Source of the DNA: Woeseiaceae bacterium
GTDB taxonomy: Bacteria; Pseudomonadota; Gammaproteobacteria; Steroidobacterales; Woeseiaceae
Assembly (NCBI GenBank): GCA_041746375.1
Contig: JBGTHC010000045.1
Location: 13,204-77,203, forward strand
Length of the DNA: 64,000 nt
Direction: 5' to 3'
In this document: positions 1-64,000 of the stretch, in pieces
How the letters are laid out: every line of letters begins with the position of its first letter
Position numbering within the stretch: position 1 is the stretch's first letter
Translations under genes and position numbers: made by a program
Notes under the pieces: generated by a model
Databases searched by the model: none
What the model was told of the DNA's origin: nothing
What the model saw: the letters and a program-made list of their open reading frames with translations, nothing else

Positions 1-1377
1 ACGCAACGCGTTGCGCGAGTAGTCTGAAAAAGTCAGAAAGGTGCCGCAGTACGGGATGAATCCGCCGTGCAGGCTTATACCGGTACAGATTGCCGACATG
101 CCGAACTCGCGGACACCGAAATAGAAATAGTTCCCCGTTGCGTCGTCTCCGGTAATCGCAACCGAAGAATCGTGTTTGGTGAGGTTCGAGCCCGTCAGGT
201 CGGCGGATCCACCGACGAGTTCAGGCAACAGCGGCGCAAAACTATTCAACGCGAGCAGCGAGGACTGGCGCGTTGCGATACTCTTGCCAGCCATTACTAT
301 TCCATTCAGTGCGTCGTCAGCACCGCGGGCCCACGATTGCGGCAGATCGCCTTGCATGCAGCGCAGAAACTCCGCGGCTTCTGCCGCGTGCTTCGCTTGG
401 TAGGATGAAAATCTGTCAGCCCACTGCTGTTCGACCCTCGCCCCACGGTCGGTTGCATCCCATGCTTCTCGTATGTCGTCCGGAATGACGAAAGCCGGCT
501 CGTTCCAGTCGAGATTGCGTCGAGCGGCCGCCACTTCGTCGTTGCCGAGCGGCGCGCCATGCACGCCGGCACCGCCTTGCTTGTTTGGCGCACCGAACCC
601 GATGACGGTCTTGCAAGCGATCAAAGTCGGACGACTGTCGTCCACCAAGGCACGGTCTATGGCATCTTTTATGGCAGCGCTATCGTGTCCATCCACGGCG
701 GCAATCACCTGCCAGTCGTAGGCTTCGAAGCGCCGGGCTGTGTCGTCCGTGAACCAGGGTTCGACGCGACCATCGATCGATATGTCGTTGTCGTCATAGA
801 AACAGATCAGCTTGCCGAGTTTCATCGTTCCGGCAAACGAACAGGCCTCGTGGGAAATCCCTTCCATCAGGCAGCCATCACCCAGGAATACCCAGGTCCG
901 ATGATCGACGATGTCGAAACCCGGGCGGTTAAAACGTACCGCCAGCATTTTCTCCGCGAGTGCCATGCCGACGGCATTGGCCAAGCCCTGGCCGAGAGGC
1001 CCGGTTGTCGTCTCAATTGCCAGGTCCGGCTCTCGCTCCGGGTGACCGGCCGTACGAAATCCCATCTGCCGGAAATTCTTCAATTCGTGCAGCGACAGCG
1101 TATAGCCGCTCAGGTGCAAAAGACTGTAGAGAAGCATCGAACCGTGGCCGTTCGACAGCACAAAGCGATCGCGGTCGTGCCAGCGCGGATTGGCCGGGTT
1201 GTGCTTGAGGTAATCGTTCCACAGGACTTCGGCAATGTCCGCCATGCCCATCGGCATGCCCGGATGCCCTGATTCGGCCGCCTGGACAGCATCCATACTG
1301 AGCGCCCTGATGGCATTGGCAACAGTTCTTCGATCGGGGCCGTCGACGGGAGTCCGGCTACTTGATTTTTCTGGCAT
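1..1377 (-). CDS. tkt: transketolase, N-terminal 459 codons (gene continues past the left window edge)
   Basis: Absent from the ORF track because the frame is open at position 1. Manual minus-strand translation from ATG 1377 gives [53 protein letters not shown]...HLSGY...[16 protein letters not shown]...[13 protein letters not shown], the canonical TPP-binding N-terminus of transketolase. Confidence 0.9.
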
Positions 1378-1611
1378 CGGGTCTCGATTGGGTAAGACGT
1401 TATGGTGCAGGAGCGATTTCCCGCTGGCGGCGAGTCGCGCATTTTCCCTGTTTGATCGCGGGCCCGCAAGCGACACGGGCCGCTGCAGGCGGGTGAGGCG
1501 ACTGCGATATTTGCGTTACAACTGCTTACATTGTCGAAATGGTGTCTTGCGCGACCGTTGGGTTACAATGCCTCGTTGAGCCGCAGCGAGCCACAGAACA
1601 AAGTTAAACTC

Positions 1612-2772
1612 ATGAATCACTCGTACTTATTCACTTCCGAATCGGTATCGGAAGGACATCCGGACAAGATTGCGGACCAGATTTCCGACGCCGTACTTGA
1701 TGCGATACTCGAGCAGGATACAAGAGCGCGGGTCGCCTGCGAAACGCTGGTGAAGACCGGCATGGTCCTTGTTGCCGGGGAAGTAACGACGTCAGCGTGG
1801 GTCGATATCGAGGCGCTCGTGCGCAAGACCGTACTCGACATCGGCTATTCGGACTCGACCATGGGCTTCGATGGCGCTTCGTGCGCGGTGATCAACGCCC
1901 TGGGCAAGCAGTCGCCGGATATCGCCCGTGGCGTGGATCGCGATGAGCTGGAAAATCAGGGTGCCGGTGATCAGGGGCTCATGTTCGGGTACGCCACCAA
2001 CGAGACGAGCGTACTGATGCCCGCGCCGATCACCTATGCCCACCAGCTGGTAAAGCGCCAGGCCGAAGTCCGGAAATCGGGCAAACTGCCGTGGCTGCGC
2101 CCGGACGCCAAGAGCCAGGTGACTTTTGTTTACGAGAACCACAAACCGGTCGGCATCGATGCCGTGGTCCTTTCTTCGCAGCATCATGCCGACGTCTCCA
2201 TGAATGACCTGCGGGACGGCATCATGGAGGAAGTCATCAAGCCGGTGTTACCGGCCGAATGGATCGGCAAACACACCCGGTACCACATTAACCCGACCGG
2301 TCGCTTCGAGATCGGCGGCCCGATGGGCGATTGCGGCCTTACCGGGCGCAAGATCATCGTCGATACCTACGGCGGCTCTGCACGCCACGGGGGCGGCGCA
2401 TTTTCCGGCAAGGACCCGTCCAAGGTCGATCGCTCAGCAGCCTATGCCTGTCGTTACGTGGCCAAAAACATCGTCGCGGCAGGACTCGCGGACCGCTGCG
2501 AGATTCAGGTTTCTTATGCCATCGGCGTAGCCGAACCCACATCGATCAGTGTCCAGACGTTCGGCACGGGCAAGATCAGCGAAGAGCGCCTGACGGACCT
2601 GATCCGCGAGAATTTCGATTTGCGTCCCTATGGCATTCTGAGAATGCTGGATCTCATTCGACCCATTTACCGGCCAACCGCCGCGTACGGTCATTTCGGT
2701 CGCGAGGATATCGATCTGAGCTGGGAGAGAACCGATAAGGCAGAGGTACTGCGAGTTGACGCTGCTGCATGA
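1612..2772 (+). CDS. metK: S-adenosylmethionine synthetase
   Basis: Track ORF 1531..2772. The conserved start is the internal ATG at 1612 ([26 protein letters not shown]). GHPDK and [16 protein letters not shown] motifs are present. Confidence 0.95.
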
Positions 2773-2815
2773 ACGCACTTACTCACCGGATTGAATTGCT
2801 TTTAAGGAGAATTGT

Positions 2816-4129
2816 ATGAGCAGCGAAGCCGTTGCCATCCGCAAACAGGATTACAAGGTCGCCGACATTTCGCTGGCTTCATGGGGCCGCAAGGAAATTG
2901 CGATCGCCGAAACCGAAATGCCCGGGCTGATGGCATTGCGCGAAGAGTATGCGGGACGCAAACCATTACAGGGTGCGCGCCTGACCGGTTGCCTGCACAT
3001 GACCATCCAGACAGCGGTACTCATCGAAACGCTCACGGCCCTGGGTGCCGAAGTGCGGTGGTCGTCGTGCAACATTTTCTCGACCCAGGATCACGCCGCC
3101 GCGGCGATGGCGGCCACCGGCATTCCGGTATTCGCGTGGAAAGGCGAATCGGAAGAGGAATACTGGTGGTGCATAGAGCAAACCCTCAAGGGCCCCGACG
3201 GCTGGCTGCCGAACATGATCCTCGACGATGGCGGCGACCTGACGCTCTTGATGCACAAGAAGTACCCGGAACTGATGAAAAACGTTCGCGGGCTTTCGGA
3301 GGAAACCACCACCGGCGTCAAACGCCTCTATGACATGCAGAAGGCAGGCACGCTGCAGTGCCCGGCTTTCAACGTCAATGATTCGGTGACCAAGTCGAAA
3401 TTTGACAACCTCTACGGCTGCCGTGAGTCACTCGTCGACGGCATCAAGCGCGCCACGGATGTGATGATTGCCGGCAAGATTGCGATCGTCTGCGGCTACG
3501 GCGACGTCGGCAAAGGCTGTGCTCAATCGTTACGAGGTCTCGGCGCAACCGTCTGGGTGACCGAAATCGACCCGATCTGCGCGCTGCAGGCTGCGATGGA
3601 AGGATACCGGGTGGTCGACTTCAACGAAGTGTGCGACCAGGCCGATATCGTTGTCACCGCAACCGGCAACTATCACGTCGTCAGCGGCCCGCAGATGGAA
3701 CGGATGAAGAACCAGGCAATCGTCTGCAACATCGGTCATTTCGATAACGAAATAGACGTCGAGTGGCTGAAGAAGTACGAGTGGGACAATATCAAGCCGC
3801 AGGTTGACCACATTATTTTCCCCGACGGCAAGCGCATCATTTTGCTCGCGGAAGGCCGTCTGGTGAACCTGGGCTGCGGCACCGGACATCCCAGCTTCGT
3901 CATGTCGAATTCGTTCACCAATCAGGTGCTGGCGCAGATCGAACTGTGGCAAAACCATGAAAAGTACGAAAACCGGGTGTACATACTGCCAAAACATCTC
4001 GACGAACGGGTTGCCCGGCTGCATCTGGAGCGCATCGGTGCCAAAATCACCCAACTGACTGACGAACAGGCGGACTATATCGGCGTATCCCGCGATGGCC
4101 CGTACAAGTCGGATCATTATCGTTACTAG
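2816..4129 (+). CDS. ahcY: S-adenosyl-L-homocysteine hydrolase (adenosylhomocysteinase)
   Basis: 437 aa. Starts ...[28 protein letters not shown], has the NAD-binding GYGDVGKG motif and ends SDHYRY. AAGGAGA ribosome-binding site lies just upstream, 43 bp after metK. Confidence 0.95.
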
Positions 4130-4161
4130 GACTTAGTCCAATTAACAGGGCATCGGATCCT

Positions 4162-4902
4162 TTGCGGGTCCTGCAACTGACGGACCCGCATCTTTTTGCA
4201 CAAGTCGATGCCACGTTTCGCGGGCGAGTGACCGACGAGTCACTGTCGCAGGTTCTGCAACACCACCTGCAATCCGGATGGCCGGCGCAGCTCGTGCTGG
4301 TAACCGGCGATATTATCCAGGACGATTCCCGTGCAGCGTACGAGCATTTCTGTCGCAAGCTTGCGACCCTCCAATTGCCGGTCCACTGCGTGCCGGGCAA
4401 CCATGACGTGGCCGCGCTCATGCAAGAAGTCCTGGCGATGTGGTCTTTTACTTACTGCGGTGTTTACGAAAAGGCGCCCTGGCTGATCGCAAGCATTGAC
4501 AGCAGCGAAGCAGGAATAGCGGCTGGCAACGTGTCGGCTGCGGAGCTTGACCGGCTTGATACCCTGTTACAGCGAACGGTTGCCGATCACATATTGCTTG
4601 CCTTGCATCATCCGCCGCTGCCCGTCGGCAGCCACTGGCTGGACCAGGTCGGATTGCTGAACAGTGACGAGTTCCTGCGAATTGCGGCGAAATCAGGCAA
4701 GGTCAGGGCCGTGGTATTCGGCCACGTGCACCAGGAATTCACAGGTAGCCACGCATCGATGCGCATTCTGGGAACGCCATCGACCTGCCGCCAGTTCCAG
4801 GTCCATAGCGATGAGTTTGCCGTCGACAGTAAGCCGCCGGCCTACCGGCGACTGACACTGCACGCGGACGGTGCAATCGATACCGAAGTCGTATGGGTCT
4901 AG
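4162..4902 (+). CDS. cpdA: metallophosphoesterase, class III 3',5'-cyclic-nucleotide phosphodiesterase-like
   Basis: 246 aa with a TTG start. Calcineurin-like phosphoesterase motifs LTDPH, TGDIIQD, GNHD and GHVH occur in CpdA order. Confidence 0.7.
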   Translation: MRVLQLTDPHLFAQVDATFRGRVTDESLSQVLQHHLQSGWPAQLVLVTGDIIQDDSRAAYEHFCRKLATLQLPVHCVPGNHDVAALMQEVLAMWSFTYCGVYEKAPWLIASIDSSEAGIAAGNVSAAELDRLDTLLQRTVADHILLALHHPPLPVGSHWLDQVGLLNSDEFLRIAAKSGKVRAVVFGHVHQEFTGSHASMRILGTPSTCRQFQVHSDEFAVDSKPPAYRRLTLHADGAIDTEVVWV

Positions 4903-4939
4903 CAGTTTGCTCTGCTTGGAAATGACGAAGGAAAAAAGC

Positions 4940-5917
4940 ATGCGCGGCGTTTTGACTTTCATACGGACAACATTCTGCTGTCGACCAGGCGTTCTGTGTC
5001 TCGCACTGATTTTCTCGGCTCCAGTCGCCATTGCCCAGCATGCCGTTACGATGTGGCAGGTCAGCGGCGAAAGCAATCGCATGTTCCTGCTCGGTTCAGT
5101 GCACTTGCTGCGTGCCGAGGACCATCCGCTGCCCTCCGCTATCCATGCCGCCTATGACGAGGCCGAGGTGCTGATCATGGAAATGGATATGGACGATGTC
5201 GATCCGATCGAAGCTCAGTCCCTGATCACGGAGCTCGGCCTGATCGAAAACGGTGACACTTTGAGCGATGTAATGGGGCCCAGCGCATGGCTGGAAGCCG
5301 AGGACCTCGCATCGCGCAGCAATATTCCCCTTGCAATGCTGGCCAGTTCAAAGCCGTGGCTGGCTGCCATCGTAGTCGAACAGTTGATGCTCACGCGCAT
5401 CGGCTTTGACCCGACGCTCGGAATTGAAAGTCACCTCGCAGCAAAAGCTGCCGAGGACAGCAAGGAAATTCACGGACTGGAAACCATTCGCCAGCAACTC
5501 GAGTTCCTCGACAACATGTCGCTCGATTCGCAACGGGCCCTGCTCCTGCAATCGCTCGAGGAAAGCCTCGACCTCGAGGAAATTATGGATGACCTGATCC
5601 ACGCGTGGCGGCATGGCGATGTCGATTTTATGGAAGTCAACATGTTGAAAGACATGCAAAACCACGCCGAGCTGTATAAAACCATCGTTGTCGATCGCAA
5701 TCTCGACTGGGTCGCACAGCTGACGAAGCTGTTGCAAGACCAGGATGACTACCTGGTGGTTGTCGGCGCGCTGCACCTGATCGGCGACCAGGGTGTACCG
5801 ACCTTGCTCGAACAACGTGGCTACTCAGTCGTGCAAGTGGGTGCAGAGGGGATCCGGGATGATCACCAGGGAATCGCCTTAGCGCGGTTCGGGCTTGGCC
5901 GGGGCCTCAGGCGGTGA
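4940..5917 (+). CDS. TraB/GumN family protein (exported)
   Basis: Track ORF 4871..5917. ATG 4940 (or 4922) gives a signal-like N-terminus MRGVLTFIRTTFCCRPGVLCLALIFSAPVAIA. MWQVSGESNRMFLLGSVHLL and YLVVVGALHLIG fit the TraB/GumN pattern. Confidence 0.65.
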   Translation: MRGVLTFIRTTFCCRPGVLCLALIFSAPVAIAQHAVTMWQVSGESNRMFLLGSVHLLRAEDHPLPSAIHAAYDEAEVLIMEMDMDDVDPIEAQSLITELGLIENGDTLSDVMGPSAWLEAEDLASRSNIPLAMLASSKPWLAAIVVEQLMLTRIGFDPTLGIESHLAAKAAEDSKEIHGLETIRQQLEFLDNMSLDSQRALLLQSLEESLDLEEIMDDLIHAWRHGDVDFMEVNMLKDMQNHAELYKTIVVDRNLDWVAQLTKLLQDQDDYLVVVGALHLIGDQGVPTLLEQRGYSVVQVGAEGIRDDHQGIALARFGLGRGLRR

Positions 5918-5934
5918 TTGGTTTCGGGCGGGAG

Positions 5935-6099
5935 CTAGACCTCTACCATTTCGAAGTCTTCTTTCCCTGCGCTGCAATCCGGGCATCGCCAGGACAGCGG
6001 AATATCGTCCCATCGCGTGCCGGCGGGAATGCCGCCCTCCGGATCCCCTGTGGCTTCGTCGTAGATGAATCCGCAGATGAGACACATGTAGGTTTTCAT
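5935..6099 (-). CDS. rubredoxin (54 aa)
   Basis: Below the ORF-track size cutoff. Manual translation gives [54 protein letters not shown], with both CxxC iron-binding knuckles and the conserved W/F core. The track lists only a different-frame 125-aa shadow ORF here. Confidence 0.85.
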
Positions 6100-6255
6100 A
6101 GTGCGCCGGCGTTGTGCATGGGGTTTGCCATTGGCATTGCTTCAGTACTGCGTTGGGTCGCGGCTTGGAGATCACCAGTGTAGCAGGACGCGGGCAAGGG
6201 TTTCGCCCCGCAAGGCGCTTCTGTAGGATGCGCAGCTTCTTACGGGGCGAAACCA

Positions 6256-7524
6256 ATGACCTTATTTGCGGACGCCAGAAAGTACATCGCCGGCGGTGTT
6301 AATTCGCCGGTTCGCGCCTTTGCAGGGGTCGGCGGCGAACCGCTTTTTATCCGCCGTGCCAGCGGTGCCTGGCTCGAAACGGAAGACGGCCGCCGGCTGA
6401 TCGACTACGTGGGCTCATGGGGCCCCATGATTCTCGGTCATGCCCATCCATCCGTGATTGAAGCAGTTCACCGTGCGGCGGCTGATGGACTCAGTTTCGG
6501 AGCACCGACGCTCAGCGAGACCCGGCTGGCAAAGAAAATTTGCGAACTCGTGCCATCGATCGAGCGTGTGCGCATGGTGAGCTCTGGCACAGAAGCCACT
6601 ATGAGCGCCATTCGGCTGGCGCGCGGCTTTACCGGACGCGACAAGATCATCAAGTTTGAAGGTTGCTATCACGGCCATTCTGACTCGCTGCTGATCAAAG
6701 CCGGCTCCGGCGCACTCACGCTGGGCGTACCGAGCTCGCCGGGCGTGCCGGCATCCCTGGCCGAACATACGGTTACGCTGGAATTCAATAACATCGGCGC
6801 GGTGCAGCAGGCTTTCGAAAAGTGGGGGCGGGACATCGCCTGCATCATCGTCGAGCCGATCGCGGGCAACATGAACATGGTGATGCCGGAAACCGGTTTC
6901 CTGCAAACATTGCGCGGCCAATGTGACCGTTACGAATCGCTGTTGCTGTTCGATGAGGTGATGACCGGATTCCGGGTGTCCCGCGGCGGCGCCCAGGAAC
7001 TGTTCGGCATCCGCCCGGACCTGACAACCTTGGGCAAAATCGTTGGCGGCGGCATGCCGGCCGCCGCCTTCGGAGGTCGGGCAGACATTATGGCGGCCCT
7101 GGCGCCGGACGGGCCCGTCTACCAGGCGGGGACACTGTCGGGAAATCCCGTCGCGATGGCGGCCGGCCTGGCAACTCTGGAGGGTGTTTCGGTAGACGGG
7201 TTTTACGCCGCACTGACAAACAAGACGCATCAACTGGTGAATGGATTGCGTTCGCTGGCCGTGGAAGCCGGTATACCTTTGGCTATGCAAAGCTGCGGCG
7301 GAATGTTCGGCTTCATGTTTACAGCAGACGATCCCGTACGCCGCTTTTCACAAGTTGCAGCCGCAGACATCAACCGGTTCCGAAAGTTTTTTCACGGCAT
7401 GCTGGCTGAGGACATTTACCTGGCTCCGTCCGCTTTCGAAGCCGGATTCGTTTCATCGGCACACGGTCAGGCAGAACTGTCTCGCACATTGGAGGCTGCG
7501 CGGAAAGTATTGGCAACCCTCTGA
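6256..7524 (+). CDS. hemL: glutamate-1-semialdehyde 2,1-aminomutase
   Basis: 422 aa. [22 protein letters not shown]... and a class III aminotransferase body, full length. Confidence 0.95.
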
Positions 7525-7541
7525 AGCCGAGGCGCCCGGCG

Positions 7542-8141
7542 TCAGTCGATGTCGACTCCACGCACGGAATTCAAAACCTTCCGAATGAGTTGCAATCGTT
7601 CGAACGGGTCCTCGATCTCAAGGCATCTCTGCTTTTCCTCGGGACTCATTGGCAGGATCTCGGCAAACCGATATCCGACCCATCCGGCATCGTCGTATTG
7701 GCGTTCGAGCGACTCATACAGGCGACCGAGGTCATCCAGAACTCCGGCGAGAATTGTCGCGAGCGGCCTGTATTCGTCCGGCAACGGGTGAAAAGGTTGC
7801 TCCGGCAGTACTTCAATTTCACCGACGTTCAGTCCGTCGGCGCGGCGCTCGCTTGAAACCAGGCGAAAACGTTGCTCACCGATTGCAGTAACGCCGAGCA
7901 AACCGTCGCTGCCCTGGTACCAGTCTGCGATGCGCGCCAGCGTGCCCAGATCGCAGGTTGTCGCCTGCCCGCTTTCTTCGCCGGTCTTTATCAGGAGCAC
8001 ACCGAATGGCCGTTCTGACTTCAGGCATTCGCTGATCATATCGAGATAACGTGCCTCGAATATTCGCAATGGCAAAGGGCCGCCCGGATACAGGACGGTA
8101 CGCAACGGAAACAATGGCGTTTTCTCGCCGGTCGTGATCAT
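7542..8141 (-). CDS. stand-alone Lon N-terminal (substrate-binding, PUA-like) domain protein
   Basis: 199 aa. LFPLRTVLYPGGPLPLRIFEARYLDM... is the typical LON_substr_bdg opening. Its start overlaps the mpl stop by 4 nt. Confidence 0.7.
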   Translation of the reverse strand: MITTGEKTPLFPLRTVLYPGGPLPLRIFEARYLDMISECLKSERPFGVLLIKTGEESGQATTCDLGTLARIADWYQGSDGLLGVTAIGEQRFRLVSSERRADGLNVGEIEVLPEQPFHPLPDEYRPLATILAGVLDDLGRLYESLERQYDDAGWVGYRFAEILPMSPEEKQRCLEIEDPFERLQLIRKVLNSVRGVDID

Positions 8142-9511
8142 GCCGGGGCTTGCGAGTGGCGCAACAGTGCAGTCAGTTGCTGGCGAGCACCGCCGAATGC
8201 CCCGTTACTCATAAACACGAGTAGATCGCCGGCACCCACTGTTATTGACAATGCAGTTACGAGATCAGCGTATGCAGTGAAAAAGTGCACTTTCTCACCG
8301 AGCGGTCGCAGTACTTCTTCGAAGTCCGGACCCAACTCCGGCGGCCGATACACAAAAACCCGATGCGCATCATGCAGTGAATCGGCAAGCGTCTTGTTAT
8401 GAATGCCGAGCTTCATGGTATTGGAACGCGGCTCCAGCGCAACGATTAGGCGCTGCCCCGGGAATCGCTTGCGTAAACCCTCGAGCGAACGGCGAATTGC
8501 GGTCGGATGGTGCGCGAAATCGTCATAGATAGCGACCTCGCCGACGGTCGCGGTGCGTTCCATGCGTCGTTTCACGCCATCGAACGTGGTCAACCCCGCG
8601 AGTGCCTGTGGCAGCGATACGCCGGCACGGCCCGCTGCGGCTACTGCAGCCAGCGCATTCTCCAGATTATGCCGGCCTCCAAGCTTCCAGTTGCATTCAT
8701 GACTTGCGCCGTCCGGGCCCTTGATCACGAAATGCTTCTCGGCGGAATCCAGAAACGCCGCGGTCCAGTCGGCATTTCCGTCAAGCCCGAAAGTCTCGAT
8801 GGGTGTCCAGCACCCGACGCGGATCAGTGCCTGCAGATTTGCGTCGGCGCCGTTAACGATCAGGCGACCAGTGCCGGGCACCGTGCGCAAAAGCTGATGA
8901 AACTGCCAAATGATGGCGTCCATATCCTGATAGATGTCTGCATGATCGAACTCGAGATTTCCCATAATCAGCGTCTGTGGCCGATAGTGCACAAACTTCG
9001 CTCGCTTATCGAAAAACGCCGTGTCGTATTCGTCAGCCTCTACAACAAAGTACTTCGAGCTGCCGAGTCGTGCCGACGATGCGAAGTTTGCCGCGACGCC
9101 ACCAATCAGGAAGCCGCAATCAATTCCGGCATGCTCGAGTATCCAGGAAAGCATGCTTGCCGTTGTGGTCTTGCCATGCGTTCCGGATACGGCGAGAACA
9201 TGTCGTTTTGCCAACACGTTCTCGGCCAACCATTGCGGACCGGAAATATACGGCAAGCCCTGATCGAGCACCGCTTCTACTGCGGGATTGCCGCGACTCA
9301 TCGCATTGCCAATGACAACGACATCGGGTGACGGCACCAGCTGTTCGACATCGAAACCTTCCTGGATCCCGATGCCAAGCGCTTTGAGCTGCGTACTCAT
9401 CGGTGGATAGACGTTGCGGTCGCTGCCTGTGACGCGATGGCCGAGCGCTGCAGCAAGCGCGGCAATGCCGCCCATGAACGTCCCGCATATTCCCAGAATG
9501 TGCAAATGCAT
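8138..9511 (-). CDS. mpl: UDP-N-acetylmuramate:L-alanyl-gamma-D-glutamyl-meso-diaminopimelate ligase
   Basis: 457 aa. MHLHILGICGTFMGGIAALA...GSDRNVYPPMS and the GTHGKTTT P-loop; Mur ligase architecture of the Mpl type. Confidence 0.9.
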   Translation of the reverse strand: MHLHILGICGTFMGGIAALAAALGHRVTGSDRNVYPPMSTQLKALGIGIQEGFDVEQLVPSPDVVVIGNAMSRGNPAVEAVLDQGLPYISGPQWLAENVLAKRHVLAVSGTHGKTTTASMLSWILEHAGIDCGFLIGGVAANFASSARLGSSKYFVVEADEYDTAFFDKRAKFVHYRPQTLIMGNLEFDHADIYQDMDAIIWQFHQLLRTVPGTGRLIVNGADANLQALIRVGCWTPIETFGLDGNADWTAAFLDSAEKHFVIKGPDGASHECNWKLGGRHNLENALAAVAAAGRAGVSLPQALAGLTTFDGVKRRMERTATVGEVAIYDDFAHHPTAIRRSLEGLRKRFPGQRLIVALEPRSNTMKLGIHNKTLADSLHDAHRVFVYRPPELGPDFEEVLRPLGEKVHFFTAYADLVTALSITVGAGDLLVFMSNGAFGGARQQLTALLRHSQAPA

Positions 9512-10056
9512 TATTCAGTGTCCACAACAGGCCCCGCGAGCAGCGACTGGAATATGAATTGCAGAATTGTGGCTATTACCGCAATCGCAATTCCCACGTA
9601 CCAGTGCTGGCCGATGGACCGTGCCAGGATGTGGCCTTCCACCGGCACGGACCAGAAGCTTATTAATACCGCTGCGACGCCGGCGAATCCCTGGCCAACA
9701 AACGGCCGAAACAGTACAAACATTGCAATGGACAGAAAGGTCAGGATCGCACCGCAACCAATAATGCAGGTAAGTGCCTGCACAATGCGTCGACTGAATC
9801 CCGTTATAAAGAGCACTCCTGCGTAGAAGGCGATGGCCAGCAAGCTGGTCATCAAAACCAGGCTGAGATTCCTTTCTTCCAGACCATCGATCAACACCAT
9901 GCCGCTGGCTGCTGCGGCCACCAGCATTGCTATCGACAACAGCAGCAACAACCACGACTCCGGCACTTGTGCAGGACCTTTGCGTAGCGCAATGATTTCA
10001 ACAAATGTGCGAAACAGGAGGAACAGTGTTCTGTCACAATGGCAGCAATTGACCAT
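9511..10056 (-). CDS. multi-pass inner-membrane protein, function unknown
   Basis: Several hydrophobic segments. The stop codon overlaps the mpl start codon by 1 nt. Start is uncertain (ATG 10056, or the track start at 10083). Confidence 0.45.
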   Translation of the reverse strand: MVNCCHCDRTLFLLFRTFVEIIALRKGPAQVPESWLLLLLSIAMLVAAAASGMVLIDGLEERNLSLVLMTSLLAIAFYAGVLFITGFSRRIVQALTCIIGCGAILTFLSIAMFVLFRPFVGQGFAGVAAVLISFWSVPVEGHILARSIGQHWYVGIAIAVIATILQFIFQSLLAGPVVDTE

Positions 10057-10138
10057 ACAATCATCGCATGATCGCCGTCGCAACCGAAGCTTGTTTCAAT
10101 CAGCCGGGCTGGCGGGGCACAGTCAGGAAAAGGTCTAC

Positions 10139-11224
10139 GTGAAGCCCACCGATTACCTTGATAACAAGTCGCTGGACAGTCTCTGCGAAAAGCTGGTCGA
10201 TGGCGAACGCATCGCACTGGACACAGAGTTCATGCGAGAGAAGACCTATTTTCCGCAACTTTGCCTCGTGCAGATAGCAACCGAGAACCATATCTGGTGC
10301 GCGGATCCACTCGGAGCCGGCAATTTCAATCGTGTCTGGCAGGCGCTAATGGATCGACCCTGGGTGGTGCACTCCGGCCGCCAGGATATTGAGGTGATTT
10401 ATCAGGCGGCTGGGCGAATGCCCGGCGAGCTGTTCGATACCCAGGTCGCAGCCGCCCTGCTCGGCTACGCGCCGCAACTTGGCTACGCCGCGCTTGTGGC
10501 CGAGTTGTTCGGCGTCGAACTGGCCAAATCGCACACTCGCGCTGACTGGACGCGACGCCCGTTAGCGCCTGAACTGATCGAGTACGCCGCCGAGGACGTC
10601 GAATACCTGTTGCCGGCAGCGGATCTGCTTGCCGCAAGGCTGGAGGAATCGGGACGCCTCGCATGGGCACTCGAAGATTCGCAGGACTTGCTGCAAACGT
10701 CACTTTATACGCCTGACCCGGACGCTGCCGTGCGTCGACTGAAGGGCGCTCGCTACTTGTCCGGCCGTGCCCGTGCCGCGGCGCGCAATCTGGCAGTCTG
10801 GCGCGAAGGCGAAGCGGTGCGCCGAGATCGGCCGCGGCAGTGGATTTTGAGTGACGCTGTTCTGCTGGAACTTGCGTCGTCGGCCCCGGACAACCAGGAA
10901 TCGCTCGCTGGCGTTCGCGGGCTGCAACCCGGCATCGTGCGTCGCGCGGGTCCGGAACTGCTTGCCGTGCTCGCCGACAGCGAAGTTGATACCGGAGACA
11001 AGGAAGCGCACTCCCGCCCGGATGAGAGACAGCGAGCACTGCTCGCAGAAATGCAGGCGCGAGTCGCCGCATGCGCGGGCAATCTGACCCTGCTGCCCGA
11101 GGTCGTTGCATCAAAAAAGGACCTGAGCGCCGCGTTGGCTGGAGACCGGTATTTGCGCGTATTCAAGGGCTGGCGGCGCGAGCTCATCGGCGACACTTTG
11201 CTCGAAATCCTGGCAGTCGGATGA
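10139..11224 (+). CDS. rnd: ribonuclease D
   Basis: Track ORF 9833..11224 has a non-homologous-looking 5' extension. GTG 10139 gives VKPTDYLDNKSLDSLCEKLVDGERIALDTEF... with DEDDy exonuclease motifs (LDTEF, AAEDVEYL) and an HRDC-like C-terminal part. Confidence 0.85.
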   Translation: MKPTDYLDNKSLDSLCEKLVDGERIALDTEFMREKTYFPQLCLVQIATENHIWCADPLGAGNFNRVWQALMDRPWVVHSGRQDIEVIYQAAGRMPGELFDTQVAAALLGYAPQLGYAALVAELFGVELAKSHTRADWTRRPLAPELIEYAAEDVEYLLPAADLLAARLEESGRLAWALEDSQDLLQTSLYTPDPDAAVRRLKGARYLSGRARAAARNLAVWREGEAVRRDRPRQWILSDAVLLELASSAPDNQESLAGVRGLQPGIVRRAGPELLAVLADSEVDTGDKEAHSRPDERQRALLAEMQARVAACAGNLTLLPEVVASKKDLSAALAGDRYLRVFKGWRRELIGDTLLEILAVG

Positions 11225-11253
11225 ATGCCGGAACCATCGTAGGAGCGTGCCCT

Positions 11254-11296
11254 GCGCGCGAATTCGGCAACGACCAGGCTTTTCCGATTCGCGCGC
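11254..11296. terminator. GC-rich hairpin between convergent rnd and adk, no U-tract
   Basis: GCGCGCGAATTCGG-16 nt-CCGATTCGCGCGC, about 13 bp with one bulge. No T-run on either strand, so intrinsic-terminator function is uncertain. Confidence 0.3.
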
Positions 11297-11315
11297 GAGG
11301 CGCGCTCCAACAGCG

Positions 11316-11957
11316 CTAGTCCAAGACCTTAAGCAGCCGCTCGTAGACTTCATCCATGCTTGCATCGGCATCGATCGTCTTCAACACGCCCTGCAATCGA
11401 TAATATTCCACGACCGGCTCGGTCTGCTGGCGATAGACTTCGAGACGCCTGCCAATCGTTTCTTCGTTATCGTCTTCACGCTGCACGAGTTCACCGCCCT
11501 TTGCGGCGCAGTCATCGAGCTCCTGCTGAGTCGAGAAATAAACATTCAGCAACGTGCCGGTCGCCGAACAGGTACGTCGACCTGTCAAGCGCTTCATGAG
11601 AGCTTCGAAATCAATATCGAGAAGTACAGCGACGTCGAGGGGCTGATCGGCCTGCTCGAGAAGATTTTCCAGGTCTGCTGCCTGTTTTCGGGTTCGCGGA
11701 AAACCGTCCAGGATAAAGCCGTCGTCGGCATCTTCTTCTGTCAGGCGTTCACTGATGATCCCCAGCATGATGTCATCCGGTACCAGTCCGCCTTCGTCCA
11801 TGATCGCTTTGGCCTGCCTGCCGAAGCGCGTGTCCGCCGCTACTGCCGCACGTAACATGTCGCCGGTGGAAATCTGCGGAATATTTCGCTGCTCCATGAG
11901 CCGTCGGGCTTGCGTACCTTTGCCCGACCCAGGAGCTCCCAATAAAACTATGCGCAT
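11316..11957 (-). CDS. adk: adenylate kinase
   Basis: 213 aa. MRIVLLGAPGSGKGTQA P-loop and full-length Adk pattern. Confidence 0.95.
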   Translation of the reverse strand: MRIVLLGAPGSGKGTQARRLMEQRNIPQISTGDMLRAAVAADTRFGRQAKAIMDEGGLVPDDIMLGIISERLTEEDADDGFILDGFPRTRKQAADLENLLEQADQPLDVAVLLDIDFEALMKRLTGRRTCSATGTLLNVYFSTQQELDDCAAKGGELVQREDDNEETIGRRLEVYRQQTEPVVEYYRLQGVLKTIDADASMDEVYERLLKVLD

Positions 11958-12139
11958 GCGGTTATCTCTTATTCGTTGTCGCGGTCCGGAATGAGGTGGT
12001 TCTGCCGGAGCGGGGCGAATACGCTACCGGCAATTCCCGGACAGGTCAAACCCGGGAAAATCGCAGCCGCGATGAAGGCGCGTGCTGATTCCGTTATGCT
12101 TGCGCGCATTCTCAGGCAAATCCCAGGGTGTGCAGTTCT

Positions 12140-13399
12140 ATGGCCAGATTGAATGCTTTTTACGCGCAGTCGGGAGGCGTTACCTCGGTCATCAATGCCA
12201 GTGCTTGTGCAGTGATCGAAACGGCTCGCAAGAACAAGGCAATTGGCAAGGTCTATGCAGGACGCAACGGCATCCTGGGAGCCCTTACCGAGGATCTGAT
12301 CGACACGAGCAAGGAAAGCGCTCGCGACATCGCTGCGTTGCGACACACGCCCGGCGGCGCTTTTGGTTCTGCACGTTATAAACTCAAGGGAATCGAGCAG
12401 AACCGGGCCGAATACGAACGCCTGATCGAAGTGTTCAAAGCGCATGACATCGGCTATTTCTTCTACAATGGAGGTAACGACTCGATGGACACCGCGCACA
12501 AGGTTTCGTTGATTAGCGAACGGCTCGGTTACCCGGTCGCCTGCCTCGGTATACCGAAAACCGTCGACAATGACTTGCCGATTACCGACAACTGTCCGGG
12601 TTTCGGCTCCGTTGCCAAGTATGTCGCAGTGTCAACGCGCGAAGCGGCGTTGGATGTACTGTCGATGGCAGAGACCTCGACCAAAGTATTCATCCTGGAA
12701 GTGATGGGCCGCCACGCGGGCTGGATCGCAGCGGCGGCCGGCCTTGCCGGCGAATCCCGGGGCGAGGCGCCGCATATCATTCTGTTTCCGGAGGTCCCGT
12801 TCGACAAGGCGGCATTTCTGCAGCGGGTCAAGGAGTGCGTCGCACGTTACACGTATTGCGTCGTCGTGGTCAGCGAAGGTGCCAGCGACAAAGACGGCAA
12901 TTTTCTCGCGGAAGCCGGCACGAAAGACGCATTTGGACATGCCCAGCTCGGTGGCGTCGCTCCGGTTATCGCCGGCATGGTCCGTCAGGAACTTGGATTC
13001 AAATATCACTACGCTGTCGCCGACTACCTGCAACGCTCTGCTCGCCACATCGCGTCGGCGGTGGACGTCAAGCAAGCCTATGCAGTGGGACGCGCGGCGG
13101 TACTCATGGCCCTGGCCGGCAAGACTGCCGTGATGCCGGTAATCAAACGCATCTCCGACAAACCATATCGCTGGCGTATCGATGAGGCACTGCTCGAGCG
13201 GGTCGCTAATAAAGAGAAAAAGCTGCCTCGTAACTACATTACGGCCGACGGCTTTGGCATTACCGCAGCCGCCCGCCGCTACCTCTCACCACTCATCAGA
13301 GGTGAAGATTATCCTCCATATATCAATGGTTTACCGAATTATGTCCAATTGAAAAACCTGTCCGTCACGAAGCGGCTCGGCACTGCGTTTGTGGTATGA
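12140..13399 (+). CDS. pfp: pyrophosphate-dependent 6-phosphofructokinase
   Basis: Track ORF 12128..13399, with the conserved start MARLNAFYAQSGGVTSVINA at 12140. GGNDS (Asp where ATP-PFKs have Gly104) and PKTVDND (Lys where ATP-PFKs have Gly124, E. coli PfkA numbering) are the known PPi-specificity determinants. Confidence 0.88.
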   Translation: MARLNAFYAQSGGVTSVINASACAVIETARKNKAIGKVYAGRNGILGALTEDLIDTSKESARDIAALRHTPGGAFGSARYKLKGIEQNRAEYERLIEVFKAHDIGYFFYNGGNDSMDTAHKVSLISERLGYPVACLGIPKTVDNDLPITDNCPGFGSVAKYVAVSTREAALDVLSMAETSTKVFILEVMGRHAGWIAAAAGLAGESRGEAPHIILFPEVPFDKAAFLQRVKECVARYTYCVVVVSEGASDKDGNFLAEAGTKDAFGHAQLGGVAPVIAGMVRQELGFKYHYAVADYLQRSARHIASAVDVKQAYAVGRAAVLMALAGKTAVMPVIKRISDKPYRWRIDEALLERVANKEKKLPRNYITADGFGITAAARRYLSPLIRGEDYPPYINGLPNYVQLKNLSVTKRLGTAFVV

Positions 13400-13558
13400 T
13401 TCGCGCGCTGCCGCGGCGAGACTGAATGCCCGGCCGCCTGTCGGTCGCCGGCAGATCGCAAAGTAAACAACAACATACTCGGTACGACACAAAAAGCGCC
13501 TTTCTCATAATCCCGCACCGTCAAGCGATGGATCGGTAACCGGGAATATTTTTCTGCG

Positions 13559-13590
13559 GCCCAGAACGCATACGCGTCCGGGCTTTTTTT
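13559..13590 (+). terminator. terminator-like hairpin plus T7 run 17 nt upstream of the hppA start codon
   Basis: GCCCAGAACGCATACGCGTCCGGGC (imperfect stem) followed by TTTTTTT, then GGAGA and ATG 13608. Confidence 0.4.
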
Positions 13591-13607
13591 GATCTGGAGA
13601 CGAACTG

Positions 13608-15647
13608 ATGACAAGTGAGTTTGCACTGTGGCTGGCCATTGGCGCAGGCGTTCTGGCAATTCTGTACGGCGCACTGTCCGCGCAGTGGATCCTGAAGCAG
13701 CCAGCCGGCAACGAACGCATGCAGGTTATCGCGCAAGCCATTCAGGAAGGCGCCGGCGCCTACATGAATCGACAGTATCTGACCATCGGCGTCGTGGGCC
13801 TGGTGCTCTTCGTTGCACTGGTGCTGGCACTCGGCTGGGCGACAGGCATAGGGTTTGCGATAGGTGCAGTGTTCTCGGGACTGGCCGGCTACATCGGCAT
13901 GTTTGTTTCGGTCAGGGCCAATGTACGGACCGCGGAGGCGGCACGACACGGCGTCAACGCTGCATTGAACATCGCCTTCCGTGGCGGCGCAATTACCGGA
14001 TTGCTGGTAGTAGGCCTCGGTCTGCTCGGTGTTGCCGGCTATTACGCGGTGCTTGGCAGCATGGGCATCTCGATGGGTGACTCAATACACGCACTGGTGG
14101 GCCTTGCCTTCGGCGGCTCGCTGATCTCCATTTTCGCGCGGTTGGGGGGCGGCATTTTCACCAAGGGCGCCGACGTCGGCGCCGACCTGGTCGGCAAAGT
14201 CGAAGCCGGCATTCCGGAGGATGACCCACGCAATCCCGGTGTCATCGCCGACAACGTCGGGGACAACGTCGGCGACTGCGCCGGCATGGCAGCAGACCTC
14301 TTTGAAACCTACGCGGTCACGATTATCGCGACGATGTTGCTCGGCAGCTTGCTCGTCGGCACATTCGGCATTGCCGCCGTTACCTACCCGCTGGTGCTGG
14401 GTGCCGTTTCCATCGTTGCATCCATCATTGGCACTTTCTTCGTCCGGACATCGGACGGAGGCAAGATCATGAACGCTCTTTATAAGGGCCTCATCGTGTC
14501 GGGCGGACTCGCCGCTGTGGCATTCTGGTTTGTCACCGATGCGATGATGGCTGAGTCCGGCAACGTCGGCGGCATTTTCGGTTCCGCTTTGATCGGCCTG
14601 GCACTGACCGCGGCCATGGTGGTCATCACGGAGTACTACACCGGCACTGATTACAAACCGGTAAAAACCATCGCTAACGCGTCTTTGACCGGTGATGCGA
14701 CGAATATCATCGCCGGGCTCGGCATCTCTATGAAGGCGACCGCTTTGCCGGTGCTGGCCGTGTGCCTCAGCATATGGGGAGCTTTCGAACTTGCGCCGGA
14801 AGGTAACTCGCTGGCCGGCCTGTACAACATTGCCATCGCCGCCACCGCCATGCTGTCCATGACCGGAGTCATTGTCGCACTCGATGCGTTCGGACCGATC
14901 ACAGACAATGCCGGCGGCATCGCCGAGATGTCCGATCTGCCATCTGATGTGCGTAGCATCACAGACCAGCTCGATGCGGTGGGCAACACCACCAAGGCGG
15001 TTACCAAGGGCTATGCGATCGGGTCAGCCGGTCTCGCAGCGCTGGTACTGTTTGCCGATTACACGCACGCACTCGAATCCGCCAATATCATCGTCGACTT
15101 CGACCTGTCCGATCACCTCGTCATCATCGGCCTGTTCATCGGTGGCCTGGTACCTTACCTGTTCGGCTCGATGGCAATGGAAGCTGTCGGTCGGGCCGCC
15201 GGTGCCGTCGTCAACGAAGTGCGCCGACAGTTCCGCGAAATCCCCGGCATCATGGAAGGCACCGGCAAGCCGGACTACAGCCGTGCCGTCGACCTGCTCA
15301 CCAAGGCGGCGATCAAGGAAATGATCGTGCCGTCGTTGCTACCGATTTTGGTGCCGCTTGCGGTCGGGCTGCTGCTCGGACCCAAGGCGCTGGGTGGAGT
15401 ACTTCTCGGCACCATTATCACCGGACTGTTCGTCGCAATTTCGATGACCGCCGGCGGTGGCGCCTGGGATAACGCCAAGAAATACATCGAGGATGGCAAC
15501 TGCGGCGGTAAAGGCTCCGACGCACACAAGGCCGCCGTAACCGGCGACACCGTCGGCGACCCTTACAAGGATACCGCCGGACCGGCCATCAACCCGCTGA
15601 TCAAAATCATTAACATCGTCGCCCTGCTGATGGTGCCTTTGCTCTGA
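13608..15647 (+). CDS. hppA: membrane-bound H+-translocating pyrophosphatase, K+-independent type
   Basis: 679 aa, polytopic. Motifs [18 protein letters not shown] and DNVGDNVGD are present. GNTTKA (Lys rather than Ala) is the established marker of K+-independent H+-PPases. Confidence 0.95.
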
Positions 15648-15670
15648 TCCATTAGTTAAACCACAAGCAG

Positions 15671-15710
15671 GCCGCCGTGCATGATACACCGTGCACGGCG
15701 GCTTTTTTTT
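15671..15710 (+). terminator. rho-independent terminator after hppA
   Basis: 11-bp perfect stem GCCGCCGTGCA/TGCACGGCGGC followed by T8. It sits between convergent hppA and the GGDEF-EAL gene. Confidence 0.75.
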
Positions 15711-15721
15711 GGCTTGTGAGA

Positions 15722-18067
15722 TCAAGGCATGAGTGCGCGAAATGTGGCCGTCTGTGCAGAACCCAGCAGCACCGGTGCTTCTATGAAATTACCTTGCACG
15801 AAGTCGACACCTGCCTCGCGCAACCAGTCGAAATCCTCCTGACGCTCGACCTGTTCTGCAATGACGCGGAACTCGAGTGCCCGCGCGAGCTTGATCATCG
15901 CGGCCACCATTTCCTGATTGATCGGTTCCGAAACGAGGTTACGCGTGTAGTTGCCATCGATCTTCAGGTAATCGACCGGCAAATGCTTCAGGCTCGAGAA
16001 CGCGCCCAGGCCGTTGCCGAAATCGTCAAGAGCAAACTCGCAACCTATTCCGTGCAATACTTCGATGAACCGCTGCGCGTACTGCACATTGGTCGAAATT
16101 GCTGCTTCGGTTACTTCGAAGCAAATGCGGGACGGCGCCACGCCGCTGTGGTCCAGGGCTTCGACGACGAAATCGAGAAAACTTTCGTCGCCAAGTGTTT
16201 GTCCGGATACATTGACGGCACAACTGCGCTTGCCGGGTAACTTGATCTCGCCAGCACTGATAGCTGCAAGGGTAGCAGTCAGCACCCAGCGATCGATTTG
16301 CGGCATCAACTGGTAGCGCTCGGCGGGCCGCAAAAACTCCGCGGAATTGTCGGATCGTCCATGTGCGTCGGGCAATCGTATAAGCACCTCGATCGACGGT
16401 CCCGATTCTGCCGGGCTATTGAGGGCGATAATCGGCTGGACCGCCAGTTCGAAACGATTTTCATGCAGGGCAGTCTGTAGCTGGCGAAGCCACTGGATAT
16501 CGCCTCGCTCCCGCGCGATAGCTTCGTCGCGTGCAGAATATACGTGCACCTGGCCCCGCCCCCGTTGCTTGGCAACGTAACAGGCGGAATCCGCGGCGCT
16601 CATCAGGTCCTGGATCGAACTGCTTGCATGTCCGATCTCGACCAGGCCGATCGAGATACCGATGCTGAAAATCTTGTCCTGCCAGACAAAACGATAGTCG
16701 CTGATCGCGTTGCAGATATCCGCCGCGATTTGTCGCGCCTTGTCGATTGGACAACCGATCAGCAGCGTGCCGAACTCGTCGCCGCCCAGGCGACCGACAT
16801 AATCCGAATCACGCACCTGGTCCCGGATCAACGTAGCGACTTCGCGCAGCATATTGTCGCCCGCCAGGTGGCCGCAGCTATCGTTGACGGCCTTGAAGCG
16901 ATCGAGATCCATGTAGGAGAGAATATGCACACCACCGTCGGCATGTGCTGTATCGAGGGCCTCCTGCAAACGTCGCTCGAACTCGCGCCGGTTAATCAGG
17001 CCGGTCAGCGCATCATGAGACGCCTGGTAACTCATCTGGCGAGTCAGACCGCGAATCTCACTGACATCGTGAAACACAACAACCGTGCCGGAAATACTGT
17101 CGCCCGGCCCGCGGATCGGGGAAGCGGTAATTTCTACGGAATGTTCGTGCTTACCATCGCGCCTTACCAGCAGTGCTCGCCGGCCCATGTTGACACGTCG
17201 ACGCATCGACAGACAGCGCTCCACCGGGTCGCCTAGCGGCCGGCGATCGACCTCGTCAATAAGCGAAAACAGCTCACCGATCTTATGGCGAGTGCTCTCC
17301 TCCCGATTGGCGCCGGTCATCGCTTCGGCGGCGCGATTCATGTAATCAATGCGGCCTTCGTTGTCAGTCGTAATAACCCCTTCCGCGATCGATTCAAGCG
17401 TATATTGCGCCTGCTGTTTGCTGCGACTTAGCGATACCTCCAGGCTCTTGCGATAACTGACGTCGCGGGCGATGGTCAGGATCGCGTTGCTGCCGCGATA
17501 CTCGATCGAAGAACTTTGCGCTTCAACCCACAGGCCCTGTTCGTTGCCGTTTATCAGCTGGATTTCAAGGCGCCGGGGTACAGTCTTTCCGGCAAGGCGC
17601 TTTGCCGTGGTCTTGCGGAACAATGCCCGGTAAGCCGGCTTGACGAGATCGACGACGTCCCGGCCTTCCAGTTGTTCCGGGGTCAGGCCCAGTAAAGCTG
17701 CAGCACTGTCATTTGCAAGCAGTATACGTTCATCATGCAGGAGCACGATCTCCGGCAGCGTGCGAGCGAAATCCGCGAAGAGGCGATCCCGGTCCTGAAT
17801 CTCTTCGTCGCGCTCGCCCAGCGCATCGAACAGTCTGTTGATGGTCCGGGCCAGTGCCCCGATTTCTCCGCTCTCGCCAACGGAGAGACGCCGCCCCACC
17901 GACGCATCGCCGGCGGCGGCGACCAGTTCGAGGTTCAGCTTCGCAAGGCGCTGCAGATAACGGCGGCGCTGCAGCATAAGCGTAGCCAGCGCGGCAGCAG
18001 CGAACAGCAATAGTACTGCCAGGATGACTACGACCAGAATCGACGACATGCCAACCCTGGTGTGCAC
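15722..18067 (-). CDS. membrane-anchored PAS/PAS-GGDEF-EAL c-di-GMP turnover protein
   Basis: 781 aa. N-terminal TM segment, PAS regions, intact GGDEF (RLGGDEFG) and an EAL domain with an EVL variant (SIEVLIRL...DDFGNG...KIDG). Start is either GTG 18067 or ATG 18049. Confidence 0.9.
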   Translation of the reverse strand: MHTRVGMSSILVVVILAVLLLFAAAALATLMLQRRRYLQRLAKLNLELVAAAGDASVGRRLSVGESGEIGALARTINRLFDALGERDEEIQDRDRLFADFARTLPEIVLLHDERILLANDSAAALLGLTPEQLEGRDVVDLVKPAYRALFRKTTAKRLAGKTVPRRLEIQLINGNEQGLWVEAQSSSIEYRGSNAILTIARDVSYRKSLEVSLSRSKQQAQYTLESIAEGVITTDNEGRIDYMNRAAEAMTGANREESTRHKIGELFSLIDEVDRRPLGDPVERCLSMRRRVNMGRRALLVRRDGKHEHSVEITASPIRGPGDSISGTVVVFHDVSEIRGLTRQMSYQASHDALTGLINRREFERRLQEALDTAHADGGVHILSYMDLDRFKAVNDSCGHLAGDNMLREVATLIRDQVRDSDYVGRLGGDEFGTLLIGCPIDKARQIAADICNAISDYRFVWQDKIFSIGISIGLVEIGHASSSIQDLMSAADSACYVAKQRGRGQVHVYSARDEAIARERGDIQWLRQLQTALHENRFELAVQPIIALNSPAESGPSIEVLIRLPDAHGRSDNSAEFLRPAERYQLMPQIDRWVLTATLAAISAGEIKLPGKRSCAVNVSGQTLGDESFLDFVVEALDHSGVAPSRICFEVTEAAISTNVQYAQRFIEVLHGIGCEFALDDFGNGLGAFSSLKHLPVDYLKIDGNYTRNLVSEPINQEMVAAMIKLARALEFRVIAEQVERQEDFDWLREAGVDFVQGNFIEAPVLLGSAQTATFRALMP

Positions 18068-18404
18068 CCTGCCCTGTACACGCGTGCGATCGAATGCGAT
18101 CGATCATTCAGATGATTACGGCGCAAGTCTCGTTTGTCCCTTTCCGGCCATCTTGCAAATGATGCCGTGAAACGATCATTTGTTATTATTGGTCGCTCAT
18201 GGTGATTCTCCGTCAGAGGAGATTCGAGGTGATTCAGAGCGTTATGACTGTCCACTGCTAAGCATATCCCAGCGAAACCTGCGCACCGTAACGATTCACC
18301 ATAATTCGCAATCCGCCGGCTGAGGTCGCCTTGCCCAGCGCCGCGATGGCCGCTTGGCGACATTGAAATATAATAACTTTCAACAATTTACAGGCTCCGA
18401 CTCA

Positions 18405-19055
18405 ATGAACATGGATTACGCACGTCGTCAGATGGTGGAACAGCAAGTGCGCACCTGGGACGTCTTCGACAGCGCCGTGCTGGACGTGTTGGCGGAACTG
18501 CCGCGCGAGGATTTCGTGCCTGCCGGATTCGAGGAACTGGCTTTCGCCGAGACCGCGATTCCGCTGTCGCACGGCCAGTTCATGTTGCCGCCAATAGTGG
18601 AGGGCCGATTGTTACAGGCGCTCGAAATCCGCGCGGTGGACACGGTACTCGAAATCGGCACCGGGTCGGGCTTTTTGACCGCCTGCCTGGGCCGGCTTGC
18701 GGCAGCAGTAACCAGTGTCGATATTTTTGCCGGGTTTATTGAAGCTGCCGGCCCGCGGCTAAAGGCTGCAGGAATTGAAAACGTGACCCTGGTAAACGTC
18801 GACGCCATGCGAGAGCTACCGGTCGGTCCTTACGATGTCATCGCGATTGGCGGCTCATTACCTGTTTTCGACAATCGGCTGTACGATTTGCTCAATCCAG
18901 GTGGCCGGATGTTCGTTGTTGTGGGTTCACCGCCACTCATGGAAGCGCAGCTTGTCGTTCGCGATGCGGATAATAAACCACGAGTAACGAGCCTTTTCGA
19001 AACCAATGTTCCGGCACTTTGCAATGCACCGGTGCCTTCCACGTTTGTTTTTTGA
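18405..19055 (+). CDS. protein-L-isoaspartate O-methyltransferase-family methyltransferase
   Basis: Track ORF 18354..19055, with a likely start at ATG 18405 (MNMDYARRQMVEQQVRTWDV). SAM-binding VLEIGTGSGFLTA motif. Confidence 0.7.
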   Translation: MNMDYARRQMVEQQVRTWDVFDSAVLDVLAELPREDFVPAGFEELAFAETAIPLSHGQFMLPPIVEGRLLQALEIRAVDTVLEIGTGSGFLTACLGRLAAAVTSVDIFAGFIEAAGPRLKAAGIENVTLVNVDAMRELPVGPYDVIAIGGSLPVFDNRLYDLLNPGGRMFVVVGSPPLMEAQLVVRDADNKPRVTSLFETNVPALCNAPVPSTFVF

Positions 19056-19188
19056 ACAGTTGCAATGCTGGCGAAACCGGAAGTGCTTTTCCTGCATCTA
19101 ACAAGATACTGCACTGTTGCGCAGCATAAAGCTGCGGGCCAGTTAATGCATTTGAGCGCCGCGTTATCGCTGCTATCCGGGGCGGTCA

Positions 19189-19509
19189 ATGTTCGATAAT
19201 CTGACACCGGCCGAGTACATGGCGCGGCAAGACGCCGGCGAACTTTGGCAACTGCTGGACGTCCGAGAACCCTGGGAGAGAGAAATCGCAAGGATTGACC
19301 CGAGTTTGTTTATTCCTATGGCTGAGATCCCGGCTCGCTACACAGAACTGGATGCCACACGACCAGTAGCGGTGCTTTGCCATTCGGGCGGCCGCAGTGC
19401 GCGCGTCGCCGGCTTCCTGGTGCAGCAGGGCTTCGCCAGGGTTGCCAATATTGATGGCGGTATCGACGCCTGGTCCTTGCACTGTGACCGGGGGTTACCG
19501 CGATACTGA
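19189..19509 (+). CDS. single-domain rhodanese (sulfurtransferase)
   Basis: 106 aa. Active-site loop CHSGGRS and the typical ...GGIDAWS C-terminus. Confidence 0.8.
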   Translation: MFDNLTPAEYMARQDAGELWQLLDVREPWEREIARIDPSLFIPMAEIPARYTELDATRPVAVLCHSGGRSARVAGFLVQQGFARVANIDGGIDAWSLHCDRGLPRY

Positions 19510-19604
19510 TTCCGGGCCACCGCCGCACAAGACTTGACTGAGTTAGTGATATAGATGACCATAACACCTATCGGCATTGCCCCACTTTCGCGGACCTTAA
19601 CAAC

Positions 19605-21041
19605 ATGAAAAATATGAAAATAGTGACGGCTCTGGCAATTCTGGGCGTTTCCATCGTCATGCCGCCGGCTGCACTGGGCGCTACGCTGCTCGAGGTCTAT
19701 CAGCAGGCGCTACAAAGCGATCCGCTCGTCCACGAAGCCGAATCGCGTCGACTGGCCGCTCAGGAGGCGGCGCCGCAGGCGCGAGGTTTCCTGTTGCCGC
19801 AGGTCAGTGCCAGCGGCGCCTGGGTTACCAGCAACGTGTCCGGCACAAGTGTCGAAGCCGACACCACCGGTAATTTTGCGCCGGTGAATTTCGAAGCCGA
19901 AGGCGATGAAACAAGCTGGAACGTGGGTTTGCGTCAAACGATATTTCGCTGGGACCAGGTTGTGAACCTGAAGCAGGCGAACAAGATCGTGGCGCGAGCG
20001 GATGTGGTCTACGAAGCCGCTCAACAGGACCTGATGGTGCGGGTCGTACAACGCTATTTCGAAGTCCTGGCCTCGGAAGACCGCCTGGCATCGATCCGCG
20101 CGGACCGCGAAGCCATTGCCCGGCAATTGGAGCAGGCCAAGCAGCGGTTCGACGTCGGGCTTATAGCAATCACCGATGTGCAGGAATCGCAGGCGGCCTA
20201 TGACCAGTCGGTAGCGTCTGAAATTGCCGCTCAACGAGAGCTCGCGACTGCACAGGAACTGTTACGCGAGATTACCGGTGAGCATGTGCCCGATCTGGCT
20301 GCACCCAGTGAGGATTTCCCTTTGCCAGCGCCGAATCCTGCCGACGAAAGCAGCTGGATAGAAATGGCAATGGACCAGAACCTCGATCTTCTCGCCAGCC
20401 GTCTTGACGAGCAAATTGCACGTGACGAGATCGCCTTCCGGCGCACCGGTCATTATCCGACCATTGATCTGGTCGCAGGACGCAACGGTGTCGAGACCGA
20501 CAGTGATCGGAGCGTGAATAACAGCCCCTTTCTTACGGCGGACTCCCAGCGTGACGGAGATTCGATCGGGATCGAGGTGACCATACCCCTGTTTTCCGGC
20601 GGACGAACTTCGTCGCAGGTACGCGAAGCGGTTTATCTGCATCGCGCTTCTCGCGAGCAATTGCAACGAGTCGCGCGCGAAACCGAACGTGCCACTCGCG
20701 ATGCCTACCTTGGCGTTATTTCCGAGATCAGCCGCGTCAACGCCCTTGGGCAAGCGGTCCGTTCGAGCAGGACGGCGTTGGAAGCTACGCAGGCCGGGTT
20801 TGAAGTCGGCACGCGAACGATTGTTGACGTCCTGAATTCGCAACGAGCGCTTTACCTGGCCATCACCAATTATTACCAGGCTCGCTATGTCTACATCGGC
20901 AACGTCCTGCGTTTGAAGCAAGCCGCAGGATCATTGCAGATTCAGGATCTCGAACGGATCGATCGCTGGTTGACGGAACGCGAACCAGCGGAACGTACCC
21001 TCGACCTGCAAGAGGAGTCTGAAGAGGAATCTGAAGGTTAG
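19605..21041 (+). CDS. tolC: TolC-family outer-membrane efflux channel
   Basis: 478 aa. Signal peptide, TLLEVYQQALQSDPLV opening and two OEP repeats. Ends in an acidic tail, LQEESEEESEG. Confidence 0.85.
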   Translation: MKNMKIVTALAILGVSIVMPPAALGATLLEVYQQALQSDPLVHEAESRRLAAQEAAPQARGFLLPQVSASGAWVTSNVSGTSVEADTTGNFAPVNFEAEGDETSWNVGLRQTIFRWDQVVNLKQANKIVARADVVYEAAQQDLMVRVVQRYFEVLASEDRLASIRADREAIARQLEQAKQRFDVGLIAITDVQESQAAYDQSVASEIAAQRELATAQELLREITGEHVPDLAAPSEDFPLPAPNPADESSWIEMAMDQNLDLLASRLDEQIARDEIAFRRTGHYPTIDLVAGRNGVETDSDRSVNNSPFLTADSQRDGDSIGIEVTIPLFSGGRTSSQVREAVYLHRASREQLQRVARETERATRDAYLGVISEISRVNALGQAVRSSRTALEATQAGFEVGTRTIVDVLNSQRALYLAITNYYQARYVYIGNVLRLKQAAGSLQIQDLERIDRWLTEREPAERTLDLQEESEEESEG

Positions 21042-21062
21042 ACGGGTCGGTAGATCGAGGTC

Positions 21063-22355
21063 TCAAGCGTCGCGTTGCTGCCCGTCGATTTCGACGATCA
21101 GCGGTTCCAGCACCAGTAACAGGCGCTGCAAGGCACCGCGGTTTTCTGCGACGATTTCCCGCCCCAGCAGCCCCAGCCGCCGCGCTTCAGTGTCGTCAGT
21201 CAGCAACGCGCTAATCGCCGCGCCAAGTTCACGACTGTCTGCAACCCGCGTCAACGCACCGATGCGCACAAACATTGCGGCGATATCCTGGGTATTGAAA
21301 AGGTGTGGCCCGGTGACGACTGGCAAGCCAAGGGCCGCCGCTTCGAGCAGATTGTGTCCGCCCACCGGTACGAGCGTGCCACCAACGAACGCGACATCCG
21401 CTGCGGAGTAGAATAACGGCACCTCCCCCATGGTATCGCCGAGGAAGACGCTGTCATCGGTGCCGGGGATTGCCCCGGAGGAACGGGACACAAAATTGAC
21501 ACCCTGACGCTGCAGCAATTGACGAACGGCGTCGAATCGCTCCGGATGCCGTGGCACGAGGATGAGCAACGTCTCGGGAATCGCTTCGCATACCTGGCTG
21601 TGTGCTTCGAGAACCTGTTCTTCCTCCCGCTGGTGGGTGCTGGCTGCGATCCAGACTGGCCGCATACCGAACATCCGGTCGCGCAGCTCGCGACCTCGTA
21701 CGACGAGATCCGAGGGAATCTCTACATCAAACTTGATATTGCCGGTAACGCGAGTTCGTTCCGGACGTGCGCCCAGCGCGCGGAAGCGCTGCGCATCCGA
21801 ATCGCTTTGCGCTGCAATGACGATACCGTGCGAAAGCGTTTCACGAAAAAGCGGCAACAGCTTGCGATAGTTGCGAACGGATTTTGGCGATATGCGCGCA
21901 CTCACCAGTACCAGCGGCACGTGCCTGAAACCGCATTCATGATAAAGATTGGGCCAAATCTCCGTTTCCATGATCAGGGCAAGTTGCGGTTTGGTGGCAT
22001 CGAAGAAATTTCGCACGGCTTGCGGTGTCTCGAACGGGATGTAGCAGTGTCGAACCGAATCACCGAAAACACTTTCTACCCGCGCTGCGCCGGTCGGAGT
22101 GACGGTGGTTAGCAAGATTTGTCGCCCTGGCAATCGCCTTGCCAGTGCGCGGACCAGCGGAATCGATGCCTGTACCTCGCCGACCGAAACTGCGTGAATC
22201 CAGATGCTCCCTTCCGGGATGCGTGGAAAGCCGAATCCGAAACGCTGGCCGACGCGGTCAAGGTAGGCGCGATTCACCATGCCCCGAAAGAGCCAGTAAA
22301 GTGCATATACCGGCAGGAGCAGGTAGGTGAGGATGGCGTAAAGGATTCTTATCAT
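21063..22355 (-). CDS. waaA: 3-deoxy-D-manno-octulosonic acid (Kdo) transferase
   Basis: Track ORF extends to 22496 and would overlap hldE. The conserved N-terminus MIRILYAILTYLLLPVYALYWLFRG starts at ATG 22355. WIHAVSVGE motif is present. Confidence 0.9.
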   Translation of the reverse strand: MIRILYAILTYLLLPVYALYWLFRGMVNRAYLDRVGQRFGFGFPRIPEGSIWIHAVSVGEVQASIPLVRALARRLPGRQILLTTVTPTGAARVESVFGDSVRHCYIPFETPQAVRNFFDATKPQLALIMETEIWPNLYHECGFRHVPLVLVSARISPKSVRNYRKLLPLFRETLSHGIVIAAQSDSDAQRFRALGARPERTRVTGNIKFDVEIPSDLVVRGRELRDRMFGMRPVWIAASTHQREEEQVLEAHSQVCEAIPETLLILVPRHPERFDAVRQLLQRQGVNFVSRSSGAIPGTDDSVFLGDTMGEVPLFYSAADVAFVGGTLVPVGGHNLLEAAALGLPVVTGPHLFNTQDIAAMFVRIGALTRVADSRELGAAISALLTDDTEARRLGLLGREIVAENRGALQRLLLVLEPLIVEIDGQQRDA

Positions 22356-22440
22356 TGGCGTCCGGGCAGGATCAATTGCCTGCCATCGCGCGATCCCGGG
22401 CTGCCTCCGGACCCCGGCGGGTTGTCCGGCAACGGCTTGG

Positions 22441-23862
22441 CTAACCCGACAATCGCTCGATGATCCGGCTCGTGGAATGACCGTGGCGGAACGCAAGAAC
22501 CTTTACGTCGCCGCCGCTTGCCAACACATCCTGCGCGCCGGCGATCTCATCGGCCCGGTAATCGCCCCCCTTAACAAGGACGTCCGGCATCACGGCGCTG
22601 ACAAGTCGCGTCGGCGTGTCATCGGAGAAAGGCACCACCCAATCCACCGCGGCCAGACCAGCCAACACCGACATACGATCCCGCAAAGCGTTGACCGGCC
22701 GGGAGGGGCCCTTGAGGCGGCGTACCGACTCATCGTCGTTGACTGCCACGACAAGGCGCTCGCCGAGTTTCCGTGCCTCTTCAAGGTAGGCGACGTGTCC
22801 CGCATGCAGCACATCGAAGCAACCGTTCGTCATTACGATTCTTTCCTGTCGCGCACGCGCCTCGGCGACCTGGAGCAGCAACTCAACCTCGCTCATCGCA
22901 CCACGACCGCCTTGCCCACCTTTGTGCAAGGCAACCTGCAACTCCGATGGCGTCGCAGCGGCGACACCGATCTTGCGGACGACAAGCCCTGCAGCCAGGT
23001 TGGCAAGCTCGGCGGCGTCCCGCAAGGCAGCGCCGCTGGCGAGTGCGGCAGCAAGTGTCGCAACGACCGTATCGCCAGCACCGGTCACATCGAACACCTC
23101 GCGGGCTTCGGTCGTCAAAAACACAGGTTGATGGCCGGCCTGTACCAGGAGCATGCCTTTTTCGCTGCGCGTGACCAGCAGCGCGTCGAGTTTCAGTGCC
23201 TCAACCATGCGGCCGGCTCGCTCGACAAGCATGTCGTTTGAATCACAGCGACCAGCTACAGCTTCGAATTCGGCCTGGTTCGGCGTTATCAGCGACGCAC
23301 CCCGATACCGCTGGAAGTTCTGACCTTTTGGATCGATCAGTATCGGCAGGCCGGCGGCACGCGAGGCGGCGATAATTTCGGCGGTGCGCGTCAATGTGCC
23401 CTTACCGTAATCGGAGAGTACGACCGCATTCATGCCCTTTAGCGCATCGCCCAGCATGGCAAGAATCGATGCTTCATGCGACTCGTCAGGGAGCTCTTCC
23501 CGATCGAGACGAATCAGCTGCTGGCCGCGACTCTGCACACGCGTTTTTGTGATGGTGGGCCAGGTGGCCGAGCGGGCAAAACGACAGTCGATGCCGTGCT
23601 GCATAACCAGGCGTTCAAGAATCTGTGCTTCGACGTCGTCGCCGACAATCCCCAGCAAGACAGTATGCGCGCCGAGGGTCGCCAGATTGACTGCAACATT
23701 CGCCGCACCGCCGGGGCGATCTTCGCTGGATCTCAGGTGCACGACGGGAACCGGTGCTTCCGGCGAGGTTCGGTTCGTCGCCCCAAAAAGGTAGCGATCG
23801 AGCATGACGTCGCCAGCGACGACTACCCTGGCACGCGCAAAATCGGGGATGGAAAGCGTCAC
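22441..23862 (-). CDS. hldE: bifunctional D-beta-D-heptose 7-phosphate kinase / heptose 1-phosphate adenylyltransferase
   Basis: 473 aa. Ribokinase-like N-domain followed by a cytidylyltransferase C-domain (TNGCFDVLHAGHVAYLEEA). Confidence 0.92.
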   Translation of the reverse strand: MTLSIPDFARARVVVAGDVMLDRYLFGATNRTSPEAPVPVVHLRSSEDRPGGAANVAVNLATLGAHTVLLGIVGDDVEAQILERLVMQHGIDCRFARSATWPTITKTRVQSRGQQLIRLDREELPDESHEASILAMLGDALKGMNAVVLSDYGKGTLTRTAEIIAASRAAGLPILIDPKGQNFQRYRGASLITPNQAEFEAVAGRCDSNDMLVERAGRMVEALKLDALLVTRSEKGMLLVQAGHQPVFLTTEAREVFDVTGAGDTVVATLAAALASGAALRDAAELANLAAGLVVRKIGVAAATPSELQVALHKGGQGGRGAMSEVELLLQVAEARARQERIVMTNGCFDVLHAGHVAYLEEARKLGERLVVAVNDDESVRRLKGPSRPVNALRDRMSVLAGLAAVDWVVPFSDDTPTRLVSAVMPDVLVKGGDYRADEIAGAQDVLASGGDVKVLAFRHGHSTSRIIERLSG

Positions 23863-23968
23863 AGGGCGATACTACACCAGACGTCCGTTACCGGGACTAT
23901 GCGGTCCGCGGACTGCTATGGCCGGTTCAGCCGCATTTGTTCATCCGCCGTTGTTTACCCGCACTTGC

Positions 23969-24685
23969 TTATCCGCACTTGGAATCGCCGCAGCTGAGGC
24001 AGGTCATGCAGCCATCCATCATGATCGCCGCCGCGGTGCTGCACTTGGCGCACAATTGTGCACCTTCCGGATAATCGCTCTTGGAAAAGGCGTCCTTCTG
24101 TCGACTACGTGATTCGAATTCAGCACGTTTTTGCTCGATAAGGGAAATCTGCGCCTCGTCGAGCTGCGGCTGCACCAGCAGACCAATGGAGATCAGGTGC
24201 TTCTCGACGATATAGCCGAGCTCGGCAATAATAGACGGCATGAAGCGGCCGCCCGGTTTCCAGTAGCCGCCTCGCGGATCGAAGACCGCCTTGAGCTCGT
24301 CGACGAGAAAGGTCACGTCGCCGCCCTTTCGAAACACTGCCGAGATGATGCGCGTCAGGGCCACAATCCACTGGTAGTGATCCAGGTTCTTCGAATTGAT
24401 GAAGATCTCGAATGGCCGTCTTTTCTCGTGCTCCGTTCCTTCATTGAGAATGATGTCGTTGATCGTTACGTACATGGCGTGATCGGAGATCGGCGTCTTG
24501 ACCTTGTAGGTCGAGCCTACCAGCATCTCCGGGCGTTCGAGTTTTTCGTGCATACGAATAACTTCCGCCCGCCCGCCTGCGCCACCTTCGCGCGGGTAAT
24601 CCGGTTTCCGTTCTTCGGCTTCCTTGACGGGCGGTGTCTTCACCCCGCAGCCGACGATTTTCCTGTCAATCTTGAGCTTGCTCAT
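23969..24685 (-). CDS. nrdJb: class II (adenosylcobalamin-dependent) ribonucleotide reductase, C-terminal polypeptide
   Basis: 238 aa. RNR barrel C-terminal region (YKVKTPISDHAMYVTINDI...) and a Cys-rich tail CAKCSTAAAIMMDGCMTCLSCGDSKCG. Begins 29 nt after the nrdJa stop, the split arrangement known from Pseudomonas aeruginosa. Confidence 0.85.
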   Translation of the reverse strand: MSKLKIDRKIVGCGVKTPPVKEAEERKPDYPREGGAGGRAEVIRMHEKLERPEMLVGSTYKVKTPISDHAMYVTINDIILNEGTEHEKRRPFEIFINSKNLDHYQWIVALTRIISAVFRKGGDVTFLVDELKAVFDPRGGYWKPGGRFMPSIIAELGYIVEKHLISIGLLVQPQLDEAQISLIEQKRAEFESRSRQKDAFSKSDYPEGAQLCAKCSTAAAIMMDGCMTCLSCGDSKCG

Positions 24686-24714
24686 AGCATGTCACTCTGA
24701 ATCCGATTGGATGT

Positions 24715-26877
24715 TCAAAACTTACCGTAATAGCCTTCTTTCAAAGCGTCGAAGAGATTGGCCGCCGTATGTACCTCGCCGTCGTACTCGATCTCCTGAT
24801 CGCCCTTGACTTCCACCTCACTGCCGTCTTCCAGGGTAAACGTATAGGTGGTGTTCTTGAGATCCTGTTCTTTGACAAGCACACCCTGGAACGCCTCCGG
24901 GTTGAAGCGAAACGTAGTGCAGCCCTTCAATCCCTGTTGCCACGCATACAGGTAAATATCCTTGAAGTCTTCATAGGGATAATCCGTCGGTACGTTGGCC
25001 GTCTTGGAGATAGACGAATCAATCCATTTCTGCGCCGCTGCCTGAATATCGACGTGGGCCGTTGGTGCGATATCCTCCGCCGTGACAAAGTAGTCAGGCA
25101 GCAGATCATCGTCCGAGTCCCCCGTCTTCTTATTGCTGGTCGGCAACGCATTGTCATTGACCAACTCGCGGTAGGCCAACAACTCGAATGAAAAGACATC
25201 GATCTTTTCCTTGGATTTCTTGCCCTGGCGAATTACGTTTCGAAAATAATGATGCGCGAAGCTCGGCTCGATGCCGTTGCTTGCATTGTTCGCCAAGGAC
25301 AGCGACATAGTGCCGGTCGGTGCGATCGAGCTATGGTGCGTAAAGCGCGCCCCGACCTCCGCCAGGCGATCGACCAGCTCCGGCGCCTCCCCGGCTATGC
25401 GCTGCATGTACCGACTGTATCGGCAGTGCAGAATTCGTCCCGGCACCTTGTCGCCGACACGGTAGCCGTCGTTCGTCATTTCCGGGCGTTTTGCCAGCAT
25501 TTCCGGCGTAACATCGAACAACTCGGTCATGATCGGTGCCGGCCCTTTCTCCTCTGCCAGCTCCAGCGCCGCTTCCCAGCCGGCCAGTGCCAGTTGTCTC
25601 GACACCTCTTCGGTAAACTGCACCGCGGTCGCTTCGCCGTACTTCATGCGCAACATGGTGATTGTGGAACCCAGCCCCAGGAAGCCCATACCGTGACGCC
25701 GCTTGCGATTGATCTCGCGCCGCTGCAATGGCAAGGGCAGCCCATTGATCTCGACAACGTTATCGAGCATCCGGGTAAACACCTTGACGACGCGACGAAA
25801 CTCTTCCCAGTCGAAGCGTGCTTCCTCGGTAAAGGGATCAATGACAAACCGGGTCAGATTGACTGACCCCAGCAGGCATGAGCCATACGGGGGCAGCGGT
25901 TGCTCGCCACAAGGATTGGTGGCGCGGATTTTCTCGGCAAACCAGTTATTATTCATCTCATTGACTTTGTCGATCAGCACGAAGCCAGGCTCGGCAAAGT
26001 CATAGGTCGAGGCCATGATCACATCCCACACACGCCGCGCAGGCAAACGTCGATAGATCTTGCAGGCAACCAGCCCCTCGTCGTTGCGCACGTAGCTGTC
26101 GGGTTCCGGCCATTCCCGCCAGACGAACTGCGTGTCATCGCCGACGTCGTGCCGGTCCTGCTCAAGCTCTTTCGGCGTGATGGGAAAGGCGAGCTGCCAG
26201 TCTGCATCGTTGGTCACGGCCTGCATGAACTCGTCGGTAATGAGCAAAGAGAGATTAAACTGCCGCAACCGGCCGTCTTCGCGCTTGGCACGAATGAAAT
26301 CCATGACGTCCGGGTGCCCGATATCAAAGGTGCCCATCTGGGCGCCGCGCCGCCCGCCAGCGGAGGACACCGTGAAACACATCTTGTCGTAGATATCCAT
26401 GAAGGACAGCGGTCCCGACGTGTACGCCCCTGCCCCGGTCACGTACGCCCCTTTCGGTCGCAGCGTGGAAAATTCGTAACCGATGCCGCAGCCGGCTTTG
26501 AGAGTCAGTCCCGCTTCATGCACCTTGTTCAGAATGTTATCCATTGAATCGCCGACGGTCCCCGAAACGGTGCAATTGATGGTCGAGGTGGCGGGCTTAT
26601 GCTCGAGCGCTCCGGCATTGGAAATTATCCGGCCCGCCGGTATCGCCCCGCTGCGCAGAGCCCACAGGAATTCCTCGTAGCAACTGTCGCGCAACGACTC
26701 CTTCTCCACATTGGCCAGCGCTCGCGCCACACGTTTGTAGGTGTCATCGATCGTCGCATCGAGTGGCTCGCCATCCTTGGCCGTCAGTCGATATTTTGCT
26801 TTCCAGATATCCAGCGATGCGGGCTGGAGTTTGATGTCACTGATCGTGCTGGCGTGAAAATTCACCGCGGACTTCAT
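24715..26877 (-). CDS. nrdJa: class II ribonucleotide reductase, large N-terminal polypeptide
   Basis: Track ORF extends to 26961; a likely start is ATG 26877 (MKSAVNFHASTISD). Active-site TNPCGEQPLPPYGSCLLGS and a full RNR barrel. Confidence 0.9.
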   Translation of the reverse strand: MKSAVNFHASTISDIKLQPASLDIWKAKYRLTAKDGEPLDATIDDTYKRVARALANVEKESLRDSCYEEFLWALRSGAIPAGRIISNAGALEHKPATSTINCTVSGTVGDSMDNILNKVHEAGLTLKAGCGIGYEFSTLRPKGAYVTGAGAYTSGPLSFMDIYDKMCFTVSSAGGRRGAQMGTFDIGHPDVMDFIRAKREDGRLRQFNLSLLITDEFMQAVTNDADWQLAFPITPKELEQDRHDVGDDTQFVWREWPEPDSYVRNDEGLVACKIYRRLPARRVWDVIMASTYDFAEPGFVLIDKVNEMNNNWFAEKIRATNPCGEQPLPPYGSCLLGSVNLTRFVIDPFTEEARFDWEEFRRVVKVFTRMLDNVVEINGLPLPLQRREINRKRRHGMGFLGLGSTITMLRMKYGEATAVQFTEEVSRQLALAGWEAALELAEEKGPAPIMTELFDVTPEMLAKRPEMTNDGYRVGDKVPGRILHCRYSRYMQRIAGEAPELVDRLAEVGARFTHHSSIAPTGTMSLSLANNASNGIEPSFAHHYFRNVIRQGKKSKEKIDVFSFELLAYRELVNDNALPTSNKKTGDSDDDLLPDYFVTAEDIAPTAHVDIQAAAQKWIDSSISKTANVPTDYPYEDFKDIYLYAWQQGLKGCTTFRFNPEAFQGVLVKEQDLKNTTYTFTLEDGSEVEVKGDQEIEYDGEVHTAANLFDALKEGYYGKF

Positions 26878-27112
26878 GTGGTCCTGTACTCCCCTGAATT
26901 GCACTTGTGAACCGGCCTTGCGATCTGCCCTTGCGAATGACTCCCGCGACATTGCCGGCAAACTGCGCGCGCAATTTTTGTCACGAATTCCCCAGGCGGA
27001 GACCCCAAGTCCCTACTCCCATCGCTTTGCCCAGCGAAAAGCGCCCCGCTCACCGCTAATTGGAGTATTCAGCGACGAGTGCCTAAACGGCCCCGGATCA
27101 TCGTTTTGGCAG

Positions 27113-27128
27113 GCACAAGATGTTGTGT
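27113..27128. promoter_or_regulatory. NrdR-box-like operator 1
   Basis: GCACAAGATGTTGTGT matches 15/16 positions of the NrdR palindrome acaCwAnATnTwGtgt. It lies just downstream of the predicted nrdJ -10. Confidence 0.55.
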
Positions 27129-27141
27129 CTGATGGCTAGCA

Positions 27142-27170
27142 AGATTATGCCCGCAACGGCCGACTGTCAA
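27142..27170 (-). promoter_or_regulatory. sigma-70 promoter for nrdJab
   Basis: The minus strand reads TTGACA-17 nt-TAATCT, a perfect -35 with optimal spacing. It would give a leader of roughly 260 nt. Confidence 0.55.
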
Positions 27171-27291
27171 GGTTTTATACGATTTTTTGGGCTGGATTTT
27201 ATTAATATAAAAACAAAGAGTTATCGAAACAATCGCAGTAAGCTGTTTAAATTATTGCGGAAAAAAATGACAGTTTTGTGAAAGTTATGTC

Positions 27292-27307
27292 GCACAACAT
27301 CTAGTGG
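27292..27307. promoter_or_regulatory. NrdR-box-like operator 2
   Basis: GCACAACATCTAGTGG matches 14/16 positions of the NrdR palindrome. Its centre is 179 bp from box 1, across an AT-rich tract. Confidence 0.4.
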
Positions 27308-27386
27308 CTCGAAAACCATCGGCGCAGCGCCCGTGGGACGCCGCTTTCAGCCGGCTGCAGCGCGCCGGCGAAGGCGAATAGCGACT

Positions 27387-27414
27387 CTTGAAATGGTATT
27401 GAACGACCCCATCA
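27387..27414 (+). promoter_or_regulatory. sigma-32 (RpoH) heat-shock promoter for hsp20
   Basis: CTTGAAA-13 nt-CCCCATCA, a near-perfect match to CTTGAAA-N13/14-CCCCATnT. It lies 32 nt upstream of the hsp20 ATG, which has an AAGGAGA ribosome-binding site. Confidence 0.8.
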
Positions 27415-27445
27415 AGGCGGCACCAGTACTTGCAAGGAGACCGAT

Positions 27446-27898
27446 ATGAATGTGACCAGATATGAGCCCTGGACGCTACTCAACCTGTTGCACCGCGATC
27501 TGGACCAGATTGCCGGTCGACGTTTTGGCATCGGGCAGGAATCCGCCGACGGCAGCAACTCCGTTGCCGACTGGATTCCGCCGGTTGATATTGTCGAAGA
27601 GAAAGAGCGTTTCGTATTGCGGGCCGACTTACCAGGCGTCAATCCCGAGCAGATCGAGATCAGCATGGAACACGGGGTCTTGAGCATAGCCGGTGAGCGG
27701 CGTGAGGAGCATTCCGGGCAGGTTGAAGGAATGCAGCGAGTGGAACGGATTTCCGGCAAGTTTTACCGCCGGTTCAGTCTGCCGGAGACCGCCGATGCGG
27801 AACATATTTCCGCAAAGAGCTCGAACGGCATACTTGAAGTTGCCATTCCGAAACAGGCACAGGTGCAGGCGCGACGAATTACCGTGCAGGCCAGTTGA
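27446..27898 (+). CDS. ibpA: small heat-shock protein, Hsp20/alpha-crystallin family
   Basis: 150 aa. Alpha-crystallin domain (WIPPVDIVEEKERFVLRADLPGV...GVLSIAGER...FYRRFSLPE...GILEVAIPK). Confidence 0.9.
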   Translation: MNVTRYEPWTLLNLLHRDLDQIAGRRFGIGQESADGSNSVADWIPPVDIVEEKERFVLRADLPGVNPEQIEISMEHGVLSIAGERREEHSGQVEGMQRVERISGKFYRRFSLPETADAEHISAKSSNGILEVAIPKQAQVQARRITVQAS

Positions 27899-28013
27899 CC
27901 GGCCTGTTGCGACGCCGAGGAGTCAGGTGTCGCTCGACGACAGGGACTGTTGATCGGGCGACACCAGCAACGCAATTTGCAGCGCAAGTCGCCGCTCAAT
28001 TTGCAATGATCCC

Positions 28014-28042
28014 GGAACTTTGTACAGTTCGGGCAGGTCTTC
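28014..28042 (+). promoter_or_regulatory. candidate sigma-E (RpoE) promoter for degP
   Basis: GGAACTT-17 nt-TCTTC. The -35 is a perfect sigma-E consensus, while the -10 matches only at TC. degP is a classic sigma-E regulon member. Confidence 0.35.
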
Positions 28043-28136
28043 GGTGTGAAGCTTGGCGGTTCGCAGCCGGTCCGCACCGACGGCCTGTGTCCGTCGGGCA
28101 TATCGCCGGACATTTCGCATGAGGACCTGTTTTAAA

Positions 28137-29483
28137 ATGAAGAGAATGTTCCCGACTCTGTCAATGGCCGCAATTCTGTTGCTGGCAACCGTTGCGCACG
28201 GCCAATTGCCGCACCAGGTCGACGGCCAGCCGCTGCCAAGCCTGGCGCCGCTGGTGAAAAAAGCCGCGCCGGCTGTCGTGAACATCCGCGTCAGCCAGAC
28301 TGTGAGCTCGCAAACCTCGCCGTACGCCGACGAAATGTTTCGCCGCTTTTTCGGACTGCCGGATACGCCCGGCGGCTCGCGCGAGGTGGCGAGCGCCGGC
28401 TCCGGAGTCATTGTCGATGCGGAAAACGGCTATATCCTGACCAACCATCACGTGGTGGAGAGCGCCGACAAGATCCAGGTTTATTTATTCAACGAAGATT
28501 CACTGGAAGCCGAGGTGGTAGGGTCGGATGCGGCGACGGACATCGCCGTTCTGAAAGTCGACCCTGAGAACCTGGTCGAAATTCCCATTGGTGACTCGAC
28601 CGCGGTAGAGGTCGGCGACTTCGTCATTGCTATCGGCAACCCGTTCGGGCTCGGTCACACCGTGACCTCGGGCATCGTCCGTGCACTGGGGCGCTATGGC
28701 ATCAGTCGTGACGGCCTGGAAGATTTCATTCAAACGGACGCCTCGATCAATCCGGGTAATTCCGGCGGCGCGCTGGTCAATATGCGCGGTGAACTGGTCG
28801 GCATCAACTCCGCCATTATCAGTCGCACAGGCGGCAATATCGGAATTGGATTCGCCGTGCCCTCGGAAATCGCAAGTTCGATCATGGCCCAGATTCTCGA
28901 TTTTGGCGAGGTCCGGCGCGGTTTGCTCGGCGTCACCATTGCGACGATCGATGCGGCGAGTGCCGAGGCACTCGGCGCCGAGGTTGATCGCGGTGCGCTG
29001 ATTTCCAATATCGAGCCGGAATCGGCGGCCGAAAAGGCCGGCCTGCAAGTTGACGACATCATTACCAAGGTCGACAACCGGAGAATCAACAACAGTCGCG
29101 AACTCGCCAACGCTATCGGCCTGAAGGGCTCTGGCGAGGACGTGACGATCGAGTACATCCGCGAGGGCCGGACCCGCACAGTGAAGGCGACACTGGACTC
29201 ACGGGAGCAGGTTCAAAGTGCTGGCGCGGACCTTCATCCGGGGTTGGCCGGTGCCCGGTTTTCGGCCACTTCAGCCAGCTCCGGCGACGGCATCGAAGTC
29301 AGCGACGTGGAACCGGACAGCCCGGCAGCGCAACGCGGATTGCGGGCCGGTGACGTTATCATTGCCGTCAATCGCAGCAGGGTTCGCAATCTCCAGGACC
29401 TGCAGGAGATCGCATCACGCAACCAGATTCTGTTCCTGATGGTGCGCCGTGCCGATCGGCAGCTGATGCTGCAGATCCGGTGA
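28137..29483 (+). CDS. degP: periplasmic serine endoprotease, DegP/DegQ (HtrA) family with two PDZ domains
   Basis: Track ORF 28053..29483. ATG 28137 gives the signal peptide MKRMFPTLSMAAILLLATVAHG. Catalytic HHVV, D and GNSGGAL motifs plus two PDZ regions. Confidence 0.9.
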   Translation: MKRMFPTLSMAAILLLATVAHGQLPHQVDGQPLPSLAPLVKKAAPAVVNIRVSQTVSSQTSPYADEMFRRFFGLPDTPGGSREVASAGSGVIVDAENGYILTNHHVVESADKIQVYLFNEDSLEAEVVGSDAATDIAVLKVDPENLVEIPIGDSTAVEVGDFVIAIGNPFGLGHTVTSGIVRALGRYGISRDGLEDFIQTDASINPGNSGGALVNMRGELVGINSAIISRTGGNIGIGFAVPSEIASSIMAQILDFGEVRRGLLGVTIATIDAASAEALGAEVDRGALISNIEPESAAEKAGLQVDDIITKVDNRRINNSRELANAIGLKGSGEDVTIEYIREGRTRTVKATLDSREQVQSAGADLHPGLAGARFSATSASSGDGIEVSDVEPDSPAAQRGLRAGDVIIAVNRSRVRNLQDLQEIASRNQILFLMVRRADRQLMLQIR

Positions 29484-29612
29484 TTTCCTGTGCGGTGCCG
29501 GTTCAGGATTCTGCGTGAACGAGTGCACCGCCAGCCGTCTGCGACGGATTGATTGCCGGATGCCTGGCAAGGCTGCCGTTGGCGTCCAGCGATCGCCTGT
29601 TGTTCGCACGCC

Positions 29613-31625
29613 GTGAGGTCATCGCTGCGACTTCTGACGGCATTACTGGCCTGCATAGCCTGCGGCAATACGTCTGCCGACACCGCTCCATTGCTGGAGC
29701 AACAGCGCCAGGCGTTTCGTGAGGCCTACCCGGCCGCTGAGCTGGGCGACTGGGCGCCTGCCGCGGCGCGGGAAGGCTTGCTCGAGGGTTATATTCTTTG
29801 GCCCGACCTGCGCGCCGCGTATCTTCGAACGCGCGCGGGCGCTGTCGAGCAAGCCACGGTCGATGCCTTTCTTGAGCGTTACGGCGCCCTCAAGCCCGGC
29901 CGCGAGCTGCGCTATCGACATGCCGTGCAGCTGGCCGCAGCGAAAAGGATGTCGGCGTACCTCGACGTATACAAAGCTTTTTATGAGGGACTCGGCATTG
30001 CGCGACTCGATTGCCTGGCGGCCCACGCCGAAATACTGGACGGCAATGGCGGGCGAATTGCGGCCAGGGCGATGGATTTGTGGCTGACCGGCTACAGCCA
30101 GGCCAACGAGTGCGATCCTGTTTTCGATTATTTGCGTGGCGCCGGATTATTGGAAGAGGAAGCGTATCGGCAACGTTTCGCGCTGGCGTTGTCTGCCGGG
30201 CAATTCTCGCTGGCACGCTACCTGGCGCGCTCGATCGATGAGAAAGCGTTCGCGGAAGCCGATCAATGGCTCGCAGCACAAAATCGGCCGCTGGATTTTC
30301 TGGCCACCGAGAATGAGCACGCAGACGATGACGTTCATCGCGACCGCCTCCTGCTTGCTCTTGAGCGAATCGCATGGACGGACGCCCGCCTCGCGGAGGA
30401 CCACTGGGTCAATTTACGCGGGCAGCGCGAATTCTCGCAACTACAGATTTCCGGCATGTCACGGCACGTCGCGTTATGGCTCGCCAGACAGCACGAAGCG
30501 GATGCCGCGCGGCGCCTGATCGAGTTGGACGTCGAAACGCGTGACGCTGAAGTCAGGCGCTGGCTCGTGCGTGCCTTGTTGCGGCAGCATGCCTGGGAAG
30601 CCGTCGTCGCAGTCATCAGGTCTATGCCGCCCGACGAGCAGGAAAGCGAGGAGTCACGTTATTGGCTCGCAATAGCATTGTTGCAGCGTGGTGATGAAGC
30701 AGCAGCTCGTACGATCTTCGAAACACTCGCGATCGGCCGCAGTTACTACAGCTTTTTGGCTGCCGACGAACTGGACCAGGAATACGCGTTTGCGCACGCT
30801 ACGCTGACTGCCAACGATGAAATCTTGACCCGCCTTGCGAAACGCGACGCCATCCTCCGCGCACGCGAACTTTTTTATGTCGGCCTTGAAAGTCGCGGTC
30901 GCTCTGAATGGGACGATGCCATCAGCCTTCTGAGCCTGGAGGAAAAGGCTCAAGCGGCGATCCTGGCGCAGCGATGGGGCTGGCATTCGCGAGCCATTGC
31001 CACGGCGGCGGCGATCGGTATGTACGATGATCTGGTGCTCCGCTACCCGCTCGCGTATCACGAGGAATTCGCCAGGCATTCGGCGGCTGCCAGCATTCCG
31101 CATGGCTGGGCGTACGGGGTCGCTCGCAGTGAGAGCCTGTTCATTCCGGACATTCGCTCGAGCGCGGGCGCCATCGGCATTATGCAACTCATGCCGGCTA
31201 CGGGACGCCGCACTGCCAGTGACTTGAATCTTCCATGGCAAGGCCTGCCCACGCTGACCGATCCCGCGAACAACATTCGCCTCGGTACATCTTACCTGGG
31301 CCAGATGCTGAAGCAGTTCGCAGACAATCGAGTAGCAGCAACGGCAGCGTACAATGCCGGCCCGGCCAGGGTTGAGAAATGGCTTGCCGAATCCGCACAG
31401 CTCGACGCGCGGATCTGGATCGAAAACATTCCGTACAACGAAACACGCGATTACGTGCGACGCGTCATGGTCGCCGATGCCATATTCAACTGGAGACTGA
31501 CCGGCCGTACGCACCGGTTGACCCACTTCCTCGGCACGCCCGATCCGGCCGTCCAACAATTGGCCATCGCTGGCAGGAATCGCCCGGGCAATGACTGCGA
31601 TACAACGGACGTCGGCTATTGTTGA
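29613..31625 (+). CDS. slt: soluble lytic murein transglycosylase
   Basis: Track ORF starts at 29553; GTG 29613 gives a better signal peptide (VRSSLRLLTALLACIACG). Superhelical N-domain plus an SLT catalytic domain (RSESLFIPDIRSSAGAIGIMQLMPATG). Confidence 0.85.
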   Translation: MRSSLRLLTALLACIACGNTSADTAPLLEQQRQAFREAYPAAELGDWAPAAAREGLLEGYILWPDLRAAYLRTRAGAVEQATVDAFLERYGALKPGRELRYRHAVQLAAAKRMSAYLDVYKAFYEGLGIARLDCLAAHAEILDGNGGRIAARAMDLWLTGYSQANECDPVFDYLRGAGLLEEEAYRQRFALALSAGQFSLARYLARSIDEKAFAEADQWLAAQNRPLDFLATENEHADDDVHRDRLLLALERIAWTDARLAEDHWVNLRGQREFSQLQISGMSRHVALWLARQHEADAARRLIELDVETRDAEVRRWLVRALLRQHAWEAVVAVIRSMPPDEQESEESRYWLAIALLQRGDEAAARTIFETLAIGRSYYSFLAADELDQEYAFAHATLTANDEILTRLAKRDAILRARELFYVGLESRGRSEWDDAISLLSLEEKAQAAILAQRWGWHSRAIATAAAIGMYDDLVLRYPLAYHEEFARHSAAASIPHGWAYGVARSESLFIPDIRSSAGAIGIMQLMPATGRRTASDLNLPWQGLPTLTDPANNIRLGTSYLGQMLKQFADNRVAATAAYNAGPARVEKWLAESAQLDARIWIENIPYNETRDYVRRVMVADAIFNWRLTGRTHRLTHFLGTPDPAVQQLAIAGRNRPGNDCDTTDVGYC

Positions 31626-31635
31626 CGTCGTAGCT

Positions 31636-32706
31636 CTATTGCTCGTTCAGCTTGGTCATACGAGCGAGACGTTCTTCATGTGACAAGTCGGCCAGTTCGC
31701 GAGAACGAGTGTAAAAACATTCGAGCTCCTGCACGCATTCGTCGTAAATGTTCCGGAATGCTTCGGACCAGCCTTCGTAGAGTCCAAGCGACACCAGCCG
31801 GGCATTGTTAAGCGGTTCTGCCAGTGCAATGCGACCCGGCGCAGCGCTTTGCTCGTTGAGTACTTCGACCTCCCGGATCAGCCCGGCGAAAATTCGCTGC
31901 TTGTCCTGGCGCATGACCTGCGGTTCGATCGCCGAAGCGTAAAGCGCGGTGAGACTGGATCGGGTTTCTTCGACCAACTCCACCAACGCACGCTGGCGCT
32001 GGCGGGAATTTCGGTAGGTGTGCAGTATCTCGTCCTCATTGCGCATGATGAGCCAGCGACGGATGCCGAAATCGGCGACTGCCGTTGCAAAGGACTCGTT
32101 AAATCGGCTGTCTCCCTTGACGTACAGCACCTGGTGCGCAAGTTCGTGGAAAATTACCGCGACAAGCTGCGTATCACTCCACTGCATCATTGTATTGAGC
32201 ACCGGGTCGGCAAATCGACCGAGAGTCGAATAGGCCGCCACACCACCGACGGCCACGTCATAGCCGTCCGTTCGCAACGACTCGGCCTTCTCTTCCGCGG
32301 CATCCTGCGAAAAGTAGCCGCGATAGGCGACGCAGCCCGCCACCGGGAAGCACCATTGCCTGGCTTGCACGGAGAATTCCGGCGCTGCGAAGACATTCCA
32401 CACAACATAATCACGCTCAAGGTCTGCATAACTGAGGTAACTGTCATTGTCCGGCATTTGCAACTGGTCAATCGCAAATCGGCGAGCTTGCTGCACCAGG
32501 CGCAGCTTTTCTTTCAGCTCACTGGATATGTCGGGATTCGTCAGGACTTGATCGATGGGCCGCCGACTTTTCATCACATCCCGGTGCCCGTTGATCGCCT
32601 GGACGTAGTAACAACCCTGCAGAAGGAGGAGCGCCGCAACGGCGGATAACGCCAGCACCCGTCGCCGCTTTGGCAGCGTAATCTGGCTGATTAAATGAAT
32701 CGACAA
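31636..32706 (-). CDS. putative zinc aminopeptidase lipoprotein (HExxH)
   Basis: Lipobox LLLLQGC and zinc motif FHELAHQ. Start placed at TTG 32706; the track ORF runs to 32778 and would overlap the cca start. Confidence 0.65.
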   Translation of the reverse strand: MSIHLISQITLPKRRRVLALSAVAALLLLQGCYYVQAINGHRDVMKSRRPIDQVLTNPDISSELKEKLRLVQQARRFAIDQLQMPDNDSYLSYADLERDYVVWNVFAAPEFSVQARQWCFPVAGCVAYRGYFSQDAAEEKAESLRTDGYDVAVGGVAAYSTLGRFADPVLNTMMQWSDTQLVAVIFHELAHQVLYVKGDSRFNESFATAVADFGIRRWLIMRNEDEILHTYRNSRQRQRALVELVEETRSSLTALYASAIEPQVMRQDKQRIFAGLIREVEVLNEQSAAPGRIALAEPLNNARLVSLGLYEGWSEAFRNIYDECVQELECFYTRSRELADLSHEERLARMTKLNEQ

Positions 32707-32776
32707 TGCTTCGACCTTTGCTGTCCGTGCCGGCAGGCGGCAGACGCCCGCACAAGCGATTCTGTAGAATCGCACC

Positions 32777-34012
32777 ATGGAAGTTTACCTTGTTGGCGGC
32801 GCCGTCCGTGACGAGCAGCTCGGCCTGGTCCCGGAAGAGCGTGATTGGTGCGTCGTTGGCGCAACTCCCGAGGAGTTGCGAGCGCTTGGTTATCGGCAGG
32901 TCGGCAAGGATTTCCCGGTGTTTCTGCATCCGGACTCCGGGGAAGAGTATGCGCTGGCAAGAACGGAGCGCAAAACGGGTCCTGGCTACTCAGGATTCGC
33001 GTTTCATAGCTCGCCGGATGTCACGATCGAAGACGATCTGACCCGCAGGGACCTGACCGTCAATGCAATGGCACGCAGCACTGCCGGCCTGCTCATCGAT
33101 CCGCACAACGGGCGTGCCGATCTTGAAGCCGGCATTCTGCGCCATGTCTCGGATGCCTTTGTCGAGGATCCGGTGCGGATTCTGCGAACAGCGAAATTTG
33201 CGGCCCGATTCGCCACTCGGGGCTTCAGAATCGCCGATGAAACGCTGCAACTCATGAAACGCATGGTCGATGAAGGCGAAGCGGATGCGCTCGTCCCGCA
33301 TCGGGTCTGGAAAGAAACCGAGCAGGCGCTCGGAGGTCCGGCTGCGCGTACGTATTTCGAGGTATTGCGGCATTGCGGCGCGCTCGCTGCGGTATTTCCC
33401 GAAATCGATGCCTTGTTCGGGGTCCCGCAGCCCGCGAAATGGCATCCGGAAGTGGACTGCGGCTTACACGCACTGATGGTGCTCGATCAGGCAACGAAGC
33501 TTAGCCCGGACGTCGACGTGCGCTTTGCCGCGCTCGTGCACGATCTCGGCAAAGCGACGACACCGCAGGCATCGTTGCCAAGCCATCCGGGTCATGAGCG
33601 TCGCAGCGTCAAACTGATCAAGTTGATGGCGGAACGTTTCCCGGTGCCGACGCCATGCCGCGAACTGGCGCTGCTGGTTGCAGAGTTTCACGGCCACTGC
33701 CATAAGGCACTCGAATTAAAGGCTGCGACGATACTGAAGGTACTGGAGCGGACTGATGCATTCCGCCGACCGGAGCGATTTCGAAAATTCCTGCTTGCCT
33801 GCGAAGCCGATGCGCGTGGCCGCACGGGCTTCGAGGAGCACCCGTATCCGCAAGCCGCGTTCCTTCTAGGAGCATTTACGGCAGCCGCGGGAATCGTCGC
33901 AAAGGATGTGGCCGCACCCGATCTCAGCGGAGCGCGGATCGGCGACGCGATTCGGCGTAAACGCCTGCAGACCATCGGCGCCTTTCGAGGCGGCGCCGAC
34001 CGCACGTCATAA
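32777..34012 (+). CDS. cca: multifunctional CCA-adding enzyme (tRNA nucleotidyltransferase with HD phosphohydrolase domain)
   Basis: 411 aa. MEVYLVGGAVRDEQLG opening and an HD domain (HPEVDCGLHALMV...VHDLGK). Confidence 0.92.
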   Translation: MEVYLVGGAVRDEQLGLVPEERDWCVVGATPEELRALGYRQVGKDFPVFLHPDSGEEYALARTERKTGPGYSGFAFHSSPDVTIEDDLTRRDLTVNAMARSTAGLLIDPHNGRADLEAGILRHVSDAFVEDPVRILRTAKFAARFATRGFRIADETLQLMKRMVDEGEADALVPHRVWKETEQALGGPAARTYFEVLRHCGALAAVFPEIDALFGVPQPAKWHPEVDCGLHALMVLDQATKLSPDVDVRFAALVHDLGKATTPQASLPSHPGHERRSVKLIKLMAERFPVPTPCRELALLVAEFHGHCHKALELKAATILKVLERTDAFRRPERFRKFLLACEADARGRTGFEEHPYPQAAFLLGAFTAAAGIVAKDVAAPDLSGARIGDAIRRKRLQTIGAFRGGADRTS

Positions 34013-34378
34013 ACCGCCGAAGAAATACCCGAACACGGACAATACGGTGGACCTGCCGTAGTTCGCCGAATCATCGAACGCCAGGCGGAATTCTATGTCG
34101 CTGGCCTTGCCGAGAGGCGTCAGGAAACCGATGCGGATGGAGTCAACCTGCCCCTGATCCACGGCCGTTTGCCAACGACTGAAGCCGACGTCGAGAGATT
34201 TCAGTCCGAACTCTATCTCCATCCCGACGTGCCACCGTTCATCGAGCACCGCTCGCCCCTCTTCGGTATCCATTTCGGCGCCGAGGCCGATGACGAACCC
34301 GTCGTTCGCTCCTTGCGCAGTACTGCAGGCCAGAAGCGCGGCCGCTGCACGCCATCCGCATGCCTTAGACGAGAACAT
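34007..34378 (-). CDS. small hypothetical lipoprotein
   Basis: ATG 34378 gives MFSSKACGWRAAAALLACSTAQG (lipobox LLAC) followed by beta-rich sequence ending FGYFFGGL. It overlaps the uppP 3' end by 14 nt and the cca 3' end by 6 nt. No family recognised. Confidence 0.35.
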   Translation of the reverse strand: MFSSKACGWRAAAALLACSTAQGANDGFVIGLGAEMDTEEGRAVLDERWHVGMEIEFGLKSLDVGFSRWQTAVDQGQVDSIRIGFLTPLGKASDIEFRLAFDDSANYGRSTVLSVFGYFFGGL

Positions 34379-35162
34379 AAAGAATGACGGCCGCGAGCAA
34401 GAGTCGGTATATGACGAACGGCAGCAAGCCGCGCGTGGTGATGAAACGCATGAAGAACGCAATGCTGAAGTATGCGACCAGGCCGGAAATCAGCGCGCCG
34501 GCGGCCAGTTCTCCCCACGATACGTTGCCGCCATCGAGCAACAGGGTGGTCGCTTCGTAGGCCGTCGCGAGCAGGATGACTGGCGCAGACAGGAGAAACG
34601 AGAATCGGGCGGCGTCCTGGCGTTTGAAACCGAGCAGCATGCCCGCGGTGATAGTGACTCCCGAACGCGAAGTACCCGGAACCAATGCCAAAGCCTGGGC
34701 GCAGCCGATTAGGATTGCGTCGCGCAGGCGAACTTCCGTGATTATCCGCTCCTGACGACCGAAGCGGTCCGCAAAACCGAGCAGCAGCCCGAAAACGGAC
34801 AACGTTACGACCACAACCAGCGGGTCGCGAAGGTTGTCGCTGATCCAGCCCGCCAGTATCAAGCCGACAATTGCCGCCGGTACCGTGCCGATCACGATTG
34901 CCAGCGCCAAGCGGGCCTCGAGCGTGTCTGTGCGTCCGCCCGGCAGTTGCAGACCGCCGCGCGCCGCACCGATGAGGTCATTGCGAAAATAGAGGCAAAC
35001 GGCGCCCAGAGAGCCGAAATGCACAGCGACGTCGAATACCAGGCCTTGGTCGGTCCAACCGGCGAGATACGGCACCAGCACCAGGTGTCCTGAACTCGAT
35101 ATCGGCAGAATCTCGGTCAGGCCCTGGATGACGGCGAGTACCGCAATCTGCAGCCATGTCAT
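34365..35162 (-). CDS. uppP: undecaprenyl-diphosphate phosphatase
   Basis: The track ORF extends to 35396 with a non-homologous-looking 5' extension. The conserved N-terminus MTWLQIAVLAVIQGLTEILPISSSGHL starts at ATG 35162 (265 aa). Confidence 0.9.
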   Translation of the reverse strand: MTWLQIAVLAVIQGLTEILPISSSGHLVLVPYLAGWTDQGLVFDVAVHFGSLGAVCLYFRNDLIGAARGGLQLPGGRTDTLEARLALAIVIGTVPAAIVGLILAGWISDNLRDPLVVVVTLSVFGLLLGFADRFGRQERIITEVRLRDAILIGCAQALALVPGTSRSGVTITAGMLLGFKRQDAARFSFLLSAPVILLATAYEATTLLLDGGNVSWGELAAGALISGLVAYFSIAFFMRFITTRGLLPFVIYRLLLAAVILYVLV

Positions 35163-35202
35163 GTCGCGCTCCGCGGTAGCGGGCAAGCACCGGTGAAAAG
35201 CG

Positions 35203-36393
35203 TCACAGAATGTGCGTCCTGTCCAGTTTTGCAAACGACGTTGGTAACGGCATTTCGCCGCGCGCCAATCCCAGGCATTTGAAGTTTTCTCCCATCTCTT
35301 CCGGCAGTGTGAGTATTTTGACCTGTCTCGACAGGTCGATCTGTGAGGCGGTAGGCAAACGATTGAAATGTTCGAGCTCCTCGCTGAGCCCACCATTCAA
35401 CAGGAATTGCGCTTGTGACACGAAACCGGTGATTTCCATGCCGGCGCCGGATGCCGCTTCGGCAACGGCGGTAAAATCGACCCAGGCGGTCAGGTCCTGG
35501 AGGCCGGGATAGATCAACGGGTCGTTGTGCGCACGGTGCCTGAAATGACAACGTAACCAGCCGTCACCTCGATCCGGCGCGTAGTATTCCCGTCGTGACA
35601 ACCCGTAGTCGAACAGGAACATAAAGCCGGATTCGATGCTTGCGGCTACATCACTTACCCACTTCGCCAGTCCCGTCGAAACCTCCGAGAGGAATCCGCT
35701 CGCCAGTTCACGGCCGACCGTCGCTTCGATATGGGTAACCGCCTCTGCCAGGAATCGCGGCGCTGCGGCACGACACCACACGAAAGTGTCCTGATCGCAG
35801 CCAACTCGCATTTGCATAACCTCCCTGCCCGACATACTGAAGCGTTCAACCGGTAGCGCATCGGCAACTTCGTTGGCGATGACGACACCGCGAAATTGCT
35901 GCGGCAAACGGTCCAGCCACGCCACTTTCGGCATCAGCTCCGGTACTTGTGCGCCGATAAGGCGCTGTTGCTGCGCGATCAGGTCCGGCGAGACCTCGAG
36001 AATCAGGTAACGCTGAAATTCAATGCCATTCGCTGTCAGGGAGCGCAGGATTTCAATCGCCAATCGTCCGCTGCCGGCACCCAACTCCAGGACGGCGCCG
36101 TTCGGCAGCTGCTGCAAGACGGAGGCGCACTGCCTTGCCAGCACGCGCCCAAACAACGGTGCAATCTCGGGGGCCGTTACGAAATCCCCGGCCGCTCCAA
36201 ACCTGGCGGCACCTGCAGTGTAATAACCCAGGCCCGGCGCATAGAGGGCCTCGTGCATGAATTCAGCGAAACTGATACTGCCGCCCGAGCGCTCGATCAA
36301 TGCACGAATATGACCGGCCACCACTTCACAATGAGCAAGTCCGGCGGCATCCGGTATCGGCAAGACTTCTGTGTTGGCTTTGTTCGAATACAT
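35203..36393 (-). CDS. class I SAM-dependent methyltransferase, MidA/NDUFAF7 (DUF185) family
   Basis: 396 aa. FAEFMHEALYAPGLGYY, GDFVTAPEI and LELGAGSG motifs. Confidence 0.8.
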   Translation of the reverse strand: MYSNKANTEVLPIPDAAGLAHCEVVAGHIRALIERSGGSISFAEFMHEALYAPGLGYYTAGAARFGAAGDFVTAPEIAPLFGRVLARQCASVLQQLPNGAVLELGAGSGRLAIEILRSLTANGIEFQRYLILEVSPDLIAQQQRLIGAQVPELMPKVAWLDRLPQQFRGVVIANEVADALPVERFSMSGREVMQMRVGCDQDTFVWCRAAAPRFLAEAVTHIEATVGRELASGFLSEVSTGLAKWVSDVAASIESGFMFLFDYGLSRREYYAPDRGDGWLRCHFRHRAHNDPLIYPGLQDLTAWVDFTAVAEAASGAGMEITGFVSQAQFLLNGGLSEELEHFNRLPTASQIDLSRQVKILTLPEEMGENFKCLGLARGEMPLPTSFAKLDRTHIL

Positions 36394-36527
36394 GGTTCAG
36401 CGGCGACGTAAGATGCGGCACAATGTATTGCCCTTGCAAATGCCCTTGTCAATGCCCTTAGTGGCGCCCGTGCGCCGCGATTGCCACGGGTGCTCCGACA
36501 GTTCAGCCCTCAACAACAGGTTCGCCG

Positions 36528-37286
36528 TTGTCATCATTGCCTCTCAGTACGCTGCAAGACCGTATCGCTCTGGTAACCGGCGCCGGGCGTCGTATCGGCG
36601 CGGCCATTGCGCGGCGACTGCACGAGGCCGGCGCCGGCGTCGCGATCCATTATCACAACTCAACCGAAGACGCCCGGGGCCTGAAAGACGAGTTAAACCG
36701 CTTACGCCCGAACTCCGCAGAGATATTCCAGGCAAACCTGACACAATTCGACACGCTCGTACCGTTGACAGAAAACGTCGTTCAATGGCGCGGGCAGCTC
36801 GACTATCTCGTCAACAATGCCTCGAGTTTCTACGCGACGCCGCTCGGTACCGTTACCGAAACGCAATGGGACGACCTGATTGGCAGCAACCTCAAAGCGC
36901 CGCTGTTTCTTTCGCAGGCTGCCTGGCCGCTGCTGCGGCGCCAACGCGGCGCCATTGTCAACCTGATAGATATTCATGCGCAACGACCCTTACGGCAATA
37001 CGCCGTTTATGGCTCCGCCAAAGCCGGACTGGCCATGCTGACCCGAGCACTGGCGAAGGAAATGGCGCCGGATGTTCGTGTCAATGGCATAGCGCCCGGT
37101 GCGATTCTCTGGCCGGAAGACGGTATGAGCGACGCGGCGAGAGACAGCATCACCGCCCAGATACCGCTTGGCCGGCCCGGCAACCCGGAGGACATTGCCG
37201 GATGTGTCTTGTACCTGTTGCGTGACGCTGGCTATGTGACCGGCCAGATCATCGCGGTCGACGGTGGACGCAGCATTGGCTGGTGA
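36528..37286 (+). CDS. folM: short-chain dehydrogenase, pteridine reductase / FolM-like
   Basis: 252 aa with a TTG start. TGAGRRIG Rossmann motif and YGSAK catalytic YxxxK. Convergent with folK-folB. The folM symbol is tentative. Confidence 0.65.
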   Translation: MSSLPLSTLQDRIALVTGAGRRIGAAIARRLHEAGAGVAIHYHNSTEDARGLKDELNRLRPNSAEIFQANLTQFDTLVPLTENVVQWRGQLDYLVNNASSFYATPLGTVTETQWDDLIGSNLKAPLFLSQAAWPLLRRQRGAIVNLIDIHAQRPLRQYAVYGSAKAGLAMLTRALAKEMAPDVRVNGIAPGAILWPEDGMSDAARDSITAQIPLGRPGNPEDIAGCVLYLLRDAGYVTGQIIAVDGGRSIGW

Positions 37287-37313
37287 CTCTTGCGGCGCCC
37301 GGTCCGGCGGACT

Positions 37314-37808
37314 TCATGCCTCGAAGTCAATGGACTCTTGCTGTAACGACCGTCCGGAGCCGGGAAATTGCTGCCAGTGCAGGTGGAGACGTTTGCCGGT
37401 AACCGGGTGCACATAGTCCGGCGCTAATTCTGCAAGCGGCCGCAATACAAAATCGTAGTCGAGCACATCGCTGCGAGGCAGTTGCAAGTCGTCCGTATCG
37501 ACCAGTACGTGATCGTACAGTAACAAGTCGATGTCCAGTTCCCGCGCCGCCAGACCGACGCAGTTTCGGCGCCGGCCGACCAACTCGTGAATTTCGTCCA
37601 GCACCCGAAGAACGTCGACAGGCGACAGGTCCGTTCTGGCGCGGACCACCAGGTTGAGAAAGTCGTGACCATCAAAGCCAACCGGCGCGTTGCGATAAAC
37701 GGCTGACGTTTCGAGATCATCGAACCGTCGCCGGAGCTCTTTGATTGCCAGACGCAGATGCCGTACCGGCCGGATGTTGCTGCCGACACCGAGAAAAATG
37801 TTTGCCAT
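37314..37808 (-). CDS. folK: 2-amino-4-hydroxy-6-hydroxymethyldihydropteridine diphosphokinase
   Basis: 164 aa. MANIFLGVGSNI...SAVYRNAPVG...LDIDLLLY pattern of HPPK. Confidence 0.88.
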   Translation of the reverse strand: MANIFLGVGSNIRPVRHLRLAIKELRRRFDDLETSAVYRNAPVGFDGHDFLNLVVRARTDLSPVDVLRVLDEIHELVGRRRNCVGLAARELDIDLLLYDHVLVDTDDLQLPRSDVLDYDFVLRPLAELAPDYVHPVTGKRLHLHWQQFPGSGRSLQQESIDFEA

Positions 37809-37817
37809 CGAGCCGTG

Positions 37818-38198
37818 TCAGGCGGGTGCCTTGCTGCGAAATATTACGACTCCGACATCCCGGGCGCCGCGGATCGCGCCCGGCTTGCTGACCCGGACGC
37901 GAATCCAGGGTACGTCGAATTCATCGAGTACCAGAGAGGCAATCTTCTCCGCCAGCGTTTCGACCAACTGAAAGCTCGAATCAGCGACAAATTCCTGCAC
38001 GCGTTTGGCTACCGCCTTGTAATTGAGCGTCGCCTCGATTCGGTCGCTTTCGGCTGCTCGCCGCATGTCACCGCCCATTTCGAGATCGATACTGACGGTT
38101 TGGCGAATCTGTCGTTCCCAGTGCCAAATGCCGACGACGGTCTCGACTCGCAACTCGTGCAGGAAAATCGTATCGGAGTTCTCGCGTTCCATCGTCAA
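37818..38198 (-). CDS. folB: dihydroneopterin aldolase
   Basis: 126 aa. IFLHELRVETVVGIWHWERQIRQTVSIDLEM and NYKAVAKRV are typical of FolB. Sits directly upstream of folK. Confidence 0.88.
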   Translation of the reverse strand: MTMERENSDTIFLHELRVETVVGIWHWERQIRQTVSIDLEMGGDMRRAAESDRIEATLNYKAVAKRVQEFVADSSFQLVETLAEKIASLVLDEFDVPWIRVRVSKPGAIRGARDVGVVIFRSKAPA

Positions 38199-38216
38199 TC
38201 CTGGTTTCGTATCCCG

Positions 38217-39230
38217 TCACCCGGGCGACGGTGCCGACAGTGTATCGAGTGGCCAGCGCGCCACAGCCTTGATCGCCCCCGCGTGTACGCCGTCCTCCAG
38301 GCGTAACGCACCGGCAAGCGCGATCATTGCCCCATTGTCCGTGCAAAACTCGATGCGCGGATAGAAAACGCGGCCGTCGAACTTTCGGGACAGTTCGTCG
38401 CGCAACAGCCGATTGGCACCCACGCCGCCGGCCACAACGATGCTGCGGCTACCCTCGTGGCGAGCCGCTTGCAGAGTACGGCCAACCAGGGTATCGACGG
38501 CGGCGCGCTGGAACGACGCCGCAATATCGGCCCGGGCCGCGACCAGTTCGCCCGCTGCGGCCAGTTCGCGCACCTGCATCATGACCGCGGTCTTGAGCCC
38601 GCTGAAACTGAAGTCGAAACCGGGCCGATTGAGCATTGGCCGTGGCAACGGAAAGGCGTTTTCGTCACCGTGCTCGGCAGCCCGGGCAAGCGCCGGTCCG
38701 CCGGGATAGCCAAGACCGAGCAGCTTCGCTGTCTTGTCGAAGGCTTCGCCGGCCGCATCGTCCAGGGTACGACCGAGAATGCGATAGCAGCCGATCCCGT
38801 CCACTCCCACCAGCATCGTGTGACCCCCTGACACCAGCAATGCGAGGAAGGGAAAATCCGGTGCGTCCGACTCGAGCATGGTCGCCAGCAGATGTCCTTC
38901 CATGTGATGCACGGGTATCACGGGGCAATTCCAGCCAAGTCCGAGGCCGTTCGCCACACCACTGCCGACCAGCAATGCGCCGACCAGCCCGGGCCCCGCG
39001 GTGTACGCGACGGCGTCCGGGCGGCGCAGCGCTCCCGCCTCCAGGACCTCTTGGATTAAGGGCAACAGAATCCGTATATGGTCACGTGACGCTATTTCTG
39101 GTACGACTCCGCCATACCGCGCATGCAGATCGACCTGGCTGTGTAATGCATGCGCAACCAGGCCGCGGGCGGTGTCAAACAGCGCCACCCCGGTTTCATC
39201 GCAGCTGGTTTCCAGTCCGAGCACTTGCAT
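38217..39230 (-). CDS. tsaD: tRNA N6-adenosine threonylcarbamoyltransferase
   Basis: 337 aa. [13 protein letters not shown] and HHMEGHL motifs. Divergent from rpsU, as in many proteobacteria. Confidence 0.93.
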
Positions 39231-39277
39231 AGGCGCCGCATCTTAACTTAGCCGGCCGGAAATGGGCCGCCTTTTCT

Positions 39278-39306
39278 TTGCATTATCCGTATCTTGCCGA
39301 TATCAT
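39278..39306 (+). promoter_or_regulatory. sigma-70 promoter of the rpsU-dnaG-rpoD operon
   Basis: TTGCAT-17 nt-TATCAT, about 115 nt upstream of the rpsU ATG. Confidence 0.5.
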
Positions 39307-39422
39307 GCCGGGTCTTACCCCGGCCTTCGTGCCGGGTTTATTTGTCCTGACCATTGCCTTTAATGTTGCGCGCCGTTGCGCAATTTTCAGGGTGCAATTT
39401 CTTAGCCGGAACCGAATTTGCC

Positions 39423-39638
39423 ATGCCGAGTGTTCGTATCAAGGAAAACGAGTATTTCGATGCCGCCCTGCGCCGCTTCAAACGCGCGTGTGAGAAAGCC
39501 GGTGTCCTGACCGAGTTGCGTCGACGCGAGTTTTACGAAAAGCCCACCCAGGAGCGCAAACGCAAGAAGGCTGCGGCCGTGAAGCGCCATCTCAAGCGGA
39601 TTTCACGCGAAGTATCGCGGCGCAAACGCCTTTACTGA
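39423..39638 (+). CDS. rpsU: 30S ribosomal protein S21
   Basis: The track ORF starts at 39354. The conserved start [27 protein letters not shown] is at ATG 39423 (71 aa). Confidence 0.95.
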
Positions 39639-39692
39639 ACATCAGTCAGCAAAGCGGACCATGAGAAATGGTCCGAACGGGCCCGGAGCACC

Positions 39693-40142
39693 ATGACGCT
39701 TAAAGGGCAAATTCAGAGCGATATGAAGGATGCCATGCGCGCCGGTGACAAAGACCGGCTCAAGGCAATCCGTCTCGTTCTGGCCGCAATCAAGCAAGTC
39801 GAAGTCGATTCGAGAGTGGAAGTGGATGACGCAGGTGTTCTGCGCATTCTCGACAAGATGCTCAAGCAGCGTCGCGATTCCATTGTGCAATTCCGCAGCG
39901 GCTCGCGTGAGGATCTGGCGCAAATCGAGTTGGCTGAAATAGCCGTGCTTGAAACGTACACGCCCGAGCCGCTTGCCGACGACGAGCTGGACGTCCTCAT
40001 TGCCGATGCCATTCGTGACAGCGGCGCTACGAATATCCGGGACATGGGCAAAGTGATGGTCCGTCTCCGCGACACGACCGGCGGCCGGGCCGACATGGCC
40101 AGCGTTGGCAGCAAGGTCAAGGCAAGTCTGTCGGGTCAATGA
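39693..40142 (+). CDS. yqeY: GatB/YqeY domain protein
   Basis: 149 aa. MTLKGQIQSDMKDAMRAGDKDRLKAIRLVLAAIKQ is the typical opening of this family. Confidence 0.85.
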   Translation: MTLKGQIQSDMKDAMRAGDKDRLKAIRLVLAAIKQVEVDSRVEVDDAGVLRILDKMLKQRRDSIVQFRSGSREDLAQIELAEIAVLETYTPEPLADDELDVLIADAIRDSGATNIRDMGKVMVRLRDTTGGRADMASVGSKVKASLSGQ

Positions 40143-40311
40143 CGGAGTGCAGGCGAAGCGGCTGCAGAGACGCAAGCAGAACCGGTGCTGCCGACTAACA
40201 ACCAGGCGATGTTGCCCGGATTGCTCGCAGAGCGTGAGTTCGCGCGGCGAGCAATAAAGAACAAAAAATGCGTCATAGAATGCCACGAGACAACAAAGCC
40301 CAGAGACAATA

Positions 40312-42081
40312 ATGAGCGGCTTGATACCTCAACATTTCATCGATGACCTGATTGCCCGGGCGGATATCGTTGAAGTTCTCGGCTCACGCATTCAACTGAA
40401 AAAGGCAGGGCGCGAATACAAGGCCGTTTGTCCGTTTCACGATGAGAACACTCCCTCGTTCACGGTTAGTCCGTCAAAGGGCTTCTATCATTGTTTCGGA
40501 TGTGGAGCGCACGGCACTGCACTCGGCTTTCTTATGGAGCATGATCACCTGAGCTTCCCCGACGCGGTGGAAAGCCTCGCCCATTTAATGGGTATCACAG
40601 TTCCACGCGAGGAAAGCCAGCGACCGGCGCGTCGTTACGACGAGCTCTTCGATCTCATGCAAGAGGTCGAACGTTTCTACCAGGCCGAGCTGAAGGTTCA
40701 TCCACCGGCTGTCGAGTATCTGAAAGCACGCGGTATCGACGGCGCGACGGCAAAGCGTTTCGGCATCGGCTATGCGCCAGCCGGTTGGAGTCGACTGCTC
40801 GACAAGTTCGGCACGTCGACAGAAGCTATCGAACGTCTCCTGGCCGTGGGCATGATCATTCGTAAAGACAACGGCAGTCATTACGATCGGTTTCGCGATC
40901 GCCTTATGTTTCCGATTCGCGATTCGCGCGGCCGCGCAATCGCTTTCGGCGGTCGCGTATTCGGCAATGAAGAACCCAAGTACCTTAACTCGCCGGAAAC
41001 GGTTTTGTTTCACAAGGGCCGCGAACTCTATGGCCTTTATGAAGCCCGCCAGGCTTTGCGCAACATCGAGCGCCTGGTCGTCGTTGAGGGGTATATGGAT
41101 GTCGTAGCGCTGGCCCGACACGGTATCGATTTCGCAGCCGCCACACTAGGTACGGCAACGACTGATGAACACCTGAACCGGCTTTTCCGATTATGCGACG
41201 AGATCTTTTTTTGTTTTGACGGTGACCGGGCCGGCAGGGCCGCTGCCTGGCGGGCACTGGAGTCGGTTCTGCCGCAAGCCCGGGATGGACGCCAGATACG
41301 CTTTGTGTTCCTGCCAGACGACCAGGATCCGGACACCTTCGTCCGGGCCAACGGCGCAAGTGCTTTCGAGACAGCGCTCGATCAGGGCGTCGCCATGTCG
41401 GACTTCCTGGTCGAGGAGCTTGCCGCGCAGATCGACCTGGAGTCCGTTGACGGTCGTGCCCGTCTTGCTGAACTGGCCCGGCCCCTGATCGGTCGCGTGC
41501 CCCAGGGCATCTACCGGGTCTTGCTGACTGAACGGCTGGCGGCGGCAGTCGGCCTGCCCGCCGCCAAGCTCGAGGCGTTACTTTCTTCGGGCAAACGGCA
41601 GGCTACTGACACCCGGCGAGGGCTGGCTGATAGCAGTTCGCGGCGGAGCGGCACGCGGCGATCCACGGGGGCCCTGTCCGTTGTGCGGCGGGCGATCACG
41701 CTGGTCCTGCATTTTCCAGCCGCAGCGCGACAGCTCGAGGTCGCCCGGCTGGACGGCGTAAAGAGGCCGGGTACCGATCTCTTGCGGGACCTCATTGAAA
41801 CAGTGCAGCGGGAGCCCAATATCACCATGGCCGGCCTGCTGGAACGCTGGCGACATCATGACCAGGGGCGGCATCTCGGCAAGTTAGCAGCCGGGGAGCT
41901 GCCGCCGGAGGGCGATTTCGATCCGGCCGCCGAACTGGCTCAATGCCTGCAACAGCTGGCCCGCGCAGGCAGTCGGGACCGGGTGCAGAATCTTACCGAA
42001 AAACAAAGCCTTGAGTCACTTTCGGACGCCGAGCGGGCGGAACTCCGCCAGTTGGGACGAGATTCAGCCAGAAACGGATAA
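40312..42081 (+). CDS. dnaG: DNA primase
   Basis: 589 aa. Zinc-ribbon [29 protein letters not shown], a TOPRIM domain (VVVEGYMDV) and a DnaB-interaction C-terminus. Confidence 0.95.
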
Positions 42082-42149
42082 TTGTAGTTTGTACAAGGTC
42101 GAACGAGTATGATTGGTCGTTTGCATTTTTTGCATGGAGGTTCTTAGTC

Positions 42150-43985
42150 TTGAGCGAGAAGCGCGCAGTAATCAGCGGTAACAAGCAGACCCAGCAGTTG
42201 AAGGATCTGATTGCCCGCGGCAAGGAGCAAGGCTACCTCACGTACGCAGAGGTCAACGATCACCTGCCCAGCGGTATCGTGGATCCGGAACAGATCGAAG
42301 ACATCGTAAACATGATCAACGATATGGGTATTGCGGTGCATGAAAAAGCACCGGATGCCGAATCGTTGGTACTTTCCGATACTGCTGTATCGAACGACGA
42401 CGATGACGCCGCTGAAGAAGCCGAGGCGGCACTGGCCAGCGTCGATGCCGAGTTCGGACGAACGACCGATCCGGTGCGCATGTACATGCGTGAAATGGGT
42501 ACGGTCGAACTGCTGACTCGCCAAGGCGAAATCGAAATCGCCAAGCGCATTGAAGACGGCCTCAACCAGGTCAAGTACCACATGGCGCATTTCCCGCCGA
42601 CACTCGAACGCATGCTTGAAGTCTACGATGCCGTAGCCGCCGGCGACACACGCATGCAGGACTTCGTCGTTGGTTTCATTGACCCGAATGCTCCCGATGA
42701 AATCAAATCGCCGGTGGCCAAGTCAGACAACGACGATAATGACAGCAGCGAAGAGGAAATAGTCGATACCGGACCGGATCCGGACGAAGTTGGCGCGCGC
42801 GTCAAAGCAATTCGTCGCTTATACAAAAAAGTGCTGGTAGCTCTCGAGAAATCCGGCAGCAGGGATAAGAAAACGGCAAAAATTCGCGCAGAACTCGCGG
42901 ACCAGCTCATGGAACTCAAACTCGCTCCCAAGCTTACAGATGCGCTGGTTCGCAACTTGCGTGATTCCGTATCAGTTGTCCGCACCCAGGAACGGCAGGT
43001 CATGCAACTCTGCGTGCGTGATGCCGGCATGCCCAAGAAAGACTTTCTTGCAAGCTTTCCGAAAAGCGAAACGGATCTCAAGTGGATCGACAAACATATC
43101 CGTGCGAAGCGCAAACATTCGTCGACGCTGGGCAAGCTGAAGGACGATGTCCTGCGCGCGCAGCGGAAATTGCTGGCCGTCGAAACGCTCACCAACCTGA
43201 AGATTGCCGAGATCAAGGAGATCAATCGGCAAATGTCGATCGGCGAAGCGAAAGCCCGCAGGGCCAAGAAGGAAATGGTCGAAGCCAACCTTCGGCTCGT
43301 CATCTCTATCGCCAAGAAGTACACGAATCGCGGCTTGCAATTCCTGGACCTTATTCAGGAAGGCAATATCGGTTTGATGAAAGCCGTTGACAAGTTCGAG
43401 TATCGGCGCGGGTACAAGTTTTCAACTTATGCGACCTGGTGGATTCGCCAGGCGATCACCCGATCCATTGCCGATCAGGCCCGCACCATCCGCATTCCGG
43501 TGCACATGATCGAAACGATTAACAAGCTGAATCGCATTTCCCGGCAGATGTTGCAGGAAATGGGACGCGAACCGCTGCCTGATGAACTCGCAGAGCGTAT
43601 GGAAATGCCGGAGGACAAGGTACGCAAGGTACTGAAGATCGCGAAAGAACCGATTTCGATGGAGACTCCGATCGGTGATGACGAGGACTCACATCTCGGC
43701 GACTTTATCGAGGACCAGACCGTGCACTCACCGGTAGATTCCGCCACCTCGGAAGGCCTCAAGGAAACGACGCATTCGGTGCTGGCCGGCCTGACGCCGC
43801 GCGAAGCAAAGGTGCTGCGTATGCGCTTCGGTATCGACATGAATACCGACCACACACTTGAAGAAGTCGGCAAGCAGTTTGACGTCACGCGCGAGCGCAT
43901 TCGCCAGATCGAAGCCAAAGCCCTGCGAAAACTGCGTCATCCAACCCGTTCTGACCAGTTGCGCAGTTTCCTGATCGAGGATTGA
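42150..43985 (+). CDS. rpoD: RNA polymerase primary sigma factor sigma-70
   Basis: 611 aa with a TTG start. Regions 1.1 to 4.2 are present, including [27 protein letters not shown] and an acidic non-conserved region. Confidence 0.95.
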
Positions 43986-43993
43986 TTCGGATG

Positions 43994-44025
43994 CCGGAAG
44001 TGGGTCGATCGCGACTCACTTTCGG
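43994..44025 (+). terminator. strong hairpin after rpoD, no U-tract
   Basis: 14-bp stem (two G-U pairs) CCGGAAGTGGGTCG-ATCG-CGACTCACTTTCGG, starting 9 nt after the rpoD stop. No T-run follows it. Confidence 0.4.
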
Positions 44026-44066
44026 ACCGGACGATGCGCTCGATTGCGGTATACTCGCGCGTCCGT

Positions 44067-44143
<77 letters not shown>

Positions 44144-44227
44144 TTACTTCCTGCCTTCGGTCTGCGTCACGACCCCGACAATCATCAGGCGCTGCTACTC
44201 GGCAACAACTGTGTCGTCGTTTAACGT

Positions 44228-44256
44228 GGTTCAAGTCCTACCGGGCCCACCATTAC
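44228..44256 (+). repeat. direct repeat copy 2 (orphan tRNA 3'-end fragment, att-like)
   Basis: Identical 29-mer 109 bp downstream of copy 1, with no tRNA 5' half in front of it. On the opposite strand it encodes the last eight codons and the stop of the 1301-aa sensor gene. Confidence 0.95.
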
Positions 44257-47200
44257 CCTGCTTACCCAGTTTGCGGATCAGTGCCGGCACTTCGGACGGC
44301 GGCACGGGTTGGCTCAGGTAGTATCCCTGCATTTCGTCACATTGCAGTTCGGCGAGCAGTTCCGCCTGCTCTGCCGTCTCGACACCCTCCGCGACAACCT
44401 TGAGCCCCAGCGAGTGTGCCAGCGATATCGTCGACCTGACAATCGTCAGGCTGTTCTGGTCCTGCGTCATGCCGAATACAAAGCTCCGATCGATTTTCAG
44501 TGCGTGTATCGGCAATCGGGAGATGTATGCCAGCGACGAGTAACCAGTACCAAAATCGTCTACAGCAATCTGCACGCCGAGACCATGCAATGTTTGCAGC
44601 TTCGGTACGATTGAGTCGACATTCTCCATCAGCACGCTTTCCGTCAACTCGAGGTCGAGCGCACACCCTGCGTCTGCGGTCTGTTCGTGGGCCTGCATGA
44701 TCGACGCGACGAAATCGTCCTCGCGCAATTGCATCAGGGATACGTTGATTGCAACGCGCGGCACGGAAACCTGCTGCTGCTTCCAATGACAGCAGTCATC
44801 GACAACCTTGGTCAAAGCTCGACGTCCGGCAACAAGTATGAGCCCGGTTTGCTCCATGATCGGGATAAACTTCCCGGGCTGCACCATGTTGCCCGACTCA
44901 CGGTCCCGCCAGCGCATTAAAGCCTCGAATCCTGTTAACGCACCGGTACGCAAGCACGTTTTCGGCTGGTACCACATCAGGATTTCATCCTGCTCGAGCG
45001 CAAGGCGTAAGCGGTTCTCGAGACGCATCGAGTCGGCGACCCGCTCATTCATTTCCGGGCTGTAGAACTGGAAGCGAATATTCTGCTTTTCGGCACTGCG
45101 TTGGGCTGCTTCTGCGTTACTCAGCAGCCCGTATGAGTCAACTCCGTCACCTGGAAACACGGCCACACCTGACGTTGCCGATACCCTCAGATCTTCCCCC
45201 TGCAGGACAAACGGCCGGCCGAACACCTGTTCGTTCAGGTCATCCAGGGCATGTGCCGTGCGTGCGGCCTGCCATTCGCCTGAGATGGCCACGGCAAATG
45301 AATCCGGTCCGACTCTTGCGATGGTGTCCTGCTCGCTGGTCGCGACGCCTATTCGTTTGGCAATTGCAGAAATGAGCTTGTCGGCGTCATCCCGACCATA
45401 GGTCTCGTTGATCATGCGAAAGCGATCGATATCCAGTAGTTGCAGCACTACTTTCTGGCCTTCTCTTTCCGCTGCGCTCAGCTGGCGCTTGAATGCATCG
45501 AAGAACAGTTTTCTATTCGGCAAGCCTGTCAATGTATCGTAGTACGCCAGGTAGTCGACCTTCTCCTCTTTGGCGATAAAGTCGAGCGCGAACGAAATAT
45601 CGCCCGCCAGCTCTTTCAACAGCTTCAGCTCTTCTTCATCGAAGAAGTTGCGATCCGGGGCGTATAAAACGAGCACTCCGAAGAGATTCTGCTCCACCAG
45701 CAGAGGCAGGGATATGACGGACTTGGACCCCAGGCGTATGGCCATGCGACGAATGGACGACAGGTGCACGGATTCCGTAATGTCGTTGTCATACACGGCG
45801 CGTTTCGCTTGCAACGAAAAGCTCGCCGGTCCGTCGGGCACCAGGTCGACTACTTTACCGTTCTCCATTTCCGAATCGTCGAGACTGATCGGCAAGCCGG
45901 ATTGTGCAAGCATGCGCATCTGACCCGTAGCCTGGTCGACACGGCCTATCCAGGCAATTTTGAAGTTTCCCGCAGTGACCGCAATCCGGCACGCTTCGAT
46001 CAGGAGGTCCCTGCGCTTTCGGATCCGCACGATCGCCGAATTGATGCCGCTCAATACAGCATGGATACGACTGAGCCGGGCGATCTTCTGTTCCTGACGC
46101 CGCCGCGAGGTAATGTCGTGAAAAATAACCTGCATTCTGCCGGCCTCGAGCATTTTTACGCTTACCTCAGCAGGAAACGCACTCCCGTCCTTGCGCTTTA
46201 CCATGCGTTCGTAGCGCAGATCCTGTCCGGAAGACAGCTTGGCCAGTCGCCGGGTGGTCATATCGGTTTCTTCTTCCAGACAGGTTTCCGAGCCGTTCAT
46301 ACTTAACAGCTCGTCCCTGCTGTAGCCGAGCAATTCGCAGCAGCGACTGTTGACCAGCACAAACTTTCCTTCAGCATCGCAAATGAATATGCCATCAGCC
46401 GCCTGTTCAATCAGTTCCTGGTATTGCGACTGACTTTGCCGAAACTGTTCTTCCGCCTTTTTTCGGTCGGTATAGTCATGCGTGATGCCGAGGACCTCGC
46501 GAACCTCGCCACGGCTGTCGAGCAACGGCACGCAGGTAATTCGAAGAGCACGCTGCCTGTCGCCCGGCAAAGTTAATTCGGTATCGACTTTGCAGATTCG
46601 CTTGCTGGAAATCGCTTTTTTCAGCGTCGGCATATAGGCCTGATGAACATCGGGCGGAAAAATTTCGTCGTCACGACGTCCGATAAAATCCGCAGCCCGC
46701 AGTCCGGTAACTGCGCGAGTTGCATCGTTGATGAACCGGATCCTGAGTTCGAGATCATAGATCACAACTACATCCGGAATATTCGCAAGTGCTCGGCGAA
46801 ACCGTTCCTGCGACTCATGCAGCGCCAGGTCATTTCGTTTGCGGGACGTTATGTCCCGGCAGATGCAGTACAGGTAATTTTTCCCATCCAGCTCGGCAGG
46901 CGAATAGCTTATTGCCGTGTCGATAATGTCCCCCTGCTTGCGGCGAAACTCCGTTTCCAGCTGGCCACTGGTCGTCGGCAATTCCGGCCATGCATCGAGG
47001 AACAGCTTACGGGTGTTGTATTTGGCGTCCCAGTTCCAGGGGCGCAGCTGCACTACTTCCTCAAGCGAATAGCCAAGCATACTGGCGAAGCTGTCATTAG
47101 CCTCGACGATATTCCGATCGGCGTCGAAAATCAGAATGCCATCTCGTGCCTGTTCAAACAGGACACGGCGTCGCATGGCTTCGCCAGCGATTGCCTGGAC

Positions 47201-48136
47201 CGCGTCTCGCTGCGTTGCGTCGGCTCGATTGAGCGCTGTTGCCGTAACCCAGATCATCAGGACAAACGTCGTAACACTGGCGACGACAAGGAGCATCAAA
47301 CCGAGCTCAAAGCCGTACACTCCGGCCTGCTCGCCCTGCAGTGCGAACCAGCCGATCATGACTGGCAGGGCAATTGCCAAAGGCAGCAGTCGACGCGCGA
47401 TTGAGCTGCCGGTGCCCTCGGAAGCGAGGATCCCGAGCGGACTGCGATCCGCTTGTGCACCGAGAATGCCGATCGATACGACGGCAAACAGCACGGCTGT
47501 GTGCAGTGCCATCGTCGACGTCGGCCAGGTCGGATGCAATGCCGGCGCGCCGTAGACGTAGCCGATCACCGTTGTCAGCGAAACTGTGCCGATCACGAGC
47601 GCCAGCAACAGGGAAATCCGGTTGCCGCGGGGCTTGCCGGACGCCTGGCAGAGGAAGGCCGTTGCCAGCACGACGAACGCAACGGCGGTAGCCGGCGACA
47701 TCCGGCCATCAGCCATGTAGTCGGCTGTCGTAGCCGGTTGCTTCAACAGCAGCTCGTCGATGCCCAGCTGGACGCCGAATGCGAACTGCACGCCTGTCAG
47801 GAGACCGACGACAAGCACCGAGACGGCTGCGGCCAATCCCGCCAGCCGCGCAGTCGACCCGTCCTGGCTGGCGCCCAGATGCCACAGGGCCACGCCGCTG
47901 AGAACAAAGCAGAGGGCCGTGTTGACTTTCATCGTGGACCACTGCGGGGCCAGGCTCTTGATGACCTGCAGATCGACCACCCAGGCAGTCAGTACCAGCG
48001 AGCCCCCGATCATCAGCAAGGTCGCGCAAAGCCGGGAAACGGTCAGACGCTCAGACCGGGGGCGCGCTCGATGCCAGGCATCGGGTTTATCGCGAGACAG
48101 CGGCAAAGCCGCTGAAAAGTCGGCACGACTACTCAT
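44231..48136 (-). CDS. multi-pass membrane sensor with PAS/GAF repeats, degenerate GGDEF and intact EAL domain (probable c-di-GMP phosphodiesterase)
   Basis: 1301 aa. About 8 N-terminal TM segments, several PAS regions and a GAF-like region. The GGDEF motif is replaced by GPDSF (IARVGPDSFAV). The EAL domain is intact (FEALMRW, DDFGTGYSSL, KIDRSF). Confidence 0.9.
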   Translation of the reverse strand: MSSRADFSAALPLSRDKPDAWHRARPRSERLTVSRLCATLLMIGGSLVLTAWVVDLQVIKSLAPQWSTMKVNTALCFVLSGVALWHLGASQDGSTARLAGLAAAVSVLVVGLLTGVQFAFGVQLGIDELLLKQPATTADYMADGRMSPATAVAFVVLATAFLCQASGKPRGNRISLLLALVIGTVSLTTVIGYVYGAPALHPTWPTSTMALHTAVLFAVVSIGILGAQADRSPLGILASEGTGSSIARRLLPLAIALPVMIGWFALQGEQAGVYGFELGLMLLVVASVTTFVLMIWVTATALNRADATQRDAVQAIAGEAMRRRVLFEQARDGILIFDADRNIVEANDSFASMLGYSLEEVVQLRPWNWDAKYNTRKLFLDAWPELPTTSGQLETEFRRKQGDIIDTAISYSPAELDGKNYLYCICRDITSRKRNDLALHESQERFRRALANIPDVVVIYDLELRIRFINDATRAVTGLRAADFIGRRDDEIFPPDVHQAYMPTLKKAISSKRICKVDTELTLPGDRQRALRITCVPLLDSRGEVREVLGITHDYTDRKKAEEQFRQSQSQYQELIEQAADGIFICDAEGKFVLVNSRCCELLGYSRDELLSMNGSETCLEEETDMTTRRLAKLSSGQDLRYERMVKRKDGSAFPAEVSVKMLEAGRMQVIFHDITSRRRQEQKIARLSRIHAVLSGINSAIVRIRKRRDLLIEACRIAVTAGNFKIAWIGRVDQATGQMRMLAQSGLPISLDDSEMENGKVVDLVPDGPASFSLQAKRAVYDNDITESVHLSSIRRMAIRLGSKSVISLPLLVEQNLFGVLVLYAPDRNFFDEEELKLLKELAGDISFALDFIAKEEKVDYLAYYDTLTGLPNRKLFFDAFKRQLSAAEREGQKVVLQLLDIDRFRMINETYGRDDADKLISAIAKRIGVATSEQDTIARVGPDSFAVAISGEWQAARTAHALDDLNEQVFGRPFVLQGEDLRVSATSGVAVFPGDGVDSYGLLSNAEAAQRSAEKQNIRFQFYSPEMNERVADSMRLENRLRLALEQDEILMWYQPKTCLRTGALTGFEALMRWRDRESGNMVQPGKFIPIMEQTGLILVAGRRALTKVVDDCCHWKQQQVSVPRVAINVSLMQLREDDFVASIMQAHEQTADAGCALDLELTESVLMENVDSIVPKLQTLHGLGVQIAVDDFGTGYSSLAYISRLPIHALKIDRSFVFGMTQDQNSLTIVRSTISLAHSLGLKVVAEGVETAEQAELLAELQCDEMQGYYLSQPVPPSEVPALIRKLGKQGNGGPGRT

Positions 48137-48435
48137 ACAGGACCTTCGACGCGAACGTCAAAACTTTTGCCAGGAAGCCTGACCCGATCGGTTGCATTTC
48201 GGTGCACCCCGCAGCGCGGTGTGCACCCTATATATGAGTACGCAACGTTCCCCTGTCATCACAGGAATCCGGCCAGCAGTGGAGCGCCTTTGCCCACATG
48301 GAGCGCAGTATGGCTTAGTCTACCAAATATGGGTTCGAACAGAAATGTGCGGACGTTCTATCAGGAAAAGGGCAGCGTATGCGCTATGAGTGCGGCTGCA
48401 CCGTTGCGCATTTGCCCGCGGGACATGCGGAGCGA

Positions 48436-49071
48436 TTAATGCGGTTTCGTCCTGCGCCAATACAGCAGCAGTATGAAACCAAACAGCATGCCGCCAAGGT
48501 GTGCAAAATTGGCGATACCGGGAGCGCGTCCGCTGACCCCGAGGTACAACTCCAGCAAGCCGTAGAAAAGCACGAAATACTTCGCCTTCATCGGAATCGG
48601 CGGGATCAGCAGTACAACGGTCCGATTCGGAAAGGCCATGGCGTAGGCGAGCAGAATGCCGAAGACGCCGCCTGACGCACCGACGGTCGGGTAAATCCCG
48701 CCCAGCAGATTCGCAACGATCAACTGCACGATTCCCGCGCCGACAATGCAGGTCAGGTAGTAGATCAGGAAGCGCTGTGCGCCCATCACGCGTTCCAGGT
48801 CTCTGCCGAACATCCACAGGCCAAACATGTTGAAAAAAATATGTGTCAGACCGCTCGGATCGTGCAGGAAACCGTACGTGAGCAATTGCCAGGGCATGAA
48901 CTCGGGATACGCCGATGCGAGCGGCCATAACTGAAACCAGGTGCCCATGAATACCGGCCACAGATGTTGCGCGGCATACGCCAGCCCGTTGCAAATCAGC
49001 AGCGCGAATATAACGTTGGGTATGACGCTTGTGTCTTGCGGCTGCCGTCGCTGGTACGCAAATTGATTCAA
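48436..49071 (-). CDS. rhomboid-family intramembrane serine protease
   Basis: 211 aa. Catalytic GASGGVFG on one TM segment and HLGGMLFG on a later one. Confidence 0.85.
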   Translation of the reverse strand: MNQFAYQRRQPQDTSVIPNVIFALLICNGLAYAAQHLWPVFMGTWFQLWPLASAYPEFMPWQLLTYGFLHDPSGLTHIFFNMFGLWMFGRDLERVMGAQRFLIYYLTCIVGAGIVQLIVANLLGGIYPTVGASGGVFGILLAYAMAFPNRTVVLLIPPIPMKAKYFVLFYGLLELYLGVSGRAPGIANFAHLGGMLFGFILLLYWRRTKPH

Positions 49072-49134
49072 TTCTTCAAATATCCCGTCGGGTTAGTCGC
49101 TCTTTTCGGAAGTTACGCCGCTGGTGGCGCCTCG

Positions 49135-50831
<1,697 letters not shown>

Positions 50832-50835
<4 letters not shown>

Positions 50836-51392
50836 TCGATCGTGCCAAACTTCACGAGTGGGACGGCTGCAGCCTCGTCGGAACTTTTCTGGAAAAAACT
50901 GCGCATTTCGAAGCTGAACCAGCCGGCAATGACGTTGTGCGGTACCGATTCGATTCTCGTGTTGTACTCACGCACGGAGCCATTATAGAAGCGCCGCGCA
51001 AACTGCAGGTAGTTTTCGCTCTCGACCAGCTCGGCCTGAAGTTTCAGAAAATTCTCGCTGGCCTTGAGATCCGGATATTGTTCGGCGAGCGCCAGCAAAC
51101 GCTGCACGCCACTGCTCAATGCCTCCTCGGTATCGCCGAGCTTTTCAACATCCTTGGTCTTCATGGCCTCAGCGCGCAACGTAGTAATGGCCTCGATAGT
51201 TGCGCGTTCGTACTTCGCATATTGGTCGACGGCCTTGACCAATTGCGGAATGAGATCGTGGCGGCGTTGCAGTTGTACGTCGATGTCACTCCACGCTCCG
51301 GCCACGCGATTGCGATCGCGTACCAGTCGGTTATAGAGGACGGCGACAACAACCATCAATGCGACTATGGCGCTGACAAGAAGGGCGAGCAT
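50832..51392 (-). CDS. lemA: LemA family protein
   Basis: 186 aa. N-terminal TM then YNRLVRDRNRVAGAWSDIDVQLQRRHDLIPQLV, the LemA signature. The LemA-DUF2207 pairing is common. Confidence 0.88.
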
Positions 51393-51393
51393 G

Positions 51394-51852
51394 TCAGGAC
51401 TTGTTAAGGTGAATCGTCACATTGTCGCCAACAGCCACGTGGCCGCCTTGCAGAACGCTGCAACTCACTCCGCCGCGCCAGTCGGGCCTCAGGGCATCGG
51501 TCAGGCCGGGACATTGCTCGTCCATGCGCGAGCAGGGCTCTAATTCTTCGGTGATAAGAAGCCGAACGGAGCCAATGTGCAGCTCGGCGCCGGTCCGCTG
51601 CGGCAGCTCGAGCCCGTCGACAATGAGATTCGCGCGCCGGGCCGTCCAGGCAACGTCGCGTTGCAGCTCAGCGCATACCGCCCGCCACGCCGCCGCAGAA
51701 ACAACGGTGACCTGACGATCGCCAGGATTGCCGCGATAATCAGCGGCAACACCCGTGTCGGTAGAAATATCCGCTGATTCGAGCGTTTGCATCGGCGCTC
51801 TCTTCTTATCGCGCCGCGCGATACCCGCCAGTCGGCCCGTTCTGCTTACCAT
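51394..51852 (-). CDS. MOSC domain protein
   Basis: 152 aa (or a start at ATG 51792). ...RQVTVVS...RRANLIVDGL...LEPCSRMDEQCPG... is MOSC-like, with the conserved Cys. Confidence 0.7.
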   Translation of the reverse strand: MVSRTGRLAGIARRDKKRAPMQTLESADISTDTGVAADYRGNPGDRQVTVVSAAAWRAVCAELQRDVAWTARRANLIVDGLELPQRTGAELHIGSVRLLITEELEPCSRMDEQCPGLTDALRPDWRGGVSCSVLQGGHVAVGDNVTIHLNKS

Positions 51853-51961
51853 CGGACGATCTCCCCCCGGTCAGATGCGGCATTGTACCGGGAAACCGGC
51901 AAGCCAAACCCTGGTCAACAGGCAATCTGCAACAGGCAAGCGGCGGGCCGATTGACGCCGA

Positions 51962-52165
51962 TCAGTCCTTCAGGACAAAAGTGACTTTGAGGGTGACGCG
52001 AAATTCGTCGATTTCGCTGCCCTTCACGGTTACTTTTTGCTCCGAGACCCAGGCGCCCTGCACCTTGTCGACGGTCTTCGCAAAGCGCTTGATCCCTACT
52101 CTTATCGCATCTTCAAAGCTCTTCGTCGACGACGAAGTAATTTCCGATACTTTTGCAACGCTCAT
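51962..52165 (-). CDS. dodecin-family flavin-binding protein
   Basis: Track ORF extends to 52225. ATG 52165 gives the 67-aa MSVAKVSEITSSSTKSFEDAIRVGIKRFAKTVDKVQGAWVSEQKVTVKGSEIDEFRVTLKVTFVLKD, which fits the dodecin pattern. Confidence 0.75.
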   Translation of the reverse strand: MSVAKVSEITSSSTKSFEDAIRVGIKRFAKTVDKVQGAWVSEQKVTVKGSEIDEFRVTLKVTFVLKD

Positions 52166-52291
52166 TGGTTGATCCTCCAGTGTCAATCCCGGATTGCACA
52201 GCGCAATCTGAATTTGAACGTTCAAGGATACAGTGTGGAGGAGCCGGGGAACAACCGGCAGGAGGTGCGTGACAGGACGGTTTGAGTGTCG

Positions 52292-53461
52292 TCAATACCA
52301 GATAGAGAAAAACAGTTGCACGACATCGGCTTCCAGCGCGTAAAGTGGCTCCTCGCCGATCACCGCGTCAGTCCTCAGGTCGCGAAAGTCGTGATAATCC
52401 AGATTCAGGATGTCAATTGAAAATGTCACGGAAGCACGGTCAATGAAACGCCAGCCATTGTTCAGCAACTTGTAGCTTGCCGCCAGTTTCAGTGTCTGGC
52501 TGGTCAGCGGGCTCAATTCCTTGTCCCGGCCACGAAAATTGGTGGCTTCCGTGCGTGAAAAGAGATCCTGGTAGAAATGCGCCCCGGTCTGGTCGTGCCA
52601 GCGGTATTTGACGGTGAACGTCCAGTCATCCATCGGGTGGATATAGGAGATCGACGCCGTGTGCGATTCGATGTCCCAGGTATCCGTAAAATACCGGTAT
52701 TCGGTTTGTACGGCGGCCCGGTATGGCAGGTAATACCTGGCAAGCAGGCCTACCGCGTTACTTGTCCGCGTGTTCGGATAAAGCTCCGGCTCAAAACTGT
52801 AGCCGACCGGACTATCCGGATCTGCATAACGGACTGAGCGATAAGGATTGTTGAGGAAACCTTCGTCAGTGATGGTTTCGATATTCAGAGTCGTGATCAG
52901 ATTGCGTGTCAGAATCTGCGTCAGGCCAATGCCATAGTGCTGCCGGGAATTATCGCGAGCAAACGTTTCATCGTCCGACCGTCGGACTACGTCGTCACCT
53001 AGCCCATAACTCAGCGTCAAGGTTGTAAGGTCACCGAACATGTCCTGGCTGACCGAGAAGTTGTACGTAGTAGCGTCGAAATCGCTCTCAACACTGCTGG
53101 TATAACCTGCGCTCAAGGTGGTATTGCGATGCAGGTAGTCCATTCCCAAAGACCATTGCTTGCGTTCTTCGGTGTAGGGACTGGCGGTTGTAACTACATC
53201 GATTGATGCAGAGGTGACCATATCTACGTAGTAGTTGCCGACGAGCGAGATGTTCCGGGCAACCTGTTTTCTCACCAGGACGGACGGGCCATCGATGGTT
53301 ACGCCGCCACCGTCGTAAAGATGATAGAGAACATCGCTGCGATCGTCCGGAAGCACGCCCGCAACACTGGCGCGCGTCAATGCCAGCAGAATGATGCTCG
53401 CAAAAGCATTACGTATCGATACGGAATTCAAGTACAAGGTCTGCGACAAAGTCTGCTCCAC
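52292..53461 (-). CDS. large outer-membrane beta-barrel protein, DUF3570-like
   Basis: 389 aa. Signal peptide, alternating beta-strand pattern throughout and a C-terminal aromatic beta-signal (LFFSIWY). Size and position 9 nt after a DUF4266 gene fit the usual DUF4266/DUF3570 pairing. Confidence 0.65.
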   Translation of the reverse strand: MEQTLSQTLYLNSVSIRNAFASIILLALTRASVAGVLPDDRSDVLYHLYDGGGVTIDGPSVLVRKQVARNISLVGNYYVDMVTSASIDVVTTASPYTEERKQWSLGMDYLHRNTTLSAGYTSSVESDFDATTYNFSVSQDMFGDLTTLTLSYGLGDDVVRRSDDETFARDNSRQHYGIGLTQILTRNLITTLNIETITDEGFLNNPYRSVRYADPDSPVGYSFEPELYPNTRTSNAVGLLARYYLPYRAAVQTEYRYFTDTWDIESHTASISYIHPMDDWTFTVKYRWHDQTGAHFYQDLFSRTEATNFRGRDKELSPLTSQTLKLAASYKLLNNGWRFIDRASVTFSIDILNLDYHDFRDLRTDAVIGEEPLYALEADVVQLFFSIWY

Positions 53462-53470
53462 GCCTGCAAC

Positions 53471-53707
53471 TCAGTTGCAGCCGCAGCCTCCGCCACCGCT
53501 GCCTTCTCCGCCTCTGGCCCCCTCACGGGCCTCATACACGTGGTACAGATAGGCGCTCGACACCGGGTCACCGTCAAGGAACATAATGGGATCAGCAAGG
53601 CGATCGCGCTCATAGGGCTTCACCCACGGTTCAACACTTCCGCAAGCCGACAACAAACCCAGCATTGCCAGTGAAGCCAGCACTCGTAATAATGATCGTC
53701 CTTTCAT
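53471..53707 (-). CDS. DUF4266 mini-lipoprotein with C-terminal GGGGCGCN
   Basis: 78 aa. Lipobox LLSAC, then PWVKPYERDRLADPIMFLDGDP...YLYHVYEAREGARGGEGSGGGGCGCN. The Gly-rich ...GCGCN terminus is the hallmark of DUF4266 as I recall it. Confidence 0.8.
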   Translation of the reverse strand: MKGRSLLRVLASLAMLGLLSACGSVEPWVKPYERDRLADPIMFLDGDPVSSAYLYHVYEAREGARGGEGSGGGGCGCN

Positions 53708-53766
53708 CGCAACTCTCCTCGCTGGAATTTTGCGCGATTTCCAGCGCAGGAACCGTGACCCCTGCC

Positions 53767-54456
53767 TCAGAAAAACACTGTCAGGCCGAGAACGCCTTCG
53801 AGGTTGTGCACAGTCTTTTCCTCACCGAGCAGATCCGTGTCGAACAGATGATCGCGAACGTCGAGATGCAGAGCGATGGAGTCTGTGAGTAGGAAGCGCA
53901 ATCCGGCACCAAAGTTAACTGTGAAACGGTCGTCGCCAGCGAACGTCGTCGACCCCAACCCGCCTGTTATATAGAGGCTGGTGTTGTAGGCCCGTCCCTC
54001 ACCGATGAATACTTCGCCGGGGAGCAGGTTGTAACCGAGATTCAGGTTGTAATAAGTAAATTGCCGGTCGTCGTCCGAAAGAATTGGCGCCCCACCGCTC
54101 AGTTCCTCAAAGCTTGTCAGGCCGGCTTCGGACTGTCCGATTGTGCCTTCGACAAAGAGCCCTTCAGTAATGTGATACGCAAGGCGCGCGCCGTAGACAA
54201 CATCCGAGCCGAAGTCTTCAATGCTGAGAATGCCGGCGAAGGCACCGATCTCGAAGTTCTCCGTATCAATTTTTGGTTCACGAACCTCACGCCGCTCGAC
54301 TTGTGGATCAATGACCTGCTCGGGTGCAGGCGCCTCGGCGGGGGCCGGAGTCGCTTCATCATCACCCATTCCGAAAAGGTTCTTTGTCGCCGCACAGCCC
54401 GTCAGGCACAACGCAACCGGCAGTACTAGAAAAAGAACGCGAAACCGACTTTCCAT
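53767..54456 (-). CDS. outer-membrane beta-barrel lipoprotein
   Basis: 229 aa. Lipobox LTGC, a Pro/Ala-rich linker, then amphipathic beta strands ending LGLTVFF (C-terminal Phe beta-signal). Overlaps the upstream gene by 31 nt. Confidence 0.7.
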   Translation of the reverse strand: MESRFRVLFLVLPVALCLTGCAATKNLFGMGDDEATPAPAEAPAPEQVIDPQVERREVREPKIDTENFEIGAFAGILSIEDFGSDVVYGARLAYHITEGLFVEGTIGQSEAGLTSFEELSGGAPILSDDDRQFTYYNLNLGYNLLPGEVFIGEGRAYNTSLYITGGLGSTTFAGDDRFTVNFGAGLRFLLTDSIALHLDVRDHLFDTDLLGEEKTVHNLEGVLGLTVFF

Positions 54457-55229
54457 TCTTCTACTTCCTCGTTGTCATCACGACTCGTAAACACTACGTA
54501 GCTTTTGTACTCTGCTCTCAGGATAAAGCGCCGAGTCGCGTATATGCGTAGACCTGCACCAACATGGCCAACCTGGTCGGTTCGATCCTCGCCCTGCACT
54601 ATCGTCGATTTCGGTTTGGTGTGAATCACCCCTGAGCCCAGCGTGAAGAAAGGCGAAATGCGCCATTCGGGCCATGTTTCGTGGACGACGTTAACACTGC
54701 CCATCCAGCCGTTCGAAAAATTTCCCAGAATCTGTGAACCCCATGCCTCAAAAGAGATATTCGGGTTGAGCGAGTACCTGCCATACAGAGAAATGATATT
54801 GGCGCCGCCGAAGTCACCAGCCATTACACCCGCCTCCCAGCGCGATTCCAAAAGATCGTCATGGCCGGCGGCGGCGAACTCGACGTTGGCGCCATCGGGC
54901 TTCAGTGTAAGTTCCAGTTGTGCGCGGTCAACCCAGCCTTCGGCGCCCCCAGGGTCGCGAACGAGGAACCAGTCGGTGCGCTGCTTGATGATCTCCACGG
55001 TCTCACCGCGGTCCACCACATGAAATTTCGGATAGCCCCGGCCTGGACCCGTATGCATTTCCAGATAGGGGTCTGCGACCGCAACTGTGAGATATCGGTC
55101 CGCGGCCGTGGCATGTCCGACAGCGAGCATCTGGCTCAAAACAATGAGCGAGAGTGCCAGGGTTGCTGACAGAGATCCCCTAGTTGATCGGGACGTCGAA
55201 TGGATTGTTGTAATATTGTGCACCGACAT
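54426..55229 (-). CDS. SH3-domain plus outer-membrane beta-barrel protein
   Basis: 267 aa. Signal peptide, a bacterial SH3-like segment (LEMHTGPGRGYPKFHVVDRGETVEIIKQRTDWFLVRDPGGAEGWVDRAQL), then a beta-barrel ending KVGFAFFF. Overlaps the upstream gene by 50 nt. Confidence 0.7.
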   Translation of the reverse strand: MSVHNITTIHSTSRSTRGSLSATLALSLIVLSQMLAVGHATAADRYLTVAVADPYLEMHTGPGRGYPKFHVVDRGETVEIIKQRTDWFLVRDPGGAEGWVDRAQLELTLKPDGANVEFAAAGHDDLLESRWEAGVMAGDFGGANIISLYGRYSLNPNISFEAWGSQILGNFSNGWMGSVNVVHETWPEWRISPFFTLGSGVIHTKPKSTIVQGEDRTDQVGHVGAGLRIYATRRFILRAEYKSYVVFTSRDDNEEVEEWKVGFAFFF

Positions 55230-57861
55230 CCAGCCATTCGGCGATCAGGCGTTTTTCTGCAGGCGACAAATAGCCGTCATGGCTCTGGCCCGCATCGAAA
55301 CGATCAAAAAATCGACCGGACGCGATAGCGCCGGCGACACTCATTGAAGGGTTAACAGTAACGGTGGCAAAGATCGGATCTCCCGTATCCGGATCGGTGC
55401 CAACCTGCACCAGTACGTCCTGCAGCGCGCCCATGTTGAGTTCCTGTTCGTTATCCGGGAACAGCAGCTCACGATACGAATTGAAATGTTCCGCCTGGTC
55501 GGCCGATGGTCCGTCGGACAAATCCAGCTGTGACGCCGGTACTCGCACCTGCATCTGGTCGTCCACCGGGCTATGGCAGTTGACGCAGTCATTGGTAACA
55601 GGATTACCCATCCCGTCCAGCACCGGATTCATATCGTCGTCCAGCACGGGTCGTGAAGCCGACCATAATGGATGAATATGCGTCTCGTAATTGATGACGA
55701 TGCGGCAGGTTGAGGACCACTGTTGCATGCAATTGACGTTGGTCGGAGGCGCGGTGGTCAGTGCCGCGTAGGCGTAGGCAAAGCTCTCATCCCTTGGCCG
55801 ACCCGCAGCGACCTCATCGGTCCACACGTCCTCAAACACGATATCGACCGATGGATCGATTGATGCGCAGGTCGTATCGTCGCAACTGATGCGTGCGCGA
55901 ACTTCGGCCATCGTTTCACCTATCTCGCCGACAAACAGCGCCGGATCGGTATTCGGGAACTCAACGCCTGCCATTGCGGCACCCGCCCAGGCAGACTCGA
56001 ACGCGTCGCCACGGCCATGGGACAGACCGCTTTGGGCTTCGTGGCAGCCGTTGCACTGCAGCAGTTGGCCCGCCCGAACCTGTAACCAGTTCTGGTGTCG
56101 TTGCGTTATGCGGCGGCCATTGCTGTCTAGCACACTGACAGCCAGTGCCACATTGGCCGGCACCTTGACCATAACCGAACCGTCCGGTTCGATCGGCGCA
56201 TAACCGATGATCTCTTTCATGCCCTGCTGTGTGCTGCGACCGAAAGCGGTATTGTCCAGATCAACGATTTCTTCATCGGGAATCGACACTGCCTTGACAA
56301 TGCGCAAGAACCTGGCCGGCCTCTGATCCGCCGTGGTCTGCCCCGGATCGGCCAGCGCCTCGATATCGGCCACAGCCCCGCCGTCAAAATCGTAGACACT
56401 GCGGATATTGATCACACCTGCGCCTTCGGCAACAAGATTTGGGTCGGCGAGGAAATTATCAGCGCCATCCAGTATGACCGGAGGAATCGGCCTGGGGTCG
56501 GCAGAAACCACTTCCGTGAACATAAATCCTTCGACGGGCGGCACAACCGGCAGCTGGGTATCGTCTCGCGGGTCGTAAATCCAGATGCCATAAATCGGCG
56601 GCGATTCCTCAACCTGCGGATCGGCGAGTCGCTCGTCCGTGCACGGCACGTTAAGCGTGTCCTCGACGACACGACACTGGCTCCAGCTCACCAGCATCCT
56701 GCCGGTGCCATCCTGGATCGGGAACACGGAACGGTAACGCCCGCCACGAGACGGTACACCGGCTTCCGTGGAAACCTCGTTGACCGTGGCAGCTTCCTGT
56801 GCCGGCCCGGTCAGTCCGGCGTTGTCCTTGTTGGCTTGCACATTTTCCAGATATGCCGGTACATCGATGACAGTCAGGTCGCCGCCACCGTTCGTATCAG
56901 TATATGGCCGCGTTAGCGCCAGCACGCGTCCATCTTCGAGTTCGCGCGGCTGCAGGAACTGAATTGTCTCGCCATTCGTACCGGTGTCGTGGCTGTTCTG
57001 GCCATAAAGCAATTCAAGATTCGAACCGTCCGGGTTCATCCGATAGAGATTCACGGCATCGTTTACGCCCATGTGATCCCAGCGGCTAAATACGACTCTG
57101 CCGTCCGCCAGGACCGACGGATCGAAGTCGTGGCTTTGGTTATACGAGACCTGCTCGATGTTCGAGCCACCGGCATCCATGGCATGCAAGACGAAGGCCG
57201 GTTCATTCTGGTCCTCGTCCATAGCGGCGAACTGCGGCTTGCCTTCATCCAGCAGTATCGCGCTCGACCGCACCTGGCGCGTCGACGAAAAAATTATGCG
57301 GCCATCCGGCAGATAGTGAGGCGCAATATCGTGCCCGATTTCAGCGGTCAGGTTGGATGCAATGACGCGACGCAGTGTTTCTGATTCGAATTCGTATTCC
57401 CAGATGTTCCAGGTCGGCTGGTCTTCATCGTCAAGGTCCAGATTCTCGATTGCCGGGCCTCGCATGGCGAAAAGCAGTTTGCTGCCGTCAAATGCGATCT
57501 CGACATCTCTTACGTCACCAAGTCCGTTCGTAACGCTTTCAGTAATGTTGACGTCCAGTGCACTGGGGGACGCCCGGTCACGGAAAAACAGGTCTGCGCC
57601 GATATTGAATGTAATGAGCTCCCGCAGGTCGGTTTGCTCCGTCATGCCCAGGTCATCGACCGGCAAAGGCGCCCTGATGTAAGCGATCGGGAAATCAATG
57701 ACGACCGGGTCCGTATCCTGCCCTGTGCCGATGCTGACGCCATCACCGCTTCCACCGCAGCCGGCCAGCCCAAGCATAGCCGACAGCAATAGCGCGCCCT
57801 GCGCTACCGCGTTCCGTGTTTCAGCACCATTGCATTGCGACGCCGTGTTCATAAATGCCAC
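55180..57861 (-). CDS. lipoprotein with TolB-like beta-propeller, HzsA-like middle region and two c-type haem sites
   Basis: 893 aa; GTG 57861 or ATG 57852. Lipobox LAGC and repeated propeller blades (FDGSKLLFAMRG, LPDGRIIFSSTR, LADGRVVFSRWDH, NPDGSNLELLYG, LEDGRVLALTR). ...IEPDGSVMVKVPANVALAVSVLDSNGRRITQRHQNWLQVRAGQLLQCNGCHE is followed by a second CxxCH (CVNCH). Confidence 0.75.
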   Translation of the reverse strand: MAFMNTASQCNGAETRNAVAQGALLLSAMLGLAGCGGSGDGVSIGTGQDTDPVVIDFPIAYIRAPLPVDDLGMTEQTDLRELITFNIGADLFFRDRASPSALDVNITESVTNGLGDVRDVEIAFDGSKLLFAMRGPAIENLDLDDEDQPTWNIWEYEFESETLRRVIASNLTAEIGHDIAPHYLPDGRIIFSSTRQVRSSAILLDEGKPQFAAMDEDQNEPAFVLHAMDAGGSNIEQVSYNQSHDFDPSVLADGRVVFSRWDHMGVNDAVNLYRMNPDGSNLELLYGQNSHDTGTNGETIQFLQPRELEDGRVLALTRPYTDTNGGGDLTVIDVPAYLENVQANKDNAGLTGPAQEAATVNEVSTEAGVPSRGGRYRSVFPIQDGTGRMLVSWSQCRVVEDTLNVPCTDERLADPQVEESPPIYGIWIYDPRDDTQLPVVPPVEGFMFTEVVSADPRPIPPVILDGADNFLADPNLVAEGAGVINIRSVYDFDGGAVADIEALADPGQTTADQRPARFLRIVKAVSIPDEEIVDLDNTAFGRSTQQGMKEIIGYAPIEPDGSVMVKVPANVALAVSVLDSNGRRITQRHQNWLQVRAGQLLQCNGCHEAQSGLSHGRGDAFESAWAGAAMAGVEFPNTDPALFVGEIGETMAEVRARISCDDTTCASIDPSVDIVFEDVWTDEVAAGRPRDESFAYAYAALTTAPPTNVNCMQQWSSTCRIVINYETHIHPLWSASRPVLDDDMNPVLDGMGNPVTNDCVNCHSPVDDQMQVRVPASQLDLSDGPSADQAEHFNSYRELLFPDNEQELNMGALQDVLVQVGTDPDTGDPIFATVTVNPSMSVAGAIASGRFFDRFDAGQSHDGYLSPAEKRLIAEWLDVGAQYYNNPFDVPIN

Positions 57862-57897
57862 CTTCGATACCTGATGTAATGATTTGTGCGCGCGATT

Positions 57898-57915
57898 CGC
57901 ACGAACTTGCGTGCG
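57898..57915. promoter_or_regulatory. 18-bp palindrome at the 5' end of the minus-strand operon
   Basis: CGCACG-AACTTG-CGTGCG, perfect 6-bp arms. It lies 37 bp upstream of the GTG of the propeller-haem gene and at the predicted transcription start of the candidate sigma-54 promoter. Confidence 0.3.
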
Positions 57916-57922
57916 TAGCTCT

Positions 57923-57939
57923 ATGCAATATTCAGACCA
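57923..57939 (-). promoter_or_regulatory. candidate sigma-54 promoter for the minus-strand operon
   Basis: The minus strand reads TGGTCTGAATATTGCAT. The invariant GG and GC dinucleotides have the correct 12-nt register of TGGCACG-N4-TTGCW, but the -24 element is imperfect. Confidence 0.3.
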
Positions 57940-58255
57940 TTCCTATTTCGTCGGAAACGATCGAACGGAGCAAAGTAAAATCACCGTCAGGCGGACCGCC
58001 ATAGTGGACGCGAAGCACCCCCTGTACCGTTAACGCGATCACAAAGATCTGCGAGGGCCTCACGCCGGAATCTGTGTTCTGCCGCTGTTACGGTTACCTT
58101 AGCTTCCGATCCGCAATCAGCAAGTGCGCTCTGCGGCGCATTGCACGAACGATAAAGCGCGGACGTTGTATCCCGTTTCTCTGTTGCCGCAATCGCACCA
58201 TCACAGTAGCTGCCGCGGTTTCAATGTTGTTTTGCCGCGAATCCTTGTCGTGAAC

Positions 58256-58288
58256 GGACACTGTTGTCGGTGTGCGGCGACAGTCTCC
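58256..58288. promoter_or_regulatory. 33-bp imperfect palindrome, candidate enhancer-binding-protein site
   Basis: GGACACTGT-15 nt-ACAGTCTCC, 8 of 9 arm positions complementary. Its centre is about 180 bp upstream of the plus-strand -24 element, and an AT-rich stretch (about 58387..58425) lies between them. Confidence 0.3.
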
Positions 58289-58450
58289 GGGCGTTGTGAA
58301 TCAGCGGCTTAGACCAGCGTTTGACTTTGTCTTGTGCGGAACGAACGACAATGGCTTGACATATCGTTGCGCGCGCCGGGACGTCGATAATTTTTGTAAT
58401 CGCCTGTTTCCTAACATTTAAATAGCAGCAAGTTGGGCAACGCCGCACAT

Positions 58451-58466
58451 TGGCACAGGCCTTGCT
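58451..58466 (+). promoter_or_regulatory. sigma-54 (RpoN) promoter for the plus-strand haem/LamG/Tat operon
   Basis: TGGCACAGGCCTTGCT, that is TGGCAC-N5-TTGC, an essentially consensus -24/-12 element. The predicted start is near 58477. Confidence 0.6.
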
Positions 58467-58476
58467 ATGTATACCT

Positions 58477-58871
58477 CAGCTAGACAGTTACGGAGTAAGG
58501 CGCGAGTTCGAGAAAGTGTCGCTAAACAGGTGGAGTGTGAATGCATTCACGGCCTGATTACGACGATCAGGGCATAGTCTTTTCTGGAACGTCCGCCTGT
58601 TCGTTCGGCAATTTGTGCGTCGTTAAGACGCGGCAAACCTTAAGGACTTCTGAAAAGGGCAAGGCTTCCGTCAGCAGAACCGACGGTGGCCACGCAAAGC
58701 AACCGATCCGGAAAGTAGCCTTACCGCTACGTTCACGCGACAGCGGGGCCGCCAGGAGTACGTGAGTGACAGGGCTTCATCTCCCTGCTTCGCTCTTGGA
58801 AAAGCCGGAGTCCCTTACCTGTCAGCTGTAGTTCACGATGTTGAGTCGTACTGGTAACGAGCAGGGATGTT
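58477..58871 (+). other. long (about 395 nt) 5' leader with several hairpins; possible cis-regulatory RNA
   Basis: No convincing ORF. Contains the perfect palindrome GTGAATGCATTCAC (58537..58550) and hairpins CCTGAT/ATCAGG, GUAGC/GCUAC and CAGGG/CCCUG. Also carries the sequence islands GGCAAACC, ACGCAAAGC and CAGCGGGG. Confidence 0.35.
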
Positions 58872-60086
58872 ATGAAAGACAGGACGAGGAAAGGTAGTTT
58901 GGGTGCCGGTCATCGCACATTTGTTGCGGGGCTCACTCAATTGTTTGCTGTTGGCATTCTGTCTGCTGCGCTAGCACTGCCTGCAACCGCGGGCCCGAGA
59001 GAGCAGGCGAAGCGCATCCATGATCGACTTGCCGGCGTCCCGCCGTCAGCCTCGGTTCTTGACACTATGGAAGCGGAAGTCGATCCGTTCCGGGCAGGTA
59101 CCGCTCTGGATGCCGCCTTCACGGCGATGGAAAATCCCAATTTCTATAACGTAACCCTGAAGAATTTTGCCGCGCCATGGACCAACCGCGAGCGCAGTGT
59201 TTTCGTTCCGCTGAACGATTACATCGCAACGGTTGTCGGCATGATTCGTGACGACGTGCCGTTCAATACGCTGCTTTCTGCCGATCTCGTTTACGTCGGC
59301 AACGGCAGCCTCGGATTGCCGCCCTACTCCAGCAGCAACAACAATCACTACGCAGAGATGGAGCAACGCCAGATCGACATGATGAGCGAACTTTCGCCGA
59401 CGGCGCAGTCGGCGGTAAGCGGCCTGCCTTCAAATGCGACCGCAGGCGTGATGACCACCCGCGCGGCTGCCGAAGCGTTTTTTGTTGCCGGCACCAACCG
59501 CGCAATGTTTCGCTTCACGTTGCTGAACCACATGTGCAACGACCTGGAGCAGGTTCACGACGTCAATCTGCCGCCGGATCGCATTCGCCAGGATGTCGCC
59601 CGCAGCCCGGGTGGTGACAGTCGACTGTTCCTGAATAATTGCATCGGCTGCCACAACGGCATGGATCCGCTTGCGCAGGCCTTCGCCTACTACAATTTTA
59701 ACGTCGACACAGGCAGCATCGAGTACACACCGGGCCAGGTGCAACCCAAGTATTTCAATAACGAAGACAACTTTCCGTTCGGCTTTCGTACACCGGATGA
59801 CCGCTGGGACAACTACTGGCGCGCCGGGCAGAACCAGTTTCTTGGCTGGGATAACAGCCTGCCCGGCAGTGGCTCCGGCGCGAAATCACTTGGCGACGAA
59901 CTGGGCAACAGTGCCGCGTTCGCCAGCTGCCAGGTCCGCAAAGTTTTTCAAGCCGTTTGTCTGAGACCGCCGCAAGATGCCGCAGATCGGACCCAGGTAG
60001 ATCAGATGGTCATGTCCTTCACGTCCTCAGGCTATCTCATGAAGCAGGTCTTCGCTGAAACTGCCGTCTATTGCATGGGCGACTAG
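58872..60086 (+). CDS. exported monohaem c-type protein, PSCyt/PSD (DUF1588/DUF1585)-like
   Basis: 404 aa. Signal peptide (...ALALPATAGP) and a single CxxCH in NNCIGCHNGMDPLAQAFAYYNF. This resembles the C..CH..MDP.G junction of the planctomycete-type cytochrome/PSD families, recalled from memory. Confidence 0.6.
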   Translation: MKDRTRKGSLGAGHRTFVAGLTQLFAVGILSAALALPATAGPREQAKRIHDRLAGVPPSASVLDTMEAEVDPFRAGTALDAAFTAMENPNFYNVTLKNFAAPWTNRERSVFVPLNDYIATVVGMIRDDVPFNTLLSADLVYVGNGSLGLPPYSSSNNNHYAEMEQRQIDMMSELSPTAQSAVSGLPSNATAGVMTTRAAAEAFFVAGTNRAMFRFTLLNHMCNDLEQVHDVNLPPDRIRQDVARSPGGDSRLFLNNCIGCHNGMDPLAQAFAYYNFNVDTGSIEYTPGQVQPKYFNNEDNFPFGFRTPDDRWDNYWRAGQNQFLGWDNSLPGSGSGAKSLGDELGNSAAFASCQVRKVFQAVCLRPPQDAADRTQVDQMVMSFTSSGYLMKQVFAETAVYCMGD

Positions 60087-60090
60087 GAAG

Positions 60091-62610
60091 ATGGCGTCGA
60101 TGATTCGTACAAAAGGAACTGTTATGACCGACCTCATCGAGAGTGGTCGCAAAGGTGTAATACGCGCAGGCCTGGCCGGTGCATTGTGCATTGCGTTGCT
60201 CGGCGGCTGCGGCGGCGGCGCACAGACGACGGACAACCCTGTAACAGGCGTGACGCCTCCGTCATCCTATTCAGGTCCACCGCCGGCTACCGACGACGTG
60301 CAATCGTTCAAATTGAACGTTTGGGACAACATCCAGGCCAGCAATCGTTGCGGCGGCTGCCACAACGACTCGACCAGCCAAACGCCGATGTTTGCCCGCC
60401 ACGATGACATCAATCTTGCATACGAGGCTGCCAACACGGTTGCCAACCTGTCGCAACCGTCGGACTCCAGGCTGGTTTCCAAGGTCGGCACCGGCCACAA
60501 CTGCTGGTTGAGCGACAGTCAGGCTTGCGCGGATATCATGACTACGTGGATCGAAGGCTGGGCCGGCGATGCGGCCGGCGGCGGACGCCAGATCGTGCTT
60601 GAACCACCGGTTGCGAGCGCTCCAGGATCCAGCAAGAGCTATGCAAATGCCACGGAAGCCAATTTCGCGGCACTGGTCCATGGCCCGCTACTGACGACCT
60701 ATTGCGCCGGATGCCATACCTCGCAGTCGCCGAATTCACAACAACCCTATTTTGCTGAAGATGATGTATCCGTCGCTTACGACGCGGCGAAGCCGAGGAT
60801 GGCCCTCGATTCACCGGTTGATTCGCGATTCGTCGTGCGCCTTGGCAGCGAATTCCATAACTGCTGGGACGACAGCTGCTCGGCTTCTGCTGCGGAAATG
60901 CAGGCAGCAATCCAGGCTTTCGCGGACACCGTTCCGTTGACGGAAATCAATCCTTTGCTGGTCAACAGCAACGCCCTGCGTATAGTCGATGGCGTCGTCG
61001 CGTCGGGCGGCAATCGCTATGAAGGCGCGCAGATCGCCTTGTGGGAGTTCAAAACCGGCCAGGGCGCGACCGCGTTCGATACCAGCGGTGTTGAACCGGC
61101 AATAAATCTGACGCTGTCAGGCAACTATGAATGGTTCGGCGGCTGGGGCGTTACCATCAACGACGGCAAAGCACAGGGCACGACGTCCGCCAGCAAGAAG
61201 CTGCATGACCTCATTCGCGGCACTGGTGAGTACACGATCGAAGCGTGGGTGGTGCCGGCGAATGTATCCCAGGAGATGGCACGCATAGTCAGTTATTCCG
61301 CTGGCGACGACGCACGCAACTTTACCTTGCAGCAGACTCTGTACGACTACAATTTCCTGCATCGCAGCACCGAGACGAGCCTCAACGGTGATCCCGCACT
61401 ATCGACGCCCTCTGCTGCAGAGGTCCTGCAGGCTGCACTGCAACATGTGGTTGCAACTTACAGTCCCGTCGATGGACGCAGGATCTATGTCAACGGCGAG
61501 CTTGTCACGCAGGCAGACCCGGTAGCCGGCGGCTCCCTGGTCGACTGGCAGGACACGTTTGCCTTCGTCCTCGGCAACGAAGTTTCGAGCTCGGGCCTGT
61601 GGCAAGGTACCTTCCGCCTGGTTGCGATGCATAACCGCGTCCTGACTCCCGAACAGATCCTGCAGAATTTCGATGTTGGTGTCGGTGAGAAGTTCTACCT
61701 GTTGTTCGGCATCGAAGACATTATCAACGTGCCGACCGCTTACATCCTTTTCGAGGTCGCGCAGTTCGACAGCTACGGCTATCTGTTTACGCAGCCGCAC
61801 TTCATAACCCTCGACTCGACACAACAGCCTGACGGTATACCGTTGCAGGGCTTGCGCATCGGCATCAACGGAGCGGAAGCGCCGGTGGGTCAGTCCTATG
61901 CCAATATGGACCAGACCCTCAGTTATTCCCAGTTTGGTGAACTCGGTCAGCCGCTCGCTGAAATCGGCGCTGTGGTACCGCTGGAGAAGGGTCCGCAGGA
62001 TGACGAGTTCTTCCTGACCTTTGACTTGCTGGGACAACAGACCTACGCACGCACCGACAATCCGCCGCTGGTCATCACCCCAACCGATCTGCCACCGGCG
62101 TCCCGTTTTGGAGTAAGGACCTTCGACGAGATCAATGCCACCATGGCGGCGGTGACCACGGTCGATCCGGCACAGACAGACGTCGACCTCACCTACCAGA
62201 GTCTGCGCCAGTCATTGCCGACTATTGAAAGCCCGGAGGCATTCCTCGCTTCTCACCAGGTCGCGATCGCACAGCTCGCCATCGAATACTGCAACGTGCT
62301 GATCGAGGATCCGGCGATGGCAGCCGCGTACTTTCCCGGCTTTGATTTCAACCAGGCAGCCGCTGCCGCATTTGCCGGGGCCAATCGCGATCTGATTCTC
62401 GAACCACTGATCGACAGGATGATGGGCTTTGGCATCCAGACACAACCGGACTACGCCGATGTGCGCAATGAACTCGGCTACGTCACGTCCGACGGCACGC
62501 GGCCCGACAACCTGATAGATCGCCTTTTGAGCAGCGGCGCGGCAACGCGATCGATCTCCAAAGGTGTATGCGCAGCCGTTCTCGGCAGCGCTGTGACACT
62601 CGTACAGTAG
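60091..62610 (+). CDS. lipoprotein with two tandem monohaem modules, a LamG (concanavalin-like) domain and a helical C-terminal region
   Basis: 839 aa; the alternative ATG 60124 has a better ribosome-binding site. Lipobox LLGGC, with haem sites CGGCH and CAGCH in two similar modules each ending ...HNCW. The LamG pattern is EYTIEAWVVPANVS...HVVATYSPVDGRRIYVNGELV...FVLGNE...GTFRLVAMHNRVLTPEQI. Confidence 0.75.
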   Translation: MASMIRTKGTVMTDLIESGRKGVIRAGLAGALCIALLGGCGGGAQTTDNPVTGVTPPSSYSGPPPATDDVQSFKLNVWDNIQASNRCGGCHNDSTSQTPMFARHDDINLAYEAANTVANLSQPSDSRLVSKVGTGHNCWLSDSQACADIMTTWIEGWAGDAAGGGRQIVLEPPVASAPGSSKSYANATEANFAALVHGPLLTTYCAGCHTSQSPNSQQPYFAEDDVSVAYDAAKPRMALDSPVDSRFVVRLGSEFHNCWDDSCSASAAEMQAAIQAFADTVPLTEINPLLVNSNALRIVDGVVASGGNRYEGAQIALWEFKTGQGATAFDTSGVEPAINLTLSGNYEWFGGWGVTINDGKAQGTTSASKKLHDLIRGTGEYTIEAWVVPANVSQEMARIVSYSAGDDARNFTLQQTLYDYNFLHRSTETSLNGDPALSTPSAAEVLQAALQHVVATYSPVDGRRIYVNGELVTQADPVAGGSLVDWQDTFAFVLGNEVSSSGLWQGTFRLVAMHNRVLTPEQILQNFDVGVGEKFYLLFGIEDIINVPTAYILFEVAQFDSYGYLFTQPHFITLDSTQQPDGIPLQGLRIGINGAEAPVGQSYANMDQTLSYSQFGELGQPLAEIGAVVPLEKGPQDDEFFLTFDLLGQQTYARTDNPPLVITPTDLPPASRFGVRTFDEINATMAAVTTVDPAQTDVDLTYQSLRQSLPTIESPEAFLASHQVAIAQLAIEYCNVLIEDPAMAAAYFPGFDFNQAAAAAFAGANRDLILEPLIDRMMGFGIQTQPDYADVRNELGYVTSDGTRPDNLIDRLLSSGAATRSISKGVCAAVLGSAVTLVQ

Positions 62611-62642
62611 TTCGATTACGCAAACGGAATGAGGCAAGAGTA

Positions 62643-64000
62643 ATGTCCAGGAAAAGCAAACGTGCCCGGTTCGACTCACCGCAACGCCACGGGGACCATC
62701 CGCGGCCGGTGACCCGGCGTCAATTCGTCGCACAGGGATTTCTGGGCGGCTCGGCTTTCCTGGCAGGCGGCGGCGTAATGAGCCTGTTCACGAACCCGCG
62801 CCAGGCATTCGCGGAGCTTTCGGGCGATCTGCAGCCCCTGCTCAGCAATCCGTGCAACGTCGCAACGGAAGGAGCCGGCAAGATCCCGTTTATCTGTTTT
62901 GACCTGTCGGGCGGAGCCAGCATTGCCGGTTCCAATGTCCTGGTCGGCAAGGAAGGCGGGCAACTCGATTTCCTGGGCACGGCCGGCTACCAGAAACTGG
63001 GCTTGCCCGGCGATATGGTGCCGAGCTTGAACGACCCGATCTCCGGCCTGCCCTTCACCAATAGCGATTTCGGGCTGGCGTTTCACTCCGACAGCGCCTT
63101 CCTGCGCGGCATACTGCGCAGCATGGCGCCGACTCGCGCGGCCAACCTGAACGGCGCCGTCATCCCGGCACGTTCGGAGAATGACACCGGCAACAATCCG
63201 CACAATCCGTTGTACGGCATTGCGACCGCGGGTGCGGACGGCTCGATCGTCACGTTGGCCGGCTCCGAGAATACGGATTCAGGCGGCAATTCAATGATTC
63301 CGTCGATGATGATGAACCCGGAGTTGCGGCCAACCAAGGTGGACCAGCCGCGGGATGTGACGGGCCTGGTGGATACCGGCGACCTGGTGGGGATTCTTCA
63401 GCCAGAAGAAGCCACCGCGGTCCTGGAATCCATATACCGCATCAGCGACCGCAAGATGAGTGTTGGCGAAACCGGCCAGACGATAACGTCCGACGACGTC
63501 GTCAAGGACATGGTGCGCTGCGGCTACCTGAAATCGGCCGACATTGCCGACCGCTTTGGCGGCGTCCCGCTCGATCCAAGCGAAGATCCGATGATTGTCG
63601 GACCGGGCGGCATATTTACCGAAGCCGAGTTCAATGCCAACGATACCGACGGTCGCGAATTCCGCAAAACGGCATCCGTCATGAAACTGGTGATGAACGG
63701 TTTCGCCGGTGCCGCCTGCATTGAAATGGGCGGCTACGACTACCACGGCGGTCAGCGACGTGAAGGCGAAGTGAAGGACGAACGTGCCGGGCGCTGCATG
63801 GGCGCCTGCCTGGAGTATGCCGCACGCATCGGTGTACCCCTGATGATGTACGTCTTCAGCGACGGATCGCTGTCCAGCAATGGTGTCATCGACAACTCGC
63901 CGGAAGGTCGCGGCAAGGGTGAATGGGTCAGTGACGATTCGTCGACGGCCGCGTCGTTTTTCCTGGTCTACAACCCCAACGGTCGGCCGGCGCTGCGCGG
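62643..64000 (+). CDS. Tat-exported DUF1501-like protein (alkaline-phosphatase/sulfatase superfamily-like), 3' end beyond the window
   Basis: Absent from the ORF track because it is open at the right edge. Manual translation from ATG 62643 gives MSRKSKRARFDSPQRHGDHPRPVTRRQFVAQGFLGGSAFLAGGG (twin-arginine motif) ...FICFDLSGGAS...IEMGGYDYHGG..., compared with the GGWDTH signature of DUF1501. The frame stays open for 452 codons. Confidence 0.65.
   Translation, partial: MSRKSKRARFDSPQRHGDHPRPVTRRQFVAQGFLGGSAFLAGGGVMSLFTNPRQAFAELSGDLQPLLSNPCNVATEGAGKIPFICFDLSGGASIAGSNVLVGKEGGQLDFLGTAGYQKLGLPGDMVPSLNDPISGLPFTNSDFGLAFHSDSAFLRGILRSMAPTRAANLNGAVIPARSENDTGNNPHNPLYGIATAGADGSIVTLAGSENTDSGGNSMIPSMMMNPELRPTKVDQPRDVTGLVDTGDLVGILQPEEATAVLESIYRISDRKMSVGETGQTITSDDVVKDMVRCGYLKSADIADRFGGVPLDPSEDPMIVGPGGIFTEAEFNANDTDGREFRKTASVMKLVMNGFAGAACIEMGGYDYHGGQRREGEVKDERAGRCMGACLEYAARIGVPLMMYVFSDGSLSSNGVIDNSPEGRGKGEWVSDDSSTAASFFLVYNPNGRPALR

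Follow-up and report, generated by a model that had tools for sequence, protein, structure and literature searches.

A co-conserved eight-gene locus of Woeseiaceae encoding exported haem proteins and outer-membrane barrels as a possible thiol/flavin/haem electron-transfer module

The stretch of DNA analysed in this work (64,000 nucleotides; referred to below as the window) is derived from a marine-sediment Woeseiaceae bacterium and contains eight genes for exported proteins, which are arranged in two back-to-back operons. The minus-strand operon is comprised of m1 (55180–57861; 893 aa), a lipoprotein in which a beta-propeller and an HZS_alpha middle domain are combined with two c-type haem sites; m2 (54426–55229; 267 aa), a Sec-exported protein in which an SH3 domain is fused to a small outer-membrane beta-barrel; m3 (53767–54456; 229 aa), a lipoprotein forming a small outer-membrane beta-barrel of the OMP_myx_plus type; m4 (53471–53707; 78 aa), a DUF4266 mini-lipoprotein whose Gly-rich tail ends in Cys-Gly-Cys-Asn; and m5 (52292–53461; 389 aa), a DUF3570 protein predicted to be a 16-strand outer-membrane beta-barrel. 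These genes are joined by overlaps of 50 and 31 nt and gaps of 59 and 9 nt. The plus-strand operon, with gaps of 4 and 32 nt, consists of p1 (58872–60086), a Sec-exported monohaem protein remotely similar to PSCyt3/PSD2 (DUF1588/DUF1585); p2 (60091–62610), a lipoprotein combining two repeated cytochrome c modules with a LamG domain and a C-terminal region; and p3 (62643–64000), a Tat-exported protein whose gene is cut by the end of the window, so that 452 of its approximately 541 aa are present. The coordinates of all eight open reading frames, overlaps and gaps agreed exactly with those of a preliminary description of this DNA. The export signals, haem motifs and aromatic C-termini that it had reported were likewise found at the places it gave, and these motifs are retained in more than 100 orthologues. 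In the translations, lipoboxes are present in m1 (LAGC), m3 (LTGC), m4 (LSAC) and p2 (LGGC). The m2, m5 and p1 proteins carry Sec-type signals and p3 the twin-arginine motif TRRQFV; CxxCH motifs occur in m1 (two), p1 (one) and p2 (two), and the aromatic C-termini are FFF, VFF and IWY. As position +2 is Gly or Ala in all four lipoproteins and Asp is absent there, m1, m3, m4 and p2 are probably anchored in the outer membrane.

The gene order p3-p2-p1/m1-m2-m3-m4-m5 was retained in every locus of sufficient length from 80 Woeseiaceae genomes, and the same order and orientation were observed in every sufficiently long contig of a set of 80 distant metagenome contigs, whose m1 proteins are 37–62% identical to that of the window. 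The flanking LemA, MOSC and dodecin genes are retained only within the Woeseiaceae, whereas the distant loci have changed flanks. Because the eight genes stay together while their flanks change, p1–p3 and m1–m5 form one unit, and the two halves, the co-occurrence of which the preliminary description had proposed to examine, share one neighbourhood far beyond the level of the family. The CxxCH motifs are also conserved in the homologues: the single motif in 137/137 orthologues of p1, and both motifs in 105/105 of p2 and 154/164 of m1.

The eight proteins were searched against the Pfam and NCBIfam profiles. The m4 protein matches DUF4266 (8.8e-22) and ends in GCGCN in 119 of 126 orthologues; the CXC motif of this family has been described as a candidate redox site (PMC8238504). 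The m5 protein matches DUF3570 (6.8e-38), and its orthologues end in Y or F. Its AlphaFold2 model (pLDDT 86.7, pTM 0.80), for which Foldseek identified the solved PelB, OprD/Occ, AlgE and PgaA outer-membrane barrels as matches (E~1e-8), is a confident prediction of a 16-strand outer-membrane barrel. The most invariant residues of m5 lie in loops (85–95, 201–230 and 292–318), none of these being in strands, and the loop between strands 3 and 4 of the model carries a conserved double motif of the flavinylation type, D-M-V-T-S-A-S86-I-D-V-V-T-T-A-S94. By strand counting, this loop would be placed on the outer face of the barrel or in its lumen. Of the small barrels, m2 matches SH3_3 (3.4e-10), TIGR04565 (6.8e-8) and, weakly, OMP_b-brl (0.0011), and m3 matches TIGR04565 (5.8e-49) and OMP_b-brl (2.5e-9), a terminal F being present in 140/145 and 127/128 of their orthologues, respectively.

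The adjacent pair m4–m5 is the same as that in a described ApbE flavinylation system, in which a DsbD/TlpA-like thioredoxin, DUF4266 and DUF3570 occur together (Meheust et al., eLife 2021, PMC8238504). That work showed by experiment that ApbE flavinylates DUF3570 and that two of its serines are modified; ApbE, a thioredoxin-like protein and DUF4266 are usually encoded in the same cluster (PMC8238504). The two systems have in common the double Ser/Thr-x-Ala-Ser motif of DUF3570 and the terminal CXC of DUF4266, and in relatives of the present locus the operon or its surroundings also contain the TlpA-like thioredoxin and ApbE: in 49/53 non-Woeseiaceae loci, m3 and m4 are separated by a gene for a TlpA/ResA-like periplasmic thioredoxin, and ApbE (Pfam, 281 bits) flanks the module in 11 of the 14 non-Woeseiaceae loci having two long flanks. 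However, the DUF4266–DUF3570 pair is here always embedded in a larger unit, in which it is joined by an HZS-alpha-like lipoprotein with two haems, the small outer-membrane barrels m2 and m3, the cytochromes p1 and p2 and the Tat protein; the glycine of the published motif, [ST]-G-A-[ST], is replaced in m5 ([ST]-S-A-S and T-T-A-S; SSAS/TTAS); apbE and tlpA are absent within 10 kb from the window and from all Woeseiaceae loci; and a DsbD-type gene adjoining the module was not seen at any locus. The published description gives no function for the system and does not call DUF3570 an outer-membrane barrel. The statement of the preliminary description that every recognisable family here is of unknown function thus requires correction for DUF3570, a published ApbE substrate (PMC8238504). 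No module protein belongs to a family with an assigned pathway.

Of the plus-operon proteins, the window copy of p1 shows only a weak match to PSD2 (0.0063), and among 48 orthologues there are matches to PSD2 (29; best 1.1e-6), PSCyt3 (12), PSCyt2 (8) and DUF1800 (2); no relative of p1 was found in the PDB by sequence. The p2 protein matches Laminin_G_3 (2.5e-20), as do 31/31 of its orthologues, 22 of which also match Cytochrome_CBB3. Its two cytochrome c modules repeat the pattern CxxCH ... GHNCW ... C, with the invariant residues C87/C90/H91, H136/C138/C146, C205/C208/H209 and H256/C258/C263, and its C-terminal approximately 300 aa gave no family match. No member of the module is more strongly conserved than p3 (73–96% identity within Woeseiaceae and 49–72% in the distant loci). 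The preliminary assignment as DUF1501-like was not reproduced by profile searches: p3 has no Pfam or NCBIfam match, DUF1501, sulfatase and phosphatase profiles included, and such a match was likewise obtained for 0/23 orthologues. What remains of this assignment is the Tat signal, the PSCyt/PSD-like neighbour and non-significant fold matches. Judged by its sequence, p3 is a novel Tat-exported protein. Its AlphaFold2 model is poor (pLDDT 53.5, pTM 0.64), and the top 50 Foldseek matches, all to the alkaline-phosphatase superfamily, are non-significant (best E 0.12), giving a weak signal for that fold. PSCyt/PSD and DUF1501 (or DUF1800 and DUF1501) gene pairs are known from Planctomycetota, Verrucomicrobiota and others, and p1 and p3 resemble them in combining an exported monohaem protein and a Tat protein in one operon; a LamG-bearing cytochrome such as p2 is also typical of PSCyt proteins (PMC5615132). 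In contrast to these pairs, p3 matches no DUF1501 or other profile, a second cytochrome gene lies between p1 and p3, both are locked to a flavin/thiol outer-membrane module, and the hosts are Gammaproteobacteria.

The region upstream of p1 contains three regulatory elements, the first of which is a sigma-54 (-24/-12) element on the plus strand (TGGCAC-N5-TTGCT; TGGCACaggccTTGCT; 58451–58466). It faces p1 and is the only exact match in the window. An element facing p1 was found in 69/69 of the Woeseiaceae intergenic regions searched but in 0 of approximately 60 others, and never facing m1; hence, the sigma-54 link suggested for the whole cluster is real and conserved in Woeseiaceae, but it concerns the plus operon only and is lineage-specific. 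A palindrome, TGTGAATGCATTCACG (58536–58551), follows approximately 72–85 nt downstream. The pattern TGTGA-N6-TCACA, with at most one mismatch, is present in 64/70 intergenic regions of Woeseiaceae and in 31/59 from other lineages (shuffled controls, 1 and 0). In most Woeseiaceae loci it lies at a constant distance of 72–75 nt from the sigma-54 element; in the window and the loci most closely related to it, this distance is approximately 85 nt. As the spacer varies without compensation, the palindrome fits a putative CRP-type protein-binding site rather than an RNA stem. Lastly, the p1 leader carries, on the plus strand (58640–58765), a riboswitch aptamer of the c-di-GMP-I (GEMM-I) type, of which c-di-GMP is the predicted ligand. 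It has the two-hairpin architecture and the core (GGCAA..., ACGCAAAGC, CAGCGGGGC) of this class (Rfam CL00126), but differs in its lengthened hairpins, the loss of the GNRA tetraloop and a score against Rfam RF03167 of this clan of 31.8 bits (E 1e-5; gathering score, 59). The hairpin tips vary in a compensating manner, and the core sequences GAAAAGGGCAAGG, ACGCAAAGC and ACAGCGGGGC are conserved; pairing was retained in 93.6% of cells, against 35–54% in slid controls, with changes on both sides in 15 pairs. Related aptamers adjoining the module in other lineages score 68–73 bits and pass the Rfam gathering threshold; a riboswitch of this class is also located, in other lineages, ahead of a second tlpA-like gene that adjoins the module. 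New here are this riboswitch, the conserved CRP-type palindrome and the DUF3570 barrel model, in which the flavinylation serines occupy a conserved loop.

In view of the co-conserved halves, the conserved haem motifs and the export of all products, an envelope redox system, as proposed in the preliminary description, is the natural reading of this locus; however, it cannot be called entirely undescribed, since the DUF4266–DUF3570 pair belongs to the described ApbE/thioredoxin-linked flavinylation system (PMC8238504). The reading that we favour, and hold to be about evenly poised between right and wrong, is that the region is the Woeseiaceae form of a widespread eight-gene, outer-membrane-anchored thiol/flavin/haem electron-transfer module. 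Such a module would combine three kinds of redox centres, viz. c-type haems (two in m1, one in p1, two in p2), covalent FMN on the m5 barrel, and the Cys-X-Cys on the flexible tail of m4. Reducing equivalents would pass from the inner to the outer membrane by two routes, one a thiol relay from a DsbD-type protein through TlpA to the CXC tail of m4, and the other the periplasmic c-type cytochromes, and electrons would then move from the haems of the outer-membrane lipoproteins to two FMN groups on loop L2 of m5. Together with the conserved loops L5 and L7, L2 may fold into the 16-strand barrel or cap it opposite the periplasmic side, and the flavin-filled barrel would thus position a redox centre at the cell surface or close to it. 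The small barrels m2 (via its SH3 domain) and m3 would anchor the complex; p1, p2 and p3, the last possibly with an alkaline-phosphatase fold, would form its substrate-facing end; and expression would be tied to a surface-attached, c-di-GMP-signalled state. The Woeseiaceae would have lost the in-cluster tlpA and apbE, so that copies elsewhere in the genome must serve, and flavinylation in this organism is accordingly assumed.

Porin-cytochrome conduits such as MtrCAB and Geobacter Pcc likewise combine an outer-membrane barrel with lipoprotein cytochromes. The genes for exoelectrogenesis in Geobacter are regulated by riboswitches of the GEMM-I class, and in this form of control the present module is similar. 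However, the proteins of these conduits contain 8–12 haems each and barrels of 20–26 strands, compared with one or two haems and 16 strands here, the proposed barrel-associated redox centres of the module are covalent flavins, and the sequences are unrelated. The five haems, distributed over three proteins, are too few to span the outer membrane in the manner of MtrA, which counts against the electron-transfer reading, as do the altered motif of m5, the absence of apbE and tlpA near the Woeseiaceae loci and the failure to find a DsbD-type gene beside any locus. The module was also found in soil, freshwater and open-ocean contigs, a spread that singles out no particular insoluble acceptor.

A different and rather unlikely explanation is that the module binds and chemically processes a complex organic substrate (e.g., a glycan, or a phospho- or sulfo-ester polymer of matrix or detritus) and that no electrons leave the cell; LamG and SH3 would bind the ligand, p3 would be a hydrolase or transferase, and the haems, flavins and thiols would only supply or remove electrons. 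The constant presence of LamG in p2, the SH3_3 domain of m2 and the similarity of p1 to PSCyt/PSD proteins, which in Verrucomicrobia are frequently equipped with carbohydrate-binding modules and encoded close to sulfatases (PMC5615132), are in keeping with this explanation, as are the top fold matches of p3, all of them hydrolases or transferases of the alkaline-phosphatase superfamily; a c-di-GMP riboswitch and a CRP-type site would suit control by matrix state or carbon status. However, the p3 matches are non-significant and come from a poor model, p3 lacks the relevant profile matches, no glycoside hydrolase, transporter or TonB receptor recurs in the module flanks, and the constant presence of a flavin-bearing outer-membrane barrel is left unexplained.

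We consider it improbable that the module serves reductive metal handling at the outer membrane (Fe(III)/Cu(II) reduction for uptake, copper delivery or reduction of metal-site cysteines), in which case the C-terminal CXC of DUF4266 would bind the metal and be kept reduced by TlpA. Copper chaperones use terminal CXC motifs to bind Cu(I), and the in-module thioredoxins match the ResA/TlpA/DsbE families, which service metal- and haem-binding cysteines; however, the flanks contain no recurrent metal transporter or TonB-dependent receptor, and Fur boxes are not enriched in the module intergenic regions.

The relationship of m1 to hydrazine synthase (HZS) raises a further question. The protein matches Pfam HZS_alpha (4.7e-15) and PD40, and three collinear matches to Kuenenia stuttgartiensis HZS-alpha (PDB 5c2v_A; E 1.5e-8) cover the propeller, the middle domain (including the first haem) and the C-terminus. 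The domain order (beta-propeller, then an HZS_alpha middle domain carrying one CxxCH and a C-terminal domain carrying the other) is common to m1, HZS-alpha and its non-anammox homologues, and the C-terminal motif aligns. The m1 family consists of 621 clusters (E<=1e-30), and both CxxCH and the C-terminal GAQYYNNPFD are retained in nearly all of 150 representatives (50% clustering). By these comparisons, m1 is a distant full-length homologue of HZS-alpha. It could accordingly be asked whether m1 is a catalytic subunit acting on small N/O species (NO, hydroxylamine or peroxide), with the other proteins as electron partners, for which the invariant His-Gly 8 residues past the first CxxCH would also speak. 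This is very improbable: a homologue of the beta or gamma subunit of HZS adjoins m1 in none of the loci, the haem ligand Tyr591 of HZS has no equivalent in m1, where the aligned region differs (CNGCHEAQSGLSHGR against CSGCHYGSYRGR), the score against NCBIfam hydrazine_alpha is 62.5 bits compared with a cut-off of 800, and HZS-alpha homologues outside anammox bacteria lack key residues (PMC12758564). Those earlier homologues were chosen for their beta-gamma co-location, which m1 does not have, and m1 differs from HZS-alpha also in being a lipoprotein.

Finally, although the unrelated LemA, DUF2207 and MOSC genes are also syntenic within Woeseiaceae and the sigma-54 promoter and riboswitch serve the plus operon alone, we attach almost no probability to the two operons being functionally unrelated neighbours held together by inherited synteny, as the 80 distant loci keep the eight genes in order and orientation despite changed flanks, and the single locus without p1–p3 (L051) is also without m4–m5.

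The eight genes of the module are arranged in two divergent groups, and our ORF map agreed to the base with that in the preliminary description. On the minus strand lie m1 (55180-57861), for which profile searches gave HZS_alpha and PD40 matches; m2 (54426-55229), with an SH3_3 match and a weak barrel match; m3 (53767-54456), a barrel lipoprotein matching OMP_b-brl and TIGR04565 (5.8e-49); m4 (53471-53707), a mini-lipoprotein of the DUF4266 family (8.8e-22); and m5 (52292-53461), a DUF3570 protein (Pfam, 6.8e-38). The plus strand carries p1 (58872-60086), with a weak PSD2 match; p2 (60091-62610), a dihaem lipoprotein with a Laminin_G_3 domain; and p3, which starts at 62643, runs to the window end and matched no Pfam or NCBIfam profile. 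The spacing reported earlier was also recovered, viz. overlaps of 50 and 31 nt and gaps of 59 and 9 nt on the minus strand and gaps of 4 and 32 nt on the plus strand, and the translations bore out the export signals (four lipoboxes, three of Sec type and one twin-arginine motif), the five CxxCH motifs and the three aromatic C-termini. In the translations a Gly or Ala directly follows all four lipoboxes, and the lipoproteins of the module are, as judged from their sequences, of the outer-membrane type. For the window proteins, the best homologues carry the annotation Woeseiaceae or Woeseia; among genome loci, the closest one (L004, 93% protein identity) is that of a Woeseiaceae MAG. An exact look-up in public assemblies gave no match for p2 and a single 6-kb contig for m3. 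A 74-codon ORF at 58541-58765, which overlaps a riboswitch and is without a family match, was rejected as a gene.

In complete chromosomes of close relatives, the eight genes recur in this arrangement together with a ninth, which is the fourth on the plus strand. In 80 species-representative genomes, all of them Woeseiaceae-like and with m1 proteins 59-93% identical, the order p3-p2-p1 / m1-m2-m3-m4-m5 was observed wherever the contig allows. Synteny within the Woeseiaceae alone proves little, because the unrelated neighbours LemA and MOSC are conserved there too. An exhaustive search with m1 gave 4220 clusters (50% identity) at E<=1e-3 and 621 at E<=1e-30, and distant relatives from this search were used to fetch 80 metagenome loci. 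There, identity to the m1 of the window is no more than 37-62% and the LemA, MOSC and dodecin flanks are gone, and the eight genes are present in unchanged order and orientation in every contig that is long enough. The co-conservation of the neighbourhood, on which the preliminary description had staked its proposal, thus survives in distant loci with changed flanks, and the eight-gene unit is real. It occurs in soil, freshwater and pelagic contigs as well.

Some further genes border this unit. The fourth plus-strand gene codes for a CARME-like SAM-methyltransferase of 460 aa, the C-terminus of which has a weak PqqD-like match; the gene lies after p3, just past the right end of the window (L002 2180-3571, minus strand, and equivalents), is found there in the Woeseiaceae and in some distant loci (L130, L134, L135, L137, L141, and L154), and may be a ninth member of the module. 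In the MAG contig of locus L051 (JADFSP010000016.1), m1-m2-m3 are present at 8300-14438 between a methyltransferase and LemA, and neither p1-p3 nor m4-m5 were detected in that contig by tblastn, reflecting either a joint loss of p1-p3 and m4-m5 or an assembly artefact. In the window, a gene for dodecin, a small flavin-binding/storage protein (51962-52225, minus strand), is located directly downstream of m5, a curious place beside a flavoprotein gene. As dodecin adjoins the module only in the closest relatives (L001, L004, and L005), it is probably not part of it.

The earlier view that every family recognisable in this module is of unknown function required amendment for DUF3570, which is a published substrate of ApbE (PMC8238504). 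For a Chlorobium DUF3570 protein, flavinylation by ApbE was shown at two serines that belong to tandem [S/T]GA[S/T] motifs (Meheust et al., PMC8238504), several hundred gene clusters combine ApbE, DUF3570, a thioredoxin-like protein and DUF4266, and the terminal CXC of DUF4266 has been proposed to be redox-active (PMC8238504). The tandem motif of m5 is D-M-V-T-S-A-S-I-D-V-V-T-T-A-S, so that, on sequence comparison, it differs from the published [S/T]GA[S/T] in reading [ST]-S-A-S and T-T-A-S. Across the m5 orthologues the motif is mostly SSAS/TTAS; Ala-Ser and the flanking Asp are invariant, and the Gly is retained in a few orthologues only. The DUF4266 protein m4, whose gene adjoins m5 across the 9-nt gap, shares with the flavinylation systems a C-terminal CXC, and its orthologues end in GCGCN in 119 of 126 cases.

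An AlphaFold2 model of m5, based upon a 121-sequence alignment (pLDDT 86.7, pTM 0.80), is a 16-strand beta-barrel matching the solved outer-membrane barrels PelB, OprD/Occ, AlgE, and PgaA with E values of about 1e-8. When strands are counted from the N-terminus of the model, the turns are short (2-7 residues) on that side of the barrel where the termini lie, and the predicted long connections, consisting of residues 85-95, 201-230, 292-318, and 361-372, lie opposite the termini. Both candidate flavinylation serines are borne by connection 85-95, and most of the invariant DUF3570-family residues are located in connections 85-95, 201-230, and 292-318. In ordinary porins, the extracellular loops are the most variable parts of the protein. 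As the m5 loops are, in contrast, conserved, the model suggests that they fold into the barrel, where they would form a cofactor site.

No ApbE gene was found in the window by tblastn, and a TlpA-type thioredoxin gene is absent from the 64-kb window as well as from 41 of the 42 Woeseiaceae loci, the single locus that carries such an accessory gene being an outlier. In contrast, 49 of 53 non-Woeseiaceae loci carry a TlpA-like gene between m3 and m4, and ApbE was found in the flanks of 11 of the 14 distant loci that have two long flanks. Clustering of the flanking ORFs of distant loci revealed four recurrent extra genes: that of ApbE (Pfam, 281 bits) and those of three further proteins, viz. a TlpA/ResA-like thioredoxin that is secreted, a protein of 188 aa that is likewise secreted and has no family, and a TPR protein of 632 aa. 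As these accessory genes are present in the relatives and absent from the Woeseiaceae loci, what the window holds is a reduced version of a larger module. That the relatives' modules include a flavin transferase and thiol reductants also ties the haem and the flavin/thiol halves to one function more firmly than adjacency alone does.

Of the plus-strand proteins, the window copy of the monohaem protein p1 scored 16.7 bits with PSD2 against a Pfam cut-off of 25.8. Among its orthologues, PSD2 was matched by 29 of 48 (best 1.1e-6), PSCyt3 by 12, PSCyt2 by 8, and DUF1800 by 2, which supports a probable remote relationship of p1 to the PSCyt/PSD proteins. The p2 protein contains two repeated cytochrome modules with extra invariant His and Cys residues and, in 31/31 orthologues, the LamG domain; its C-terminal third has no family assignment. 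PDB searches with p1, p2, and p3, using single sequences and also a p3 profile, gave chance-level matches only.

The most conserved protein of the module is p3, which was previously described as DUF1501-like. This designation was not upheld, as neither the window fragment nor two full-length orthologues had a Pfam match at E<=10, and 23 diverse orthologues had none at E<=1, DUF1501 (PF07394) and DUF1552 included; NCBIfam likewise gave no match. Hence, in comparison with the known pairing of PSCyt/PSD proteins with DUF1501, p3 has the Tat motif but lacks the DUF1501 match. A structure model of p3 is of low confidence (pLDDT 53.5), and its best 50 Foldseek matches all belong to the alkaline-phosphatase superfamily, none of them significant; they are compatible with a DUF1501-like fold but are not evidence for it, and were used only as a hint. 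Conservation of p3 extends even ahead of the twin-arginine motif. The residues in this N-terminal part (window 62643-62730; alignments A1 and A9) are unusually conserved, viz. H16, D18, H19, P22, and T24 in the Woeseiaceae and H19, P22, R25, and R26 across all, and they are reminiscent of the Tat signal peptides that are read by dedicated chaperones of cofactor-containing enzymes. Some public records of p3 orthologues (P0152, P0193, and P0208) carry the name "general secretion pathway protein GspF"; given the lack of a Pfam or NCBIfam match and the presence of a Tat signal, this name looks like a propagated misannotation.

Over its full length, though very distantly, the dihaem lipoprotein m1 is homologous to hydrazine synthase alpha; it matches 5c2v_A in three collinear segments. 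Its HZS_alpha middle domain scored 56.3 bits (Pfam gathering, 26.6), and it exhibits the features of the PF18582 family, including the propeller and two conserved CxxCH motifs. Nearly all full-length m1 representatives retain both CxxCH motifs and a C-terminal GAQYYNNPFD motif. However, an assignment of m1 as hydrazine synthase alpha was rejected on three grounds. Its score with the NCBIfam equivalog, 62.5 bits, is below the cut-off of 800; no genes for hydrazine synthase's beta/gamma subunits were found in the window or in 160 related loci, where the neighbours of m1 are always p1 and m2; and in the 5c2v_A alignment, at the Tyr ligand located four residues after the first CxxCH His, CNGCHEAQSGLSHGR stands opposite CSGCHYGS-----YRGR, with no Tyr at that position. 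The same conclusion has been reached for other non-anammox HZS-alpha homologues, among which no member of known function was found (PMC12758564).

The intergenic region between m1 and p1 contains several regulatory elements. An exact sigma-54 element of the GG-N10-GC type (TGGCAC-N5-TTGCW) is present at 58451-58466 and faces p1. The sigma-54 link proposed earlier for the whole divergent cluster holds for its plus-strand half in the Woeseiaceae, where the element faces p1 in all 69 intergenic regions in which it was sought, but not beyond, as about 60 non-Woeseiaceae regions all lacked it and it never faces m1. A sigma-54 enhancer-binding protein was detected neither among the 19 window ORFs (Pfam) nor as a recurrent flank family, and the cognate protein may be encoded elsewhere. 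The intergenic region yielded no promoter of the sigma-70 type. A weak Rfam match to "narK RNA" at 58452-58522 on the plus strand (17.3 bits, E 0.7) was rejected, as its aligned start is the -24/-12 consensus of sigma-54, indicating a promoter and not an RNA. A palindrome of the CRP type, TGTGA-N6-TCAC(A/G), is located at 58536-58551; it is present in 64/70 Woeseiaceae and 31/59 other intergenic regions (1 and 0, respectively, in shuffled sequences), and it lies 72-75 nt downstream of the sigma-54 element in most Woeseiaceae and about 85 nt downstream in the window and its closest relatives. As its spacer varies without compensation, it is likelier to be a protein-binding site than an RNA stem, and it could indicate another promoter, a second one, immediately before the riboswitch. 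The intergenic regions showed no enrichment in FNR or Fur boxes.

Between the sigma-54 element and the p1 start, Rfam identified an aptamer of the c-di-GMP-I clan at 58649-58757 (31.8 bits, E 1e-5, below the gathering score of 59). Thirteen related leaders could be aligned, with invariant core sequences and variable, compensating hairpins, and a covariance model derived from these leaders recovered the element ahead of p1 in about twenty Woeseiaceae loci. In other lineages, the same model places it next to the module, directly upstream of a second tlpA-like gene, viz. at L134 1675-1755, L154 1716-1796, L131 2014-2094, L137 1690-1770, L141 17987-18085, L119 9484-9580, and L090 16776-16887. Six of these seven score 68-73 bits, over the Rfam gathering value, and the one in L137 was found with the covariance model only. 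Where the contig extends, the riboswitch-preceded TlpA/ResA-like gene is followed by those for the 188-aa secreted protein and the 632-aa TPR protein. In a 28-sequence alignment of the riboswitch, which was fitted to the model and thus favours the structure, 93.6% of the cells are paired compared with 35-54% in slid controls, 15 pairs change on both sides, and the observed values were attained in 0/500 shuffles. The window leader is predicted from these comparisons to be a lengthened variant of the c-di-GMP-I-type aptamer, with a two-hairpin fold and a conserved core. The p1 leader yielded no intrinsic terminator; the scan gave a single terminator-like match, which lies on the minus strand and is no more than expected by chance. 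The window also encodes two large PAS-(GAF)-GGDEF-EAL proteins of c-di-GMP turnover (44231-48136 and 15722-18067, both minus strand), the first of which is about 4 kb past m5 and may bear on the c-di-GMP-type leader of p1.

As every part of the module is exported, its lipoproteins are of the predicted outer-membrane type, and it combines three chemically different redox carriers with an outer-membrane barrel and, in relatives, with flavin transferase and thiol accessory genes, we give about an even chance to its being an outer-membrane-anchored electron-transfer assembly; it is classed among the ApbE-linked extracytosolic electron-transfer systems. In such an assembly, a thiol relay and periplasmic cytochromes would deliver electrons to the haem lipoproteins and to the flavins of the DUF3570 barrel, and the plus-operon proteins would be the substrate-facing end. 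The c-di-GMP class of the riboswitch suggests use in the attached state. That electrons truly cross the outer membrane is a doubtful extension of this proposal. Tentatively, a 16-strand DUF3570 barrel with two covalent flavins on inward-folded loops could be fed by a swinging Cys-X-Cys lipoprotein tail and small haem lipoproteins, carry electrons between periplasm and cell surface, and be switched on by c-di-GMP in attached cells; possibly such a conduit, of a type not recognised before and widespread in the Woeseiaceae and other Gammaproteobacteria, would be unrelated to the Mtr/Pcc porin-cytochromes. The latter have periplasmic and surface multihaem cytochromes of at least eight haems and barrels of at least 20 strands, whereas the proteins studied here have at most two CxxCH motifs each and the m5 model has 16 strands. 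The conduit idea is, however, weakened by there being only five haems, on three proteins, and by the presence of the module in soil, freshwater and pelagic contigs, and it gives no role to LamG, SH3, and p3. A ligand-processing enzyme machine, to which these same domains could belong, is an unlikely competitor. Reductive metal handling appears improbable. Small-molecule nitrogen or oxygen chemistry by m1 draws on its distant kinship with hydrazine synthase alpha and is highly improbable in view of the features in which m1 departs from that enzyme. Lastly, that these are merely unrelated neighbouring operons can practically be dismissed given the distant loci with changed flanks.

The DUF3570/DUF4266/TlpA/ApbE core, HZS_alpha homologues, PSCyt/PSD proteins and GEMM-I riboswitches are each already known, and no paper was found that joins them; literature searches on DUF1800 with DUF1501, on a c-di-GMP riboswitch with thioredoxin or ApbE, and on c-di-GMP-I-GGC gave nothing on this module. 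HZS_alpha, PF18582, Woeseia, and PF14086 did not occur in the searched portion of the text of the eLife 2021 supplements. What is new is the constant union of these parts in one module, the predicted outer-membrane-barrel nature of DUF3570 with putative modification sites located on a conserved loop, the highly conserved Tat protein p3, which has no family, and the regulatory elements of the locus. DUF3570/DUF4266, non-anammox HZS_alpha proteins, PSCyt/PSD-like cytochromes and p3, families of unknown function that have so far been discussed separately, are here brought together as a single co-inherited unit, to which ApbE and TlpA-type thioredoxins are added in most lineages as accessory parts. 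A flavin-bearing outer-membrane barrel is offered as a structural hypothesis, and the sigma-54 promoter, the CRP-type site and the c-di-GMP-class riboswitch provide testable regulatory handles. If the barrel carries flavins to the cell surface, this would be a new route of Gram-negative extracellular electron transfer, and if the conduit reading is true, it would give the PSCyt/PSD-type cytochromes and their Tat-exported partners a first functional context.

In marine sediments, the Woeseiaceae rank among the most abundant bacteria. Homologues of the module number thousands in public metagenomes, the m1 family alone accounting for the 4220 clusters at 50% identity. The module forms an abundant and coherent system that can be tested directly in cultured strains. 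Carriers in culture make it accessible at the bench: the whole locus is present in Lentisalinibacter orientalis YNA5901 (L083), and Woeseia oceani has at least the p3 orthologue P0152.

Follow-up and report, generated by a model that had tools for sequence, protein, structure and literature searches.

What controls the two divergent operons for secreted c-type haem proteins that lie on either side of a gap of 1 kb in a Woeseiaceae genome? The gap (57862-58871, 1010 bp) is the longest ORF-free stretch of the window, by which we mean the whole 64,000-nucleotide stretch of DNA analysed here; under a crude ORF filter the runner-up measures 484 bp, in agreement with an earlier note on this sequence, which had described the gap as the longest non-coding stretch. 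The minus-strand gene likely starts at an ATG at 57852, which is preceded by a conserved GAGGT, and the true gap is therefore about 1019 bp. The products of the plus-strand operon, on the other side, are a monohaem protein of 404 aa, a dihaem protein of 839 aa that contains a LamG domain, and a protein of 566 aa that has a twin-arginine leader; this operon is conserved at 70-93% identity across thousands of metagenomic proteins. Two ORFs within the gap, one of 74 aa (58541-58765) and one of 43 aa (58063-57932), were rejected as genes on account of 2-nt and 13-nt indels in close relatives and the lack of a conserved codon pattern. A simple scan of the region for sigma-70 promoters and terminators returned no promoter and no plus-strand terminator.

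The whole is best explained, and probably correctly so, as a composite control region of the two haem-protein operons that is conserved throughout the family. Its parts are a sigma-54 promoter, the activator and IHF sites upstream of it, two promoters that likely depend on CRP, and a divergent riboswitch for c-di-GMP (Table 1). All of these are elements of known kinds, of which the locus provides additional examples; the noteworthy part is the combination of three inputs. We observed motifs, their conservation and spacing, RNA covariation and the presence of genes for RpoN, IHF, CRP and enhancer-binding proteins. All binding at these sites, the two starts of transcription and the identity of the ligand are our inferences. 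All motifs quoted in the earlier note, among them TGGCACAGGCCTTGCT on the plus strand and TGGTCTGAATATTGCAT on the minus strand, are present where it had placed them. The conservation counts given below were drawn from related genomes and hence are not independent of each other.

Table 1. Features of the control region between the two haem-protein operons (positions in the window).
Feature	Position	Strand	Composition
CGCACG-N6-CGTGCG palindrome	57899-57916	-	Read directly in the sequence
Sigma-54-like motif TGGTCTGAATATTGCAT	57939-57923	-	GG-N10-GC in correct register; weak consensus match
Candidate class II CRP-type promoter of the minus-strand operon	58043-58001	-	TGTGATCGCGTTAACG (58043-58028), 21 nt, CACTAT (58006-58001); predicted start near 57994
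Distal enhancer-like repeats	58246-58282		TGTC-N7-GACA (58246-58260) and TGTC-N10-GACA (58265-58282); centres at about -223 and -203 relative to the predicted sigma-54 start
Proximal enhancer-like site	58333-58364		TGTG-N10-GACA (58333-58350), then CTTGACATAT (58355-58364); centre at about -122
IHF-like site	58397-58409	-	TAATCGCCTGTTT and an AT-rich tract; reverse complement of WATCARnnnnTTR with one mismatch; centre at about -74
Sigma-54 promoter P1	58451-58466	+	TGGCACAGGCCTTGCT; -24 GG, -12 GC; predicted start near 58477
Candidate class II CRP-dependent sigma-70 promoter P2	58536-58578	+	TGTGAATGCATTCACG (58536-58551), 21 nt, CATAGT (58573-58578); predicted start near 58585
c-di-GMP-I-type (GEMM-I) riboswitch aptamer	58646-58759	+	P1 58647-58652/58753-58758; P2 58664-58672/58682-58690; P3 58698-58708/58739-58750
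Possible switching segments	58782-58813	+	Anti-Shine-Dalgarno UCCCUGCUUCG (58782-58792); GCUCUUGG (58792-58799); GGAGUCC (58807-58813)
Translation initiation region of the first operon gene	58858-58874	+	CGAGCAGGGA, 4 nt, ATG at 58872

The plus-strand operon would be read from two tandem promoters, the first of which (P1) is a sigma-54 promoter. Its sequence has the GG and GC dinucleotides 10 nt apart and departs from TGGCACG-N4-TTGCW at one specified position (A instead of G at position 7). An exact match to the core TGGCAC-N5-TTGC is found a single time in the window, while 7 sites with at most one mismatch were found against 6.0 expected; the core motif alone is therefore weakly significant, and its strength comes from conservation. 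Twelve core matches, P1 included, lie outside long ORFs, a space that makes up about 6% of the genome. The core stands invariant amid diverged flanks in an eight-way alignment and is retained at 25 of 25 orthologous Woeseiaceae loci, at one of them with a single mismatch. The composite TTGACATAT-N82-90-TGGCAY-N5-TTGC, which joins the core to the proximal enhancer-like site, was present in 139 of 267 family genomes and gave zero hits with a reversed-pattern control. Like the composite of the sigma-54 core with the CRP-type site (170 of 267, see below), it mostly occurs once per genome. The genome also carries rpoN (PF04552, 227.9 bits, on contig C196). The earlier note had called this element an almost consensus -24/-12 promoter and had proposed to align the intergenic region across relatives. 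That alignment found the motif conserved, and with the family-wide footprint and the empty control behind it, the plus-strand sigma-54 promoter is very likely real.

Upstream of P1 the earlier note had seen a 33-bp palindrome. The two repeats TGTC-N7-GACA and TGTC-N10-GACA can indeed be read directly in the sequence, but the palindrome is imperfect and was not reported by a repeat finder. Of 24 aligned orthologous regions, at least 88% have the TGTC and GACA tetramers of the second distal repeat, with a variable spacer between them. At the proximal site, all 25 loci have GACA and TTGACATAT unchanged and constantly 103-105 bp upstream of TGGCAC, which gives a GACA-N7-GACATAT box about 105 bp upstream of the sigma-54 core. 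We considered TTGACATAT as the -35 element of a sigma-70 promoter and rejected it because nothing is conserved at the distance of a -10 element after it. Several relatives match the IHF consensus WATCARnnnnTTR perfectly, and the pattern AA-N5-TG(A/T)T keeps a fixed position across the 25 loci of the alignment and can be made out in most of the 139 stretches that match the composite. The genes for the alpha and beta subunits of IHF (ihfA and ihfB) are in the genome, both above their equivalog cut-offs. Phylogenetic footprinting across the family thus bears out the classical order of enhancer-like region, IHF-type site and sigma-54 promoter.

The same note had placed the gene for the activator elsewhere in the genome, and our searches agree: eight strong PF00158 matches mark enhancer-binding-protein genes in the genome, none was found on the contig of the window, and none was found within 130 kb of the locus on the same contig in five relatives. 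We know of no named activator whose motif matches the enhancer sites. In this genome, which is 75% complete, the enhancer motif is unique, except that a second sigma-54 promoter, on contig C17, has the similar TGTC-N10-GACATAAT. We propose that an unlinked enhancer-binding protein, needed by P1, would bind the TGTC/TGTG-N10-GACA and GACATAT sites (58246-58364), and that IHF would bend the DNA between them and P1 to bring the activator to the polymerase.

The earlier note had given the plus-strand transcript a leader of about 395 nt. That this is a plain leader was not supported, as the segment contains both a conserved CRP-type promoter (P2) and a c-di-GMP-I-type aptamer. TGTGAATGCATTCACG matches TGTGA-N6-TCACA at 9 of 10 positions. 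All 25 orthologous loci have invariant half-sites around a variable 6-nt spacer, and at each of them a -10-like hexamer with A2 and T6 follows at exactly +21. Genome-wide, TGTGA-N6-TCAC has 40 matches against 15 expected, 22 of which lie outside long ORFs, in about 6% of the genome; -10-like hexamers after these sites peak at an offset of 21 (10 of the 40 sites; 0-3 at any other offset). A close orthologue of CRP is encoded in the genome (217 aa, 270 bits against E. coli CRP, with the recognition-helix motif CSREMAGR). The composite of sigma-54 core and CRP site was found in 170 of 267 genomes and in 14 of 16 genera, with zero hits in the control. P2 may thus be a CRP-cAMP-dependent sigma-70 promoter from which a second, shorter plus-strand transcript would be made.

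Because the TGTGA-N6-TCAC site lies inside the sigma-54 transcript, it might act as a roadblock or repressor site instead. There would then be a single sigma-54 promoter with one 395-nt leader, in which the site serves CRP or a relative as operator, roadblock or modulator, or folds as a small RNA hairpin. GUGA and UCAC can pair in the RNA and A-to-G changes preserve G-U pairs, and the -10 of P2 is weak (CATAGT; GAGCAT in genus g3). Furthermore, the co-occurrence of both elements in the 170 genomes at 50-78 nt, with duplicated copies in genus g9, could mean that they are functionally coupled. The spacing between sigma-54 core and CRP site, however, varies between 68 and 89 nt, as expected of independent modules, and a hairpin cannot be formed by the minus-strand copy of the CRP-type element, which nevertheless shares the geometry. 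The constant position of A2 and T6 at +21 also argues for a promoter, as do other CRP-type sites in the genome that combine the same geometry with good hexamers (TATAAT, TATACT and TATAGT). We therefore regard a single promoter as unlikely and read P2 as a second start site for the operon.

Both plus-strand transcripts would carry the aptamer, whose predicted ligand is c-di-GMP. It scores 31.8 bits with RF03167 (cut-off 59) and 27.3 bits with RF01051 (cut-off 35), with E-values of 4e-05 and 0.003; both scores are below the gathering scores. Aptamers at the same position in relatives exceed the cut-offs, with 62-66 bits against 59 in genus g3 and 38.2 against 35 at one further locus (L031). With a custom model, we located the aptamer between the sigma-54 promoter and the orthologue of the 404-aa protein at 21 loci from about nine genera. 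In a covariance-model alignment of these 21 aptamers 88.6% of cells are paired, compared with 28-49% when the partners are slid. Compensatory changes occur in 7 of the 9 P2 pairs, P1 and the P3 core are invariant, and the three-way junction of P1, P2 and P3 is supported by covariation. G58658, A58696 and C58752, which we take to be the counterparts of the ligand-contacting G20, A47 and C92 of Vc2, are present in the window, and each of the 21 aligned aptamers has their equivalents. Identity with the 'GGC' (A47G) variant was ruled out by the A, instead of G, after ACGC, though the model of that variant scores higher. The genome has five canonical c-di-GMP-I riboswitches elsewhere.

The periphery of the aptamer is divergent. 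Its P2 loop has 9 nt (AGCAGAACC) with neither a GNRA tetraloop nor a receptor, while a GAAA tetraloop is found in the genus g3 orthologues and in the canonical copies of the genome. Docking of a GNRA tetraloop into a P3 receptor occurs only in 'type 1' members of the c-di-GMP-I class and does not define it. Loss of tetraloop and receptor, together with two non-standard P3 pairs, scores below the Rfam cut-offs and several orthologous leaders that have no aptamer, would be expected of a decaying c-di-GMP-I relic that no longer binds its ligand, leaving regulation purely transcriptional. Indeed, a comparison by DNA similarity led to 8 orthologous regions, and 4 of these lack the aptamer, which makes it dispensable. 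We nevertheless consider a relic very unlikely, as the core junction nucleotides are the same as in the genome's canonical copies, and compensatory changes in P2 and distal P3 are seen across genera and even among the three closest genomes, pointing to continuing selection on the fold.

In a ligand-binding aptamer, c-di-GMP would lock helix P1 and so decide which downstream pairings form. An alternative structure predicted by RNAfold brings out three possible switching segments: the anti-Shine-Dalgarno stretch UCCCUGCUUCG, GCUCUUGG, which is complementary to the 3' strand of aptamer P1, and GGAGUCC, which is complementary to the 5' extension of P1. The duplex of the P1 3' strand with GCUCUUGG in the window has -12.4 kcal/mol, against -7.2 +/- 1.7 in shuffles; alternative pairing of this strand beats shuffles in the window and at some genus g3 loci, but not generally. 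In thermodynamic models of 19 loci, the ligand-dependent accessibility of the Shine-Dalgarno sequence had no consistent direction, and the constraint forbidding P1 was possibly without effect in these runs. The orthologues, with or without an aptamer, conserve GAGCAGGR and, after it, ATGAA. Since there is no intrinsic terminator, the aptamer would most likely act at the level of translation initiation or of Rho-dependent termination.

On the minus strand, the earlier note had proposed a second sigma-54-type promoter, with the CGCACG palindrome at its predicted start. The GG and GC are in the correct register, but the match is weak: only TGG...TTGCA is matched, and about 8 such matches are expected by chance in a window of this size. 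The palindrome is present, but only the two closest genomes keep it (intact in G005, with one mismatch in G001), and more distant orthologous regions lack it. In the 5' UTR of the minus-strand gene it may fold into a hairpin. We found a further element upstream, a candidate CRP-type promoter. Its 19-nt core was found at 18 loci from several genera and shows little or no variation at any of them, and the hexamer keeps A2 and T6. It has the geometry of the plus-strand site and of the genome's other CRP-type sites, is unique in the genome and was not found in genus g3. The spacer of this CRP-like site is invariant, too, which is not explained by CRP alone and suggests another or an additional factor.

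Could the sigma-54-like motif drive the minus-strand operon and thus mirror the plus strand? Besides its GG-N10-GC register, the motif has in its favour that TGG(Y)(Y)TG(R)AA(W)(W)TTGCAT occurs at all 6 loci of genus g1 despite diverged flanks. It is absent, however, from other genera, in which the operon and the CRP-type element remain. The chance expectation given above, the poor -24 half (TGGTCT) and the lack of a conserved upstream activator site for the motif in our comparison also speak against it, and we judge this reading somewhat doubtful. The minus-strand operon would then be read mainly from the CRP-type promoter, to which the sigma-54-like element was added in this genus only.

Taken as a whole, the region may be a conserved, family-wide switch through which an operon for secreted haem proteins is gated by three inputs: a sigma-54 activator whose gene is unlinked, CRP-cAMP and the c-di-GMP riboswitch. 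We put this proposal forward tentatively and with more doubt than confidence. If true, it would link signalling by cyclic dinucleotides with periplasmic or extracellular redox proteins in bacteria beyond the Geobacter lineage. The inputs hint at when the operon is used, namely in response to the energy or carbon state (CRP), the signal of the sigma-54 activator and the surface or biofilm state (c-di-GMP), and the predicted starts, sites and ligand provide a testable regulatory map for a haem-protein operon that has no assigned function. The tandem of sigma-54 and CRP elements is duplicated in one genus and may therefore be a reusable regulatory unit. The aptamer suggests that a genuine c-di-GMP-I-type member can score well under the Rfam cut-offs once its peripheral loops grow; standard annotation would miss such aptamers because of these scores. 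In marine sediments, Woeseiaceae rank among the commonest bacteria, and our literature search found no paper that mentions both Woeseia and riboswitches.

Among known systems, the upstream half of the region resembles the enhancer-dependent sigma-54 promoters with an IHF bend, such as Klebsiella nifH and Pseudomonas Pu. It shares with them TGGCAC-N5-TTGC, in which 10 nt separate GG from GC, an IHF-type site roughly 75 bp ahead of the predicted start and inverted repeats near -120 and -200, and the genome has the genes for RpoN, IHF and enhancer-binding proteins. It differs in that the activator is unlinked and a second promoter lies 85 bp downstream. The repeats themselves are not NifA sites, which read TGT-N10-ACA, whereas TGTC-N10-GACA of the window amounts to TGT-N12-ACA; they are also unlike the known sites of NtrC and CbrB. 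P2 is similar to class II CRP promoters like E. coli galP1, in that the centre of TGTGA-N6-TCAC is at -41.5 from a start predicted 7 nt past the -10 hexamer, no -35 element is present and a close CRP orthologue exists. In contrast to galP1, P2 has a weak -10 and a start known from prediction, and its site is inside a sigma-54 transcription unit.

The aptamer shares with the c-di-GMP-I riboswitch Vc2 of Vibrio cholerae (RF01051) the three-helix junction, its place within a 5' UTR, nucleotides equivalent to G20, A47 and C92, and the segments GGGCAA, ACGCAAAGC and AGCGGGGnnGCC in the same order. Unlike Vc2, it has no GNRA tetraloop or receptor, its P2 is longer, at about 10 bp with a 9-nt loop, its P3 bears an extra hairpin of about 30 nt, and it lies about 110 nt from the start codon without a terminator. 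Control of secreted c-type cytochrome genes by cyclic-dinucleotide riboswitches or by CRP has precedents: GEMM-I-class riboswitches are located upstream of extracellular cytochrome genes in Geobacter, for example pgcA (PMC5732950), and the omcA-mtrCAB genes of Shewanella are under CRP control (PMC4417206). GEMM-I variants of Geobacter have an A at position 20 and sense c-AMP-GMP (PMC7266159), whereas the aptamer described here keeps a G at this position. The haem proteins also differ, as those of the present operons are mono- or dihaem proteins and not multihaem conduits.

The control region at 57862-58871 had been described in the earlier note as the longest non-coding stretch of the window; no longer ORF-free stretch occurs there, and all the motifs quoted in that note were found at the positions it gave. 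The neighboring genes are listed in the table with the elements discussed below. Proteins closely related to the product of the first downstream gene carry the labels Woeseia sp. or Woeseiaceae, and a profile search with the third operon protein gave no Pfam or NCBIfam match at E <= 0.01.

Features of the control region, its neighboring genes and related loci (window positions, unless a contig C of the same genome, G000, or a fetched stretch L is named)
Feature	Position	Strand	Details
TGTC-N10-GACA	58265-58282		Conserved block; weaker TGTC-N7-GACA immediately before
TGTG-N10-GACA plus CTTGACATAT	58333-58364		Conserved block; 103-105 bp upstream of TGGCAC in every case
YAAnnnnYTG(A/T)T box	58397-58409		Conserved block; AT-rich tail; IHF consensus in reverse complement
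-24/-12 core of sigma-54 promoter	58451-58466	plus	Fourth conserved block
Candidate class II CRP promoter	58536-58578	plus	
A(A/C)GTCCG	within 58585-58650		About 12-17 nt after the proposed CRP-type -10
c-di-GMP-I-type aptamer	58646-58759	plus	Rfam clan match at 58649-58757
Anti-Shine-Dalgarno stretch	58782-58792		Complementary to CGAGCAGGGA ahead of start codon
GCUCUUGG	58792-58799		Possible partner of P1 3' strand
TGTGATCGCGTTAACG, 21 nt, then CACTAT	58043-58001	minus	Conserved in 18/18 loci where found, several genera
893-aa lipoprotein gene	beside control region	minus	Hydrazine-synthase-alpha-like middle domain, PD40 repeats, two CxxCH
404-aa protein gene	first after control region	plus	One CxxCH
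839-aa protein gene	second, after 404-aa gene	plus	Two CxxCH, Laminin_G_3 domain
566-aa protein gene	62568-63998; L049:3772-5472	plus	Third operon gene; twin-arginine leader, motif TRRQFVAQGFLG
Second sigma-54 promoter	C17:4400-4940 (L056 about 1900-2440)	minus	Extended core CTGGCACAGGACTTGCTATGT, almost identical
Four canonical c-di-GMP-I riboswitches	C48:16946-19957 (L013, L015-L017)	same strand	71-88 bits, within 3 kb

The window has a single exact copy of the sigma-54 core TGGCAC-N5-TTGC, but with one mismatch allowed there are 7 sites against 6 expected, and the case therefore rests on conservation rather than on the match itself. We found the orthologous region by DNA similarity in eight genomes of three genera, and in their alignment CTGGCACAG..CTTGCT is invariant and the flanks are mostly unalignable. 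In a wider comparison of 25 loci, drawn from about nine genera, four conserved blocks remained, three upstream sites and the core. The composite TTGACATAT-N82-90-TGGCAY-N5-TTGC was present, nearly always in single copy, in 139 of 267 family genomes and 10 of 16 genera; a reversed-pattern control gave 0 occurrences in the family genomes. The predicted order is classical, an enhancer followed by an IHF site and then the sigma-54 promoter, and the conserved blocks and composite counts bear out this layout, the central claim of the earlier note. The genome (75% complete) encodes rpoN, ihfA, and ihfB. The note was also right that the window holds no enhancer-binding-protein gene: none of the eight in the genome lies on the same contig, and same-contig searches in five relatives placed the nearest activator gene >130 kb from the locus.

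A second sigma-54 promoter, on contig C17, has TGTC-N10-GACATAAT ~230 bp upstream and is followed by an A-rich stretch of ~200 nt (AAUAAUAA repeats) ending in two terminator-like hairpin copies. Rfam matches this stretch weakly to CrcZ (E = 0.003), at only 23 bits where the cut-off is 95; the stretch may encode a CrcZ-like small RNA that depends on sigma-54 and shares its activator with the locus studied here.

The 395 nt downstream of the sigma-54 promoter, previously taken as a simple leader, did not hold up as such, because a conserved CRP-type promoter geometry lies within it. The block GTGAATGCATTCAC at first suggested a hairpin, but across the 25 loci TGTGA and TCAC are invariant around six variable central bases. 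In the hexamer exactly 21 nt after this 16-mer (CATAGT in the window), positions 2 and 6 are invariably A and T; class II CRP promoters have this geometry, their site being centered at -41.5. A close orthologue of CRP is encoded in the genome (270 bits against the E. coli protein). TGTGA-N6-TCAC has 40 strand hits in the genome against 15 expected, and 22 of them fall in the ~6% of the sequence not covered by long ORFs. The -10-like hexamers after the 40 sites have a sharp peak at offset 21 (10 sites, versus 0-3 at other offsets) and there include TATAAT (C41), TATACT (C90), and TATAGT (C53). This concentration outside ORFs, with perfect class II sites at several positions, appears to outline a CRP regulon in an uncultured lineage. 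A composite of sigma-54 core, 50-78 nt, CRP site, 23 nt and A-NNN-T was found in 170/267 genomes and 14/16 genera, with an empty control across the 267 genomes. The site could conceivably act as a roadblock or operator instead; the kept geometry, the orthologue, the offset-21 peak, and the composite counts led us to propose a second, CRP-type promoter with a predicted start near 58585. The A(A/C)GTCCG motif, conserved across genera, complements the GGACUU sequence that extends aptamer helix P1, so that the 5' end of the CRP-type transcript could compete with P1 formation.

The window aptamer scored below the cut-offs of both RF03167 (31.8 bits, E = 4e-05) and RF01051 (27.3 bits), whereas five canonical c-di-GMP-I copies elsewhere in the genome reach 71-88 bits. 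Compared with these it keeps CUG...CAGG (P1), GGGCAA, ACGCAAAGC, and AGCGGGGCCGCC, but in place of the GAAA-capped P2 it has a stem of 10 bp and a loop of 9 nt, and a hairpin is inserted in P3. We trained a covariance model on four sequences, and it matched in 98 of 151 family genomes, many of the matches being canonical copies at other loci. At the present locus there are 21 matches; all are about 175-200 nt downstream of the sigma-54 promoter core, and all those on contigs of sufficient length precede the 404-aa orthologue. Genus g3 has a canonical aptamer in the same position, which at 62-66 bits clears an Rfam cut-off of 59; one g28 copy clears that of RF01051 (38.2 versus 35). In the 21-sequence alignment, which was fitted to the covariance model, 88.6% of cells are paired, versus 28-49% with partners slid, and compensatory changes occur in seven of the nine P2 pairs; a plain MAFFT alignment has three double changes in P2 between this genome and the relative G020. 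The equivalents of G20, A47, and C92, which we take from the Vc2 structures to be ligand-contact positions, are retained in 21/21 aptamers, pointing to c-di-GMP, rather than c-AMP-GMP, as the expected ligand. This choice of ligand also draws on PMC7266159. Of the eight loci identified through DNA similarity, four lack the aptamer, which is therefore an optional module of the control region. The relative G005 has a 13-nt insertion immediately before the aptamer (L003:2280-2310), a duplicate of the P1 5' strand (..CAGGACTTCTGAGAAGGACTTCTGAAAAGGG..) that would give two alternative P1 partners.

A scan of the control region found no terminator downstream of the aptamer. Folding showed that the P1 3' strand is able to pair with GCUCUUGG; this duplex has -12.4 kcal/mol versus -7.2 +/- 1.7 kcal/mol in shuffles, and the alternative pairing is more stable than in shuffles here but not in all lineages. 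Modelling of the control gave no consistent sign.

On the minus strand, the sigma-54-like motif of the earlier note is kept in all six loci of genus g1 but in no other genus, and its palindrome, present where described, is retained only in the closest genomes. The element at 58043-58001, of which the genome has no second copy, has a geometry identical to that of the plus-strand CRP-type promoter; a search of genus g3 did not find it. The invariance extends to its spacer, which holds a palindrome, CGTTAACG, and may therefore be bound by another factor.

Near C48:17237, a sigma-54 core match (TGGCATGCGACTTGC) lies ~200 nt upstream of one of the four riboswitches on that contig, and the pairing of sigma-54 with a c-di-GMP riboswitch thus recurs in this genome. 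Most of the 19 genomes of genus g9 carry two (some three) cassettes of sigma-54 core, TGTGA-N6-TCAC and -10 (e.g., G024:C1:402350 and G024:C7:38610). The TTGACATAT box is in none of the g9 genomes, so the tandem cassette would have undergone duplication and been placed under different upstream sites.

Each part of the control region is of a well-known kind; what stands out is the stacking of inputs, the depth of conservation, and an aptamer missed by routine annotation, with functions that are predicted. Our literature search found no paper linking Woeseia and riboswitches. In Geobacter and Shewanella, secreted cytochromes are under cyclic-dinucleotide riboswitches and CRP (PMC5732950, PMC4417206).
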